Below, piece by piece: positions 1-64,000 of a stretch of DNA of 64,000 nt. Position numbers and translations under genes: made by a program. Location: NCBI GenBank assembly GCA_963708295.1, contig CAVPSJ010000008.1, positions 1 through 64,000 of the forward strand. The letters run 5' to 3'. The DNA is from an uncultured delta proteobacterium. GTDB taxonomy: Bacteria > Desulfobacterota > BSN033 > UBA1163. The notes below the pieces were generated by a model, which saw only the letters and a list, made by a program, of their open reading frames with translations, had not been told where the DNA came from and did not search any database. Every line of letters starts with the position of its first letter. Positions within the stretch are counted from its first letter, which is position 1.

Positions 1-1073
1 TCCTTGATTCGCTCAATCACCTTCATATAGTCATCGAATTCAATTCCATCCACGGAGTGATCCGGCTTACAGGTGATACCATCAATCGCTGGGCCGTGGC
101 GGACGATATCCTCGAGGACGGTCCCTTCTTGTTCAGCGGTCACTTTTTCGAGAACGTCCAATCTCCCTTTGGCCAACGCCACTCCTGCGAGCAGGGCATA
201 ACCTCCCCAATTTGAAATCCCGCAGGAGATGAGGGTGTCGGTTCTCACGCGAGAACAAAAAACCGGTTCCCGATGGGTGGAAGAATTTTGTTTAAACACC
301 TCCCACGGAATTTTCCCCGCTCCGATTTCATTTCCCCGGTCTCCGATACCGGTACTTTCAACGGGAAGGGTCAACCTCCGGGCAAGGTCGAGAAGAAAAT
401 GCGTCTTGGCTGTAAACCGGGTGATGTCCTCCAGGCGAGAGTTGAAACAGCGGTTTCTTATGGGAGGAGGAAGGATCGTCTCAAATTCCTTTAAGGGAGG
501 CTTGCCCCGGCGTTCCTGAGCGACGAAGGACTCGAGGGTGTGATTGGGCCCCACCCTTTCGATATAGATAAGATGGGTCAGGCGTTGACCCGGCAGGCTG
601 TTGAAAAAGTCTTGAGCGAATCGGACCGAAATGGAGCTCTGATTCTCTTCATTCATCATCCGGCTCGCATGATCCCGGTCTGAATGCTCCAGTGGGAAAC
701 AAATGATCGGGACCTCTTTTTCCGGGAGATCGAGAACCCTTAATCCCGCCTTCAATGCCGAAAGGGAAAATTCATCCGAGAGAAGGGAGACTTCCACCCC
801 CAGATGTCTCAGCCCCTTTGCCAGGGCAAGGGCTCCCGGAGGGCCGTCCGTTTCCGTAGCCGGCGGGTCTCCCACCGGAACGTAGAACCCGGTGATGATG
901 ACAACCTTTCTACCTCTTTGGGCCAGAGAGGAAACCGCCCCTGCTAAGTCTGAGTAGGGGACCATGGGGAGATTTTCCCAGTGGTAATTCCTGTGAGAGA
1001 GTAAGGAAGTGGGAAAGTTAATGACCTCTTCAATGAGGAGAATCTTTTCACGAATCGTCTCTGATAGGGGCAT
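1..1073 (-). CDS. DUF4392 / D-glutamate cyclase-like protein (runs off the left edge)
   Basis: Manual translation from ATG 1073 (MPLSETIREK...) gives IITGFYVP..ETDGPPGA, GIGDRGNEIGAG, ISCGISNWGGYAL and DGI..SVDG, motifs typical of this family. Not in the ORF track because its stop lies outside the window. Confidence 0.8.
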   Translation of the reverse strand, partial: MPLSETIREKILLIEEVINFPTSLLSHRNYHWENLPMVPYSDLAGAVSSLAQRGRKVVIITGFYVPVGDPPATETDGPPGALALAKGLRHLGVEVSLLSDEFSLSALKAGLRVLDLPEKEVPIICFPLEHSDRDHASRMMNEENQSSISVRFAQDFFNSLPGQRLTHLIYIERVGPNHTLESFVAQERRGKPPLKEFETILPPPIRNRCFNSRLEDITRFTAKTHFLLDLARRLTLPVESTGIGDRGNEIGAGKIPWEVFKQNSSTHREPVFCSRVRTDTLISCGISNWGGYALLAGVALAKGRLDVLEKVTAEQEGTVLEDIVRHGPAIDGITCKPDHSVDGIEFDDYMKVIERIK

Positions 1074-1190
1074 AAAGTGGTTTTCTTCAAATTTCTTCGG
1101 ATGAATTTTCTTACATCATTATAAACAATTTTTCCAGTGGCTGATAGAAATGCGCCATTATTTGTATTATAAAGAGCACGAGGAGGTTCT

Positions 1191-2210
1191 ATGGAGAAAG
1201 TCAGGCTCGGAAGGACAAATCTTTTAGTGACAAAACTGGGATGGGGTGGAATTCCGATACAGCGGGTCGGAGAACGCGAAGCCGTTTCCGTCATCCGGGC
1301 CGTGATTGAAATGGGAGTGGACCTCTTGGATACGGCCCGTGCTTATACGAACAGCGAGCACCGAGTGGGATTGGCGCTCCAGCGAATAAAGAGGCCCGTC
1401 ATTCTTTCATCGAAATCTACGGTAAGATCGGCGAAAATCCATAATGATGTCCTTGAGAGCCTCAAACAGGTCAAGGTAAAAAAAATCAACATTTACCATC
1501 TGCACGGTGTTTCCAGCTTCGAAGAATATGAGACGGTTATGGCGCCCGGAGGGGCCTACGAAGGGTTGGCGCGCGCTCAGGACGAAGGGTTGATCGATTA
1601 TATCGGTCTCACCAGTCACAGCCTGCCTGTATTGGAGAAAGTGGTAGCCGACGGGCGTTTTGACGTCATCATGGCCTGCTATAGCTTCTTAGAGCCTGAC
1701 GCGCTCCAGAAAGTCTTCCCCCTGGCGAAGGAAAAAGACATCGGTATTCTGACGATGAAGCCATTCTCGGGCGGAGTGATTGAAGAGGCCGGCCCCGCCT
1801 TGAGGTTTGTCCTTTCGACGACAAACATTGTTCCTATTCCGGGGGCGGAGACTCTGGAAAAGGCCCGTGAGAATTGGAAGATCTTTACGGAAGGTTATTC
1901 TCTGACGGAAAAAGATAAAGAGCGGATTGAAGCGATCAAAAAGGAATTCGATCAGCAGTTCTGTCGGCGCTGCGACTACTGCCAGCCCTGCACGGAAAAG
2001 ATCAAAATTCAGTTCGCTGTCGGGCTGAAGAGCATCCTGAAGCGATTCGGCTCGAATGTTCAGGAGTCGAAATGGGTGACGGATCTGATAGAGAAGGCCC
2101 GAAATTGCTCGGAGTGCGGAGAATGTCTGCCGCGTTGTCCCTACCACTTGCCCATCCCCGACCTGATTAAAGAGAATCTGGCCTGGTTTGACGGCCAGAA
2201 AAATCAGTAA
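1191..2210 (+). CDS. Aldo/keto reductase with C-terminal 4Fe-4S dicluster
   Basis: LG-x-GGIPI, DTARAY, MKPFSGG, then CRRCDYCQPC and CSECGECLPRCP; GGAGG RBS. Confidence 0.9.
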   Translation: MEKVRLGRTNLLVTKLGWGGIPIQRVGEREAVSVIRAVIEMGVDLLDTARAYTNSEHRVGLALQRIKRPVILSSKSTVRSAKIHNDVLESLKQVKVKKINIYHLHGVSSFEEYETVMAPGGAYEGLARAQDEGLIDYIGLTSHSLPVLEKVVADGRFDVIMACYSFLEPDALQKVFPLAKEKDIGILTMKPFSGGVIEEAGPALRFVLSTTNIVPIPGAETLEKARENWKIFTEGYSLTEKDKERIEAIKKEFDQQFCRRCDYCQPCTEKIKIQFAVGLKSILKRFGSNVQESKWVTDLIEKARNCSECGECLPRCPYHLPIPDLIKENLAWFDGQKNQ

Positions 2211-2637
2211 GAGCACCAGATTTTGTTTAATGATATCTTCCCAATCTCCAGTTTGAGCCCACACGCAAAATTCAACAAAAAAGCAACAAAAAAGCATTTG
2301 ACTTCTCAGAGCGCTTTTGATAAATTCGATTCTGTTCTTACGGTGGGTTTGGTACCGAACTCCTTCAGGAAATTCGAAACACAATAAAGATTTAGCCTCG
2401 AACAGTTATTCCTACTACAGTTCAGTCTTTTGGAGGGAAAAATGAAAAGGTTCTTCCAAAAGATCCCCTGGCAAAAGCTCTAAGGGTTTTTCTCTTCCCT
2501 TAGAGCCTTCCTCAAATTCCTCTTTCAAAAATCGAGGGGCATCTGAATTGGTTAAGGTTTTTTTTCATTCTTTCTGAATCAGAAGCGGCTCCCGGGTAAA
2601 GATGGCAAGCCCCACGAAGTGCCAAGAGGAGGTATCA

Positions 2638-3288
2638 ATGGTGGAGGAACTGAATCCCAGACTCCTTGAGTTTTTTGCGCGCAATTATAAACCTGGGATC
2701 ATCGGCATGGTCGGAACGAAGGGGATGATCGGGATGGCTATCCGGGAGGCGCAGAGTGCTGTGACAGTGGATGAGAAACCTTCGCTCTGGTCCCATTGCT
2801 TCATATTTGGGGATTTAAGGCTCGACCGAAGAGGCCCGGAGGGTGAGAAGAGTAAAAGCCCCTACCTCTTCGAATCTGACCTTAAAATCAATCTCCTTAA
2901 ATCCCAGATCCGGAACGGTGCCCAGGAGAACTGGATTGGCAAATGGTGCAGGGAGGAAGTGGAAAACGCTGCGGTGATCGACTTCGGACTTTCCAGCGAT
3001 CAGAAAGAGGATATCCTTGCAACGGCATTACAGCTCGTGGATGAGCAGGTACTGTATCCGATTCATGAGCTTCTCGGAACATGGTGGGCCATCATCATGA
3101 AGAAACGGTGGCTTCCTAATCCCGTGGATGATCCCCACGCCATGTACTGTAGCGCCTTCGTGAGATTCTGTTATAGGGAAGCAAAAAAAGATTTCATGGG
3201 TACTGAGGTCGGTGTTTCGAACACGACTCCAGAAGACATCTCCCAGGCAGGCATTAAGGCAGATGGAATAAAATTTTACAGCCCATAA
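2638..3288 (+). CDS. Permuted papain-like (YiiX/YaeF, NlpC/P60-permuted) enzyme
   Basis: WSHC (His) precedes YCSAFV (Cys) and TPEDI; GAGGAGG RBS before ATG 2638. Confidence 0.65.
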   Translation: MVEELNPRLLEFFARNYKPGIIGMVGTKGMIGMAIREAQSAVTVDEKPSLWSHCFIFGDLRLDRRGPEGEKSKSPYLFESDLKINLLKSQIRNGAQENWIGKWCREEVENAAVIDFGLSSDQKEDILATALQLVDEQVLYPIHELLGTWWAIIMKKRWLPNPVDDPHAMYCSAFVRFCYREAKKDFMGTEVGVSNTTPEDISQAGIKADGIKFYSP

Positions 3289-3777
3289 ATGACTTGCGGA
3301 CAGGAATATCTAAGACGACTGGAAAAAAAGTTAGAGGAAAGGAAACTCTTTACGAAACGAGTGGATCGCAATTTACTGTTGATGCTTATCCTCGTTGGCT
3401 TTATCACTTACGCGATTGTTTGGATATGGGGAATGATCGATGCCTATAAAGTGGTTGAAAAAAATTAATCGCTCTGTTAAGTAATCGTTATTTAATACGG
3501 CTGTGACACTGGTTCGCAAAACCCTTCCCCCGGAAAGTTCGCTGGATCATGACCTCCAGGTTGATAAAAACTATCGGGATCAAGCTGAGAATTTACGACG
3601 AGGCCTTTCCGGCCTTTGGAGTCTACGCACCCCCTGAGTTTGACAAGAGTCATTTTTAGGCGGGAGGAAGTGAGTGTCGACGATTGAGGTCAGACCTCTG
3701 GAGGGCACCCGCCAAGAAGATGAGAGTGAAGTTAAGGATTCTTCCCCCATTCGTGCCACCCATTGCTTTGTGAGCTA

Positions 3778-3883
3778 AAGTGACAATTCTTGTCACTTGT
3801 TTGCATATCTGTCCGCTTTAAACTCTCCCCAATTTTCAAAAAAGCCTGTAATTTTAACCGATTAGATTTGGCATCAGATTTGC
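3778..3883 (+). promoter_or_regulatory. Sigma-54 promoter with upstream palindromic activator site and IHF-like site (copy 1)
   Basis: Perfect inverted repeat AAGTGACAA-ttc-TTGTCACTT (3778-3798); TTTTAA-ccga-TTA; TTGGCA-tcagat-TTGC (GG-N10-GC, 3868-3883). Confidence 0.75.
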
Positions 3884-3896
3884 CTCCTAAAGGACC

Positions 3897-4043
3897 ATGA
3901 AACTCCTGGATGATAATCTATTTGCAGACGTTCCAGAAGAAGCCAGGGTCCCGGGTGAATTGGGTGAGGAGGATAAAGATTTCCTCAGGATGTTGGAAAA
4001 AATGGTGGAAGAAGTAGAAGACAAAGCCGACAAGCCCAATTGA
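3897..4043 (+). CDS. 48-aa acidic small protein (paralog of 13027-13152)
   Basis: MKLLDDNLFADVPEEARVPGELGEEDKDFLRMLEKMVEEVEDKADKPN. Below the ORF-track cutoff; supported by its paralog and the shared promoter. Confidence 0.7.
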   Translation: MKLLDDNLFADVPEEARVPGELGEEDKDFLRMLEKMVEEVEDKADKPN

Positions 4044-4169
4044 GGATGCCCCGAGGAAAGAATTCTTTGGCCTACCGCGAACGACGAAAGTTCCCCGAAT
4101 TTCTTGGCTAGGGTACGGTTACGAAGCCCGTTTGGGCAATATGACTAAAATGACAAAGGAGGAGAGAAG

Positions 4170-4860
4170 ATGAAAATGAAGCGAGTCTTATACTATCTCA
4201 TGGTTACAGGCATGGTCACCGCATTGGTGATCACAGGCGCAATTGCCGAAGACAATCCCTCTTCGACATCTGACAATAGTGTTCCTGCTACGACACCGAG
4301 TCAGGCTACCTCTACATCCTTCACAACTTTCAAGAACTACCCTGATAATACTTTTCATCTTAAGGTTAAAGAATATATCAACGGAATGAAGAAGGGCGGC
4401 CACAACCTTCTCATCTGGAAGGATCCGGCATTTAACCTATCTCAATATAGCTCAGTGAAGGTAGTGGAATTTGGCGGCCGATTGTTGCCGCAGCAGAATG
4501 TCTTTTTCCTACGATCCCTATATTGCGCTCTTCAATTCAGTCTTTCGGAGCTCTGTTAGACTGCCTCAGAAAGATTCCCCTGATTCCCTGCTGATTGAGG
4601 GAGCCGTGGTTGAATGCAACCCCGGGAGCCGCGCCGCCCGTGCCTGGGTGGGATTCGGGGCAGGTCGAGCGGGTGGTGCCGTCGTCTGTGAGATTTATGA
4701 GCCAGGCAAAGCGAGCCCAAGCATACGTATCTATACCAGGGATACGACTGCTGCTTCCGGAAACTGGGGCGGCGATTCTTCCGCTATGCTCAACAATATC
4801 CTGAGCCAGGTTGCCACGCGTCTGGCCACAACCCTGAACACCACCGTTGCTATGAAATAA
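4170..4860 (+). CDS. Exported DUF4410-like protein (one frameshift near 4505)
   Basis: Signal peptide in 4170-4559; GSRAARAWVGFGAG motif in the overlapping frame 4471-4860; AGGAGG RBS. Confidence 0.65.
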
Positions 4861-5223
4861 CAGGGCCTCAACTTCTGCGTATGCTCACGGGGGATGCAGT
4901 ACGATCCCCCGTAGCAATGTGACAAGTCAGATCTCATCTTCCCAGATTCAACCAAATTGGAACTTACGACCCGCTCTATGCTTCGGTATGCGCGTACCAA
5001 AGCATTTTCTAATCCCACCCTTGCTTTAATTGCGGACAGGGGCCGGGGAAACTTCGAATGGTTCTATAACTCACTGACCATCCCGCAGCGTCATCGTTAT
5101 CTTAGCGGGTCATCATTTTTAGATAACTGACAAAAATGATCATGCGACACGGGAGTGGTCACTTTTCTGTCCAGGTTAAGTTGTTTTCTTTAGAACCCGG
5201 ACTTAACCAAAGTAATCCATTGT

Positions 5224-5279
5224 TTTCAAAAGGTTAGAGAGTTTCTTAAAGGGATTTGTGATTGGGCAAGGAATTTGCT
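5224..5279 (+). promoter_or_regulatory. Sigma-54-type promoter with IHF-like site
   Basis: TTTCAA-aagg-TTA at 5224; TGGGCAAGGAATTTGCT (GG-N10-GC) at about 5263-5279, upstream of ATG 5335. Confidence 0.55.
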
Positions 5280-5334
5280 TATTAAATGACTTTGCCCATG
5301 ATGTTAATCGAGTTGTTGGAAAGGAGAAAAGGGG

Positions 5335-7696
5335 ATGGTTGATTATACGCTCCGAACAGATTCTCTAAATTTGCCTGTCAATAAAAAGATATGTTTTTCA
5401 AATCATGAAAATCAATTTAAAGAAAAGATCATAAAGGATCAGACAAAGATTCTGAAGAAATTCTCCTCCTTCCTGAAGCCGCTATTAGAACCAGGTGAAG
5501 AAATCTGGCTTGGGGTAGAGGCAACTTCTCCGATGTCATTTCTCGAACAATGGACCACAGGCTGGGTTATTTACTATTTGAAACGATGTGTTCTCATTTT
5601 TACGAACAAGAGGATCTTGCACTTCCCGACGAAACATGATTTCACGCCCAAACACTCGGTTTCCCAAATTCGATACGGGGATATCGAAGAATTCAAACTG
5701 AGTGGGTTTTTGGGTCGGGTACTGAAGATAGAATATAAAAGCGGGAAGAAGGAAAAATTCTACTACATCAAATCAAGGGAATTCAAAAAACTCAGAACGT
5801 TAGAGCAGCTATTTATTAAAAACCAGCCCTCCAATATAGGGGAAAGACATTTCTTGTGTCCAAGGTGCGTGACTCCGCTTGTAAAGGATATATTTTCCTG
5901 CCCGAATTGTCATCTTGAATTCAAGAATATGAGAGACGCAATTAGGCTGTCATTGTTGTTTCCGGGCGGCGGCTACTTTTATACAAAGCACCCGCGTCAG
6001 GAAGCGTGGACGCTCTTACAGAAGGATTTCTCTTAATACTACTTTTGGCCAACGTGGTCGGAGCATTAAGACATATTGAATTATGGGATCAAGTCCTCTT
6101 TGTCGCGGTTCCGTTGCTGTTTATAGAGAAATTGACAACCATCAACCATGCGAAGCACTATGTCGGGGAATACATCCCCGTCGATAAGACGTTCGGCGTG
6201 GTTTCCCCAAATCCGGTCGCCGAACCTTTTCCGCCGTATCAGAAGTCCCCAAACAAAGCGAAGACAAGCTGGCCTAAACTTGTATTTGCTATCGTGTTTT
6301 TGATTCTTTGGATTGTCATTTCTCGGCAGGGAGCTGTATCTTTATCTGATCGCTCCTAGAATTCGAAACTCAGCCCAGAGCACTCAGAGAGAAATGCCCC
6401 TATCCCCTAAGCATCAACGGGCACTGGCCGCTTTGATTGAATCAAGATATACGCGCATGGACGATTACGAAAAATGGATCCCGGTGCTTTACCAGCAGAA
6501 GGATTTTCAGGCCATTGAGAGCCGTTTGATCGATCTTTCGAAAGACAGAAGCAATGAAGCAGAAGCCTATCAGCTATATACGCTCTACAGAACGCTTGGC
6601 GACGTGAGGTCAGATGAGAGATATCGAGCTTAAGGAGAACATTTTGGACGAGTGGTGCAGCAAGCAGCCTGAATCCCACATTCCATGGCTCCTGAGAGGA
6701 ATCTTCTATACGGGTTATGCGTGGCAGATCAGGGGAGGGGGTTGGGCCAAGGATGTGCCTAAGGATGCATGGGCCAAATTCGAGGCGATGCTTCATCGTG
6801 CTCGGGCAGACTTAGAAAAATCGTACCGGCTCAATCCAAAGGACCCAAACTCATCGTGCCAGTTGCTGATTGTGGCAAAAGGCCTGGGTCTTTCCAGAGA
6901 TGAAATGGAAAAATACTTCCAAAATGCGATATCTGCATCTCCCTTCCATTACGGTTCACATTACCAGAAACTCAACTACCTGATGCCGAAATGGCATGGG
7001 ACCCAGGAGGAAATGAATGATTTTGCAATGGAATGCATGAAGTCCAGCAATGAGCATCCCTACCTCGGACTCGTCACCGTTGCCGCCTTAGAGGAGTCTC
7101 ATTACCGGTCTCCTGAAAATAGATAAACTACCTGGGTAGAGATGATGTTTGGCCAACCGTGGAAAAGATATATGAAAATTATTTTATCAAATATCCTGAG
7201 GATATTAGGAGACGGTTTTTTTACGCCTACGACGCCTGTCTTGCCCGGAAATATGACGTGGCCATTAAGCAATTTGAAATCATCGGTGACCGCTGGATGG
7301 AAGGCACCTCGTGGGATTCTCTTAACGATTATCATCGCAGCCGCGCTTACGCATATGCTGCCTATGCGATGCGCCTTCCCCCGGAGCAAGCCATGGTCAG
7401 TCCTAAAGAAAGCGATTGATCTTGACCCATTCCAAAGAGCTTCTTATTTCAAACTCGGGACGACCGCTGCAAAACTGGGCCGGTATGATGAAGCAGAAGC
7501 TGCGTATTTTAAAGTATTAGAAATAGACCCGAACTGTGCAGAGGCTCATCTGCTCCTTTGTCAGATTTATGAAAAGACCAATAATCCTGCTCAGGCTAAA
7601 TACCATGCAGAAAAAGCACTCCAGTGTAACCCGACCGAACAACAGAAAAGAACAGCAAAAAACTATATCGACGTTTCCAATAAGGGGTTGAAGTAA
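5335..7696 (+). CDS. Multi-domain membrane protein: PH-like, Zn-ribbon, TM helices, DUF4034-like and TPR (frameshifted; could be two genes)
   Basis: Chain of overlapping ORFs 5335-6036, 6006-6359, 6313-6633, 6614-7126, 7159-7419, 7142-7696; CPRC...CPNC; AWQIRGGGWA and YLMPKWHG; C-terminal TPRs (AIDLDP, LEIDPNCAEAH). Confidence 0.6.
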
Positions 7697-7821
7697 ATAC
7701 CAAAGGAATGGCGGGGGATGGCTATATTTCCGTTCCCCTCAAGAAATATTTTGGTTTGCAGACACTGATACTGACAAGCTATTTTAGGAGGCCCTATAAA
7801 ATATGGAAAGAGAGGTCCAAG

Positions 7822-8202
7822 ATGGACTCAGTCCGATGGAGTAGTTTGTTCGTAATTTTTATCCTTTTAATATCGGCATCAGCTCATTCAGCAGAAGTAT
7901 CGAAGGAGGTGTGGGTGGATAGCATGTCCACTGCTCTCCCAACGCTTTTTTGCCAGGCGAATCAGTACTTTCGTCAATGTTTTGACGTGTCGCAAGTCGA
8001 ATGCGAAGATACGGCAATGTCTGCGACCAGGGTCTGCCTCCAAAAATATAAGGACCAGATTCCAAACACTCTCGTACAGCCGAAGGATGGGACTTACTGG
8101 GGGAGAATCGTCGGCAAGTGTGCGGGTGAAGCATACGAGATAACTTTACGGAAGAAGCGGATCAGCAATCAGAAATGTAATGATCCAAACAATTGGAAGT
8201 AA
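7822..8202 (+). CDS. Small exported cysteine-rich protein
   Basis: Signal peptide ending AHS-A; six Cys in the mature part; GAGG RBS. Confidence 0.7.
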   Translation: MDSVRWSSLFVIFILLISASAHSAEVSKEVWVDSMSTALPTLFCQANQYFRQCFDVSQVECEDTAMSATRVCLQKYKDQIPNTLVQPKDGTYWGRIVGKCAGEAYEITLRKKRISNQKCNDPNNWK

Positions 8203-8525
8203 GAAATTTGGGACGGTTTGAAATTGTGTTTTGAGGGAAAGACGTGCCTGCCGCTGAAACTTGGTAGAAGGCTTCATCGAAGCGTAGCGCGGAAAGTAGA
8301 TCAGGCCTCCAAGGTTGGCGGAATGATTCATGGCGGCTTCGTTACTTCAAGAAGATTAGGGTTTATAGACACTGACACCGACACAGACACGCTTTTATTG
8401 TGCCCCACAATTTCTCCTTGACAAAACAAAATATCGTGGTAGCCTTTCGAATTAATAGAGTCCCAACCCTTCAAATTTAGACCATAACAATTCGAAGCAG
8501 TTTCTTGCTTTAGGAGGAGGTGTCT

Positions 8526-8801
8526 ATGTCGAACGGACAGGAGATTAAGGTCAATTTCCCTCCTGATCTTCAAGGGGGCGTTTATTCAAACAATATGGTC
8601 GTGGCCCACACAAAAGAGGAGTTTATTCTCGATTTCATAATGGTCGCGCCGCCCGCAGGCGCGGTTACGGCAAGGGTCATCGTCAGCCCGGGCCATATGA
8701 AAAGAATTCTTGTTGCCTTGCAAGACAACATTTCGAAGTATGAAAATACCCTTGGCACCATCGAAATCGCCGAAGAACCCAGAGGGAAAATATTATCGTG
8801 A
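8526..8801 (+). CDS. DUF3467 family protein
   Basis: GVYSN..VAHTKEEFILDF...ARVIVSPGHMKR; AGGAGG RBS. Confidence 0.85.
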   Translation: MSNGQEIKVNFPPDLQGGVYSNNMVVAHTKEEFILDFIMVAPPAGAVTARVIVSPGHMKRILVALQDNISKYENTLGTIEIAEEPRGKILS

Positions 8802-8842
8802 AGTTGGAGTCAATTATTGAAAAAGGGGCCGATTTAATTTTT

Positions 8843-9187
8843 CTAACGAATAGGGCGGATCTGCGGCCACTTTTTTACTCTTAAAATGAAATCTGCCACT
8901 TCGTCCTGTCGGAGTACAGTGCGCCGATAGTCCCAACTGTCCATAGGGATTGATTCAGCGGCCAAACTTTTTGATGACCCGTCCGACATAATCTCGATCT
9001 TGAGTTCCGAGTCGTCGTTGAACTTGAAGTTTAGCTCAGTTCTTTCACTCTTTGGTTTGTGGGTATTAGGAATTGCCTTTTCTTGGTGTTTCCCGCTATA
9101 TTCATGAGCGAGATGACCAATCTTACCGTCGTTGAGCACATACTCGATGGCATCGACGAAGCAAAAAAGGGTGGCCCACGACTTCAT
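8843..9187 (-). pseudogene. C-terminal fragment of a hypothetical gene
   Basis: Protein-like ORF with no convincing start or RBS; overlaps the opposite-strand fragment at 9132. Confidence 0.35.
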
Positions 9188-9497
9188 GGAGCGCTTAATC
9201 GCGGATGGTAAGAAGTGCTTTCAGAAGAAGGTGGGCGGTGACTACGTGGCTCACTCGGAGGCGATCACCGCCCTCGACAAAGCAGATCGCCTACTTCTCT
9301 CATGGGCTAACCGCGGGTCCCACACGTTCGATGTCGTCCGCTCGGAAGCAGCTAAGCTGATTGATGCTTGCGAAGAGGCTCTCGAATGTTTCAGATGCTC
9401 AATATGCAGTAAAAATATCTGGTTCGCCGATGCGGGAGGTTCTGAATGGGTGCAATGCCAATGTGGCGAGATACGTTGGCGATACGGCAAAGCGTAA
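9132..9497 (+). pseudogene. C-terminal fragment of a large AAA/SMC-like protein ending in a Zn-ribbon
   Basis: WANRGSH motif then CSIC...CQCG; no N-terminus or RBS. Confidence 0.45.
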
Positions 9498-9610
9498 CGG
9501 AAGTGAAGGGTAGAACAGAATCGGCATGAAATTGAAATAAACACCCTTAGACTGTTTGATCCTGGGAGTAAGCAGAGGAGTTTAACGGCGGATGTGGATG
9601 CAAGGAGATC

Positions 9611-9680
9611 ATAAAATGACGGAATCAAAATACGGGAAATATATTGTGACGGAGCTGGCCCAGAGGTTCGACCCTGAATT
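9611..9680 (+). repeat. 70-bp diverged copy of the 5' end of the cupin gene at 11255-11324
   Basis: 65 of 70 positions identical by eye; encodes MTESKYGKYIVTELAQRFDPEF versus MTKSKYGKYIVTELAQRFDPEF. Confidence 0.9.
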
Positions 9681-9744
9681 CTCTACCATGCACGCACGAA
9701 TTCATACTTGACAAATAGACGTCCAAATGGTAAATAAGATTCCA

Positions 9745-10896
9745 ATGATTGAGCGCCCTTTCTGGACAAGTCGTATTCGACAGGCATGGGAAAAGCGGCC
9801 GATTGTATGGCTATCGGGAGTACGGCGGGTAGGGAAAACAACCTTAGCCAAAATGTTTCCCAAAACCATTTACCAGAATTGCGATCTTCCGTCGGTCGTC
9901 CGGGGGTTGACCGATCCGGAGCCTTTCTATGACAGCCTGGATAAAGGAACCATTGTCATCTTTGACGAGATCCACCGTTTAGAGGACCCGAGTCGTCTGC
10001 TAAAGATTGCTGCAGATGCCTATCCCCACCTGAAAGTACTCGCGACAGGTTCTTCCACATTGGCAGCTACTAAGAAATTCAGAGATACCCTGGCTGGGCG
10101 AAAGGCGACGATCTATTTGCCGCCGGTGCTATGGAGTGAATGCATCGATCAGTTCAATATAAAAGAACTGGGCCGTCGATTACTTCATGGAGGACTGCCG
10201 GAACCCTTACTATCGGAAACGAAGAATGAGAGCTTTTTCTCGGAATGGATGGACAGTTTTTATGCACGAGACATCCAGGAACTTTTTGGTATCCGCAACC
10301 GGAGCGGTTTCATGAAATTATTACATCTATTGCTTCGACAAAGTGGAGGTCTCCTGGATTATACCCATCTGGCGGGGTTAAGCGACTTAAGCCGACATAC
10401 TGTGAAAGCCCATGTGGAAGCAATGAGTATTGCCCATGCGGTTTTTTTACTCCCTCCTTTTCATGGAGGTGGGCGGCGTGAAATTACACAGAGACCTAAG
10501 TGCTATTCCTTTGACACGGGTTTTGTCACCTTTGTCAAGGGTTGGCAAAGCATTCGTGAGGAGGATCGAGGTCTTTTATGGGAGCATCTGGTTCTTGATA
10601 CCCTGCGCACCGTTGTTGACGATCATAATTTATTTTACTGGAGGGACAAATCAGGGCGGGAAGCGGATTTTGTCATCAAGGGGGGTGGGCAGCAGACAGA
10701 AGTTGTTGAATGCAAATTTGATCCTGATCGATTTGATCCCGCCCATCTTGCTTTATTCCGCTCTTTATATCCTGGAGGAAAGAATTACGTGGTAAGTCCC
10801 AATATTAAGTCCTCCTATGAGCGGCGCTATGAGAAACTGAAGGTAGACTTCATTTCGATCAGGCAGATTTACGATTTAAAATTGAAGCAGCGATAG
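9745..10896 (+). CDS. AAA_14 + DUF4143 ATPase
   Basis: Walker A GVRRVGKT, Walker B FDEIH, ATGSS, HGGLP, PKCYSFDTG, YWRDKSGREADF, ECK; TTGACA at 9708 upstream. Confidence 0.9.
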   Translation: MIERPFWTSRIRQAWEKRPIVWLSGVRRVGKTTLAKMFPKTIYQNCDLPSVVRGLTDPEPFYDSLDKGTIVIFDEIHRLEDPSRLLKIAADAYPHLKVLATGSSTLAATKKFRDTLAGRKATIYLPPVLWSECIDQFNIKELGRRLLHGGLPEPLLSETKNESFFSEWMDSFYARDIQELFGIRNRSGFMKLLHLLLRQSGGLLDYTHLAGLSDLSRHTVKAHVEAMSIAHAVFLLPPFHGGGRREITQRPKCYSFDTGFVTFVKGWQSIREEDRGLLWEHLVLDTLRTVVDDHNLFYWRDKSGREADFVIKGGGQQTEVVECKFDPDRFDPAHLALFRSLYPGGKNYVVSPNIKSSYERRYEKLKVDFISIRQIYDLKLKQR

Positions 10897-10941
10897 AGAG
10901 AAAACCTCGAATTGTAGGTCAGGGTCCTGCAATAGAGCAAT

Positions 10942-11213
10942 GTGGTAAGACCTGGGCTCGGTATTGTTCACGCTTATCTCTTCCAATGGCTTTCCCGATC
11001 CTGGCCGGGAGGTGTTGCAAAACGCGCCATACGCTTTGCTTTTCTCGTTTTTCTGATGACGTTCCTTTTCTGGGCGTTCTTCACCCCTTCAACCACTTCG
11101 GTAAGCCAATCTATCTCATTGCACTTGAGCTGGTTTTCTGGTGGTTTATTGCCTTGGCAGATGGTTTCGCGATTTCAACGGTCATGTGTGGAGGCAGACG
11201 TTCGGGTGTCTGA
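10942..11213 (+). pseudogene. 3' fragment of a membrane-protein gene
   Basis: Hydrophobic segments split across two frames (FLVFLMTFLFW / PFNHFGKPIYLIALELVFW); no start or RBS. Confidence 0.4.
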
Positions 11214-11259
11214 GGGTGGCTGGAGGAACGAGAAATGTGGCTGTTAGGAGGCATATAAA

Positions 11260-11712
11260 ATGACGAAATCAAAATACGGGAAATACATCGTGACGGAGCT
11301 GGCCCAGAGGTTTGACCCAGAATTTAGTGCGAGGTACGCCCAGTGGGCGACCCGGATATTATGGATGGACGATAAGGTTGTGGATGGAGCCTTTCAAATG
11401 AACTGCTCCTGGTATTTGAGACCTCCGTCAACGCCAATGCCTTCGGGAGAGGCGCATACCCATGATTTTGACGAGATGATTGGCTTCTTCGGGAGTAACC
11501 CACAGGACCCACATGATTTGGGGGGAGAGATAGAGTTCTGGCTGGAAGACGAAAAACATATTCTTACCAGGAGTTGCCTTATCTTTGTTCCCAGGGGCAT
11601 GAAACACTGCCCGCTGATATTGAAGCGTGTCGACAGGCCCATCTTCCACTTTAGTACCGTGACCGGTGGCCAGTACAGGTTGATCAAGGAGGAAGAGAAA
11701 GAGAAAGAATAA
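11260..11712 (+). CDS. Cupin-fold hypothetical protein
   Basis: HTHDFDE...GGEIEFW...FVPRGMKHCP; AGGAGG RBS. Confidence 0.8.
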   Translation: MTKSKYGKYIVTELAQRFDPEFSARYAQWATRILWMDDKVVDGAFQMNCSWYLRPPSTPMPSGEAHTHDFDEMIGFFGSNPQDPHDLGGEIEFWLEDEKHILTRSCLIFVPRGMKHCPLILKRVDRPIFHFSTVTGGQYRLIKEEEKEKE

Positions 11713-11817
11713 CGAATGGCAGATTGCAGAAGGCACGGGCAGTAGGCAGAAAGCAGTAAGCAGAAAAAAGGATAGCAAGTGGGAATAGCTCACGGCAAAA
11801 GATGACTGAGGTTGGGA

Positions 11818-11846
11818 GTAGGGAACGGTTTGAAACCGTTCCCTAC
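11818..11846. repeat. GTAG-type REP palindrome
   Basis: GTAGGGAACGGTT-TGA-AACCGTTCCCTAC, a perfect 13-bp stem. Confidence 0.8.
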
Positions 11847-11911
11847 AGAAGTTCGGAGCAATCGGGGAAAAGTCTCGCTACAGGGACTAATGTGACGGTT
11901 TGGAGTTAAGA

Positions 11912-12718
11912 ATGGACAGTCTTAAGAAAAGAAAGCCAATTTTAGCCTTTTTGTTGTCCCTGGTTACTCCTGGTCTTGGGCAAGTATATAACGGACAGTT
12001 CAAGAAAGGCCTTTCCTTCTTGGTCGTATTCTATCTCGTCTACATAGTATTTTCATTTCTGCTTTTCACTTTCTATGGAATGATATTTTATCTAATGATT
12101 GTGATCGGGTGTTTCCTATTCATATTGGTAGACGCTGTACGTGGCGCAATCAAATTCAAAGCAATAACACTCAAGTCATATAACAAATGGTATATTTATT
12201 TGATCATATTCCTTCTCAGTAATGTTGCGATACGTCCACTGTTGAGCTGGACGATTAGAAGTAATATTGCCAAAGCCTATAAAATTCCTTCGAGCGGAAT
12301 GGAACCCTCGTTGTTAGTCGGTGATCATCTGGTGGCAGACATGAGAATTTACAAAAGCCAGAAACCTCAAAGAGGGGATCTCATCATATTTGAGTTTCCA
12401 AAAGATCCCTCGAAGGATTTTATCAAGAGAGTGATAGGCATGGAAGGTGAGAAAGTGGAGATCGTGAGCAACAAGATATATATTAATGACAAATTATTGG
12501 GTGATCCCTGGGGATATTTTACAAAAGACTATCCTGCGCTGGATACATTCGGACCCGTAATTGTGCCTGAGAATTCACTATTTGTGTTAGGAGATAATCG
12601 AAACAATAGTCAGGATAGCCGGTATTGGGGATTTGTAAATGTAGAGAAGGTATGGGGCAAAGCACTTTATCTTTACTGGGCTAAAGATAAGGGCAGAATC
12701 GGCATGGAATTAAAATGA
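11912..12718 (+). CDS. lepB: Signal peptidase I with extended multi-TM N-terminus
   Basis: IPSSGMEPSL (catalytic Ser), FIKRVIG (Lys), GDNRNNSQDSRYWG; N-terminal PGLGQVYNGQ segment. Confidence 0.9.
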   Translation: MDSLKKRKPILAFLLSLVTPGLGQVYNGQFKKGLSFLVVFYLVYIVFSFLLFTFYGMIFYLMIVIGCFLFILVDAVRGAIKFKAITLKSYNKWYIYLIIFLLSNVAIRPLLSWTIRSNIAKAYKIPSSGMEPSLLVGDHLVADMRIYKSQKPQRGDLIIFEFPKDPSKDFIKRVIGMEGEKVEIVSNKIYINDKLLGDPWGYFTKDYPALDTFGPVIVPENSLFVLGDNRNNSQDSRYWGFVNVEKVWGKALYLYWAKDKGRIGMELK

Positions 12719-12876
12719 TATAAATGAAAATAGGGGCGCATCCCATTTCTTAAGATAATTATTTGGAATACGAGCCAAGATCCTTAATGTCTGCGTTTCC
12801 AAAATATGGTGGTAAAGGTGAATATTAATAAAATAGATTTGACGGCCATCGATATCACAAATTGTTTGCCGAGATA

Positions 12877-12981
12877 AAGTGACGATTCTTGTCGCTTGGT
12901 TACATATATTTTCATTTCAAGCCCTCCTTGGTTTCACGAAACCCTGTAATTTCAAGCTATTGTATTTGGCATCGAAATTGC
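12877..12981 (+). promoter_or_regulatory. Sigma-54 promoter with palindromic activator site and IHF-like site (copy 2)
   Basis: AAGTGACGA-ttc-TTGTCGCTT (12877-12897); TTTCAA-gcta-TTG; TTGGCA-tcgaaa-TTGC (12966-12981). Spacing is 89 bp versus 90 bp in copy 1. Confidence 0.75.
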
Positions 12982-13026
12982 CTTCTATCCCAAGAAAAAA
13001 ATGAGTCCTTTGGAGGAGAATCTATT

Positions 13027-13152
13027 ATGAAACTCATAGACGACGTCGAAGGCTCAGATGGATTGGCTGAAGGAGATAAAGATTTTCTCAAAAGCTTAGA
13101 AAAAATGGCGGAAGAAATAGAAGGCGAAGCTGAGAGTTCTAGTAAGCAGTAG
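13027..13152 (+). CDS. 41-aa acidic small protein (paralog of 3897-4043)
   Basis: MKLIDDVEGSDGLAEGDKDFLKSLEKMAEEIEGEAESSSKQ; GGAGGAG RBS. Confidence 0.75.
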   Translation: MKLIDDVEGSDGLAEGDKDFLKSLEKMAEEIEGEAESSSKQ

Positions 13153-13159
13153 ACAGTCA

Positions 13160-13250
13160 TCAATAACCAGTAATCAGTAATCAGAAGCTAATTAGCAGAA
13201 ATCAGAAAGTAGAAAGCGGAAGGCAGTAAGCAGCAAACCGGCAGTAAAAC
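13160..13250. repeat. Degenerate heptamer (CAGTAAG/CAGAAAG-like) tandem repeats
   Basis: cagtaat cagtaat cagaagc...cagaaag tagaaag...cagtaag; a similar tract lies at about 11720-11770. Confidence 0.55.
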
Positions 13251-13268
13251 CTGACGCGAGAGATTTAG

Positions 13269-13535
13269 ATGAAACGATTTGCCCACCACCTAATCCTTCC
13301 TGTGATCATGCCGGTTCTGTTTCTTATCATCGCTTTGACGCCGGTCGAGGTGCTGGGCTGCTTTGTCCGGGGACTCATCGCGATGCTGATCGCCCTGACC
13401 AGCGGTCTGGCGGCACTCGTCACGGTGATCACTGGATTGAAGGGGAGGGTACGTCATGATCCAAACGCGATTTGGTGGGTGCTAAGCACACTGATCCTGG
13501 CGATACCGGTTATCGCCATGATCATTTTGGCCTAA
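13269..13535 (+). CDS. Small three-TM membrane protein
   Basis: Three hydrophobic helices in 88 aa. Confidence 0.6.
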   Translation: MKRFAHHLILPVIMPVLFLIIALTPVEVLGCFVRGLIAMLIALTSGLAALVTVITGLKGRVRHDPNAIWWVLSTLILAIPVIAMIILA

Positions 13536-13726
13536 AAATAGGGACATATCCCTTTTTGATAGTTGTCCCTCAATGATCCTGCCCATTTATTTATCCACAA
13601 CCTTTGAATCCGGCAAATCTCCACTTTACGATTAGACGCCAACATGTTAAATTAGATTCCCATCTGGCTCGGTTATATGATTCATTTCGGATCGCCTCTT
13701 TCGAGAAAAACGGGGAGGGACTTAGT

Positions 13727-13812
13727 AGGGAATAAAGATTCGACCGAATCGACCCGCGCCGAAGGATGAGTTTTTTTCTTATGCCCGGGAGCGATGCCGT
13801 GGGGTAATTGAC
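13727..13812 (-). mobile_element. Degenerate non-autonomous IS200/IS605-family (PATE-like) remnant
   Basis: Minus strand begins GTCAATTACCCCACGGCATCGCTCCCGGGCAT, resembling GTCAACTACCCC-hairpin ends, followed by ACTCATCC and a second hairpin. Confidence 0.35.
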
Positions 13813-13826
13813 ACCAAGGAGGTGTG

Positions 13827-15440
13827 ATGATGAAAAGAACGGGGACAAAGGACGCGAAGGACTTATCAGGTGTGAGCCGACGGGATGTGTTGAAGATGAT
13901 GGGAGCAGGGGCGCTCTTCGCAATGCTTCCGGGTTACGGTCTGGGAGGAAGTGCTGCGGAGTTTTCTCCTTCCGGGGGGCAGGGGCTGATCTTTTTGGCG
14001 GGGGATGGGATGCCTCTCGGCGTGATCAAAGGGATGCATCAAATCAGAACCAGGCTTTACGGAGACAAAGACACAAATTTCTACTCGAAGATGAAAGACC
14101 CTCGGTCAGCGCTTGGATATTCGTCCACAGATAGCCTCTCCAGTATCGTTACAGACTCCGCGCCCGCCTCCGTGGCGTGGTCAACGGGTTCCAAGACCAA
14201 CAACAAGCTGCTCGCTTCCCTGCCCGACGGCCGCCCCCTCCGGACCATCATGGAACTTCTCAAGGAGCAAGGCTATGCCTGCGGCCTGGTTACCACTACG
14301 AGGGTAACCCATGCAACCCCGGCAGCATGGGTATCGCATCAGGTGAACAGGGATCAAGAGGACGATATTGCTTTGGAATACCTGAAGTTCAAACCGGATA
14401 TCTTGCTGGGGGGCGGAAACAGACAATTTGACTCTTCAAAGAGAAAAGACGGTAAAGACCTTTTTAAAACCTTCTCCGAGACGGGTTACGATGTGGTTAA
14501 AGAAAGGGAAAGTCTCCTTTCAGCGGAGCTCCTTTCTTCCAGGAAGCCCCTCCTGGGCGTTTTCAGCTCCTCACATCTGGACTATTATGTCGACAGAATC
14601 AGTCAACCTGAATTGGCAAAGAAAGAACCGGCGCTGCCAGAGATGACAAGGGTTGCCCTCCAGAAATTATCCGGAAACCCGAAGGGTTTCATTTTATTAG
14701 TGGAAGCGGGGAGGATCGACCATGCCAATCATAACAACGATGCATGGGCGGCCTTTCAGGAAACTTATGAACTGGATCTGACCCTGACGGTGATTGATGA
14801 ATTCCTGAGAATGAATCCAAAAACCGGTGTGATCATCGCCTCCGATCATGGCACTTCATGTTTAGGCATCAACGGGACAGGGCCTGAGTATAATGACTCC
14901 ACAGAGGCGTTGAAGAAATATCAGCCGATAAAGGCTTCTTTAGAGTTTATCAAAAGAAAGATGAAAAGAGATGCCTCTTTGACGGAGATAAAAGATGTTT
15001 TCGAACAGTTTACCACTTATAAAATTTCAGATGAGGAGGCATCCATGATCTCCCGGTCCATGCAGCCGGAATATAGACTTTATCACGGAGATTATATCAT
15101 TCAGCCGGAAGCCACCATGGGAAAAATATTGGCCCATAGCACGTACGAGAAAATTTCGGAGATTTTTTGGGATGGCAAAGCGCTGCTCAGGAGAGGGAAT
15201 GTGGGATTCACCTCCACCCACCACACAGGAGAAGATCAGATCGTGCTTTGCTATGGTCATAAATCAAAAGAGCTCGGTCTGGGCAGATACGTGGATAATA
15301 CCTACCTCTTCACCGCGATGTGTGAGTTCTTCGGCATCCGACATCAGAATCCGACCATGACGGAGGAAGAGGCAAAGCCCTTCATCAAAACTGTGTCCTT
15401 AAGTGACTGGATAAAGCATATGGAATTACATATCGCGTAA
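13827..15440 (+). CDS. Alkaline phosphatase (PhoA family) with Tat signal
   Basis: SRRDVLK; GDGM, VTDSA (catalytic Ser), THATPAA, VEAGRIDHANH, SDH, HTGED. Confidence 0.92.
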   Translation: MMKRTGTKDAKDLSGVSRRDVLKMMGAGALFAMLPGYGLGGSAAEFSPSGGQGLIFLAGDGMPLGVIKGMHQIRTRLYGDKDTNFYSKMKDPRSALGYSSTDSLSSIVTDSAPASVAWSTGSKTNNKLLASLPDGRPLRTIMELLKEQGYACGLVTTTRVTHATPAAWVSHQVNRDQEDDIALEYLKFKPDILLGGGNRQFDSSKRKDGKDLFKTFSETGYDVVKERESLLSAELLSSRKPLLGVFSSSHLDYYVDRISQPELAKKEPALPEMTRVALQKLSGNPKGFILLVEAGRIDHANHNNDAWAAFQETYELDLTLTVIDEFLRMNPKTGVIIASDHGTSCLGINGTGPEYNDSTEALKKYQPIKASLEFIKRKMKRDASLTEIKDVFEQFTTYKISDEEASMISRSMQPEYRLYHGDYIIQPEATMGKILAHSTYEKISEIFWDGKALLRRGNVGFTSTHHTGEDQIVLCYGHKSKELGLGRYVDNTYLFTAMCEFFGIRHQNPTMTEEEAKPFIKTVSLSDWIKHMELHIA

Positions 15441-15461
15441 CATGAGTGTCCGGAAGATTCG

Positions 15462-16235
15462 ATGCCATTAAAAGAATGGTTACCCTCGTCGGGTGAAATG
15501 GAAGAAAAGCCTTGGGACCTCTGGGCAACCCTTGGGTTTTCGGCGATCATCTTCGCGCTCTTTTTTGCCCTTCAAATTCTCGTTGCGACTGCCTTCGTTT
15601 CTTTCGCCAAGGCCGACCACCCGGAATTGGACCTCGAGACCTACGCAAAAACCCTTTCCTCCAACGGTTTTTGTATCGCCATCATGATCGTGGTCTCAGG
15701 ACTGATTTGCACTCCTCTGACGCTTTTGTTTGCAAGACTTCGGAAGAATATTTCCATCAAAGATTATATTGGTTTCAGGGAGCCCTCGAAGAAAGAGTGG
15801 GTCCAATGGCTCCTTATTCTGGCGGCTTTTATGTTTCTATCCGACGGCGTGGGTTTTCTCCTCCAGCAACCGATCGTCCCTCCTTTTATGGTCGAGGCTT
15901 TCAAAACGGCTTCCTCCCTTCCTGCTCTTCTTTTTGCGATCGTGGTGGTGGCGCCGATTTTTGAAGAGATCTTCTTCAGGGGGTTCCTCTTCCAGGGGAT
16001 TCGGTACTCTCGATTGGGCCCCATCGGGGCGATTGGAATGACTTCCCTGGTTTGGGCCGCCGTCCATCTTCAGTACGGCATTTACGGTCTCGCGACCGTT
16101 TTTGCTCTTGGCCTCTTGTTTGGAATCGCGCGGCTGAAAACGGATTCAATCCATCTCTCGATGGTCATGCATTCCGTCGTCGGTCTCGTGGCTGTCGTGG
16201 AAACGGCTCTCCACATCGGTGGATTCAGCGGGTGA
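15462..16235 (+). CDS. CPBP/Abi family intramembrane glutamic endopeptidase
   Basis: APIFEEIFFRG, WAAVH, MH motifs; multi-TM. Confidence 0.9.
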   Translation: MPLKEWLPSSGEMEEKPWDLWATLGFSAIIFALFFALQILVATAFVSFAKADHPELDLETYAKTLSSNGFCIAIMIVVSGLICTPLTLLFARLRKNISIKDYIGFREPSKKEWVQWLLILAAFMFLSDGVGFLLQQPIVPPFMVEAFKTASSLPALLFAIVVVAPIFEEIFFRGFLFQGIRYSRLGPIGAIGMTSLVWAAVHLQYGIYGLATVFALGLLFGIARLKTDSIHLSMVMHSVVGLVAVVETALHIGGFSG

Positions 16236-16481
16236 CTCCGCGGGTGAAAGGACGAGCGCGATTGGGCGGGATTACAAGACCTTTGGGCTTCCCGAACCGA
16301 AAGGGATTCAAGACGACAAAGAAATCAGTTCGAGAAAATAAGGGATTTGAAATAAGGCTCTGTGTTGGGTCATTGGCCGGGTCTTAGAATTTGGTATGGA
16401 TCGGTGGGTGGAGCGAAGGCAGGATGAAGGTTCAAAGGCTCGTGGATTCATGCGGGAATAAAAGCGATTAAGAAAATAGGG

Positions 16482-16769
16482 TTGCTCGGTGTCCCCGTGG
16501 TCAAAAAGTATATTAAAAAGCTGTTCATGGTTAACAAGCAGGCCGTCCTGATGGAGGTCCTTTCCATCCAGGGGCTGATGCAGCTTCTCATGAAAATTCG
16601 GAATACGGACGAAAAGTGGACGAGGGAAGAGAGGAAGGAGATCAGGATGCATCTAAGAAACATCGCGAAGATCATTCCAACTGTCACTCTCTTTTCCCTC
16701 CCCGGAGGTTCCTATCTTCTGCCCATTCTCGCAGAAGCCCTCGACCGGAGGAAAACCAGAAGGTTGTGA
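16482..16769 (+). CDS. Conserved hypothetical protein (LETM1 N-terminus-like LPGG..LP motif)
   Basis: WTREER...SLPGGSYLLPILA; the start may be GTG 16497. Confidence 0.55.
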   Translation: MLGVPVVKKYIKKLFMVNKQAVLMEVLSIQGLMQLLMKIRNTDEKWTREERKEIRMHLRNIAKIIPTVTLFSLPGGSYLLPILAEALDRRKTRRL

Positions 16770-16793
16770 AAAAGGAGAAAGGAGAAAAATCAG

Positions 16794-17882
16794 ATGAGAA
16801 AAAATTATTGTTTACCTTTCATCGTAGTGGGGATCCTTGCTTCGATCATGGTGGCGCCGCCCTTCGGAGCGGCGGCAGAAAAGACATGGACCATTCGATT
16901 CCATTATGAACAGCCTCCGACCGCACCTCTTCCCGTATACGGCTTTGAGCCGTGGGCAAAGGATGTGGAGAAGGCAACCAAAGGAAGAGTCAAGGTCCAG
17001 ATCTACTCTGGAGATACGCTCTTTAAGACGAAGTCGGATTGCGTGGAATCCGTCAAATTGGGGATTGCCGACGCGGCCTTTTTGTACGCCTGGGCCTATT
17101 CTCCGCAGTTTGACCTGACCGATGTCCTGGGTGTCCCGTTTATCGTGCCCAACGCAGAGGTGGCAGGCCGGGTGACATGGGCACTGCTGCAGAAGTTTCC
17201 CGAGATGCAGGCGCAGTGGAAGGATGTGAAGCTCCTGACCGTCTGGACGACAGACCCCTACGTCTTTATCACGACCAAAAAGCAGATCAAGGTTCTGGAA
17301 GATTTTAAAGGGATGAAGATGCGAGTGACAGGCGGGATGGCCACCGATATGATGAAGCTTTTGGGCGGCGTTCCTGTCATGTTTCCGATGCCGGAGAGCT
17401 ATCTCAGCCTGGACAAAGGGGTGATCGACGGCATGGCGGCGCCCGGGGAAGCCATCACCGGATTTCGACTGTATGAGATTGCAAAATATTACACGATGGT
17501 GCCTACCACCTGTGTTTCGCAGCAGTTGATCATGAATAAGAAGACCTGGGAGTCCTTCCCTCCGGATATTCAACAAGCCATTATGAGCGTGAGTGGGGAA
17601 AGCGGGGCGATCCGGTTCGGCGGCGGATGCTTTGACAGGGCGTGGGGGCTATTGCCTCAAAAGGCGAAAAGTGTCGGGAAGGAGATGATTACTTATACGC
17701 CGCCCAAGGAAGAGATGAATCGGTGGATTGAAAAAGCAGGCAAACCGCTCTGGGAGGCATGGATCAAAAAGATGGAATCGACGGGGTATTCCAATGCCCG
17801 AAAGATTCAGGAAGAAGCAATCCGCCTCGTGAAGGAGTATAGCGCAGAAAAGACGGATCAATGGCGGAGCATGTTTCCGTAG
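16794..17882 (+). CDS. dctP: TRAP transporter substrate-binding protein (DctP family)
   Basis: Signal peptide; ATKGRVKV, DFKGMKMR, LDKGVIDG, MNKKTWESFPPD. Confidence 0.9.
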   Translation: MRKNYCLPFIVVGILASIMVAPPFGAAAEKTWTIRFHYEQPPTAPLPVYGFEPWAKDVEKATKGRVKVQIYSGDTLFKTKSDCVESVKLGIADAAFLYAWAYSPQFDLTDVLGVPFIVPNAEVAGRVTWALLQKFPEMQAQWKDVKLLTVWTTDPYVFITTKKQIKVLEDFKGMKMRVTGGMATDMMKLLGGVPVMFPMPESYLSLDKGVIDGMAAPGEAITGFRLYEIAKYYTMVPTTCVSQQLIMNKKTWESFPPDIQQAIMSVSGESGAIRFGGGCFDRAWGLLPQKAKSVGKEMITYTPPKEEMNRWIEKAGKPLWEAWIKKMESTGYSNARKIQEEAIRLVKEYSAEKTDQWRSMFP

Positions 17883-18064
17883 AAACACCTCGTGAAAATC
17901 CTGAGTACGATCCTTGAAAGAACTGTTCTCATCTTCTATAAACCCCGATTAAACAAAAAAGCAGAATAAGGGGATAGAGAAGGTGTAAGGGACGTTAGGC
18001 ACTTTCACCCGCATCGGGATGACTGGGAGGTAACGGACAAGAAGCGATCGAGAGTTGCCTCGAC

Positions 18065-19036
18065 TCACGGTTTGCGCAGGCCTATTCTGACGGCAATCTC
18101 GTACATCTGTTTGTATTCGTCGTCTCTAAGCTTCCTGAGCTCCGCTGGATCCTTATATTCACAAATACTTCCCAGGTCGTCAATTTTAGGTTTTGTGGTC
18201 TTGATTGCTTTTTCAACGGCAGGGATCAAAACCATCCTCGCCTCTTCCGGAATTCCTGCGGGGGCCCATAGTGCGAACCAGGTCGCAGGCAGACCTTGTT
18301 TGTAGCCTAATTCTTTAAGCGTCGGGATTTCAGGGTAAGTAGGTTTCTTAGGATCGATCAAAAGAATCCTCATCTTTCCCGCCTCGACATGGGGTTTGAG
18401 CTTTCCGAAACCATCGAGCGTGGCCTCCACATGGCCCCCTAAGACGGCGGTGATCACCGTTTCTCCTCCTTTGAAAGGCACATGGGTCAGCTTGATGTCC
18501 GTAATCGATTGAAGCAACTCGATAGCGAAGTGGGTCGAAGAGCCGACGCCGATTGAGGTGATGCGAATCTTCCCTGGATTCTTCTTTGCATAATCGACGA
18601 AGTCGCGAAAAGTTTTCCAAGGTGCATCTGCTTTGACTCCGATGACCGTCGGAAAGAAGTAATGGAACCCCAGGGGCTCCACATCCTTGGCCGCGTCGTA
18701 GTGAACGACATCCGGATTAGTAATCGGGGCATAGACAAAGGGTGAAGCTCCGCCGTAGAAAAGTGTATACCCATCCTTCTTTGCCCGAATCGCTGTTTCG
18801 GCCCCCAAAACTGTTCCTGCTCCGGGCTTGTTGTTGGGGATGATCTTCTGGCCGATGATCTTCTCCAGCTCATCGGCTAACATTCTCGCCGTGATATCTC
18901 CGGTGGCACCCGCGACGTAGGGGATAATGAGCTGGATGGGACGGTCGGGGTAACCTGCAGAAGATGGAGCAGGCGCGAGCATGTTCAGTCCCAACAGGGT
19001 GGAAATGGCAAAAGCGAATAGATATCTTGATTTCAT
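18065..19036 (-). CDS. Tripartite tricarboxylate transporter binding protein (Bug/TctC)
   Basis: YPDRPIQLIIPY, NKPGAG, DGYTL, HVPFKGG, LGGHV. Confidence 0.9.
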   Translation of the reverse strand: MKSRYLFAFAISTLLGLNMLAPAPSSAGYPDRPIQLIIPYVAGATGDITARMLADELEKIIGQKIIPNNKPGAGTVLGAETAIRAKKDGYTLFYGGASPFVYAPITNPDVVHYDAAKDVEPLGFHYFFPTVIGVKADAPWKTFRDFVDYAKKNPGKIRITSIGVGSSTHFAIELLQSITDIKLTHVPFKGGETVITAVLGGHVEATLDGFGKLKPHVEAGKMRILLIDPKKPTYPEIPTLKELGYKQGLPATWFALWAPAGIPEEARMVLIPAVEKAIKTTKPKIDDLGSICEYKDPAELRKLRDDEYKQMYEIAVRIGLRKP

Positions 19037-19140
19037 GATTCGTTACCTCCCTCGTCATAGAGTTAACAATTCATCCGAGCCCTGACGGAGACGGGCAAAC
19101 CCACTCCGGCCGTGAGTCCGGTCCACAAACATGGCGTCGT

Positions 19141-20340
19141 TCAAATCGAGAAGATCTCCTGGGGGGTCCTGTGGAGACACTCGCTGACGCCGGATTCTGT
19201 AATAAGATAGTTGTCACACACCCAAACCCAAAGGCGCTCGGAGCCGATGATCGGATGGATGGTGATATTCATCCGGGGCTGAAGTTTCATGGGCTCATCG
19301 TCACGAATGGCGGGGCGCTCCACCAAGTCGTATCCCTGGCCGTGAGCGTAGAGACGCGTTTCAGGGGGGAACCCTTTCTTGACCAGGAATTCATTGTTGG
19401 CTCTCCAGATCTCTCCAGGATCTGCCCCCGGTCTCATGAGTTTCAACGTCACTTTTTGCGTCTCTTTGCATAACTCATTGGCATCGTACAATTCGGAAGG
19501 GACTTTCCCGAGAAAATAAGTCCTTCCAAGCTCAGCATACATCCCTCCCGGGCCGTTGACTTCGACCATCAGGGTGAACTGATCCCCCTCCCTAACCATA
19601 CGGTTCTGAAAATGCCGCTTCTGCATCGGGACCGGTTTTCCCAGAGGTCCGGACCCGCCGATGACCAATTGTTCCTCGCTGCCTAGCTCGGTCACTTTGT
19701 GTACGATATCTGCCACGATCTCGAAGTCCCTTCTTCCGGGGCGAATGGCCTTTTTCGCGTACTCCATCGCTTCATCCTGAAGGGCGGTCGTTTTCTTGAT
19801 CAGGGCGATCTCCTCGTCACTCTTGACAGCCTTGATCCGATCGACCAGGTCTGTCGCGTCCATGAACGTCGCTCCGGTAAGGTTCTTCAGAATCGACTCA
19901 TAAAACACGGCGGACATGAACCCTTTTCCGACGAGTCCGATTTTTCCCTTCTTCTTCGCCTTCAGTGTCTCCACAGCCAGGTCTGCATCATACGTATTGC
20001 TATACATGAGACTTCGAAAATAGGGGGCCGTGAGTCTTCTTTTGACGCCTCTCATCGTCCAGGCAGGAGGCCCTAAGTCTCCCGGGGGCTTGCCGCCGCA
20101 GGTAATCGTGGTCATTTCGTCATCGATGGGGAAGATCACGGTCATGGGATAGCCGTTTCGTGCGGGAATATCCGTAAACCACTTCACGTACCCGCCCAAC
20201 CACTCGTTGTCATTTTGCATCAGCAGAAAATCGATGCCTTCTTCCTTCATCTTCGTTCGCACATCTCTCCAACGCCTTTCCAGCTCCGATGTGGATATGG
20301 CTTGGGTGAGACTCTGTTTAGGATCATCCGTCATTTTCAT
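19141..20340 (-). CDS. M24 family (Xaa-Pro/creatinase-like) peptidase
   Basis: KAVKSDEEI, HGQGYDLVERP, IHP; ATG 20340 with AAGGAAGG RBS. Confidence 0.85.
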   Translation of the reverse strand: MKMTDDPKQSLTQAISTSELERRWRDVRTKMKEEGIDFLLMQNDNEWLGGYVKWFTDIPARNGYPMTVIFPIDDEMTTITCGGKPPGDLGPPAWTMRGVKRRLTAPYFRSLMYSNTYDADLAVETLKAKKKGKIGLVGKGFMSAVFYESILKNLTGATFMDATDLVDRIKAVKSDEEIALIKKTTALQDEAMEYAKKAIRPGRRDFEIVADIVHKVTELGSEEQLVIGGSGPLGKPVPMQKRHFQNRMVREGDQFTLMVEVNGPGGMYAELGRTYFLGKVPSELYDANELCKETQKVTLKLMRPGADPGEIWRANNEFLVKKGFPPETRLYAHGQGYDLVERPAIRDDEPMKLQPRMNITIHPIIGSERLWVWVCDNYLITESGVSECLHRTPQEIFSI

Positions 20341-20861
20341 CCTTCCTTTCGTTTTGGGATAGTTTGATGGGTTAAAAATATAATTCCTCCCGTTGACTGT
20401 CAAGGAGAATCTTACCCTTGCGCACCCCAGCTTTTCCTCCCATGGACGGAATAGTTGCTGGCACGAAGAGGCGGGTTTCCGAACCTTCAGAATGCGACTA
20501 TCATCGGATGTTGTGGGGGCTCGTGGGTATCAAGAATCAGGGCTGAGTAAGGGACGGAGACTCACTGCCGAGATCGCTTAAAAGGTGGCCGCTCTAAAGT
20601 TTCTCCAACCCGCTCCGTTGTGCCCTGATCCATGGATGAGCCTTTTTTCGGGAATCCAGGCAAGTTTCGCCCGCGATCGAGGAAGGTCCCTGAATGGGCT
20701 TCGCAAGGCCCACGCGGAAGATAAACCAACTCAAGGCCCGTCACGACATTGAACTCATCCATTTTTGCGCTAAATCATCCGGTATGTTATGGGTAAATAA
20801 ATGATACCCATGGTTATTCAAACGAGGGTCATTCAGTAAGCAATAAAAGGAAGAAAATTCT

Positions 20862-21962
20862 ATGGCAAAACCCACAATCAATAAAATCGGCGTTCTAACG
20901 GGAGGGGGTGACTGCCCGGGACTGAATGCAGTCATTCGGGCGATTGTCAAGACTGCCATCCTTCAGCATGGATGGAAAGTGATGGGGATCGAAGATGGGT
21001 TTGAAGGACTTCTGCTGGATGGAAAGGTCCGGCCCCTGCTTCTTGACCACGTGAAAGATATCCTGGATAGGGGCGGGACCATTCTGGGTTCTTCGAACCG
21101 GGCAAACCCCTTCGAATATAAGTTTAAACAGAACGGAAAGATCATCACAGAAGATCGTTCTTCGATCCTGGTAGAAAACTTGAAATCCCTCGAGATCGAC
21201 GCTTTAGTTGTCATCGGCGGGGATGGTTCCCTCTCGATTGCCAGCCGGCTTTCGAAGATGGGTGTTCAGTTGGTCGGCGTTCCAAAAACGATCGACAACG
21301 ACCTTGCCGCGACCGATATCACCTTTGGATTCGATACGGCCATTAATACCGCAACCGGAGCGATCGACAAGATCCGGACGACAGGAGAGAGCCACCATCG
21401 CGTCATGGTCGTTGAAGTGATGGGGCGGTATGCGGGATGGATCGCCCTTGAAGCGGGGATCGCGAGCGGCGCCGATATTATACTGATTCCGGAAGTCCCA
21501 TTTCATCTGGAAAAGATTTACCCTGTCATCAGAGAGCGTGCTCAGATGGGAAGGCGTCACAGTATTATCGTGATTGCGGAGGGGGCAAGGCCCTACGACG
21601 GAGAGGTGTCTGTCAAGAGGATTCAGCACGATAGTGTTGATACGATCCGCCTGGGGGGTATCGGGGAGATGCTCGCCAATAAGATCTCGAATGAGCTTGG
21701 AATCGAGTCGCGGGACACCGTACTCGGCCACATCCAGCGAGGTGGGTCTCCGAGCGCCTTTGACAGGATCTTGGCCACACGCCTGGGGTTTGGATCTGTG
21801 CATTTGATCGCAGAAGGGAGTTTCGGCAGGATGGTATGTCTTAAAACTCCTGGGATTGCATCTGTTCCGCTTGAGGACGCCGTCAAACAACTCAAGAAGG
21901 TGAGCATCGAGCTCGATATGGTCCGGGCGGCCAAAGCCATCGGGGTGAGTTTTGGAGATTAG
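20862..21962 (+). CDS. pfkA: 6-phosphofructokinase (group III type, probably ATP-dependent)
   Basis: GGGDCPGLN, GGDGS, PKTIDND, EVMGR, LGHIQRGG. Confidence 0.92.
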   Translation: MAKPTINKIGVLTGGGDCPGLNAVIRAIVKTAILQHGWKVMGIEDGFEGLLLDGKVRPLLLDHVKDILDRGGTILGSSNRANPFEYKFKQNGKIITEDRSSILVENLKSLEIDALVVIGGDGSLSIASRLSKMGVQLVGVPKTIDNDLAATDITFGFDTAINTATGAIDKIRTTGESHHRVMVVEVMGRYAGWIALEAGIASGADIILIPEVPFHLEKIYPVIRERAQMGRRHSIIVIAEGARPYDGEVSVKRIQHDSVDTIRLGGIGEMLANKISNELGIESRDTVLGHIQRGGSPSAFDRILATRLGFGSVHLIAEGSFGRMVCLKTPGIASVPLEDAVKQLKKVSIELDMVRAAKAIGVSFGD

Positions 21963-22237
21963 ATAGGAAAAAATGGAAAAGGGATCAGACCTCAGCCCTG
22001 GATGAATAGAATTCCTTTGATCTGGAAGATGCCTTTCACGGTAAAGTGAGTCCTCCTTTTCGAGGATATCATGATCTTGCAAAAATCCCTCAACTCATAT
22101 TCTTCCTAATTTTCAGAAATCCTGCCCGAGATGTTTTTCCCCCCTTCCTACAAGAATGTTATTCAGGATATTTACATCGATCCTCAGTTGTGCTATTGAA
22201 TAGCGATCCAAGAATCAAGAAAGAAAGGAGAAGAAGT

Positions 22238-23205
22238 ATGCGCATCAAAACGATGTTCGTCATCCTCGCAGTCGTCGTTCTTGGCTCCTGGCTTGGCCAA
22301 CAGCAGGCGTGGGCCCAGAAAGAGAAACCCTATCCGACCCGGCAGATCAGCTATTTGATCTGTTTTGATCCGGGTGGACAGTCGGATCGGGTAGCGCGAT
22401 TACAGCAGCCTCATCTTGACAGACTTCTGGGGCAGAAGGTTATCATTGACTACAAAGTGGGCGGCGGAGGCGCCCTGGGATGGAGAGAACTGGTGCGAGG
22501 AAAGCCCGATGGCTATCTCATGGCTGGGTTCAATATTCCCCATACCATCCTTGCAACCCCTCCAGCAAGAAGTGGGATACAAAACGGAGCAGATCAATCC
22601 CGTCTGCCTCTTCCAGCGAACGCCGCTCGGACTGGCTGTTCTCAACACCAGCCCTTATAAAACCCTTCAGGAATTCATCGACTTCGGAAAGAAGAACCCG
22701 GGAGCCCTCACCGTCGGCGGATCAGGGACCTTCTCCGGGTATCACATGGCGGCGCTCCGGTTTGAGAAGCTGAGCGGCGTCAAGCTGACCTATGTCCCGT
22801 TTACAGGCTCAGCGCCCCAGATGACCGCCTTTCTAGGAGGTCATCTCGCAGCGATCTTTGGAGCCTCGGACGACTTGACACGCTTCAGAGACAAACTGCG
22901 AGTCCTGGGCTTTGCAACCGAAGCGCGTTTCCCGGGATTCCCCGATGCTCCCACGCTGAAAGAAGCAAGGAATCGATATGGCAGAGGCCGTTGACCGGGG
23001 TTCCGCAGTTCCTCCCAACACCCCGGATTATATTGTCAAGAAACTGGAAGCGGCATTTGTTGAAACGGCCAAACATCCGGATGTCGTCGCGGAGATGAAA
23101 AAACAGGGGTTTGTCCCCATTGCGATGGGCCATCAGGAGAGTAAAGCTTATCTTGACAAGATGACTGCGATCTATAAGGAATTGGCGGCAGGGCTTAAAA
23201 AATAG
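22238..23205 (+). CDS. tctC: TTT binding protein TctC (two frameshifts)
   Basis: YPTRQI, GGGG, PDGY, YVPFTGSAP, LGGH across three overlapping frames. Confidence 0.85.
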
Positions 23206-23395
23206 AAATCCCAACAACGAGATTCCGGTCTCCAAACAAAATCCAATGACCAATCGACCCGTTACGGGCCGGTCATTGGCGTTTGAATATTGGTTGTTAT
23301 CCGATCATTGACGTGCCTGCGCGTAGCCCCGCCTTGCGGGGCGAAGGCAGGCGCTTGGTTTACTGGCGCTTTCTCGACCTAACCGGAGGACTTCT

Positions 23396-23863
23396 TTGAG
23401 GACACAAAGATCGGCAGATATCGCAGGAGGCTGCTTTCTTGTTTTCCTGGGCCTGGTAACACTCTTTGCAGCGTCAAGGATTACCGGAGGGTTGGAGGAG
23501 CGTCTGCCTCCCCGTACCCTTCCCTATGTCGTGGGGGTAATCATTTTGATCTCCGGGGCTCTTCTGGCGATCAGGTCCTGGCGATTCCATGGCGAAGACC
23601 CGGTCATTAAATGGCCGGACCGGCGAGGAATGATTCGCGTCCTCATCACGCTTTTTAGCCTGGGAGTTTATCTTGCCTTAATGGATCCCCTGGGGCTCCC
23701 CTTGAGCACGTTTCTCTATGTCTCCTTCACTGTCTGGTACCTGGGGAAATATCGCCTTTGGTATCCTTTGCTGATCGGGGTCTTATCCGGGGGCATCTCT
23801 TATCTGGTCTTCATCTATCTGCTTGAGCTCTCGTTTCCGGTGGGGCCTTTCTTAACGCGTTAG
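23396..23863 (+). CDS. tctB: TTT small permease TctB
   Basis: Four TM helices, PRTLP and FPVG motifs; lies between tctC and tctA. Confidence 0.85.
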   Translation: MRTQRSADIAGGCFLVFLGLVTLFAASRITGGLEERLPPRTLPYVVGVIILISGALLAIRSWRFHGEDPVIKWPDRRGMIRVLITLFSLGVYLALMDPLGLPLSTFLYVSFTVWYLGKYRLWYPLLIGVLSGGISYLVFIYLLELSFPVGPFLTR

Positions 23864-23871
23864 TGAACTAT

Positions 23872-24030
23872 CTGAGAATACAGAACTCAGTCCCGCCTCG
23901 GCGGGACAGAATCCGGAATGGAAGATAATTGATGTTGCGCTTTGAGCGGCTGACAAGACGAGTATGGACCAAATTCCGCTCTGACTCCTGTATTCTGATT
24001 CTGGATTCTGGATTCTGAATTCTGGATTCT
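23872..24030. repeat. Inverted heptamer-repeat element (CAGAAT.. / ..ATTCTGG) with internal GC palindrome
   Basis: Tandem ATTCTGG/A units at 23992-24030 are complementary to the cagaat units at about 23872-23920; internal gtcccgcc-tc-ggcgggac. A related scar lies at about 23205-23370. Confidence 0.65.
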
Positions 24031-24047
24031 TTAGGTTTGGAGTTTGT

Positions 24048-25557
24048 ATGCTTTTCTCATGGGACTATCTATTAAATGGTTTTGTTACCGCCTTTTCCTT
24101 CCAGAATCTTCTCTGGGCGTTCATAGGATGCATGATCGGGACGCTGATCGGCGTTCTCCCCGGAATCGGTCCTTCCTCGGGGATCGCTATTCTGCTTCCC
24201 CTCACTACGGTTCTGCCCCCTACATCCGCCATTATCATGATGGCGGCGATTTATTATGGAGCGATGTACGGTGGGTCGACGACGGCAATTCTGGTCAATA
24301 TCCCGGGAGAGGCCTCTTCTGTTCCAACGGCCATGGATGGCTATGCAATGGCCAAGCAGGGCCGTGCAGGCCCGGCTCTGGGCATTGCAGCCATCTCCTC
24401 CTTTGTCGCAGGGACACTCGGTATTGTCGGCCTCACTTTCTTTGCGCCGGCTCTGGCCAACTTTGCTCTTGCCTTCGGTCCTCCGGAATATTTCTGCCCT
24501 CATGTTCATGGGGTTGACCCTGATTATCAGCCTCTCGGGTCGAGCCCTTCTCAAGGGAATTGTCTCGATGGCGATCGGTCTTCTTGCGTCGCTGATCGGA
24601 CAGAATCCGCTGACGGGGGCTGCCCGACTGACCTTCGGCTCCGTGGAGTTGATGGCCGGGATCAATTTCATCAGCGTGATTATAGGTCTCTTCGCCATCG
24701 CCGAAATCATGGTGGATGTTGAAGAAGAAGTCAAAGCGATCAATATGACTGCGGTCCGGGATGTCTTCCCCACCTGGGCCGATATCAAGCAGTGCATTGG
24801 GGCCATGCTCCGGTCAACGGGCATCGGTTTTTTCATGGGCCTGCTGCCCGGGTGTGCCCCCTCGGTCACCACCTTTGTGGCCTATGATGTTGAAAAGCGG
24901 CTGTCCAAGCATCCGGAGCGGTTTGGTAAAGGAGCGATCGAGGGAGTCGCCGCTCCTGAAGGCGCGAATAATGCGACATCGAGCGCCGGGTTTGTTCCCC
25001 TTTTCTCCTTTGGACTTCCTACAGCCCCTTCCATGGCGGTCCTCCTGGGAGGGCTCATGATGTATGGTCTTCAGCCGGGCCCCATGCTCTTTAAAGAAAA
25101 CCCTCAGTTTGTATGGGCTGTCATTGCCAGCATGTACATCGGAAACGTCATGTGTCTCGTACTGAATCTACCGCTGGTCGGCATGTGGGCGCGGATTGCC
25201 GTCATTCCATTCCCGGTTTTGGGACCGATTATCGTCGTCTGCTCACTGATCGGAACGTACAGCATTCGTTTTCTGGCCTTTGATGTGTGGGTTGCCATCA
25301 TTTTCGGAGTGATCGGGTATTTCATGCGGAAGCTCGGGTATCCGATCGCCCCTATGGTTCTGGCTACCGTTCTCGCTCAGATGCTGGAAACATCCCTCCA
25401 ACAGTCTCTCCTTCTTTCGCAGGGTTCGCCGATGATCTTCATCACCCGGCCCATTTCCGCTGTTTTTATGGCTCTTGCAATCCTCTCCTTGGTCCGGGGG
25501 GTATGGAAACAGATGAAGTCTCACGCACCGGAAATCGCCGAGGAGGACGAGAGCTAG
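24048..25557 (+). CDS. tctA: TTT large permease TctA (frameshift near 24495)
   Basis: GVLPGIG, GAMYGGSTTAILVNIPG, FGPPEYF, PEGANNA, GLQPGP. Confidence 0.92.
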
Positions 25558-25634
25558 TTCGTTTACGCTCTCTGCGGAGGACTCCGGCTCAGCTCCCTTT
25601 ACTGCTTGATGGCCATCATGGAGGAAGAGGTTTG

Positions 25635-26753
25635 ATGATCCCACTGCTAAAACTCCCAAAAGTACAATTCGGCTTTGGAGTGGTCGAGACTCTATCGGCA
25701 GAGTTGGGCGAACTCGGTATTGTCCGCCCCCTGTACATCACCGATCAGAGGTTGATTGAATGCGGGGTATTCTCAACGGTGCGCCGAGTAATGTCGGCTG
25801 AAGCCAAACCCTCAGTATTCGACGAGACGCCGGAAAACCCAACCGTCGAGGGCGCCGAACGTGCGCTCTCGACGTACCGGGCCGGAGATTGCGACGGGAT
25901 TGTTGCCGTGGGCGGCGGATCGGTGATCGACACCTCAAAGGCTGTGTCTCTTCTTGCCGGACACCCGGGATCACTTGCACATTACCATGACCACCCGGAG
26001 AAAATAACCTCGTCAACCGCGCCGTTGGTTGCCATTCCCACGACCGCGGGAACGGGGAGCGAAGCGTCGCGCGGTGCCGGGATCCACCCTGACTCTACGA
26101 GCCGATCTGCCGGCGTCAGCAGCGAGTACCTGGTGCCAAGGGTGGCGATCTGTGACCCGAATTTGACGCTGAGCCTTTCGCCTGAGCTGACAGCGGCAAC
26201 CGGTATGGATGCGTTATCCCATTGTGTCGAAGGATTCCTGGCGAAATCCGTCAATCCGCCTGTGGATGCCATCGCCCTCGATGGCGTCCGGCGAATCTTT
26301 GCCCATCTTGAACGCGTAGTCGCCAACGGCAATGACCGCGAGGCCCGCTGGCAGATGATGATGGCTGCACTTGAAGGGGGCATCAGCATTTCCAAGGGGC
26401 TGGGTCCTGCACACGCCCTTGGGAACACTTTCGGCGACCGCGGATTCCGACATGGAATGCTCGTGACCATGGCCATGCCGAGTGTGCTTCGTTTCGTCGA
26501 AAAATATGTCACCGGGAAGATGGATCGATTGGCAGATGCGATGGGACTTCATTCCAGAGTCGAGGTGCCCGATGCCATCAAAGCATTCAACGCCCGGCTG
26601 GGGTTGCCCGCCAGCCTGCGTGAAATCGGGCATCCGGATGGAGACCGGGATGAGATGGCCGAGGATGCCGCGAAAAGTTTCTTCAATGTCTGGAGTCCGC
26701 ACTCTCCGACCCAGGCAGAGTATAAGGCGTTGATTCAAGAGATGATGGGCTAA
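25635..26753 (+). CDS. Iron-containing alcohol dehydrogenase
   Basis: GGGSVIDTSK, PTTAGTGSE, DALSHCVE, AHALG, HG. Confidence 0.92.
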   Translation: MIPLLKLPKVQFGFGVVETLSAELGELGIVRPLYITDQRLIECGVFSTVRRVMSAEAKPSVFDETPENPTVEGAERALSTYRAGDCDGIVAVGGGSVIDTSKAVSLLAGHPGSLAHYHDHPEKITSSTAPLVAIPTTAGTGSEASRGAGIHPDSTSRSAGVSSEYLVPRVAICDPNLTLSLSPELTAATGMDALSHCVEGFLAKSVNPPVDAIALDGVRRIFAHLERVVANGNDREARWQMMMAALEGGISISKGLGPAHALGNTFGDRGFRHGMLVTMAMPSVLRFVEKYVTGKMDRLADAMGLHSRVEVPDAIKAFNARLGLPASLREIGHPDGDRDEMAEDAAKSFFNVWSPHSPTQAEYKALIQEMMG

Positions 26754-26939
26754 CGGCTTGATACATTCGACGGCGCTGAACCCTGATTTTAAAATCGCTG
26801 AATCAGCAAGCGATCAAGGGTATTCCGGGCGTGGCCAAATACCAACCTGAATTCGCCTCTGCCATTTGAATTTCCTCGGTACTCGCCTTTATGAATAAAA
26901 TGGGATGTATCCTCTTCTTATCCTCCCCCGGTTTCTTCT

Positions 26940-27114
26940 TCGCCCGTAACCGGGGTAGATCCCTCTGAGGCTTCATAAGGCCCACGCTCAGGGCAAACAG
27001 GATGAACCCACGCAAAATATTGAAACCCAGTTTACCCTTGAACCCTGTGCAGCTAAACCGTAAGAAGGTTGGGCCGATGAAGCCTCTTCAGGGACCCGCC
27101 CCGGTCACGGGCAA
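26940..27114 (-). ncRNA. Candidate rod-shaped structured RNA of unknown family
   Basis: About 45-bp outer stem plus about 18-bp inner stem; the outer-stem mismatches are mostly G-U pairs on the minus strand. Confidence 0.45.
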
Positions 27115-27223
27115 TAGCCAAGCCCCCCTTGCTCGATAGGCTCCTCTGTTTCGCGCACTTTCGGAAAAACTTTCTTTTCCAAAGAAGAATGAAACTAGAC
27201 GAGGGCAAGGGGGTCTCGTTGAC

Positions 27224-27253
27224 TTGACAGGCAACCCGCTTTTCTCGTATATT
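27224..27253 (+). promoter_or_regulatory. Sigma-70-type promoter for the Mo-enzyme gene
   Basis: TTGACA-N18-TATATT. Confidence 0.5.
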
Positions 27254-27320
27254 CACATCACTGAACCGAAACACCAAGCTTAAGAAATGTCAGATAAAAA
27301 TACCTCTAAGATGAGGGAGG

Positions 27321-29846
27321 ATGGTTATGTCAGAGCAGATTTTCACGAGTTGTACTCAAGGGGGGCCGGTCTTCATTCATGTGAAAGACGGGAAAATCAT
27401 CCGTGTCAGACCGCTGTCTTTGGCTGAGAATGAAGACGTGCCGACCTGGACGATCGAGGCGGGAGGCAAGAAGTTTTCGGCTCCCAGAAGGTGGCGCTTG
27501 CCCCTTATGTCCTGGCGCAGAAGGCGAGGACTTACTGCGGAGAGCCGAATTCAAGTACTCCCATGAAAAGGGTGGATTTCGATCCCGGACGGGGAAAGAC
27601 ATCCTGAGAACAGGGGGAAATCCGGTTATGTAAGGATCAGCTGGGATGAGGCCCTGGATCTGGTCGCGAGCGAGATGAAGAGGGTCCGGTCGACGTACGG
27701 GCCGGAGGCGATCATGTCGCGGTGCTCGTCCCACCATGAGTGGGGACATATCGGTTATAAATTCAGGACCTGGGGGAGATTTTTCAACCTGCTGGGATTC
27801 ACGGATATCTTCGATAACCCGGATAGCTGGGAAGGCTGGCTCTGGGGAACGGCCCATGCTTACGGATTCTGGTGGAGGCTGGGCGTCCCGGAGCAGTGCG
27901 ACCTGCTTGAGGATGGCCTGAAGCACAGTGAACTGATCGTCCAGTGGAGCAATGACCCGGATGCCACCGGCGGAGTTTACGGCGGGCAGGATTCGGCGAT
28001 CTGGCGCATCTGGCTGAAGGAATTGGGAAAGAAGCAGATTTTTATCGATCCCTATTACAACAGCACCGCGGTGACCATGGCGGACAAGTGGATTGCCCCG
28101 AGGCCGGGAACGGATGCCGCCCTCGCCGAGGCCATCGCCTATGTGTGGCTGAAAGAGGGGACGTACGACAAGGACTATATCGCCACGCCATACGATTGGC
28201 TTTGAGAAATTCAAAGACCATATCCTTGGGAAAACGGACGGCATCCCCAAGATCCCGAAGTGGGGTGAGGAGAAGTGTGCCATTCCTGCCCGGGTGATCA
28301 CAGCCCTTGCCCGGGAGTGGGCTTCCAAAAGAACAGCCCTTGCTGCGGGGACGCGCGGTGGTTGGGGCGGAGCCTGCAGGGCCGCCTACGCGCACCGAAT
28401 GGGCAAGGCTGGCCATGCTGCTCCAGGCGATGCAGGGCTGGGGCAAACCGGGGGTAAGCATCTGGGGGACGACGACGGGCGCTCCGTTTAACAACGAATT
28501 TGATTTCCCCGGGTATGCCTCCAAAGGCTGGGGGATGAATAACCTCGCCAGGAAACCGGCAGACAATTCCGTGACCCAGCGTATCTACCGCTTGCTCCTG
28601 CCGGAGGCGGTCTTGAAGCCCCCCCATCCACTGGGTGGGGGAGGGTTTCTGCGGCAGTTCGCTCGAGCAGCAGTTTAAGCCTTATGTTTATCCGGAGCCG
28701 GGAAAGTCGGAATGCAAGATGTTCTACCGATACGGCGGATCTTATATCGGCACGATGACCGAGACGAATCGTTTCGTCACGATGTACCAGAGTCCCAAGC
28801 TCGAATTTGTGGTCAATCAGGAAATCTGGTGGAACACGGAGACGAGATTTGCCGATGTCATCCTTCCGGCGTGCACGAACTTCGAGCGAAATGATATCGG
28901 AGAGTGGGCAAACTCCGGAGGGTATTCTCACAACAGCTCCGAGGTATGCAATCACAGGATGATCGTCTATCAGAAGAAGTGTATCGAGCCCCTTCATGAG
29001 TCTAAATCGGACTACTGGATTCTCAGTCAGCTGGCAGAAAGGTTGGGGTTTAAAGAAGACTTCACCGAAGGGAGTGAGACGGAGGAAGGATGGATTAAGA
29101 AGTTGTTCGATGCGTCCAGCTTGCCTCAATACATCTCTTTCGAGAAGTTCAAAGAGAAAGGTTACTTCGTGGTTCCCTTACCGGAAAACTATAAATCCAC
29201 CCCGGCGCTCAGATGGTTCTACGAAGGCCGGGATTGCGACACCGGGGATAACAACCCGCAGAAGAATACCGAGAAAAGCAAGCAATTGGGGACGTACAGC
29301 GGCAAGATCGAGTTTGTGTCTGAAAGTCTGAGAAAACATTTTCCAAAAGACAAGGAAAGGCCGCCGATGCCCCGGTACATACCCAGCTGGGAAGGGCATG
29401 AGACAGGACTTGCGAAGAAGTATCCTCTGCAGCTCATCTCCCCACATCCCAGGTTCTCCTTCCATACGCATCATGATGCCCGGGTCCCCTGGCTGGTGGA
29501 TATTCCAGATCATCGTATTTTCAAGGACGGCACCTACTGGAGAACCGTGCGGATTCACCCGTCGGATGCAGAAGCCAGGGGAATCAAACAAGGCGACATT
29601 GTCAAACTCTATAACGACCGGGGTGCGGTGTTGTGTATCGCAACATTGACAGAGAGGATGAAGCCAGGGGTGATTCATTGCTATGAGTCGTCAGGAGTGT
29701 ATGATCCTCTGGAGCCGGGGAAAGCCGGGAGCCCGGATCGGGGAGGCTGCATCAATTTGTTAACTCCCGCCCGAATGATTTCCAAGAATGCCCCCGGGAT
29801 GGCGAACAACTCCTGTTTGATCGAAATGGAGAAGTGGGAAGTGTAG
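27321..29846 (+). CDS. Bis-MGD molybdo/tungsto-enzyme, pyrogallol hydroxytransferase large-subunit (AthL)-like (several frameshifts)
   Basis: SSHHEWGHIGY, NPDSWEGWLWG, ISWDEALD, PRPGTDAALA, ADVILPACT, LISPHPRFSFH; no N-terminal Fe-S cluster motif and no Tat signal. Confidence 0.85.
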
Positions 29847-30193
29847 CAGCTCGTCTTCCCCGAGACTCTGTCGCACTCATGAAGGGGCGTCGGCACACGC
29901 GGTCCAGGCATTCAGGTTCCTCAGCTTTAGAATGCGGGTCGTTTAGGGGTGTAGGTAACCGGCCTTCTATGTAATGGAACCCATCAGGACCTCGGGGGGC
30001 AAGAAGCCGGTTTATGAAGGGTTTCCGCTCCAAAGCTTCGTCACCCGACCGCCCATCCTGCGTGGAAGGGAGGACCCTCTTGTTGATTGCGACACAGTAT
30101 CGCTGAGGAGAGGAAAAGCCAGGAGGGCACCGAAGACAAGCTTTTTTTGAAGTGAGTGAATTTTTACAAATAGTGATACGGGAGGAATAGAAA

Positions 30194-31054
30194 GTGGCCA
30201 GATACGGAATGGTGATCGACATCACGAGATGCAACGGCTGTCACAACTGTTTTTTGGCGTGCCGGGATGAGCATTGCGGGAATGATTTTCCACCCTTTGC
30301 CGCATCGCAGCCAAATTCCGGGCATTTTTGGATGCGGGTCTTCGAGAAGGAAAGGGGGAAGTATCCGAAGGTGAAGGTTGCCTTTACGGCGGTGCCCTGC
30401 ATGCATTGTGAAGATGCCTCGTGTGTGAAGGCGGCACGGGAAGGAGAGATATATAAACGGCCGGACGGTATCGTGATCATCGATCCGGAGAAGTCGAAGG
30501 GGAGAAAGGATCTGGTCTCCTCATGTCCCTATCGGGTGATCTACTGGAACGAAGAGAAGCAGATCCCTCAGAAGTGCACGTTCTGCGCCCACCTGCTGGA
30601 TAGGGGATGGAAAGAGCCGAGGTGTGTGGAGGCATGCCCCAACGGCACATTGACCTTTGGCGATCTGGACGATCCGAACAGTGAAGTGGCGAGAAAGGTG
30701 ACCTCCGGAAAGGTGGAGGTATTGCATCCGGAATATGCGATGAAAGAGAAGGTGGTCTATATCGGGATACCGAGACGGTTTGTCGGAGGAGCGGTTGCCT
30801 TGGGCGATACGGATGAATGTGCAGTGGCGGCAAAGGTGACGTTACAGGGGAAGGGCGAGAAGCGGGTGGCCAAAGCGGACAATTATGGAGATTTTGAGTT
30901 TGATGGATTAAGTGCAGATAAGACCTATACGGTGACGGTAGAACAAAAAGGCTATAAGCCGTATAAAATAGAGGTGAAGACCAAAACCGATGTGTATTTA
31001 GGGGATATCGTGTTAGCGAAAACAAGGGCAAAGGCTAAAAAGACCAAAAATTAG
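30194..31054 (+). CDS. 4Fe-4S dicluster small subunit (BthL-like) with C-terminal carboxypeptidase-regulatory-like beta domain
   Basis: CNGCHNCFLAC, CMHC, CPY, CTFC, CVEACP; DNYGDFEFDGL; GGAGG RBS. Confidence 0.9.
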   Translation: MARYGMVIDITRCNGCHNCFLACRDEHCGNDFPPFAASQPNSGHFWMRVFEKERGKYPKVKVAFTAVPCMHCEDASCVKAAREGEIYKRPDGIVIIDPEKSKGRKDLVSSCPYRVIYWNEEKQIPQKCTFCAHLLDRGWKEPRCVEACPNGTLTFGDLDDPNSEVARKVTSGKVEVLHPEYAMKEKVVYIGIPRRFVGGAVALGDTDECAVAAKVTLQGKGEKRVAKADNYGDFEFDGLSADKTYTVTVEQKGYKPYKIEVKTKTDVYLGDIVLAKTRAKAKKTKN

Positions 31055-31231
31055 AGACAGACCTATATCTTGCCTTCCCTATTCCAGGTGACTCGTTCGA
31101 CGGCGCCAGGCCCATCTTTCAAGGCGGAATAAGGAAGTCCGGCTCCAGGCCTTTCAACAAGCTCAAGACCCTGAGTCCATCGAAGCGTAGGGGAACCCTG
31201 AGCAAGCGGGCCGCGTTCCATTTCAGAGGGA

Positions 31232-31501
31232 TTAGGAACAGCACTCTTCGTCGCAGGCATAACACGATTCGTAACAAGCGCTGCAATCCTCCGAAATCAT
31301 TTCTTCGGCATCCCCGTAATCACAGAATCCTTCACGAATGGCGGACCGCGCCTTATCGTAGAACTCCTTTGAGAATCCTTGGGCACCGTGGATGGCCAAA
31401 ACGTGTTGGCCCAATTTACTGAGCGTTTCCTCCTCGGTTTTGCCGCAAGCCAAGAATTCGCAATCCGGCCCGACATCTCTGCAGTAAAGTTCTTTGTCCA
31501 T
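31232..31501 (-). CDS. DUF1059-like small metal-binding protein with Cys-rich tail
   Basis: LYCRDVGPDCEF..GKTEEE...HVLAIHG, then CSACYESCYACDEECCS. Confidence 0.75.
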   Translation of the reverse strand: MDKELYCRDVGPDCEFLACGKTEEETLSKLGQHVLAIHGAQGFSKEFYDKARSAIREGFCDYGDAEEMISEDCSACYESCYACDEECCS

Positions 31502-31698
31502 TTAGGCTCTCCCTGAAAAAGACAATTTTATAAATTCTCCCATCGATCCCCTTTCATCTAAATATAATTACTCCCATCCCATAATACAAACCTTCAGAAT
31601 CTGATTGCAGATCGACGTGTCAGTAACTATTTTTAGCTCAAATGATCAAGGGGTTGCCAATGAAAAGGGTCCATCCATTAGACCCGAAGGAGGGTAAG

Positions 31699-32505
31699 AT
31701 GAAAAGCTTAATATTGGGATTAACATTGTTTGTGTCGGCACTGGGGATGGTTGGCGTCGGGTTGGCGGAGCCAAAGATCTCGGGAAAGACTGTGGAGTAT
31801 AGTGCTCAAGGCGTTGTTATGAAAGGATACCTGGCCTATGATGAAAATGTGAAAGGTAAACGTGGAGGAGTATTGGTGGTTCCCGAGTGGTGGGGACTGA
31901 ATGACTATGGACGCAGAAGGGCGAGAATGCTGGCGGAATTGGGATATACCGCCCTTGCCGTGGACATGTATGGCGAAGGCAAGGTGGTGACGACTCCGGA
32001 TGAAGCGGGGAAATTATCCTCAGAAGCGATGAAAAATTTCGATGTGACGAAAAGCCGTTTCATGGCTGCCCTCGATTTTCTGAAGGGACAGCCGACGGTT
32101 GATCCAAACCGCGTTGCCGCTATCGGATATTGTTTCGGCGGCGGCATCGTACTTAACATGGCGCGACAGGGAGTGGACCTCGAAGGGGTTGTGAGTTTTC
32201 ACGGAAGTCTGACCGCAGTCAAGCCTGCTCAACCGGGCAGCGTCAAGGCGAAAGTCCTTGTCTTGACCGGCGACGCCGATAAATTCGTGACCCCGGAGCA
32301 GGTGGAGGCATTCAAGAAAGAGATGAATTCGGCTGGCGCCGATTTTCGGGTTACCTCCTATCCGGACGCGCTGCACAGCTTTACCAACCCCGATGCGACC
32401 GAATTAGGAAAGAAGTTTAACATGCCGATCGCCTATAACGCGAAGGCCGACGAAGGGTCCTGGAGCGAAATGAGGGGGTTTTTAAATAAGATTTTCAAGG
32501 GATAG
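31699..32505 (+). CDS. Exported dienelactone hydrolase family protein
   Basis: PEWWGLN, GYCFGG, SFHG, HSFTNP; signal peptide; AGGAGG RBS. Confidence 0.92.
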   Translation: MKSLILGLTLFVSALGMVGVGLAEPKISGKTVEYSAQGVVMKGYLAYDENVKGKRGGVLVVPEWWGLNDYGRRRARMLAELGYTALAVDMYGEGKVVTTPDEAGKLSSEAMKNFDVTKSRFMAALDFLKGQPTVDPNRVAAIGYCFGGGIVLNMARQGVDLEGVVSFHGSLTAVKPAQPGSVKAKVLVLTGDADKFVTPEQVEAFKKEMNSAGADFRVTSYPDALHSFTNPDATELGKKFNMPIAYNAKADEGSWSEMRGFLNKIFKG

Positions 32506-32534
32506 GGCGGAAGTGGAACCGGACGGGGAGCAAG

Positions 32535-32885
32535 CTATCCTCCGAAAAGGCACTTTGTACAAAAATCTAGATCGCTTGTCAGATTCACGCCTAACTTTCG
32601 GAGTCCGGCTTCAGCTCCCGGAGTGGGGATACGGGTCATATGGACCTCACAGCCCGCCAATTCTTTGAGCTTTTCGGCCGCCATCTATGCTGCCGGATTC
32701 ATGGTAGCGCTGATGCTGAGGGCGATCAACGTTTCCTCCAGATCGAGGCTGACCATTTTCCCCCTGAGCACGCCTTTTTTGAAATGGCTGATCGATTCCA
32801 TAATATTGGGAGGCAGAAGATGCATCGTGTCGGGGATTTGAGCTGAATGCTTCGCCGCTACCCCATTTCTCTTGCTGACACACAA
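32535..32885 (-). pseudogene. 3' remnant of a DUF1846 family gene
   Basis: LEETLIALSISATMNPAA*MAAEKLKELAGCEVHMTRIPTPGAEAGLRKLGVNLTSD; in-frame TAG at 32685; N-terminal part absent. Confidence 0.7.
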
Positions 32886-33037
32886 CTCTTGACGGGACCG
32901 TTTATAGTCTCGGAGGGAAGTTCTGGGGGATGTCTTGCAAATCCAGAAGCAAGCTGATATAAAACCTTTATAGGGAGAATGGGCGTTTCCCTTCGTTGAA
33001 GAATTTCTGAACGAGATTCAACAGAGCAGGAGTGTTT

Positions 33038-34672
33038 ATGAAAAGGCTTTTAAAAGGAGCAGCGATTGTTTTGGGAATTCTGGTTATTCTGGTGATCGCA
33101 CTCAGTATTTTTGTCAAAAGTTATCTTTCCAGCGACCGGCTCAAGCCGATCATTCTTCCAAGAGCGGAAGCCATCACAGGGAGAAAGGTACAGTTAGACG
33201 AGATCAACGTTTCTCTTTTTTCGGGAATTGTGGCCAAAGGCCTGAGCGTGAAGGAAAGGGATGGTCAGAAAGACTTCCTGAAGATTGGAAAGTTTGTTCT
33301 CTCCTACCGACTTTTGCCCCTACTGCAAAAACAACTCGTCATCAGCAAGATCGAAATTGTTTCTCCTTCGGTTTCTATCAGGAAGGAAAAAGGAGGGAAG
33401 TATAGCTTCAGCGACATCATGGAAAGACCTTCCCAGGAGCCCAGGAAACCCTCCGCGCCCGAACAAAAGTCGCTTCCTGTCTCCGTGGTTGCCGACCGAT
33501 TGCAGATCCGAAACGCCAGTTTGGCTTTTGTCGATCAAGAAAAAGACTTACCTGATGTCTCCCTTGCTTTGGATGCCGAGTTCAAGGGAGGACTGGAAAA
33601 GGACGGCACCCCCCGTCTGGATTTTGGGCTCATCTCGCTCAAGGAGATGGGAGTTCAGCTGAAGGATCGGGAAATCAAGGTCTCGGGCAAGGTGGAGATG
33701 GATGCCAGGACGATCCGAGCCAATCTTCAAACCGTGATCGGGAAGGATAGTATTCACCTCTCGGCAACGGTCAAAGACTATCGTTCAGCGCCCGATGTGG
33801 TTGCCAATATCCAGGCCAAAACCCTCGACCTTCAGCAGCTGATGGGATTAAGCGGTGAGAAGAAAGCTCAGGAGCGGAGCCCTCAAAAGACGGAGAAGAA
33901 AGGGGAGCCCTCTCGGAGCGGGATGACGGAGAAGCTCAAGGCTTCGGGGCAGATCACGGTGGATAAGGCTACCTATCAGGATTACGTCATCAAAGACCTC
34001 CGCATCCCTTACCAGTATGCAAAGGGTATCCTGAAGATCGACCCTCTGCAACTGCAGTTTTCCGGAGAAGGGTCCTTCACGGCAGAGGGCTCTCTCAACG
34101 GAAAGCTCCAGTGCGAAGGGGAGGACGCGTCCACCATTCAAAAGACCTTAAAAGGGACGGCCGTTGCAAAGCTGGGCAAGGGGGCCATTAAACAATCTCA
34201 GATTTTCGATGCCATTGCGTTGGTCACGGGCATTTCCTTCTTGAAGAATCCTGGATTTGACCAGGGGTTATTCAATTTTGATGTGAAGGACCAAAGGGTA
34301 TTTCTTGATGGCTGGATCAATTCTAGTCTCTTTAAAATCAGTCCGAAGGGTGTGGTTGATTTCGCGAAGGGGCTCGACCTCCCGACAGAGCTTAAGCTTG
34401 CACCGAGCCTGACCGGGAACCTGAAAGGAAAGCTTGCCTCCATCAAATTTCTCGATGACGAGCAGGGGTGGAAAGTCATTCCCCTCAGGATCAAAGGCAC
34501 GACGGATCATCCCAGCATTACTCTTGATGAGGAGGGTTTAGAGAGGCAATTAGGCCGTGGTTTGACGAGAGAGCTCCAAAGGCGTTTTCTGGAACCAAAG
34601 TCTGAGAAGTCGGGGAAACCCTCCGAGAAGAAGAAGGGAAAGGATATTTTGAGAGACCTCTTCGGGGAATAA
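33038..34672 (+). CDS. AsmA family protein
   Basis: N-terminal TM anchor, TGRKVQL, LLPLL, beta-rich body, IPLRIKGT..P near the C-terminus. Confidence 0.85.
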   Translation: MKRLLKGAAIVLGILVILVIALSIFVKSYLSSDRLKPIILPRAEAITGRKVQLDEINVSLFSGIVAKGLSVKERDGQKDFLKIGKFVLSYRLLPLLQKQLVISKIEIVSPSVSIRKEKGGKYSFSDIMERPSQEPRKPSAPEQKSLPVSVVADRLQIRNASLAFVDQEKDLPDVSLALDAEFKGGLEKDGTPRLDFGLISLKEMGVQLKDREIKVSGKVEMDARTIRANLQTVIGKDSIHLSATVKDYRSAPDVVANIQAKTLDLQQLMGLSGEKKAQERSPQKTEKKGEPSRSGMTEKLKASGQITVDKATYQDYVIKDLRIPYQYAKGILKIDPLQLQFSGEGSFTAEGSLNGKLQCEGEDASTIQKTLKGTAVAKLGKGAIKQSQIFDAIALVTGISFLKNPGFDQGLFNFDVKDQRVFLDGWINSSLFKISPKGVVDFAKGLDLPTELKLAPSLTGNLKGKLASIKFLDDEQGWKVIPLRIKGTTDHPSITLDEEGLERQLGRGLTRELQRRFLEPKSEKSGKPSEKKKGKDILRDLFGE

Positions 34673-34865
34673 GGAATAGGAGGAGTTGGCTCTCTGGTTC
34701 GACCGACAGCGCCAAAATCCGAGTCGTGCGATCTGCAAGAGTCCCGGGCCGAAGGGGTCATTGAAATAGTGGCTAAAATAGTGGTTGATTTCTCGATTCA
34801 GCTCTGATAGGGCGCCAGTTACGAATCATAGTCCCAAAACGACTTCTGAAGATACGGAGAGCAAG

Positions 34866-36146
34866 ATGATTGTTTATAAAGTCTTCAGTAAAGATTATGA
34901 ACACGAAAAAGTGACGCTCCTGGGTATGATGGCGGAGAGAAGGGGAGATTTGAGGGGGAAAACCCGGTTGGAAGCCGGCCTGACGTGGGCCAGGTTAACA
35001 TTCGGCGATTCAGCAAAAGATAAGGGATCCATCTTCGTCGTGCCGAAAGAGTTGGAGGCAGGACATGCCACAAGAGTGCTCATGAAAAGGACGGTATTTT
35101 ATAAGGGTGATCTTCTGGACATGGTGGACCCCCTTGCTCCCAGCCGGAAGAGACGGGTTGAGACGAAGGATGCTGAGAAAGATAACGTCTTGTCGGGCGG
35201 GTTACTGGAGGTGATCGGAGAGACGACTTCTTATAGGGAGTTTTACGGTTTTTCTGAAAACCCTTTTGAAGTCGTACCGGATCCCCAATTTTTTTATTCT
35301 TCTCCGAGCCACCTGAGCGTATTGACTTCGGTGATTAACAGCATCGAAAGCGGAAAAAGGCTGATGTGCGTCACGGGAGAGGTGGGAACAGGCAAGACCA
35401 CCTTTATTCATTTCTTGCTTCATTGCCTCGAAGAGAAGGTGAAGACCGTCCTGATCGTTCATCCATCGATGACTTTTGAAGAGTTGGTGAGCAATATTCT
35501 TCTCGGCCTAGATCAGGGGGTTGTGGAAGAAACGAAGCAGGCACTCCTGAATCAACTGAATGCATATTTGACGGAGAAGATGGGTGAGGATAAAACCCTG
35601 GTTGTTGTCGTCGATGAAGCACAGAACCTGCCTCCGGAGATATTGGGAGAACTTGGAACGATTTTTGAGGTCCCTGGCTGGCTGGAGCGACTTCAGATGA
35701 TCTTTGTCGGTGCCCCTGAATTAGAGGATAAAATCAGCACGCCCCGTTTGCGGCAGTTCGGGCGAAAAACAGGAATCAGGTGCCAGATCAGCGCCTTGAC
35801 GGAGGATGAATCAAAGAAATATATTGACCATCGGCTCAAACTCGTCGGAAGCAGGGGCCAAGAAGTATTCACTCCGGAAGCTATCTCCGCGGTTGTTCGT
35901 TATGCGCGAGGATTTCCGCGCGTCATCAATATCATTTGTGATAACGCTTTTATGATTGGTTACGGCTTATCGAGAACAAAGGTCGATGTGGATATCATCC
36001 GTCAGGCTATAAAAGATAGGGAAGTTCCGACAGAAAAAAAACTCATTCCCACGAAAATGCTGTCGGCAGTAAAGCAAATTCGTTTGGCGGCACAGGTCCT
36101 ACATTTTTTCAGGCAAAAAATCCTCTCATCATTCCGCTGTATTTGA
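34866..36146 (+). CDS. ExeA/GspA-type AAA ATPase with an extra N-terminal 'ERR' domain
   Basis: YREFYGFSENPF..PDPQF, GEVGTGKT, VDEAQNL, YIDHRL, GFPRVINIICDNA. Confidence 0.85.
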   Translation: MIVYKVFSKDYEHEKVTLLGMMAERRGDLRGKTRLEAGLTWARLTFGDSAKDKGSIFVVPKELEAGHATRVLMKRTVFYKGDLLDMVDPLAPSRKRRVETKDAEKDNVLSGGLLEVIGETTSYREFYGFSENPFEVVPDPQFFYSSPSHLSVLTSVINSIESGKRLMCVTGEVGTGKTTFIHFLLHCLEEKVKTVLIVHPSMTFEELVSNILLGLDQGVVEETKQALLNQLNAYLTEKMGEDKTLVVVVDEAQNLPPEILGELGTIFEVPGWLERLQMIFVGAPELEDKISTPRLRQFGRKTGIRCQISALTEDESKKYIDHRLKLVGSRGQEVFTPEAISAVVRYARGFPRVINIICDNAFMIGYGLSRTKVDVDIIRQAIKDREVPTEKKLIPTKMLSAVKQIRLAAQVLHFFRQKILSSFRCI

Positions 36147-36311
36147 CCCACCTGCTGGAATCATTCCAGGCTGCGATATCCCTCTCTTACACGGTCATTT
36201 TTCCGATTGTTTTCCTCGATCCTTCTCATCCTCTTGCATCCCTGAACAAGGTCACCCTAGGCCCGTAACTTCTTAAAATTAAAAGGCTAAAAAATTATTG
36301 AAAAATTATTG

Positions 36312-36387
36312 TTGACATCTCCTTATGAAGTTAGTATCATGACTCATCATTATTCATCATTTTTAATCATTGAGATTCATTCATCAT
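36312..36387 (+). promoter_or_regulatory. Sigma-70 promoter overlapped by five WTCAT repeats at 10-bp period
   Basis: TTGACA(36312)-N17-TATCAT; (A/T)TCAT ends at 36340, 36350, 36360, 36370 and 36380. Confidence 0.7.
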
Positions 36388-36394
36388 CGATCTT

Positions 36395-36595
36395 ATGGTT
36401 GACAAAAGAATAAGACAGCGAATCACGATAAGCCTTGACGAGGACGCATTGAAGAGTGTTTCATCCATTGCCTCTGAAAATGACGTCTCAATAGCCCGGA
36501 TCGTTCGATATGCAGTGGATAACTTTCTGAAAGAATGGAAAGAAGGCAGCCAAGTGCAACTTTTTCTCCCGTTGAGCAAAAAGAAGGGAGGTTAG
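36395..36595 (+). CDS. Ribbon-helix-helix (CopG-like) DNA-binding protein
   Basis: RITISLDE...VSIARIVRYAVDNFL; C-terminal QLFLPL. Confidence 0.8.
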   Translation: MVDKRIRQRITISLDEDALKSVSSIASENDVSIARIVRYAVDNFLKEWKEGSQVQLFLPLSKKKGG

Positions 36596-36599
36596 AGGG

Positions 36600-36785
36600 G
36601 TGGGCAATCTTGCGGAAAAAACAGGGAAAAATCAAGCGACAGCGGAGATGAAAGAACAGAAAAGAGAGCTTTTCGAAAGCACGGAAGCGAGATTGAGAGA
36701 TCTGAAGCATCTTGAAATGGCCTATGAATGGCTGAGAAACAGACAGAAGCCGGTGCAATTGAAGCGTGCAATCGAAAACGTTTAA
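36600..36785 (+). CDS. Small hypothetical protein or truncated gene
   Basis: GTG start 4 nt after the RHH stop, with GGAGG upstream. Confidence 0.45.
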   Translation: MGNLAEKTGKNQATAEMKEQKRELFESTEARLRDLKHLEMAYEWLRNRQKPVQLKRAIENV

Positions 36786-36956
36786 TGGAATGCCTTGCTT
36801 AGTTGTGTATGACACCAGAGGCATTCTCAACTCCGCGAAAACCTTTACGACGTGTTCTGGCCAGGGTAGTCGAGTCGGCTGAAATTGTAGGTAACCTTTA
36901 TCACTCAACGAACAGGACTCCGAAGAAAGTTACGGAATCGGGTGGAGTCTTCGAAC

Positions 36957-37139
36957 ATGACAGCGTATGAATTCTATTATCGGGATGAAAAAGGAAGAGA
37001 GCACTTTATTGGAATACTGCCGGAGAGAAGGAAAAGCCCAGAAAGAATAACGCGTGAATCTGTCTTGAATTGGGGATGGAAGGTGATAGGCGATACTCCC
37101 GATGTCGAGAATATCTATTTCGTCAAGGTGGACGTGTAG
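36957..37139 (+). CDS. 60-aa 'ERR' domain protein
   Basis: MTAYEFY...IGILPERRKSPERIT..SVLNWG...IYFVKV; similar to the N-terminus of the 34866 ATPase. Confidence 0.7.
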   Translation: MTAYEFYYRDEKGREHFIGILPERRKSPERITRESVLNWGWKVIGDTPDVENIYFVKVDV

Positions 37140-37176
37140 ATTTTTTGATCCGTCGTTAACTCGTTCTTCCAATTCT

Positions 37177-37973
37177 CTACCCCTCTCCTTCCCTGATCCG
37201 ATCCGATCTCTCAACGAATTTCCGAATGGCTTTGAAATAATCCTTGAAGCCGACCAGCATGATGTCATTGTGGGTTGCGGACGGGATGACGAGAAGTTCT
37301 TTTTCTACGGCTCCTAAATGCCGATAGATCTCCCTGGCATTTTCAAGCGGGACGAGGCTATCCTGTTCACCATGAATGATCAGGGTGGGGATGAATATTT
37401 TCTTGATCCTCTCGAGACATTCCTGATCAAGCTTTTCCAGACCCATGACCTGTGCGGGGATTCCCAGGTGAACCATAATCCTCACGATACTGGGGAAGCC
37501 ACTTTCGATGATGAGTCCCTGAATCTCTTTTTGATAGTGATAGGCCAGTTCCAGGCCGGAAATGCTTCCCAGGGACCTCCCCATCACCCACAGGTCTTTA
37601 CGAAGATTTCTTCTGAGGAGCTCCCCTCTCACCTCTTTGAAGATGACATGGGCATCCTGAACGAGATCGGTGAGAGTAGGGGTTCCGCCACTGGCTCCAT
37701 AACCCCTGTAATCGGCCACGACCAGGTTTATTTTACTTTGATGATAAAAGGGAGAGATCTCGTCATAATCGCTCGCCACTTCACCATTTCCGTGGAAAAA
37801 AAGAACCCATGGCCATTCGTCCCGGCCCGTGTAGAAACGACATGAGATGGAAACGCCGTCAGCAACCCATACCGGAAGGTCAGAAGCATTTTCAGGGCAT
37901 GGCGCATGATCTTGACGGGGATAAAAAATAAATGTCGCAGAAAAGGCTGGTCGAGGGAAGAATAATCAATCAT
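37177..37973 (-). CDS. Alpha/beta hydrolase (frameshifted)
   Basis: FFHGNGE, DYRGYG, GRSLG, IIHGEQD, HND. Confidence 0.88.
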
Positions 37974-38123
37974 AATTCAAAGTTTAGCACTATTTGGCGG
38001 AGGAGGGAAGGGGTTCGTTCGACTTTCTTCGACCTTGACGATCCTCCCTTACATTATTAAATTAAAGGTTATAGGGCTTTTTATGGATTCGGCCCATCTT
38101 TGGATGATCGAGGGAGGTGCCCT

Positions 38124-38744
38124 GTGATACTGAAAATGTTGGTCGTTGGACCGATTCAGTCAAACTGCTACATCCTGGGTTGTGACCGGACGAGACAGGC
38201 AGCTGTCATCGATCCAGGGGGAGACGTGGACAAGATCTTGATGGCCTTGGCCAAAGACGATTTGCGCTGTGTCTACATCATCAACACCCACGGCCACTTT
38301 GACCATTCGGGTGAAAACAAGCGACTGAAGGAGGTGACCGGGGCTCAACTCATCCTCCACCGTGCCGACGTTCCTATGGTCGTGCATCAAGGGGCCAACG
38401 GGGGGATGTGGGGGATGAAGGTCGAAAATTCTCCTCCTCCTGACCGTTACGCGGAAGAGGGGCAATTGATTACCTTTGGCGACATCTCGTTGAAGGTTCT
38501 CCACACTCCCGGCCATTCCGGAGGAGGAATCTCACTGGTCACTGACAGGATGGCATTTGTGGGAGATACCCTTTTTGCCGGGTCCATCGGCCGGACCGAC
38601 TTTCCCGGAGGCGATCATGAGGCGCTTCTACGTAACGTGCGGGAGAAAATCTTTCCTCTGGGAGATGATGTCGTCATCTATCCGGGACATGGGCCGAAGA
38701 CAACGGTTGGGAGGGAAAGAAAAACGAACCCATTCTTTACGTGA
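38124..38744 (+). CDS. MBL-fold metallo-hydrolase (glyoxalase II-like)
   Basis: THGHFDH, HTPGHS, GDTLF, GRTDFPGG, PGHG. Confidence 0.92.
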   Translation: MILKMLVVGPIQSNCYILGCDRTRQAAVIDPGGDVDKILMALAKDDLRCVYIINTHGHFDHSGENKRLKEVTGAQLILHRADVPMVVHQGANGGMWGMKVENSPPPDRYAEEGQLITFGDISLKVLHTPGHSGGGISLVTDRMAFVGDTLFAGSIGRTDFPGGDHEALLRNVREKIFPLGDDVVIYPGHGPKTTVGRERKTNPFFT

Positions 38745-39139
38745 TATGCTTCAGATACCCATGCCATGAAAAAGAGGGTGTGCCTCCCCTTTCCAAATAA
38801 GATTGAGTGGTGATTCGCCTCTGAATGGCTTCCCGCAATGATGTACTCCGCCGCAGATCCGCCTCGGTTTTCAAGAAAACATTCCTGGTTTCCCTTAAGG
38901 GAAAGGGCAGAACCTTCTTTTAAGTGCCCTGAGTAAAAGCCTGTCACCTCTAGGTCTCCTTTGATCGCCAGAACAATCTCCCCATGTTACGGACCGGGTT
39001 TCACTGATCTCGCCTTTTCTCTTGGCTTCAAGACACCATAGATCATATAGCAGGCATGGCTGCCAGTCTCTTGGAAGCCGAGCGAAAATTCTCTTCTTTT
39101 CGAATGGGTCGCGCCGTTTTTGACTTCGTATATTTTCAT
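38678..39139 (-). pseudogene. Small cupin-like gene interrupted by an in-frame TAA
   Basis: MKIYEVK...TGSHACYMIYG...KPGP*HGEIVL...GSHSE reads in one frame across the stop at 38987. Confidence 0.55.
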
Positions 39140-39433
39140 CCTTTGCGACTCCTTTCGAGGATAGTGAGAATCGGCTCTCCAAATCTGAAGCCCATTTTTT
39201 ATCAGGGCCACCTTGATATTATAATCGATATTATAATCCCTTTCGTCATTTGGCCTTCCTCTTAAGAGGAAGGCAATAAAGAGAGAACAGGATTTGCAAA
39301 TCGGAGGAGAATGTCCCATTTTATGTATTAAAATAGAGAGTGGCCGTTTGAAGAATGAGAGAGTGAAGAGCATGTGAAGTCTGAACAGTGGATATGGCAC
39401 ACGTAAACGAATGAGCGGGAAAGGAGAGGGGCG

Positions 39434-40015
39434 ATGGAACAAAAAACACCTACACGCCAGGAGGCCTTGGCACTTCTGCATCAGTACACTGCGAACGAGA
39501 GCTTGCGCAAGCATGCCTATGCCGTGGAAGGGGTGATGCGCCACCTTGCCAGGAGGCGGGGCGAGGATGAGGAGAAATGGGGGATCGTCGGTCTTATCCA
39601 TGACCTCGATTATGAAAAGTTTCCCGATCAACACTGCTCCAAGACAGGCGAAATCCTGCGAGAGCATGGGTGGCCGGAGGAATATATTCGAGGCGCTGTC
39701 TCTCATGGATGGGGGAGATGTTTCGACGTCATGCCACAGACCGACCTCGAAAAAGCTCTGTACGCGATTGATGAACTGACCGGGCTCGTTGTCACCACTG
39801 CCCTGATTCGCCCCTCAAAAAGTGTCCTGGATGTTCAGGTGAAATCGGTGAAGAATAAATGGAAGGACAAGAGGTTTGCGGCGGGAGTGGATCGGTCGGT
39901 GATCGAAAAAGGGGCGGAGATGTTGGGAGTGGGATTGGATGAGTTGATTGAGGATACGATCAAGGGGATGCAGGAGGTTGCCGAGGCCATCGGACTCAAG
40001 GGCAATCCAGGGTGA
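39434..40015 (+). CDS. HD-domain (HDIG-type) metal-dependent hydrolase
   Basis: KHAYAVE, GLIHDLDYE, SHG, DELTG, FAAGVDR. Confidence 0.9.
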   Translation: MEQKTPTRQEALALLHQYTANESLRKHAYAVEGVMRHLARRRGEDEEKWGIVGLIHDLDYEKFPDQHCSKTGEILREHGWPEEYIRGAVSHGWGRCFDVMPQTDLEKALYAIDELTGLVVTTALIRPSKSVLDVQVKSVKNKWKDKRFAAGVDRSVIEKGAEMLGVGLDELIEDTIKGMQEVAEAIGLKGNPG

Positions 40016-40297
40016 ATCTTTCCCTGTGTGCCACAGATCCCCCTCACCCCAGTGGGGCTGTGTAGCCATCGCGACCTCGACGGAAGAGACAATCGGGTTC
40101 CAAAGTGTTAAGATACATTCTTTTAGGAATGGCTGGTCGGTGCTTGCGGAAAATGGAGTTATCCAATGACATGGAATGTCTGAATCTCGAATGTTAAAGG
40201 TTGCCGCTCTGAGACTTTGGGAAGCGTCTCGTATTCCTTTGGCAGGCCGCCCAATATCCCCGACCGTCTCTTCCGGCTTGTTGGGAGGCGGTTTTTA

Positions 40298-41513
40298 TTA
40301 TTGTGACACAATCTCGGTGGAGAGAGGGGTAGGGTGAGGAGCGCAAAAGCCTGCGATTTCACCTGCAATCATCATTTCCATGGCTTTGTCGAATCGGACG
40401 ATCATCTCTTTTCTCCATTCTTCGTCGATGGAAACAGCTTCGGGAAGCCACCTGTTCACAATAACCGCAACGGTCGCAATCCGTGTGAAGGCAATCTGTT
40501 TTCTTGAAATGGTCGAGAAACCCGTTGAATTTTGAGTTGTCGATGTAGACCTTTCCGGGAAAAGGCTCCTTGAGGACTTCCATCGCTTCTCCCATCATCT
40601 CGGGCTCGATGAGGTCGGTTCGTTGAAGGACCTCCAGATTGGGTGATAGGAAGGCTCCTTGCTGGGGGAGCGACAGGAGTTCCACCAGGTTTCCTTTATA
40701 GCTTTTTCGCTCATAGGCATTGACAATCTGAACCAAGCTTTCTGTTCCTCTGAACCTCTCGATGAGCTTCAAACAGTCTATTCCTAAGGCCTCGTAATCG
40801 GACACATCCTCAGGCCGTATCCAGCGGGACTTGATCAATTCGGCGGGCCGAAACAGCTTCAGACGCTGGCAGGCGAGCTTACAATAGTCCGGTGCGAAAC
40901 CCCCGCATGGATGACCCTCCTGGGAGCCATGAGAGACCATGTTCCGGTGGTGGAGGTCGAGAGGACATTGAAAGAGGCAGCAGTGATTGGCGATCAGTTC
41001 AAGCTCGCAATCGACGGCCTCCCGGATGGAGCGCAGGGTCCGAAAATCACGGCCGATGGATTCAGGAAGGATGATCTTATCCGCCCCCAGATCTTCCCAG
41101 TAATGTGCCAGATGAACGTTCTGGACACGGGCAAAAGAGGAGACGCAGACCCTGAGGTTCGGAAATTCCCTCTTCACCATCTGAAGAAGGAAGGGAAGGG
41201 TGAGGGTCACCATGCCGGCCCCGGTCGAAGAGATCCACTCTAAATGCTCCCTGATCTTCTTATATCCTTTTTTGGTGAACTCCAGGTTGTCAAGACAGGT
41301 CGAGTTGATGAGGTAGTTGAAATCGAGACCTCTCTTTCGAGCCTCGGCGATAAAGGAGGCCACTTCTTTCTTTCCCACTTTGGGAATGAAGAGGGCCATC
41401 CTTCCTCCTCCCAGGGGGTCGTTCCACATCTGTCCGTAGAGGCTTCGAACGGAGGTTCCTTCGAGCCTCTCCAGTAAACCGAAATCCCAATTGGTGGCTA
41501 TGGAATAATGCAT
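40298..41513 (-). CDS. U32 family Fe-S protein (frameshift near the 3' end)
   Basis: GGGR, FNYLINSTC, SSFA, ELIANHCCLFQCP...YCKLAC, WIRPED, KLIER, C-terminal CxxxCxxCxxC; corrected frame ends at TAA 40298. Confidence 0.85.
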
Positions 41514-41637
41514 CGCTGACTCTCCTTTTGAGCCTAGAGTAAACGTGCCTTCGTTGATACCAAGTGTGAAACTCCAATCACCAGATCTCTAGTTCCAAAC
41601 AATATCAAGTGACGAAGTTAATACAAACGCATTAAGT

Positions 41638-41700
41638 GAGATGCTGAAACGAGTTCATGACAAGAAAAAGTATGTCATTCCGAACTTGTTTCGGAATCTC
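41638..41700. repeat. Inverted pair of REP-like palindromes
   Basis: GAGATGCTGAAACGAGTTCATGAC and GTCATTCCGAACTTGTTTCGGAATCTC, between luxC and the U32 gene. Confidence 0.7.
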
Positions 41701-41786
41701 GAATTTAAGCATGACGGTGAATTAGCCGGGTTTGCCTTGAAATCATCCAAACGTATTGGGTTCTTAGAATTCTTATCATCGCTTGG

Positions 41787-43273
41787 TTACGGGTGTTTGG
41801 GGCTGGGTGCTTTATCACTCATCCCTTCTATCCCATCTTTCTTCTCCACATCGCACCAGCGAAGCAGAGAGGACAGAGGGGAAATTCCGTCATGATGCCA
41901 CATCATGGAGGGGACGGGCATCTTTCCAGGAGAAGTGATTCGAGCTAACCCCAGCTCCCCCAATCTTCCGATAAAGTCCCTTTCACGCTCATCCCCAATG
42001 GCCACGGCTGCATTCTGCAAGTAAGGAGCGATCGACTTCAGGGAAGGCAGTATCTGGAAAATATCTTCCACCCCATAGATCCGGATGAAACGATTCAAAG
42101 GGGAGGGAGAGAACGTTCCCGGATCCTTTTCATAAACGATTGTCCAATCCGTTCCGTGAGGCGAGGCTAACAGAAGAACCTCCTCGTTATTTAACTCCCT
42201 GAACTCATACTTGGTCTCTAAGCTGATGGATGGCTGAAGCCTCCCCGGGAGAAATCTTTCCCGCGGGGCATCTTTAGATTCAAACCTTCCATGGCTTCCG
42301 CCAGGGTCCGGCAAAATTCCTGTGGAGAGACCTCCCCCCCTGCTTCCAGCATAATAGATATGGGGAGCGAGGCATGCCTGCTGGTCGAACATCGAGCAAT
42401 CGTATGCAACAGAGGCTGCCAGTTCCTCTAATCCATGGCGACTCAATCTCTTCCGGCCGATGATTCCAAATCCCAGCTTATGACCGTGAAGAAGAGCCCT
42501 TCACCTGCCTCGGGGGATCTTCTTCCTGAGGGATTCACAGGCCTCGACCCCGCCAAACATGATGACGGCATCGGCTTGATGAAAGGCTGCCTCTTCAATC
42601 TCTTCTTCTCCCCCTCGCCAGTAAAGGACGGCCATGGATTTCAGCCATCTCCGGATCGATCTCTTCGATCGTCTTGAGATAGAGCGGAGCAAAGGTCGGT
42701 TCTCCTGCGGCCACTTTTCCCAGACAGGCGGCCTTCAGAAGGAGAGCCCTCATGAAGAGGAGATGGGGCAGGGCAGGAATATTTTCGGAGAAAATGGAGA
42801 GGATGAGCTTCGGGCCAAAGGCCCGGCTGTAACCCTGCCAGCTCCGGGGAGTATTGAAAATCGTCGAGAAAGAGAGGATTCTTGATCTCGGAGCAGAGGG
42901 CGCGCCAGATATCTTCCCGCAGGGAACTCTCCATCTCCACATCGATACTGGCCTCCACCACCTCACGAGAGAAATGGGTGATCGCAGGAATGGTCTTGAG
43001 CGCGAGTTTCCGAAGAGGATAATCTCTTTCAAGCCATCTCCGGGATGCCTGATCAAGGACATCGATGATTTTCCCGATAGGAAGGCCGGCAAGGTATGTC
43101 TCTCTGCTCTTCTTCAGGTGATCGGCCAAGGTCTCCACGAAAGATCTGCTGATCTGAGGGATTTTGAGATGAATCGTAATGTCTCCATCCTGATAAGCCT
43201 CGGTTCTGAAGGCCTTCACCTGACCTCTAAAATCCGGAGGAAGGTAGTATGCATCCACTTCGATGATTTCCAT
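41787..43273 (-). CDS. luxC: LuxC-like acyl-CoA/acyl-protein reductase (frameshifted)
   Basis: IFSENIP, ADAVIMFGG, GHKLGF, FDQQACLAPH (catalytic Cys), LQNAAV, HDG. Confidence 0.85.
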
Positions 43274-43356
43274 CAACACTCCTTTTGATATATTCGAGGG
43301 TGGAGAGTAGAGGTGAAAAGGAGTTAAGACCCCATTCACCATTCCACGTTCTACGT

Positions 43357-44480
43357 TCAAGTCCTTATCTGGGTCATCTCATCGATCGTCAAAGAACAGC
43401 CTCTCGCGTCTCCGTCTCTGGTTCTGCCGTCAATCTCAAATCCTTCTGGAGTGATTCTTCCCAGGTCATCGGACTGAATGGCCAGAAGATGCCCCCGGTT
43501 CGCCAGGTCAAAGTGTCGGAGCAAACCCGTCTGACCCGGGGGAAGCGGCTCCAGGGTATCCGGGTCCACCACCAGGGTTCTTGTCCACGGAGGATTGATC
43601 TTGGCCCTCGGGAGATTTGTTCCCCTTGAGGGCGTTCCTCAGAGTATTGTCATAAAATTGAGAGCTGATCTCGGTCATTCCAAGAAGATTGACACAATAG
43701 TCCTTTGCGACTCCAAGGAAATCCTCACAATCGCTGACAAATTCTTCCCGTTTCACTTCCCTGCTTTTTCCTTTAAATCCTCCGGCATCGAGTGTTCTCG
43801 AACCCGGAGGGAGTTTGAAGCGTAACCCTTTCTCACGACAGTAATCGAAGAAATTGACAAAGCCGAAAGAGCCGCCGCAGATCGTTATGGGAATACCCTC
43901 TGCTTCAGAACGGCGTAACTCATCGACAAGCACTCTGGATATCGAAGCCTTCCTTGCCGATGAGAAAGCGGCTTTGGGATGATCCAAAGTATTCCTATCA
44001 ATCGATTCATCCCATAGGCCATGACCATCGTGGGAGACGATCTCCGGAGAGGGGGCGATGATCAGGAGGGTTGTCTTGATCTTGTCCGGGAAGAGGAAGG
44101 AAGAGGCCGCTTCATAAATGGTGGCATCCATGAGCCTGAGGCCTCCTTCGTCGTAATGGACCTTTCCCCTTTCCTCCGGTCTCGTCGTCCCGCTTGTCAT
44201 AAAGGTCCGTACCGTGCTGGAGGGAAACATGGCGAGTTCCATCACTTTGAAGGCATCCGTGGGCAGGGCGGGAATCTGATCCCAGGAAGAGATCTTCTCC
44301 GGGGTTACTCCGCGCTTTTCACAGTAGCGCCTGTAAATCGGAATATATTTGACCTGGAGTTCAAAGATCCGAAGGGCAAGGCGATTGAACTCTTCTGAGT
44401 CCTGATGATCCGTCCCCCTGTCGGATATAGGACAGGATCTTTTCGTCGAGATCCAATATCTCTTTGGGTAACTCCATCAT
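43357..44480 (-). CDS. luxE: LuxE-like acyl-protein synthetase (frameshifted)
   Basis: IPALPTDAFK, FMTSGTT, AGGFKG, GMTEISSQ, DLAN, QSDDLG, GRT..ARGCS. Confidence 0.85.
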
Positions 44481-44514
44481 TCCCTCTCTCCATAAGCAAA
44501 ATGATCGCTCGTAA

Positions 44515-45770
44515 TTAATCGAAACAGAAACTTCCAATACAAGACGGGACACCACTTAACATCCCATCGATATGGAAGGTGATCATCTTCTTCTCGACTA
44601 AGTGGATGAGCACCCTTTTCAAATCTTCCAACGGGAGTTTTTTCTTCTCAGCGATCTCCTGAATGGACAGATTCCCATGAAGCTTTTCTGCCAACCCTGA
44701 CCGGCCTTTCCCCAAGGCAGCTTTCATCTCTTTGTCAGAGACCAAGGACTTCGGAAGAAGCCTTTCATCGAGGGGAGGGAGTTCTTGAAAGTGAGATGGA
44801 ATGAGAAAATCGGTCGGCCGATAGGCGAAGAGGGACGGGAGGAATTCCAAACTTCTTCTGGTAGACATAGCGATAAGCGCTCAACCCTCCTGCTATTCCC
44901 TGGGCCACGGCCCGGGAGAAGGAGTTGTAGCCTCCGGAGGTCACATCTCCGACAGCGAATACCCCAGGAATGGAAGTCTGCATATCCTGATCCACTTTGA
45001 TGAAAGGAGAATTGAAATCCTCAGCCCCTATCTCAAATCGCCAGGCGGGCGAGAGTTCATAGGAGTTGAAATCAAGGAGGACCTTCGGACAATGGATCTT
45101 ACGAGAGCCTTTGGATGTTCGGAGGGTCAGTCCCTGGAGTCTGCCATCCCCCCAGTATCTTTCCACCCAGCCTCGAAGGATGTCCTCCGTATCCTCTCCT
45201 TCTCCCTCCATGATGAATAAGAGAGGAGATTTACCTGCGTTTAGATCTCTGATCAAGGGAATCAGGTTTTGCAACTTCTCGCTTCCCACAATGACCAGCC
45301 TTGGTTCCCATCTTCTGCTGAGAAGTTTTTTGAGGTGAGAGATGATAAATTCATATCCCATACTGGTCACTTCAAGGCCCCGTCCCAGGTAGTCCCTCTC
45401 ATTGACCAGAACCTTGATCCCGGTGGCAATGATCACGGCTAATGAACGGAAGACTTTTCCGTCAGAAGTGAAGACCTCTTTGATTTCGCCTTGGAGGTTG
45501 ATCCGGTTGACTCTTCCCTGATGGACTTGTATCTGCAAACTCTCCATATCCCTCAGGAGGCGCCTGGACAATCTCCTTCCCCTGGATCTTCCATGAAGGT
45601 CCTGTGAAGATACATCCCCGCCAGCCTGCTAAACCTCCGAGAAAGGAGTTCTCAATCAGCAGGGTGCTGCAAGGGATGGCCTTGTATCTCTTGACCCATC
45701 GGGCCCGGATGGCCGCGTTGAGCCCGGCCGGCCCTCCTCCCACCACAATCACGTCCCAGTCATATCCCAT
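44515..45770 (-). CDS. TrxB-like FAD-dependent oxidoreductase lacking CxxC, with C-terminal winged-helix-like domain (two frameshifts)
   Basis: VVGGGPAG, IIATG, TSIPGVFAVGD; GRGLEVTSMG where TrxB has GVSxCxxCDG; tail GNLSIQEIA...LIHLVEKKMI. Confidence 0.8.
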
Positions 45771-46288
45771 CCTTCTCTCCCTTCCGTTCCTTCTGAAGAT
45801 AGGGAATCAGTCCCCCCGCCTCCAAGATCTTTTTGATATGGGGGTCCATGGGGGAAAATGGGAAACGTCTGGCATTGGGGAGGTCAATGATTCCCTCGGT
45901 GGTGAGGATATCGATCAATTCTCCGTCTTTGACCCGATTCTGAATTTCTCTGCATTCAAAAGTCGGGACGCCGAGATTGGTTAAGCTCCTGAAGAAGATT
46001 CTGGCAAAGGATGCTGCGACGACTGGCCTTCACGCCGAAATTGCGAAGACCTCTTACCGAAGTCTCCCGGCTGGAGCCGCAGCCGAAATTTCTTCCTGCC
46101 ACGATGACAAGTTTCTCATGGGAGGATTCCGTTTCAAAATTCGCGCCCAGCCTCCCCATCCCTTCAATCAACCCCTCCTTCACTCTCTTCTCATCCAGGC
46201 TGAAGAAGAAAGAAGGGTGGAGGACATCGGTATTGACATGATCCCCTAATTTCCAGACCCGTCCGGAAATCTTTTCGGGAAGTGTCAC
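45760..46288 (-). CDS. Homoaconitase/isopropylmalate isomerase small subunit (HacB/AksE/LeuD-like; frameshifted)
   Basis: GDHVNTD, AGRNFGCGSSRE, SFARIFFR, ILEAGGL. Confidence 0.88.
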
Positions 46289-47541
46289 ACATCACCTCTC
46301 TTGGGTCGATGATCCTTCCTGCCAGGGCAGAAGCAGCGGCTGTCAGGGAGAGGCAAGGTAGATGTCTGGAAGAGGGATCTCCCATCCTCCCCTGGAAGTT
46401 TCTGTTGGAAGTGCTCAGACACCTCTCTCCCTGCTCCGAGAATTCCTTTATCGATGCCCCCGCAGAGACCACAGCTCGGATTCAGAATCACCCCGCCGGC
46501 CTCCACGATGGTCTGAAGATATCCCCTTTCGATCGCCTCCCGGTAGATCTTCTGGGAAGCCGGCGAGATGAGAAGTCTCATCCCCGAAGCGATCTTCTTC
46601 TTCCGGAGGATACGGGCCGTCATTTCAAGGTCCCTGAGCCTTCCGCCTGTGCAGGAACCGATGAAGACTTGCTGGATGCTCTTCCCCTTTGATCTCATCC
46701 AACATCTACGACCCGGGCAGGGCTGTGAGGGAGGGCGACTTTAGGATGAAGCGAGGAAAGGTCTACCTCCATCCTGTTACGGTACAGGGGATTCTCATCA
46801 AAACACTCTCCCCAGTCGTCTGCACTGGCCGTCCCTTTCCTCCAAATAATTCCGGGTCACTTGATCGGGGATGAAGAGCCCGTTTTTTGCTCCTCCTTCC
46901 ACCACCATGTTGCAGACGGCAAACCGGTCGTCCATCGGAGAGGGCTCCGTCATCGTCATAAAACTCGAGGGCCTGATAGAGAAACCCTCCTTCTCCGAAT
47001 CTTCCCAGGAGGTCGAGGATAATGTCCTTCCCCATGAGGTAAGGGGGGAGTTTTCCCTTGAGGTCGATTCGGACTGGCTGACGGGAGGCTTGAGCCATGT
47101 CTTTCCTGTCATCAAGGTATAAAGAATATCGGTTGAACCCATTCCCGTTGCTAAACATCCCAGAGCTCCGGCGGTGGTCGTGTGGGAGTCGGCGCCGAGG
47201 ACTAACATGCCGGGCCTCAGCCAGGGCCCTTCGATCAGGAGCTGGTGGCAGATTCCTTGATAGATGGACTGGTGAGGTAATGCCTCGGCCTTGGCAAAGG
47301 AGATGACCGCTTTTGCGATATTGGCCCGTTCAATCGTGGAGGGAGGGGCAAAATGATCGACCGTGACGAAAACCCTCTCCTTGTTCCAGATCCGACCTCC
47401 CAAATCTTTTAGCTCTGAAAGGAGAAGAGCAAAGGTCGGGTCAGGCAAGAGGACAAAGTCGACATCGACGGCATAGTATTCGCCCTCTCTTCTTCCGTCC
47501 GAATGTTTCTGGATGATTTTATCCGTATATCCTTCAAACAT
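46285..47541 (-). CDS. Homoaconitase/isopropylmalate isomerase large subunit (HacA/AksD/LeuC-like; frameshifted)
   Basis: DHFAP, GICHQ, GADSHTTTAGALG, GSCTGG, PSCGLCGG, STSNRNFQGRMG. Confidence 0.9.
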
Positions 47542-48736
47542 CCTTTTTCAGAACCCCTTTTGCGATATCCCAGAAAGCCTCCAACGGGAAATTGAGAGAG
47601 CCTTCGTAATAGGATTCCATCTCTTTTGCCATCCGATGGATCTCCGCCTTACCCTTTGCCATCTTTCTCTCCTTTACCTTTTGAAGGATCTCCTTCAGCT
47701 CTTCCTCGTTTGCTTCATATCCTCTTTGTCCGAGGAGATGCATGATGGTCTGGGTGCCTGTATGCTTTCCCAGGACGAAAGAGGATTCTCTTCCCACTTC
47801 TTTCGAATCGATGATTTTGTAAGTCTGGCTGTTTTTGAGAATGCCATCCACATGGATCCCCGATTCGTGGCGAAAGGCATTGAGCCCGATGATCGGGGCA
47901 TGAGGAGGGATGAAGATCCCTGAACACTGCTCCACGAGCCGGGAAAGGCTGTAGAGCCCCTGCAGATCGATTCCGTGTTCGCCGGTGGAAGATCTTCTCC
48001 AAAGCCAAGACCACCTCGTGAAGGGGAGGATTCCCTGCCCGCTCGCCGATTCCGTTGACCGTGACCGAGGGATAATTCACTCCGGCTTCTATGGCAGCCA
48101 GGGTGTTGGCTGTGGCCAGGCCGAGGTCATTGTGACAATGGACGCCCAATCTCCATCTCCTGTGGAATTCGGTCTCTCACTTTCTTGACCAGGTCCTTCA
48201 TCCTGAAGGGTTCCATCACGCCCACCGTGTCGCAGATAAAGGCCCGTCGGGCTCCCCGGTGGAAGGCGTAGAGAAAGGATCTCACAGAGAAAAGGAATTT
48301 CGGCCCGCGCCGCGTCCTCTGCCGCCAGGTTGATCAAAAATCCCTTTTGATCGGCATACCGGATCACATCCCCCATCAGTCGCTTCACACCCTCTTCATC
48401 CAATCCCAGCTTTGAGCGCACATGGAGGGGGCTTACCGGACAGATGATAAACACCTCTTTCACGTCACATTCAGACGCCTGGTCCACCTCATCCCTTTTG
48501 AGCCGGATGGACACTCCGATGGACGCCTTGAGCCCCTGGTGGGCAATGGCAGAGATGGCCTCCCTCTCCTCCGAAGATATGGATGGCATTCCCACGTCGA
48601 GAATGGGCACACCGATTCGGTCCAAAGCTCAGAGCAATCTCGAGTTTTCTCCTCCTTGGTGAAGATAGACTCCGGGAGACTGCTCGCCCTCTCTCAGGGT
48701 TCCATCCACAAAATTAATTTTATCTGACGGTTCCAT
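47534..48736 (-). CDS. Homocitrate synthase-like DRE-TIM acyltransferase (NifV/AksA-like; frameshifted)
   Basis: [54 protein letters not shown]; about 400 aa with no LeuA regulatory domain. Confidence 0.88.
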
Positions 48737-48836
48737 AAAAAGGTTTCAGCCCATTCCCCATTTGAGTGACATCGCACCCCGTAAGTATAAGAAAAACCGC
48801 GTTGGAAAGGTTTGGAAGCATGCCCAACTGTCTACT

Positions 48837-50398
48837 TCAATGGCTACCCCTCGAACGCCAGCTCATATAACGACAGAAGAGCCTGCCCCAAAAGGGATCG
48901 CTGGCTTTCCCGGATTAGGATGGAAGGAACAGAAATCCCGACACTTGGCCTCTCGTAAGACCTTCTCAAAATCTTGTGGGTTCAGTTCCTTTCCATTTCC
49001 CATATAGTCAGGGATAGCAGTAGCCCAATCCTCCACCTTCAGGAGAACTTTTTTGATAAAAGTCAGCAAAGGTCTGCTTCGTCGAAACAATTCCGAACTC
49101 CTCCGGATGGAGGTGCCAGGGAGAGGCAGGCTCCAGGGATATCGGAGCAGACCAGATTCTCCCTATATTTTTGAATCTTCTCTTGATTTCTCTTTTCAAG
49201 GCAGAGGTCTTGGATAAATCAGAATATCTTTCCCCTGGGATTCCCATAGCGAAGAAGATATCGGTCCTGATCCCAAACTTTTCTGCTGCGGAGATGGCCT
49301 CCATCAGTTCCTCGTTGGAGTAAGTGAAGGTCTTGTTACGATGCCTCACCCTTTCATCTCCGGACTCAGGAGAGAGGGCGATCATCGAGCCGTCAAGAAT
49401 GAATGTATTTGCCAATTCCCGGAGGAAGCGCTCTGAAGGGAGAGAGAAGGATTCAAAGTAAACTCTTGTGCGAAGCTTCTTTTTTCTCAACAGGGGGAAT
49501 AAATCTAGATAATATTTTTCTCCTTCTTTCCCCGGATCAAAGGCGATGTTGAACATCTCGTAGCCTAATTCGAGCGCTTCGGCCATCGTGTCGGCGACGG
49601 CTTCGGGTGAGCGGAAAACCACCCCCTTTCTCCCGTTGACTCTTTGCTGGGCCTCCGCACCCCCTCCGCACCAGGTGCAGTTTCCAAAACACCCTCTGCC
49701 GATATTGAGAGGAAAGAGAGGAGGGCCAAGATGAAAGTGTCGTCTGTTCTCCTCTTTGGAAAGTCCTTTGGCCCAGACAAAAGGCATTCCGATATAGCGA
49801 ATATAAGTCTCCTTACCCTCAAGCAAAGAGAGATTGATATACGAGGATCGGTCCAAATCCGCTTCAGAAGCCACATAGGAGAGAGGATTTTCTTTGATCT
49901 CCCCATCTTTTCTCCAGGTGAGGTTGGGGATGTTTTCCCAACCCCTTCCTTCTTTCACAGCATTCATCAACGCGATGAGCGGGATTTCAGCGTCGCCACG
50001 GATGATCGCGTCCAACTGAGGAAAAGAGCTCAGAATCTCTCTGTGAAAAAGACTGGCAGTGTACCCACCCGACAAGATGGTGATATCCGGTCTCTTCTCT
50101 TTTATCTCCTTGGCGATCCTCATCACGTCATACGACTGCGGGTGAAAGTGGAGCGGGATGGCCACCACCTTGATCTCCTTATCCTTCAAATAGGCGAGGG
50201 GCGAGGAGATCCTCTTTTCGATCCACTCCAGACCCAGGTGCAGGATTTTGGTCTTGATATCCTTTTTGTGTGGCAAGGTCAGCAAGGGAGAGGGTCCCCA
50301 TCGGAAGGAGATTGACGGTCATATACTCGCCGAAGGGACGGTAGAAATTGTGAGAATTTGGGCACATGAATGAAAAGGAGATCAAGCGATTCGGTCAT
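48837..50398 (-). CDS. Cobalamin-binding radical SAM protein (frameshifted at both ends)
   Basis: N-terminal B12-binding domain (PMGTLSLA, GGYTAS, RGDAE, IPNL); GRGCFGNCTWC; SPESG; GIPGE; ATG 50398. Confidence 0.88.
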
Positions 50399-50571
50399 GT
50401 ATCTTAAGTTGTTTTGCTTTTTTAATGGCGTTATTGATTGGAGGATTTTTAAAAGTTGATAAATTATAACCTATCTTTCTTTCTTAAACTACACTCCCTC
50501 TGTCATTTCGGTAATGAGTGGCTATAGTTCCGTTGGACAGACCCGCCGGAGCGCAGTCCTGAAAATCGAAT

Positions 50572-50874
50572 ATGCGGTTCGTGATCGAATACAATGTTCC
50601 CCTTAAAGAGGAGGTTCCTTACGGGGGACCGGCTTGCCATGCCAAATTCCCAATGATTGCACTAAAGGCGAAGGAGGTAAAGACCAGGGTCGCACAAGAA
50701 AAAGAATTAAGCTGCAGAGACTTCAGACAGGACTGTGGTTTTAGCGCGAAGGCAAAGACAGAGAAGGAGGTATTAGACAAGTGTTGGGTGCATGCGTGCA
50801 GTGCTCACGGGCAATGCAATGATTCGCCTGAGATCCGGGAAAAAATCAGGTCGCGGATCAGGGATGTCCTATGA
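50572..50874 (+). CDS. DUF1059-like protein; the expected start (50686) reads AGG
   Basis: ELSCRDFRQDCGF..AKTEKEVL...HACSAHG; AAGGAGGT RBS at 50671 followed by AGG instead of ATG. Confidence 0.6.
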   Translation: MRFVIEYNVPLKEEVPYGGPACHAKFPMIALKAKEVKTRVAQEKELSCRDFRQDCGFSAKAKTEKEVLDKCWVHACSAHGQCNDSPEIREKIRSRIRDVL

Positions 50875-51244
50875 GTGAGTCCTGTTGAAGAAAGGTGCAA
50901 TTTAGAATTATAAGAGAAAAAAAGAAACAAGATTTTAGGGACCCGCAGATCTTGCCAGAAGACGGAGAGGGTCCAATCTTTCGGAGGCTATCGTAAGAGG
51001 ATCAGAAAGCAAAAGCTTCCGGGGAAAGCGGGCTTCAAAAAAGAAGAAGTCCCATCCCCCAAGCTGGGTTTATTTATTGGTCGAAAAATCACGCCTTATG
51101 CATTCAAATTCCTATTTACTTAAAAAATGGTCACTTCCGAAATTTATGATATTCTTCCAGAACGTTTTCTGATCTTTTGCGGGTGATATCTGAGTTTCCA
51201 TTGACCCGTAAGAAATAAAGAACCGCCAGAAACTCTAACCGGGG

Positions 51245-51382
51245 TTACTCCGCTAAGACGATCATCGGCATGGGATGCTCGTGCTGGCAAGGTTGGCTAT
51301 CAATCATCAACTTTTCGCCGTCGCGGTAGACATGGAGAAACCCGCCGCTTTGCATATCATACAGCAAACCTTCTTCTTTCAT
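51245..51382 (-). CDS. 45-aa small hypothetical protein
   Basis: MKEEGLLYDMQSGGFLHVYRDGEKLMIDSQPCQHEHPMPMIVLAE; AGGAGG RBS; upstream TTGACT-N17-TATTTT. Confidence 0.45.
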   Translation of the reverse strand: MKEEGLLYDMQSGGFLHVYRDGEKLMIDSQPCQHEHPMPMIVLAE

Positions 51383-51607
51383 GAGAACCTCCTGTTTGAA
51401 TCAGTCACGCGAACTTATTTCATACAAAAAATAGTCATTCCTGCTCCAAAAGTCAAGAATGCTAACGGGTCAACTTCGTACGGAGATCAAAATAGGCATA
51501 GAGGGATTCAGCCCAACATGACCCTGAAGTTAACGACAGAAGGGGTATGGAGTTGCTGATGGAGGTAAAAGGAGACTTTCAACATTTCGATATCACATGA
51601 GGGAGGG

Positions 51608-52972
51608 TCAGAAGGATTTGGACCAGAGAAAGGTTACGCCGCTTCCGGCCTTTCCGTCGCGTAAAAAGCCAGTGTCCCACGCATACTCGATATACAATTG
51701 GGATTTCCAAAAGAAACCGCTCGTCACAGCAATTGCCGCCGTCTGACCCTTATCGCTCTTGAACCCGATCTGGTTTAACGCGATAATCGTCGACCGGTCC
51801 CCCCAGATGAAGGTACCCCGCAGTTCAAGATACAGAAAAGGGAGGAGCTCGCGCCGGTATTCCAGATTGAGGAGGAGATATTTGGAAACGAGAGTGACCG
51901 TGTCCAGAGCCCCTGGATAATTTGGACGAGCAAGGTCATCCGTTTCTTGGGCGAACGGGCCGCCGTCAAGACGGATCGCATTGTACCGGTCCGCGCTCTT
52001 TTTGTCCATGTAGCTTCCGTGAATGCCAGCAACGATGCGATTTTTCTCAGACAGGCCAGGAATGCCGAAGGCACCCACAAGGTATCCGGATGCGATGAGG
52101 TAGTTCTGGGTATCGTCTTTTTGGAAGGTGATGATGGCGTTGCCATAGTCTGCCCAATTTTCACGGTGAACGAAGTCCAGATTAAATCCTCCAGCCATCC
52201 CTGCATGGGGGAGTTCCATAAGGTTCCGGCGAATCCCATTGTAGCGTCCCCTCAGCTTTACGCCATACAACATCGTGTCGGGCGGTAGCCTGACGTCTGG
52301 ACCGGTTTCGCTCGTTTCTTTGGAATACAGATATCCTACCCGGCCAAGAACCTGGAGTCTCAGATCGTTGTCGACCTGGTAGGGAGCGACGGAATAGCGA
52401 AGTCCAGCACCGAGGAAACCGGAAAGCGTCCCCCATTTCAAAGAACTTTCATCGACCTCTTCGTTGCGGCGGAATCCTTTCTCGCTAAAGGGAATGGTAT
52501 AGTTTTCAAATCGGGCCACGAGCTCGGGATGCCCGAAGCTCTTCGCGCCGTCCACTTCGTTGACGAATGCACTCGCGACGATGCGCAACTGGGCTTTTTC
52601 CCACGTACGTCTCATAAATAGGGCGAAGAGTGGGGCGGAGGTCGTATCTGCCAGCTCTGGAAAGTAAGTGGTTGCCCCCAGCTCCAGCGAGGTCACATTG
52701 CCCCTGTCCCGCGCGGGGATCACAATACTTCGTCCCATGAATTCTAAATGGAAGGGTTCGCCGGCAAGAGGCGTATGATATTTTCCGTCGATGTCTTGCT
52801 GTGCTGGCTTACTTTCCGAAGCCAAGGTTTGGGTCGGATCCTGTTCGGCAAATGCAAGTTGTTGCTTCGGCCAAAAACTAAGAATCAAGAGGATGAGAAA
52901 AAAAATGGGAGGCCAAAAGAATTCAATTTGATGAGTCGCTTTGAACGTACCCTTCATGGTTCGTCTCCCCAA
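51608..52972 (-). CDS. Outer-membrane beta-barrel protein
   Basis: Signal peptide, alternating beta-strand pattern, LEYRREL, C-terminal beta-signal ending WSKSF. Confidence 0.75.
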   Translation of the reverse strand: MGRRTMKGTFKATHQIEFFWPPIFFLILLILSFWPKQQLAFAEQDPTQTLASESKPAQQDIDGKYHTPLAGEPFHLEFMGRSIVIPARDRGNVTSLELGATTYFPELADTTSAPLFALFMRRTWEKAQLRIVASAFVNEVDGAKSFGHPELVARFENYTIPFSEKGFRRNEEVDESSLKWGTLSGFLGAGLRYSVAPYQVDNDLRLQVLGRVGYLYSKETSETGPDVRLPPDTMLYGVKLRGRYNGIRRNLMELPHAGMAGGFNLDFVHRENWADYGNAIITFQKDDTQNYLIASGYLVGAFGIPGLSEKNRIVAGIHGSYMDKKSADRYNAIRLDGGPFAQETDDLARPNYPGALDTVTLVSKYLLLNLEYRRELLPFLYLELRGTFIWGDRSTIIALNQIGFKSDKGQTAAIAVTSGFFWKSQLYIEYAWDTGFLRDGKAGSGVTFLWSKSF

Positions 52973-53430
52973 AACCTCTCCTTTCTATATCTTACCAAAA
53001 AAGGTAAGGGGAATTCTATTTTTCTAGGAAAAAGGCTCGGGTGAAACGTTGCTTTGGCCCGGTCACAGAGGATGCATTACGATATAGTTACAGCAGAAAT
53101 TCTCACATCTATGGGCTGGTACTATCTGGTCATCCTTCTCCTGGTTGCCTTCGACCTTAAGAGCAAAAAAAAGAGCTTCGGACATTTTTGTCAATCGATG
53201 TGTTATTTTGTATCAACAAAACTGAAGATTGGCACTTGCGCCTAAATGGGCATACTGGATAATCAATTGAATCTATTCTGAAATTATTATTGGCAAACCA
53301 CTGGCATATTTCTTAATTTTTTGCACAGATTTTGCAGCCAAAATACCTTATTCCACATGGCTGTCTAACGGTACCAGTCCGATAAGTCGAGAGGTTCACA
53401 CTACTCACTCTTAAACAGAGAGGAGGAACA

Positions 53431-54417
53431 ATGTATAGCAGACTAACGGCATGGCAAAATGCCACAAGAGACGCAAAAAACAACCTTCCAGGCAGGAGTG
53501 ACCAACAATTCTCTTCGTTTGAGAAAGAGCTGATGGCAATGGCCAGGAATGAGGCCCGGCAAATTACCTCTTCCTATGGCCCCCAATTAGAGGTCCTCAA
53601 CGGAAAACACAAACCCTTGCTTATGGATTATGAACGTATCTCCAAAGATTATGAAGCTCATGCGGCCAGGATCAATCGCAGTGAACCCAGTGTGGAGTTG
53701 ACCAGGACAAAATACTATGTGCTGATGGCTTTATTTGTCCTGGGTGAAATTCCCATGAATTCCCTCGCCTTCGCAGTGTTTGGAGAAAACCAGATCTTTA
53801 CATGGGTCATGGCGATCGGCGTAGCCGTAGCGATTCCATGGATTGCCCACGCCATGGGGATTCTTTTGAAGCGTTGGTCTGATCCATGGTGGAAAAACGC
53901 CATCGGCATCGGATCACTCCTTTTCCTTACCATCGGAGGCCTGGTGGCGATCGGCTACGTACGTGTCCAGTACCTGGGTGACCTCAGCAAAACGGGAGCA
54001 GTGATCGGCTTCGGCAATAGTACTCTGATAGGCGCTGCTTTTGTTGGCCTGAACCTGGTCATTTTAGCCGCAGCGACACTCTGTTCTTATTTTGCCCATG
54101 ACACGGACCCCATGCTAGAGCATTTACATCGAAGGACGAATCAACTGGACAAGGCCAGGCGATCCATCGAAGCAAAGTACAGGAAAATCCTGACCGAACA
54201 ACAACAAAAATTACACCGGATTCAGCAACGAACCCAGGAGATCATCCATTACTACCGCAAAATCAACCTGCGGAAGCGCCCTGACCATGAAAAGCCAAAA
54301 TCCTTTGACCGGGATCATGAGTTGGGTGTTGAGTTTGAAAATGGAGACCAAGACATTAAACCGGAAACCGAGACCACTCGTCTGAAAATGGTGGCAGCCG
54401 GTCAAACCCGTTCATAA
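53431..54417 (+). CDS. Four-TM membrane protein flanked by coiled coils
   Basis: Heptad-rich N- and C-terminal segments around four hydrophobic helices; AGGAGG RBS. Confidence 0.75.
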   Translation: MYSRLTAWQNATRDAKNNLPGRSDQQFSSFEKELMAMARNEARQITSSYGPQLEVLNGKHKPLLMDYERISKDYEAHAARINRSEPSVELTRTKYYVLMALFVLGEIPMNSLAFAVFGENQIFTWVMAIGVAVAIPWIAHAMGILLKRWSDPWWKNAIGIGSLLFLTIGGLVAIGYVRVQYLGDLSKTGAVIGFGNSTLIGAAFVGLNLVILAAATLCSYFAHDTDPMLEHLHRRTNQLDKARRSIEAKYRKILTEQQQKLHRIQQRTQEIIHYYRKINLRKRPDHEKPKSFDRDHELGVEFENGDQDIKPETETTRLKMVAAGQTRS

Positions 54418-54438
54418 GGATTGAGGTGAAAAATCCAA

Positions 54439-55227
54439 ATGAAACAGCGGCAACTGAGACTGTTGGGGCTTATCATGATTGGCACGTTTTTGTTGTGCAG
54501 TCCGTCGAACTGGAGTGGCGACGCTTTCGCAAAATCCGAAAACCCCGCCCAACCTCCACGGCTGATCGTAATTTTTGTGGACATGTCGGCCAGCGCAGAT
54601 CAGGCCCGGCGTACCGTCTGTAAGGAGGCGTTTGAGAAGATCTATCAGAATCTTCGGCAGGGGGATCGCGTGGTGGTGGGGACCATCACCAGTCAATCCT
54701 ATGTCGAATTCAAACCGGCCGTGGATGAGGAGATTCCGAAAAAAACGGTTTGGGATAACCGCCTTCAGTATGAGAAAAAACTGACAGATACCAAGGAGAA
54801 GATTCGGAGGGAAGCGAATAAACTCCTCTCGCAAAAGGAGGGGACTTTGCTGACGGAGATCTTAGATTCGCTCAATATTGCCGATATCATTTTTCATGAC
54901 GGGAAGGAGCGTCAAAAGGTTTTGGTTCTTCTTTCTGATATGATCCAGGATTCAAAGGAGTACAGATTTGATAAGGACAAGATTACAGACGAGTATATTA
55001 ACAATGTCATACGGTCTCGGCAAAAGAGCAAGCTCGTTCCAAACCTTGCCAATGTCAAGGTCTATGTGGCAGGGGCCAGTGCGGCCGATTCCGAAAAATT
55101 TCGAGCGATACAAGCATTTTGGGCTCGCTATTTCGCCGAAAGCAAAGCGGATTTCTCCCCTCATCGCTACGGCCATTCCCTGATCAATTTTGAAAATGGA
55201 TCCCAACCAAAATCAGCCCCAAAATGA
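54439..55227 (+). CDS. Exported vWA (MIDAS)-like protein
   Basis: Signal peptide; IFVDMSAS (DxSxS), TEI, LLSDMIQDS. Confidence 0.7.
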   Translation: MKQRQLRLLGLIMIGTFLLCSPSNWSGDAFAKSENPAQPPRLIVIFVDMSASADQARRTVCKEAFEKIYQNLRQGDRVVVGTITSQSYVEFKPAVDEEIPKKTVWDNRLQYEKKLTDTKEKIRREANKLLSQKEGTLLTEILDSLNIADIIFHDGKERQKVLVLLSDMIQDSKEYRFDKDKITDEYINNVIRSRQKSKLVPNLANVKVYVAGASAADSEKFRAIQAFWARYFAESKADFSPHRYGHSLINFENGSQPKSAPK

Positions 55228-55303
55228 AACAGGGCCTCACGTTTGCAGTGCTGTTGGTTTAAAGTAACGATTGGTCAGCCTGCCTATTCACCGGTCCACA
55301 AAC

Positions 55304-55693
55304 TCAGTGGGTATGATGCTCCTCTTCAGCTTTGTCTGCCTCGGCCTTGGTTTTGTGCACTGTGCCGTCGGGGTGGTTTGGCGGCGAATAGATGGTGTAT
55401 AGCTTCAACCGACCCCTTCCGGTGTTTATCACGTTGTGGAAGGTTCCCGCCGGGACAATGACCGCCTCGCCGTCATGGACCACATGCTCCTCTTTTTCAT
55501 TGAAAATGAATTTTGCCTCGCCTTGCTCAATCCTGAAGAACTGGTCTACATGAGGGTGGACCTCGTCTCCAATTTCCTCTCCTCGTTGAAGGCACATCAC
55601 AACCAGTTGAGCATTGTTTGCCGTGAACAAAACCTGCCTGAAATAATTGTTCTTCAATGTCTGCTTCTCGATGTTTCCAACATAACCTGTCAT
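55304..55693 (-). CDS. Cupin domain protein (mannose-6-phosphate isomerase-like)
   Basis: EIGDEVH..VDQFFRIE, VPAGTFHNVIN, YTIYSPPNH; AGGAGG RBS. Confidence 0.9.
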   Translation of the reverse strand: MTGYVGNIEKQTLKNNYFRQVLFTANNAQLVVMCLQRGEEIGDEVHPHVDQFFRIEQGEAKFIFNEKEEHVVHDGEAVIVPAGTFHNVINTGRGRLKLYTIYSPPNHPDGTVHKTKAEADKAEEEHHTH

Positions 55694-55864
55694 TCTGGCA
55701 CCTCCTTGTAGGATTTTATTTTAATGTGCCGTTCGTCTTTCATGGAATTCTTCGGGATCTGAGATCCACCTCCTCCTGGTGGGATCTCTTACTTCATTCG
55801 TACAGATCCATGATACCCTTACCTACTTCTACTTGAGGATAGGGCGAGGGGTTGCACCTGAGTT

Positions 55865-55906
55865 GGTTCGGCGGCGATACGCCGTCCGCGGAACCGGTTG
55901 TTAGCT
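55865..55906 (-). other. Truncated attC-like hairpin downstream of katG
   Basis: Minus strand AGCTAAC-AACCGGTTCCGCGGACGGCG-tat-CGCCGCCGAACC; the right core is missing. Confidence 0.35.
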
Positions 55907-55957
55907 GACCGTATTTTATCTCCCTGTCAGAACCCCTCGAAGACGTTTATGCTACGA

Positions 55958-58195
<2,238 letters not shown>

Positions 58196-58281
58196 CTATG
58201 TATAATAGTGTTTCGCTGCCCATCTAGCTAACAGTTAATGGACGAAACCGATGCCAAGAAAGAGAGAAAGGCATAGGGCCG

Positions 58282-58752
58282 TCAGGCATTCTCTTCCTCG
58301 ACACGCTTATCCCCGCCCTCTTTTGTTTTTGCATGGCAGTCCCTGCAATACCCGTAATACTCCAGCCGGGTGTCAGTGATCGAGAAGCCGGTCTTCTTCA
58401 CGACCCTCCTGGGGTCAACAGTAATGGGGACTTTGTAATCGAGTATCTTCTTACATTTCTCGCAGACCAGATTAATATGCTCTTCAAGATTCCCTTCGTA
58501 GCGGTTTTCCATCTTGTCAAACTGAAGCGTCTTGATGATTCCGTGGCGGGATAGCTCGTTGAGCGTCGCATAAGTGGTCGATAAGCTTACATTCTTCTTT
58601 TTCTTCCTTGCCTCCTCATAAACCAGACGCGCGCCGGGATGAAGATCCCTCTGCTCGATCAGCACCTCGATGATCACCACTCGTTGAGGGGTGACTTTTA
58701 ATCCCCTCTCCCTCAGTTGTTTGATGATCGCTTCTTTAGTGATGTTTTCCAA
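58282..58752 (-). CDS. Fur-family regulator, probably PerR-like
   Basis: GLKVTPQR, HP, SLSTTY, HINLVCEKC, YGYCRDC; directly upstream of katG. Confidence 0.9.
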   Translation of the reverse strand: MENITKEAIIKQLRERGLKVTPQRVVIIEVLIEQRDLHPGARLVYEEARKKKKNVSLSTTYATLNELSRHGIIKTLQFDKMENRYEGNLEEHINLVCEKCKKILDYKVPITVDPRRVVKKTGFSITDTRLEYYGYCRDCHAKTKEGGDKRVEEENA

Positions 58753-58778
58753 TTCGGAACCATTCCAGATTAAATTTC

Positions 58779-58807
58779 AGTATAATAACTCACCCGACAT
58801 CTGTCAA
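58779..58807 (-). promoter_or_regulatory. Sigma-70 promoter of the fur/perR-katG unit
   Basis: TTGACA-N17-TATACT. Confidence 0.7.
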
Positions 58808-59072
58808 GGCTTACTTTTAGACAAAATTACGAGTGGATTGGGGGGGGAGAGAATGGGATCTTATCTCCCAAGGAGGAATTTAATCCATAGTGTCCACCCC
58901 ATTAGGGACTGGCTATTAAGTCCAGCAGCGAATCGATTACAAATAAACTCTAAGAAGCTGCTGCGTGAATCGCAGTAAATGGTCTCCTTGCGTCCTAAGG
59001 GTTGATGTGCTACGAAGAAGTTGCTTTTTCGTTTAATTTGAACTTACCGTTGAAAGCGGAGGAAGAAAGTTT

Positions 59073-59825
59073 ATGGCTGAGCCATTTCTGGTTGCCCGGA
59101 AACTGCACAAGAGCTTTAACGGGCACCACGCCGTCCATGATGTTTCCTTCACTATCGAGAAGGGTGAAATCTTCGGTTTGCTGGGTCCCAACGGCGCCGG
59201 CAAAACGACCACGATCCGCATGCTGTCCACGGTCCTGCCCCCTGACCACGGCGATGTTACGATCGGCGGCTATTCACTCAGAGATAACGCGGCAGCCGCC
59301 CGAAGACTGATCGGTGTGTGCCCGCAGGACCTGGCCCTTTACCAGGACCTTTCCGCCCTGGATAATCTCATTTTCTTCGGTCGGATGGAAGGATTAAGCG
59401 GCAAAGAAGCGCGGGCACAGGCCGTGGCCAACCTGGAGCTGGTGGGCTTGCTGGAGAGGGCCAAAGAGAAGGTGGAGAAGTTTTCCACCGGCATGAAACG
59501 GCGGGTCAATCTGGTCGATTGCCCTGATGGGCGACCCCAGTCTCCTCTTTCTTGATGAACCCACCGTCGGCATCGACCCCCAGTCCCGTAACAATATCTA
59601 CGAGACCATCTTCGGCCTTCGCGACAAGGGGATGACCATCCTCTACACCACTCACTACATGGAAGAGGCCGACCGCCTGTGCAACCGGATTGCCATTATG
59701 GACGCCGGGAAAATCATCACCATGGATACGCCCAATCATCTGAAGAGCCAGGATAGGGGACGCCGGAGAAAACGACACTCGAAGACGTTTTCCTGAAGCT
59801 GACGGGCAGAAGCCTGCGGGATTAA
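59073..59825 (+). CDS. ABC exporter ATP-binding subunit (frameshifted)
   Basis: GPNGAGKT, FSTGMKRR, LDEPTVGIDP, TTHYMEEA, LEDVFLKLTG. Confidence 0.92.
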
Positions 59826-59831
59826 TTGAAA

Positions 59832-61013
59832 ATGAGACGAGCTTTTTGGGTTGCCCTGAAAGAAGTGCGCCTCTTTTTGCAGGATAAAGGAGACTTGGCC
59901 TTCAGCCTGCTCTTGCCTATCGCTGTCTTCGCCCTCATGTATGGCGCTTTCGGGGGGCAATCCCTCTTTCACGGCATCGCCCACATCGTCAACGGAGACC
60001 CTGACGGCGCGTACTCGAAGCTCCTTCTGGAACGTCTGGACAAAAACGAGAACCTTGACATCGAGATGCACTCTGCCGCCGACGCCGAAACGAAGCTGGG
60101 AAACTCCGACCTGCAACTGGTCCTTTTTATCCCCGGTGATTTTTCCAGCAAGCTTGGCGCAGGAGAGAAGGCAACGCTGGTCTTCAAACAGCGGGGAAAC
60201 GGCGGTCAGGAAGGGCAGATTGTCGCCGGCATCATCCGGAGCGTTGCGCAGCAGATAGCGCAGGAAGTCCAGGTGCAGCGGCAGGTGCAGGCAGCCCTGG
60301 CCGGACAGAACATAAGCGGAGCCCAGGTGACCGTCGCCGTGCAGAAATTCATCGACCGTGAGCGAGAGCATCCCACCGTCCGTATTACTGAGACCATGGT
60401 GGGCGTCCGGCCTGACCCGGCAAAACAGTTTCTGCCCGGCATCCTGACGATGTTCATTCTTTTCGCGATCACTCTCAATGCCCGGGCAATTGTGGAGGAG
60501 CGCAAGAAGGGCACTCTTGAACGGCTGATGACCACCCGGCTCACCTCCGGTCAGCTTTTTGTCGGCAAATTTCTCGCCGGTATTTTCCGTGGTTTCATCC
60601 AGACCGTTATTTTGCTCATCCTGGCATACCTGGTTTTCCGGTTCTTTACCCCTCTTACCTTTCTGGAGTCCTTGCTGATCGCCCTTGTCTTTGCGGCGGC
60701 AGCCAGCGCCATCGGTCTGGTGATCGCCGTTATTGTTCGCACCGAAGACGCTGCGACCTGGGTTGCCGTATTCGTCACGATGCTGATGACCATGCTGGGG
60801 GGTACTTTCATCACGATCCGTCCGGGTTCGATATGGGACACCCTGAGCAAAATCTCCATCAATACTTATGCCAATAACGCCGTGAAGACCGTCGTTCTCA
60901 ATGGAGGCGCCTTTGCCGATATCGCGATGGATCTGGTGGTGCTGGCCGGAGTGGCGGTAGCAGGAGTCATCATCAGCCGCATCCTTTTCCGTATCGTACC
61001 CGGAGGCAAGTAG
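59832..61013 (+). CDS. ABC-2 type permease
   Basis: N-terminal TM, large loop, EERKKGTLERL, five C-terminal TMs. Confidence 0.9.
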   Translation: MRRAFWVALKEVRLFLQDKGDLAFSLLLPIAVFALMYGAFGGQSLFHGIAHIVNGDPDGAYSKLLLERLDKNENLDIEMHSAADAETKLGNSDLQLVLFIPGDFSSKLGAGEKATLVFKQRGNGGQEGQIVAGIIRSVAQQIAQEVQVQRQVQAALAGQNISGAQVTVAVQKFIDREREHPTVRITETMVGVRPDPAKQFLPGILTMFILFAITLNARAIVEERKKGTLERLMTTRLTSGQLFVGKFLAGIFRGFIQTVILLILAYLVFRFFTPLTFLESLLIALVFAAAASAIGLVIAVIVRTEDAATWVAVFVTMLMTMLGGTFITIRPGSIWDTLSKISINTYANNAVKTVVLNGGAFADIAMDLVVLAGVAVAGVIISRILFRIVPGGK

Positions 61014-61018
61014 TCTTT

Positions 61019-62269
61019 ATGAAACAGATGAAACGCGCCTGGTTTATCGCCATGAAGGACTTAAGACTTTTTGCCGCCCACCGCGGGGCGCTCTTCTTTG
61101 CCCTGCTCTTTCCCTTCTTCTTTGCCACGATGTTCTACTTCCTGATGCAGGGGGTCGGCGGGAGTGATAAAAGGCTGGAACTCCACCTGGTCACCCGTGA
61201 GACGCAGGGGATGAGCCACCAGATTATCGAAGCAATGGTCACCAAGGACGAAGCCCGGCTCAAACCGGGCGAGCCAAAAATCGTCTGGGACAAGGACTAT
61301 GAGAAAGCCAAGCGGGCGGTGGAGGACAAGAAGCTTGCAGGGTTCCTGGCTTTCCCCCCTGATTTCACCCAGGGCGTCTCGCTGGGCTACGGCGCCAACC
61401 TGGAAATCGTGGTCAATGCCGAGTCTCCCGGCTGCCCGCGCCGCGCTGCATGGCCTGGCACAGGGCATTGCTGCGCAGGCCGGAGCGCAGCAGGTTTCCA
61501 GTCCGCGCCACATTGGGCTTGCTCGTTGAGGGGGAAACGTCCTCGGGAAATCGCGCTCAACATCGCCCAGGTGATCCAGCAGATCCTGCCCAAGATATCC
61601 ACTCGGCAACCGACTGCGGAGGAGTCCCTCATTACCTTTGACATTCGGAAGGCAGGCGAAGTGGAAGCGAGAACCCGTCTAACTATGTCATCCCCGGCTA
61701 CCTGGTCATGTTCGTCTTCTTCGCAGCTGCGCTGGGGGCGGAGGCGATTGTCCGGGAGCGGCAGAACCAGACCCTGGAGCGGCTGTTGGCAAGCTCGGTG
61801 CGGCGGGAAGCGATACTTGGGGGGACTCTTTGCCGGTACCGCCTTAAAAGGATTGATTCAGATTATTCTCTTCTGGATCGTAGGGATCTTCGCCTTCAAG
61901 ATGAAGCTGGGAGCGTCGCCGGGCGGCGTTATCCTGATGTCCGTTTTGATGGTGCTGACGTCCTCCGCCTTTTCCATCATGCTGGCCACGCTGGCTAAAA
62001 CACGCCCGGCCGCCATTGCCGTCGGCGTGCTCACTTCGTTGATTCTGGCGCCGCTGGGCGGCTGCTGGTGGCCGCTTTTCATCACTCCGAAATGGATGCA
62101 GTTCCTTGCTCAGTTTACCCCCCATGGTTGGGCGACGCTGGGCTTTAACAAGCTGATGGTCTTTGGCGCCGATTTCAATGCCGCCCTTCCCAATATGCTT
62201 GCCCTCGTTGGATTCGCCGTGGTCTTCGGCATGATCGCAGTGTGGCGTTTCCGCACCAGCGCCACTTAA
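61019..62269 (+). CDS. ABC-2 type permease (frameshifted)
   Basis: PGYLVMF and ERQNQTLERL in an alternate frame; LGGCWWP, TPHGW. Confidence 0.88.
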   Translation: MKQMKRAWFIAMKDLRLFAAHRGALFFALLFPFFFATMFYFLMQGVGGSDKRLELHLVTRETQGMSHQIIEAMVTKDEARLKPGEPKIVWDKDYEKAKRAVEDKKLAGFLAFPPDFTQGVSLGYGANLEIVVNAESPGCPRRAAWPGTGHCCAGRSAAGFQSAPHWACSLRGKRPREIALNIAQVIQQILPKISTRQPTAEESLITFDIRKAGEVEARTRLTMSSPATWSCSSSSQLRWGRRRLSGSGRTRPWSGCWQARCGGKRYLGGLFAGTALKGLIQIILFWIVGIFAFKMKLGASPGGVILMSVLMVLTSSAFSIMLATLAKTRPAAIAVGVLTSLILAPLGGCWWPLFITPKWMQFLAQFTPHGWATLGFNKLMVFGADFNAALPNMLALVGFAVVFGMIAVWRFRTSAT

Positions 62270-62587
62270 CCGAATCTTATTTATATTTAGATAGATTATT
62301 TCAAAAATAGAAATTTGTAATTTTATGGAATCCCGCCTATCTGTCTGCGGTCAGCAAGGTTATAAACCGAGGAGATTAGGCAAAACTGATTTTCCAAGAC
62401 TTGACCCCATATCCCATTGCGGGTGGGACCAAGGCAAATATTGGATTTTATGAGTAACTTTTTGAAGACAGGAGGCTGTTTTTGGCTTTAGAATGGCCAT
62501 TTTGGGGTTGAAATCATCGTGCTTAGGAACTTTAAGTCTGGGCGCGCAGAAGCGGGATGGGATTGACTGGATTGGTGGACTGGCGAT

Positions 62588-62995
62588 TCAGGGCAGGCGG
62601 CTGATGCCTTCAAATTGCTCAAAATGTTTGTCAAAGGCAAAGGCGCTTTTCAGTTTGAGAGACCTCATGATGGAGAAGCTTGTGCAGTCGGTAAAACTGA
62701 AATCCTTGTCGGCGTATCGTTTGAAAATAGTAAAAGCCGCGTCCTCAATAGAAGGAGTCACTGTGACAATTTCAATGAAACCGCTTTTCTTCAGGTTCTC
62801 CCGGAAAAGAACGGCGATATGATGTGAAATCCTCGCCCTGAGGTAATTCATCGTCTCGCAGACAACGAAGTTTGTGGTGACAAACCGCGTCCCCTTTTCC
62901 TTTGCATTTCTGTAAAAGGCAGCAGCAGCCTTGTGGTTTTCGTCATCTGCATCGGTGAGCGCTATAAATGCCCCCGTGTCTACAAACAACTTCAT
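62588..62995 (-). CDS. vapC: PIN-domain toxin (VapC-like)
   Basis: FVDTGAF, E, SFTDC, FAFDKHF; 4-nt overlap with the antitoxin gene. Confidence 0.9.
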   Translation of the reverse strand: MKLFVDTGAFIALTDADDENHKAAAAFYRNAKEKGTRFVTTNFVVCETMNYLRARISHHIAVLFRENLKKSGFIEIVTVTPSIEDAAFTIFKRYADKDFSFTDCTSFSIMRSLKLKSAFAFDKHFEQFEGISRLP

Positions 62996-63243
62996 TGCTT
63001 TCTCCCGTAGAGGTAGCGGTCATGCTTTGAAGACGCATCTTTGATGCCTGATCTTGCGATTCCGATCACGTCTTCAAAAGGGTCCTTTTCGCGTTCTTCA
63101 GGCTGTGGAGCGGCAGCGAGAGACATCTCGATCGCTTCGCGGATAATCTGGTTCACGCTCTTCTTCTCCTCGATTGCTCTGTACTTGAGGGTCTTCAAGA
63201 GATCTTCGGGAAGCCGTATATTCGTTGCTATCGTTGCAGGCAT
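62992..63243 (-). CDS. RHH/CopG-type antitoxin
   Basis: TNIRLPEDL...KSVNQIIREAI...HDRYLYG; GGAGG RBS. Confidence 0.85.
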   Translation of the reverse strand: MPATIATNIRLPEDLLKTLKYRAIEEKKSVNQIIREAIEMSLAAAPQPEEREKDPFEDVIGIARSGIKDASSKHDRYLYGRKQ

Positions 63244-63272
63244 AATGAACCTCCATTCAGTTACTGAATAAT

Positions 63273-63301
63273 ACCATAGCATCATAGTATCATGATGTCA
63301 A
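63273..63301 (-). promoter_or_regulatory. TA promoter with overlapping 8-bp-period operator repeats
   Basis: TTGACA-N17-TATGGT; accatagc/atcatagt/atcatgat. Confidence 0.6.
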
Positions 63302-63357
63302 GATATATTCTTTGCTATTGTCTTTGAATGCGGTATTGAGTCGCCGCATAGGTGATT

Positions 63358-63654
63358 CTAACGGTGTCGATCTGTCATGAGGGCAGGGTATTTAAAAGGG
63401 TATCCTATATTAACTAGGCCCTCTTTGATTCCTCTGGAAACCTCATTCGCGAAGCGATTCAAGGTTTGTTGATCCATCTTTTTATAGATGCCTTTATCTG
63501 CAAGAACCCAGACCTTCCTTTCGAGGAGGGAGATGAAGAAGAGAACTCCTGTACTCTTCTTTGTCCTGTAGAGTCCTCTCTCGAAAAAAGCCCCCTCAGC
63601 CCTCAGCCTGACTGCTTCCACTTTTCTTCTGATTCCGATAAAGGCCTTTTTCAA
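63358..63654 (-). pseudogene. Internal fragment of a TPM-domain (COG3762-like) membrane protein gene
   Basis: TKKSTGVLFFISLLERKVWVLADKGI; both ends missing. Confidence 0.65.
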
Positions 63655-64000
63655 CCGCTCGACTTTTATAAAGAGGTAATGTTGCGGAGCACCAGGTCTT
63701 TGTAACGGTTCTCTTAATAGTCACTCCCCAGATTGGTATAGGACTGCCCGGTTGTGCACATGCGGTAGAAGAGGCGGGCGAGTTTATGGGGGTGTCGGTG
63801 ATCGCCTTTGGTGCCCCGAGACGGGCACGACTTTCGCGCCTTTGGCGTCAAGTCCCTCGCGTGGTCTAAAACCAACAAAAAACCCTTGTCTTATAGGCAA
63901 GATATTTATAAGATGAGAAGACTGGAGAAGGAGTTCGGCGGTCGGATGATTGGGAAGATAAGCAGAGCTCAAGGAATTTGTTCTAATTAGATTGAGGTCC

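Follow-up and report, generated by a model that had tools for sequence, protein, structure and literature searches.

A candidate accessory operon combining leucine-type carbon-chain enzymes with a LuxE/LuxC-type carboxylate reductase in an uncultured delta proteobacterium

Within a 64,000-nucleotide stretch of the genome of an uncultured delta proteobacterium (hereafter, the window), eight co-oriented genes on the minus strand between 40.3 and 50.4 kb probably form an accessory, horizontally mobile operon that would make a small carboxylate-derived metabolite. Pfam scans of the window's reading-frame fragments identified all eight families, which from first to last are a B12/radical-SAM enzyme, a synthase, LeuC-like and LeuD-like subunits, a flavoprotein, LuxE, LuxC, and a U32 protein. 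The analysis establishes what the genes encode, which catalytic motifs they keep, that the set is conserved and independent of housekeeping leucine and isoleucine genes, and that its distribution is patchy; how the steps are ordered, and from which substrate to which product, is inferred. A full-text literature search found no paper with this gene combination, in agreement with an earlier interpretation made from the DNA alone (the sequence-only reading), which had called it a candidate undescribed operon.

The first gene (48840..50400, its extent mapped using locus L002; Pfam Radical_SAM and B12-binding, 49008-50318) would encode a B12-binding/radical SAM enzyme of ~520 aa when intact. It is followed by a short-form IPMS/homocitrate/citramalate-synthase-like enzyme (47534..48736, ~398 aa; HMGL-like 48089-48628 and HCS_D2 47534-48076), a LeuC/HacA-type aconitase-family large subunit (46285..47541, ~415 aa; Aconitase 46798-47547 and 46285-46740), and a LeuD/HacB-type small subunit (45760..46288, ~172 aa; Aconitase_C 45956-46291). 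The remaining genes encode a thioredoxin reductase (TrxR)-fold FAD protein (44515..45770, ~417 aa; Pyr_redox_2 44765-45628 and 45462-45806), a LuxE-type acyl-protein synthetase (43363..44477, ~374 aa; LuxE 43508-44476), a LuxC-type acyl-thioester reductase (41787..43273, ~480 aa; LuxC 42641-43378 and 41787-42500), and a U32-family Fe-S protein (40328..41513, ~400 aa; Peptidase_U32 40359-41513). The spacer between LuxC and U32 holds a short repeat element without assigned strand (41618..41706), which has four more partial copies elsewhere in the genome and is outside the pathway; a local depth spike and many loose ends in metagenome contigs coincide with it.

The intact ortholog locus L007 served as the reference for start/stop overlaps. 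There, the synthase (11759-12955) overlaps the LeuC-like gene (12948-14195), which overlaps the LeuD-like gene (14192-14710), and LuxE (16128-17252) overlaps LuxC (17249-18688), which overlaps U32 (18685-19884); the probable ATG of the flavoprotein, at position 14700, overlaps the stop of the LeuD-like gene. In the window, the start of the LeuC-like gene likewise overlaps the synthase stop. The co-orientation of the eight genes and the overlaps linking synthase, aconitase subunits, and flavoprotein, both proposed from the sequence alone, are thus borne out, the flavoprotein start being a probable one.

All eight operon genes are interrupted in this assembly; the sequence-only reading had already flagged frameshifts. 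In alignment, six of the eight are split across two to four frames, with one of the U32 frameshifts near the 3' end, and the synthase and LeuD-like genes align unbroken, although their identity is just 70% and 41%, respectively. The 13 flanking syntenic ORFs are intact and occupy one frame each (12 at 77-98% identity, a short partial 13th at 71%). Compared with L001, the window shows insertions at 37 sites and missing bases at 10; most of these changes involve one base and fall outside homopolymers, no large deletion is among them, and indel density reaches 4-8 per kb in the operon versus ~0-3 per kb in alignable flanking genes. This confinement to the operon counts against consensus error and, together with the dispensability of the operon in relatives, would fit a decaying pseudogene cluster with genuine frameshifts. 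However, window-specific codon changes comprise 171 synonymous and 58 non-synonymous substitutions, indicating constraint at least equal to that of the intact L001 lineage (195 versus 99), and single extra bases outside homopolymers are unlike bacterial gene decay, which is biased towards deletions; we regard decay in this organism as very unlikely. Because the flanks are intact and synonymous changes predominate, we read the frameshifts as consensus errors, and the operon is therefore most likely intact in the organism. Each of the 15 other genomes of the class with a LuxC gene has it unbroken. The metagenome contigs covering the locus derive from relatives of ~90-95% identity and not from the same strain, and they bear on the frameshifts only indirectly.

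We surveyed 80 unique loci, 57 of them informative (de-duplicated at species level and having 6.5 kb or more of sequence upstream of LuxC); both scans used two LuxC peptide patterns, and association is measured only within this LuxC subfamily. A five-gene core of synthase, LeuC, LeuD, LuxE, and LuxC is present in 49/57 informative loci, far above chance, and is kept despite rearranged gene order (L101, L130, L131). The flavoprotein also occurs in 49/57 loci and the radical SAM enzyme in 37/57, the latter figure holding as well for the core plus both. U32 is restricted to 16/57 loci, all of Thermodesulfobacteriota type, and the full set of eight to 15/57. What recurs across several phyla is therefore the core, usually accompanied by the flavoprotein and the radical SAM enzyme, rather than the full set of eight whose conservation the sequence-only reading had proposed to test. 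Beyond the eight genes, the families shared between loci comprise only shadow ORFs antisense to them and some tailoring genes specific to particular lineages.

Part of the core is missing from eight of the informative loci. L036 and L074 hold only flavoprotein-LuxE-LuxC, and L056 (Methylobacter) only LuxE-LuxC; such pairs lacking the synthase module, seen also in L041, would fit two neighboring but unrelated modules, one a LuxCE module for fatty aldehydes or lipids and the other leucine-like. L053 and L069 encode a second radical SAM enzyme that comes close to TIGR04072, the 'lipid biosynthesis B12/rSAM' model (319 bits versus a cut-off of 360), which also favors that arrangement. Against it, both modules occur together in those 49 loci, rearranged orders included, and in L007 the genes show translational coupling, making chance adjacency highly improbable.

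By their records, the loci belong to Thermodesulfobacteriota, Myxococcota, Acidobacteriota, Gemmatimonadota, Hydrogenedentota, Wallbacteria, and Elusimicrobia, and all that include the synthase/dehydratase module come from metagenome-assembled genomes of uncultured bacteria. Desulfobacterales-type loci have two tandem U32 genes. The Acidobacteriota/Kofleriaceae variant is without U32 and carries FAD-monooxygenase/halogenase-like enzymes, an O-methyltransferase, a P450, and a cytoplasmic SBP-fold protein; a HisC-type aminotransferase gene lies directly upstream in five Acidobacteriota-type loci.

The operon is accessory and patchy: it is found in 16/68 genomes of the class and 5/15 of the genus, the window's own genome counted, and in two genomes of the same genus the gene that adjoins it downstream here is located far away from it. 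This patchiness argues against an essential cofactor arm, one of the products suggested earlier. As anticipated, housekeeping genes lie elsewhere in the genome, including LeuA (799 bits versus a cut-off of 532), CimA (803 versus 450), and separate LeuC, LeuD, and aconitase/IDH. The window had been noted to lack a LeuB/AksF dehydrogenase, and none of the four Iso_dh matches in the genome is on its contig; no LeuB/AksF-type family recurs in any surveyed locus. A LeuB of the housekeeping type could nonetheless act in trans.

The first module resembles 2-oxoacid elongation (LeuA/LeuCD/LeuB, methanogen AksA/D/E/F, HphA/CD/B) in coupling a DRE-TIM acetyl-CoA:2-oxoacid synthase to a two-subunit [4Fe-4S] dehydratase/isomerase, and it retains the metal/HxH, GERAGN, and GSSR motifs. 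It differs in having no beta-decarboxylating dehydrogenase in its loci, in being additional to the genome's LeuA, CimA, and LeuCD, and in its sequence features. The synthase falls below every NCBIfam equivalog cut-off (best 415 versus 517). In a quick tree, operon synthases are separated from the LeuA, the CimA, and a third paralog of this genome, on a weakly supported branch (SH-aLRT 91) that we draw as unresolved. The LeuC-like subunit has the GSCT and SCGLC cluster motifs in the window translation and passes the subfamily models NF001614 (472 versus 385) and TIGR02086 (445 versus 410), and no NCBIfam equivalog model. The LeuD-like subunit exceeds TIGR02087 (120 versus 109) and retains GCGSSR. 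Its substrate-recognition loop, a role taken from PMC7308503, reads LHP(S/P)xx(F/Y)S-L, versus IIPARYLNQT in the genome's own LeuD; it contains no Arg and is unlike canonical forms.

Synthase and LeuCD-like enzymes are also put to uses other than amino-acid synthesis in the phosphonate pathways of pantaphos (Hvr) and FR-900098 (Frb). In the pantaphos proposal (PMC7858074), the dehydratase halts at the maleate, a flavoenzyme follows, and the cluster includes an O-methyltransferase. A comparable route here would condense phosphonopyruvate with acetyl-CoA before the LeuCD-like dehydratase and a flavoenzyme: the synthase, LeuCD-like, flavoprotein, and methyltransferase sub-cluster resembles HvrC/D/E/B/F (PMC7858074), and the family-specific Arg of the synthase FRHESG motif, preceding HESG, could provide a binding site for an anionic group. 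However, neither the window, as observed earlier, nor the 91%-complete genome yielded a PEP mutase; the loci show no further conserved family of this kind; the flavoprotein has a TrxR fold rather than an NtaA-type monooxygenase fold; and LuxE/LuxC, the radical SAM enzyme, and U32 are additional to what the phosphonate systems contain. A phosphonate product is exceedingly improbable.

LuxE and LuxC are predicted to reduce a carboxylate to an aldehyde. The operon's LuxE matches the PDB chain 7xc6_E, a LuxE (E 2.5e-18), and its C-terminal RGCSLT, with Cys invariant in 42/42 sequences, matches the acyl-Cys364 motif TRxxKGCxLS of P. phosphoreum LuxE (PMC9157457). LuxC scores 274 bits against Pfam in L007 (98 and 31 bits on the window fragments); its invariant Cys within DQxACLxP and the HD of the following invariant WHHDG correspond to Cys296 and His442/Asp443 of PpLuxC in the same paper. 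As in luminous bacteria, the genes are adjacent and overlapping and keep the two relay cysteines as well as the C-terminal motif of LuxE, but the proteins score only 71 and 87 bits versus equivalog cut-offs of 550 and 750, and LuxD and a luciferase context appear to be lacking. We would expect the pair to act on a hydroxy-di- or tricarboxylate and not on myristate.

The fungal alpha-aminoadipate pathway (Lys20/Lys4/Lys2) likewise follows a synthase and an aconitase-family enzyme with an ATP-dependent step that reduces a carboxylate to the aldehyde, the adenylation-reduction by Lys2 being paralleled by LuxE/LuxC chemistry. A variant route would run from homocitrate synthase and homoaconitase through a dehydrogenase acting in trans and a transaminase to 2-aminoadipate, with LuxE/LuxC in place of Lys2 giving the semialdehyde and then lysine or a pipecolate-like product. 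The nearest PDB sequence to the synthase is homocitrate synthase 6ktq (E 7.6e-74), with which many operon synthases share LREGEQ; these synthases also carry the family-specific Arg before HESG, and the HisC-type aminotransferase gene upstream in five Acidobacteriota-type loci would suit such a route. Yet the reductase is not the NRPS-like Lys2, homoisocitrate dehydrogenase is absent from all loci, the small-subunit loop without Arg is non-canonical, the occurrence in 5/15 genus genomes of a patchy, accessory operon is incompatible with primary lysine synthesis, and the radical SAM enzyme, flavoprotein, and U32 are left without a role. We judge this route unlikely.

The remaining enzymes are candidates for tailoring. 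The radical SAM enzyme scores 55 bits for Radical_SAM and marginally for B12-binding (32.3 versus 32.1; 26.1 in L007), and its CX3CX2C motif, which can be read in the window translation, is invariant in 17/17 orthologs; it has no sequence relative in the PDB. Its nearest NCBIfam model is TIGR04190, of which it is not a member (223 bits versus 500). The AF2 model of the flavoprotein (pLDDT 88.8) matches FFTR, TrxR, and TrxR-type FNR best in Foldseek, with a C-terminal helical domain of ~100 aa beyond the TrxR fold and a degenerate second dinucleotide motif. Its alignment (n = 32) has no invariant Cys column (best 28/32) and hence no CxxC pair.

U32 has invariant Cys79, 175, 185, and 189 and a C-terminal CX4CX2CX2C in 18/18 sequences. 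Four invariant cysteines in a UbiV-like CXnCX9CX3C layout recall UbiU/UbiV, TrhP, and RlhA, U32 proteins that hydroxylate without O2, and the tandem Desulfobacterales-type pair recalls the UbiU-UbiV heterodimer. The protein is nevertheless very distant (24.8 bits versus 534 for TrhP), its spacing is neither of the published CXnCX12CX3C and CX6CX15CX3/4C, it has the extra C-terminal four-Cys motif, and UbiT is absent.

Returning to the dedicated operon as the preferred explanation, the DRE-TIM synthase would join acetyl-CoA to a 2-oxoacid, forming a 2-substituted malate, which the LeuCD-type [4Fe-4S] enzyme would dehydrate to a substituted maleate and may rehydrate to a 3-substituted malate. 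Since the loci contain no LeuB/AksF-type dehydrogenase, the pathway probably exits the elongation cycle at this point, with no beta-decarboxylating step, and the chain-extended product proposed earlier is doubtful. LuxE would then adenylate one carboxylate and carry the thioester on its C-terminal Cys, and LuxC would take the acyl group onto its own Cys for NAD(P)H reduction to the aldehyde. The cobalamin/radical-SAM enzyme may methylate or rearrange an unactivated carbon, the CxxC-less flavoprotein may catalyze a redox step or possibly supply electrons, and U32 would perform O2-independent hydroxylation in the Thermodesulfobacteriota version. The sequence-only reading thus stands in part: a conserved unit and separate housekeeping genes are upheld, chain extension is doubtful, a cofactor arm is disfavored, and O2 independence applies to the Thermodesulfobacteriota version and not to the Acidobacteriota/Kofleriaceae one, with its O2-type tailoring enzymes. 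In this organism, leucine-type carbon-chain enzymes would work together with a reductase that turns a carboxylate into an aldehyde and with tailoring enzymes that need no oxygen.

Pfam searches of the window's own reading-frame fragments recovered eight co-oriented genes on the minus strand between 40.3 and 50.4 kb, bearing out the gene content proposed by a sequence-only reading. In order, these encode a Radical_SAM enzyme with a marginal B12-binding domain (rSAM), a synthase (HMGL-like plus HCS_D2), an aconitase-family large subunit (LeuC-like), an Aconitase_C small subunit (LeuD-like), a Pyr_redox_2 flavoprotein, LuxE, LuxC, and a Peptidase_U32 protein (U32). As a clean reference for gene boundaries we used L007, an intact orthologous locus from another genome, in which rSAM (9848-11452), the synthase (11759-12955), the LeuC-like (12948-14195) and LeuD-like (14192-14710) subunits, the flavoprotein (ATG at 14700, to 15953), LuxE (16128-17252), LuxC (17249-18688), and U32 (18685-19884) follow one another. 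Several of these neighboring genes overlap in their coordinates, and the start/stop overlaps claimed from the window are therefore real.

According to ORF lists, all eight operon genes are fragmented in this assembly. The main difference between the window and its closest relatives is single extra bases outside homopolymers: relative to the related locus L001, extra bases occur at 37 places and missing bases at 10, and relative to a second close relative, L002, at 47 and 14 places, respectively, across 40.3-50.5 kb. Six of the eight genes are split over 2 to 4 frames, and the remaining two align in one piece at just 41-70% identity. Among flanking syntenic ORFs with a match (31.7-40.0 kb and 51.6-58.1 kb), all 13 align in one frame, 12 of them at 77-98% identity and the last, a short partial match, at 71%; two more small ORFs of the relatives have no match. 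The insertion-type defects end exactly at the operon borders (40.3-50.5 kb), and the neighboring genes are clean. In a pseudogene with approximately 45 frameshifts, non-synonymous changes would be expected to predominate. Instead, the window's lineage has 171 synonymous and 58 non-synonymous codon changes of its own (195 versus 99 in the intact L001 lineage), which argues strongly against gene decay. Among other members of the class, all 15 that carry LuxC have it uninterrupted. Public short-read contigs over the stretch do not contain the extra bases, but they derive from relatives at ~90-95% identity rather than from the same strain, and the best sequencing run held just 0.17 of the window's sampled words. 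We conclude that the frameshifts most probably represent local consensus errors; their restriction to the operon may, we would guess, reflect a strain-variable, low-coverage, or cross-mapped region.

The synthase belongs to the DRE-TIM 2-oxoacid:acetyl-CoA synthase superfamily (HMGL-like, 242 bits; HCS_D2, 82 bits). Its metal-binding HxH and GERAGN motifs are conserved over 38 aligned synthases, and it carries a family-specific Arg within an FRHESG motif. It falls below every NCBIfam equivalog cut-off for the LeuA, CimA, NifV, LysS, and AksA types, with best scores of 415 against 517 (NF002085), 404 against 485 (TIGR02090), and 395 against 463 (NifV). A homolog search returned 6425 proteins at E<=1e-30, and the 120 listed among these are annotated only automatically and inconsistently, as citramalate synthase, NifV, or "homoaconitate hydratase". 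The LeuC-like subunit passes the subfamily model NF001614 (472 versus 385) and the LeuD-like subunit passes TIGR02087 (120 versus 109) with GCGSSR retained, and the pair does not reach the LEU2, HacA, leuD, or HacB equivalogs. The substrate-recognition loop of the small subunit sets specificity, according to passages of PMC7308503; this loop reads LHP(S/P)xx(F/Y)S-L in the operon protein versus IIPARYLNQT in the LeuD found elsewhere in the same genome.

That genome (G000) also encodes separate housekeeping enzymes, a point that the sequence-only reading had wanted confirmed for leuABCD: a full-length LeuA (799 bits versus 532) adjoins LeuC (699 versus 611) and LeuD, and CimA (803 bits versus a cut-off of 450) and an aconitase beside NADP-isocitrate dehydrogenase are found elsewhere. 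A third short-form IPMS/HCS-like synthase of 408 aa lies at C14:316303-317529 (L078 2303-3529, minus strand), below all equivalog cut-offs and adjoining a GlcD-like oxidase. A quick tree places the operon synthases apart from the three G000 paralogs, across a branch with an SH-aLRT of 91 that is drawn unresolved. None of the four Iso_dh matches of G000 lies on the window's contig, in keeping with the earlier remark that the window holds no LeuB/AksF dehydrogenase, and no beta-decarboxylating dehydrogenase family of this type recurs among the homologous loci. A Leu/Aks-type 2-oxoacid elongation pathway is doubtful, the cognate beta-decarboxylating dehydrogenase being missing from the gene set.

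LuxE scores 83.5 bits against PF04443 (cut-off 24.9), and LuxC scores 274 bits against PF05893. Passages of the LuxC-LuxE cryo-EM report (PMC9157457) place an acyl-Cys motif, TRxxKGCxLS, around Cys364 of LuxE; the operon LuxE keeps this motif near its C terminus as RGCSLT, the Cys of which is invariant in 42/42 sequences. The LuxC catalytic Cys and the His-Asp of WHHDG, whose roles we take from portions of the same report, are invariant in 10/10 and 22/22 sequences. Neither protein reaches its equivalog (LuxE, long-chain-fatty-acid--protein ligase NF052244, 71.3 bits versus 550; LuxC, NF052251, 87 versus 750), and an ESM Atlas look-up with LuxC returned generic "acyl-CoA reductase" clusters only.

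The rSAM enzyme, a candidate class B (cobalamin-dependent) radical SAM protein, has a clear Radical_SAM domain with an invariant CX3CX2C. Its B12-binding match is marginal, the window scoring 32.3 against a cut-off of 32.1 and L007 scoring 26.1, and residues 41-462 align to TIGR04190 at 223 bits, under the cut-off of 500. The flavoprotein is confidently modeled as a TrxR fold, with FFTR, TrxR, and TrxR-type FNR as the nearest predicted structures. A thioredoxin reductase is recognized by a redox-active CxxC and an NADPH-binding GxGxxA/G in the second domain; the flavoprotein has no conserved CxxC (best Cys column, 28/32) and its second nucleotide motif is degenerate, and we set this assignment aside. 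A predicted rSAM-flavoprotein complex, run without controls, scored 0.00 against a mark of 0.32. U32 contains its domain, four invariant Cys in an arrangement resembling that of UbiV, and a further four-Cys motif toward the C terminus. UbiU/V-like O2-independent hydroxylases are recognized by this domain with four conserved Cys for a [4Fe-4S] cluster and by their activity; the operon protein would be a candidate of this kind, but its Cys spacing differs from the motifs given in the published passages that we compared (PMC6747719 and PMC10990095).

The sequence-only reading had raised the question of whether the eight-gene set is conserved elsewhere. A scan with the rSAM protein, taking one genome per species, yielded 18 loci; the synthase adjoins at 13, and each of these with enough sequence carries the same eight genes, intact and in the same order. 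Two LuxC-alignment scans, which depend on two peptide patterns, PSMMWHH and (S/E)xNIPALPH, and cover this LuxC subfamily only, gave 80 unique loci after de-duplication. Gene sets were counted on the 57 loci with at least 6.5 kb upstream. Conservation of a five-gene core stood up well, with the synthase, LeuC, LeuD, and LuxE accompanying LuxC in 49/57 loci, but all eight genes are found in just 15. The flavoprotein is present in 49 and U32 in 16 of the 57; the core occurs with the flavoprotein in 42 and with both flavoprotein and rSAM in 37. The eight exceptions have a partial set, for instance flavoprotein-LuxE-LuxC in L036 and L074, and LuxE-LuxC alone in L056, a Methylobacter isolate and the sole locus not from a metagenome-assembled genome (MAG). 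All loci with the synthase/dehydratase module are from MAGs. According to record titles, the hosts include Thermodesulfobacteriota (Syntrophaceae, Syntrophorhabdus, and Desulfobacterales), Myxococcota, Acidobacteriota, Gemmatimonadota, Hydrogenedentota, Wallbacteria, Elusimicrobia, UBP16, and some MAGs labeled Pseudomonadota. The set is kept under changes of gene order, with rSAM at the end in L065, L066, L130, and L131 and an exchange of the operon's two halves in L101. All-against-all ORF clustering of 61 loci revealed no other widely shared family, and in particular neither a dehydrogenase nor a PEP mutase nor a carrier protein; the residual shared clusters are antisense shadow ORFs.

Some loci differ around LuxE and LuxC. 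A gene coding for a fusion of an adenylate/guanylate-cyclase domain with an RDD membrane domain lies between the two in one uncultured lineage (L065 8495-9931, and L066), and a similar-sized gap occurs at that position in L124, L127, L128, and L130. In some high-GC loci (L071, L072, L074, and L067), the LuxC open frame spans 800-1200 codons across the LuxE region, which could represent a LuxE-LuxC fusion or merely a stop-poor upstream frame.

Within the class, LuxC of this type occurs in 16/68 genomes (7/32 high-quality ones), and within the genus in 5/15, the window's genome included. The window's downstream neighbor is on another contig or ~0.5 Mb away in two genomes of the genus that have the operon; the upstream neighbor is found in just 1 of 14 other genus genomes, one that lacks the operon. 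Judged from these neighborhoods, the operon is accessory and has evidently moved. The LuxC-U32 spacer (41618-41706) holds a short repeat that itself contains inverted repeats, with four further partial copies at 82-92% identity on contigs C4, C12, C15, and C20. Depth peaks at this repeat in metagenome contigs, and many contig ends there are loose, a pattern suggestive of a small mobile or REP-like element. Elsewhere in the window, long-ORF coverage is low at 1-10000 (0.39 and 0.20 per 5-kb bin), and GC content climbs to 0.58-0.62 in the 56-58 kb and 60-62 kb intervals.

Rfam found no riboswitch or RNA leader in the window at the gathering threshold, and promoter and terminator counts over 39.9-51.0 kb were not above those of shuffled sequence. 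The listed sequencing runs that contain window sequence include no RNA run. Across five related loci, Rfam returned just an unrelated tRNA and, in L053, a c-di-GMP-I riboswitch aptamer (85 bits; 13601-13690, minus strand) ~2 kb downstream of an operon variant in which the tRNA directly follows LuxC.

Lineages differ in their accompanying enzymes. U32 is restricted to Thermodesulfobacteriota-type loci and is duplicated in tandem in the Desulfobacterales type, and in two of the latter, Liv-type ABC importer genes continue on from the operon. An Acidobacteriota plus Kofleriaceae clade, with an SH-aLRT of 100 in the quick synthase tree, mostly lacks rSAM, flavoprotein, and U32, with the flavoprotein retained in L043 and L051. 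Tailoring genes are variably present in this clade: a HisC-type aminotransferase (5 loci), a CmlS/QhpG-like FAD enzyme (3), an FAD_binding_3 monooxygenase (2), a Methyltransf_2 O-methyltransferase (3), a P450 (2), and an SBP_bac_8-fold protein (10). The last has no signal peptide in the eight sequences inspected and never shares a locus with the flavoprotein. L053 and L069 carry a second rSAM near the "lipid biosynthesis" model TIGR04072 (319 bits versus a cut-off of 360).

The reading with the best support is an operon dedicated to biosynthesis, in which a LeuA/LeuCD-type module would generate a substituted malate or maleate and the LuxE/LuxC relay would reduce a carboxylate to an aldehyde in place of oxidative decarboxylation. 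Tailoring by radical-SAM and flavin chemistry, joined by U32 in some lineages, would follow. As described in passages of PMC7858074, the proposed pantaphos pathway provides a published precedent, halting at maleate with a flavoenzyme next, a stop that resembles the one envisaged here. A phosphonate origin of the operon's own pathway is nonetheless unlikely, because no PEP mutase was found: TIGR02320 has no match in G000, a 91% complete genome. With regard to the substrate of the dedicated operon, the aerobic set of phenol-type hydroxylase/halogenase, O-methyltransferase, and HisC-type transaminase points tentatively toward an aromatic 2-oxoacid, which we regard as only a lead. A further proposal, to which we give rather low odds, is that the seven-gene module, which would exist in two versions, makes a so far unrecognized small molecule serving as a cofactor, signal, or redox-active compound, with an aromatic 2-oxoacid as its possible source. 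The O2-independent version would employ rSAM, the flavoprotein and, in some lineages, U32; the O2-dependent version would employ FAD monooxygenase/halogenase-like enzymes, the P450, the O-methyltransferase, and the cytoplasmic SBP-fold protein. If true, this arrangement would parallel the dual ubiquinone pathways, and such a compound could have escaped notice because all carriers found so far are uncultured.

Full-text literature searches found no paper describing this gene combination, in agreement with the initial impression that it matches no described pathway. The operon would be a compact, well-delimited pathway whose enzyme families are known but whose combination of them is absent from the literature searched. 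Its module is conserved across at least seven phylum-level groups, in 80 or more species-level genomes, with gene sets counted in 57. Intact orthologs such as L007 are suited to synthesis and heterologous expression. If the proposed pathway is correct, it would represent a new use of the LeuA/LeuCD module, ending before the dehydrogenase, and would give a LuxE/LuxC carboxylate reductase a function outside both lipids and luminescence. It would also constitute a natural anaerobic/aerobic tailoring pair, and could supply substrates for an orphan U32 and an orphan B12/radical-SAM family.
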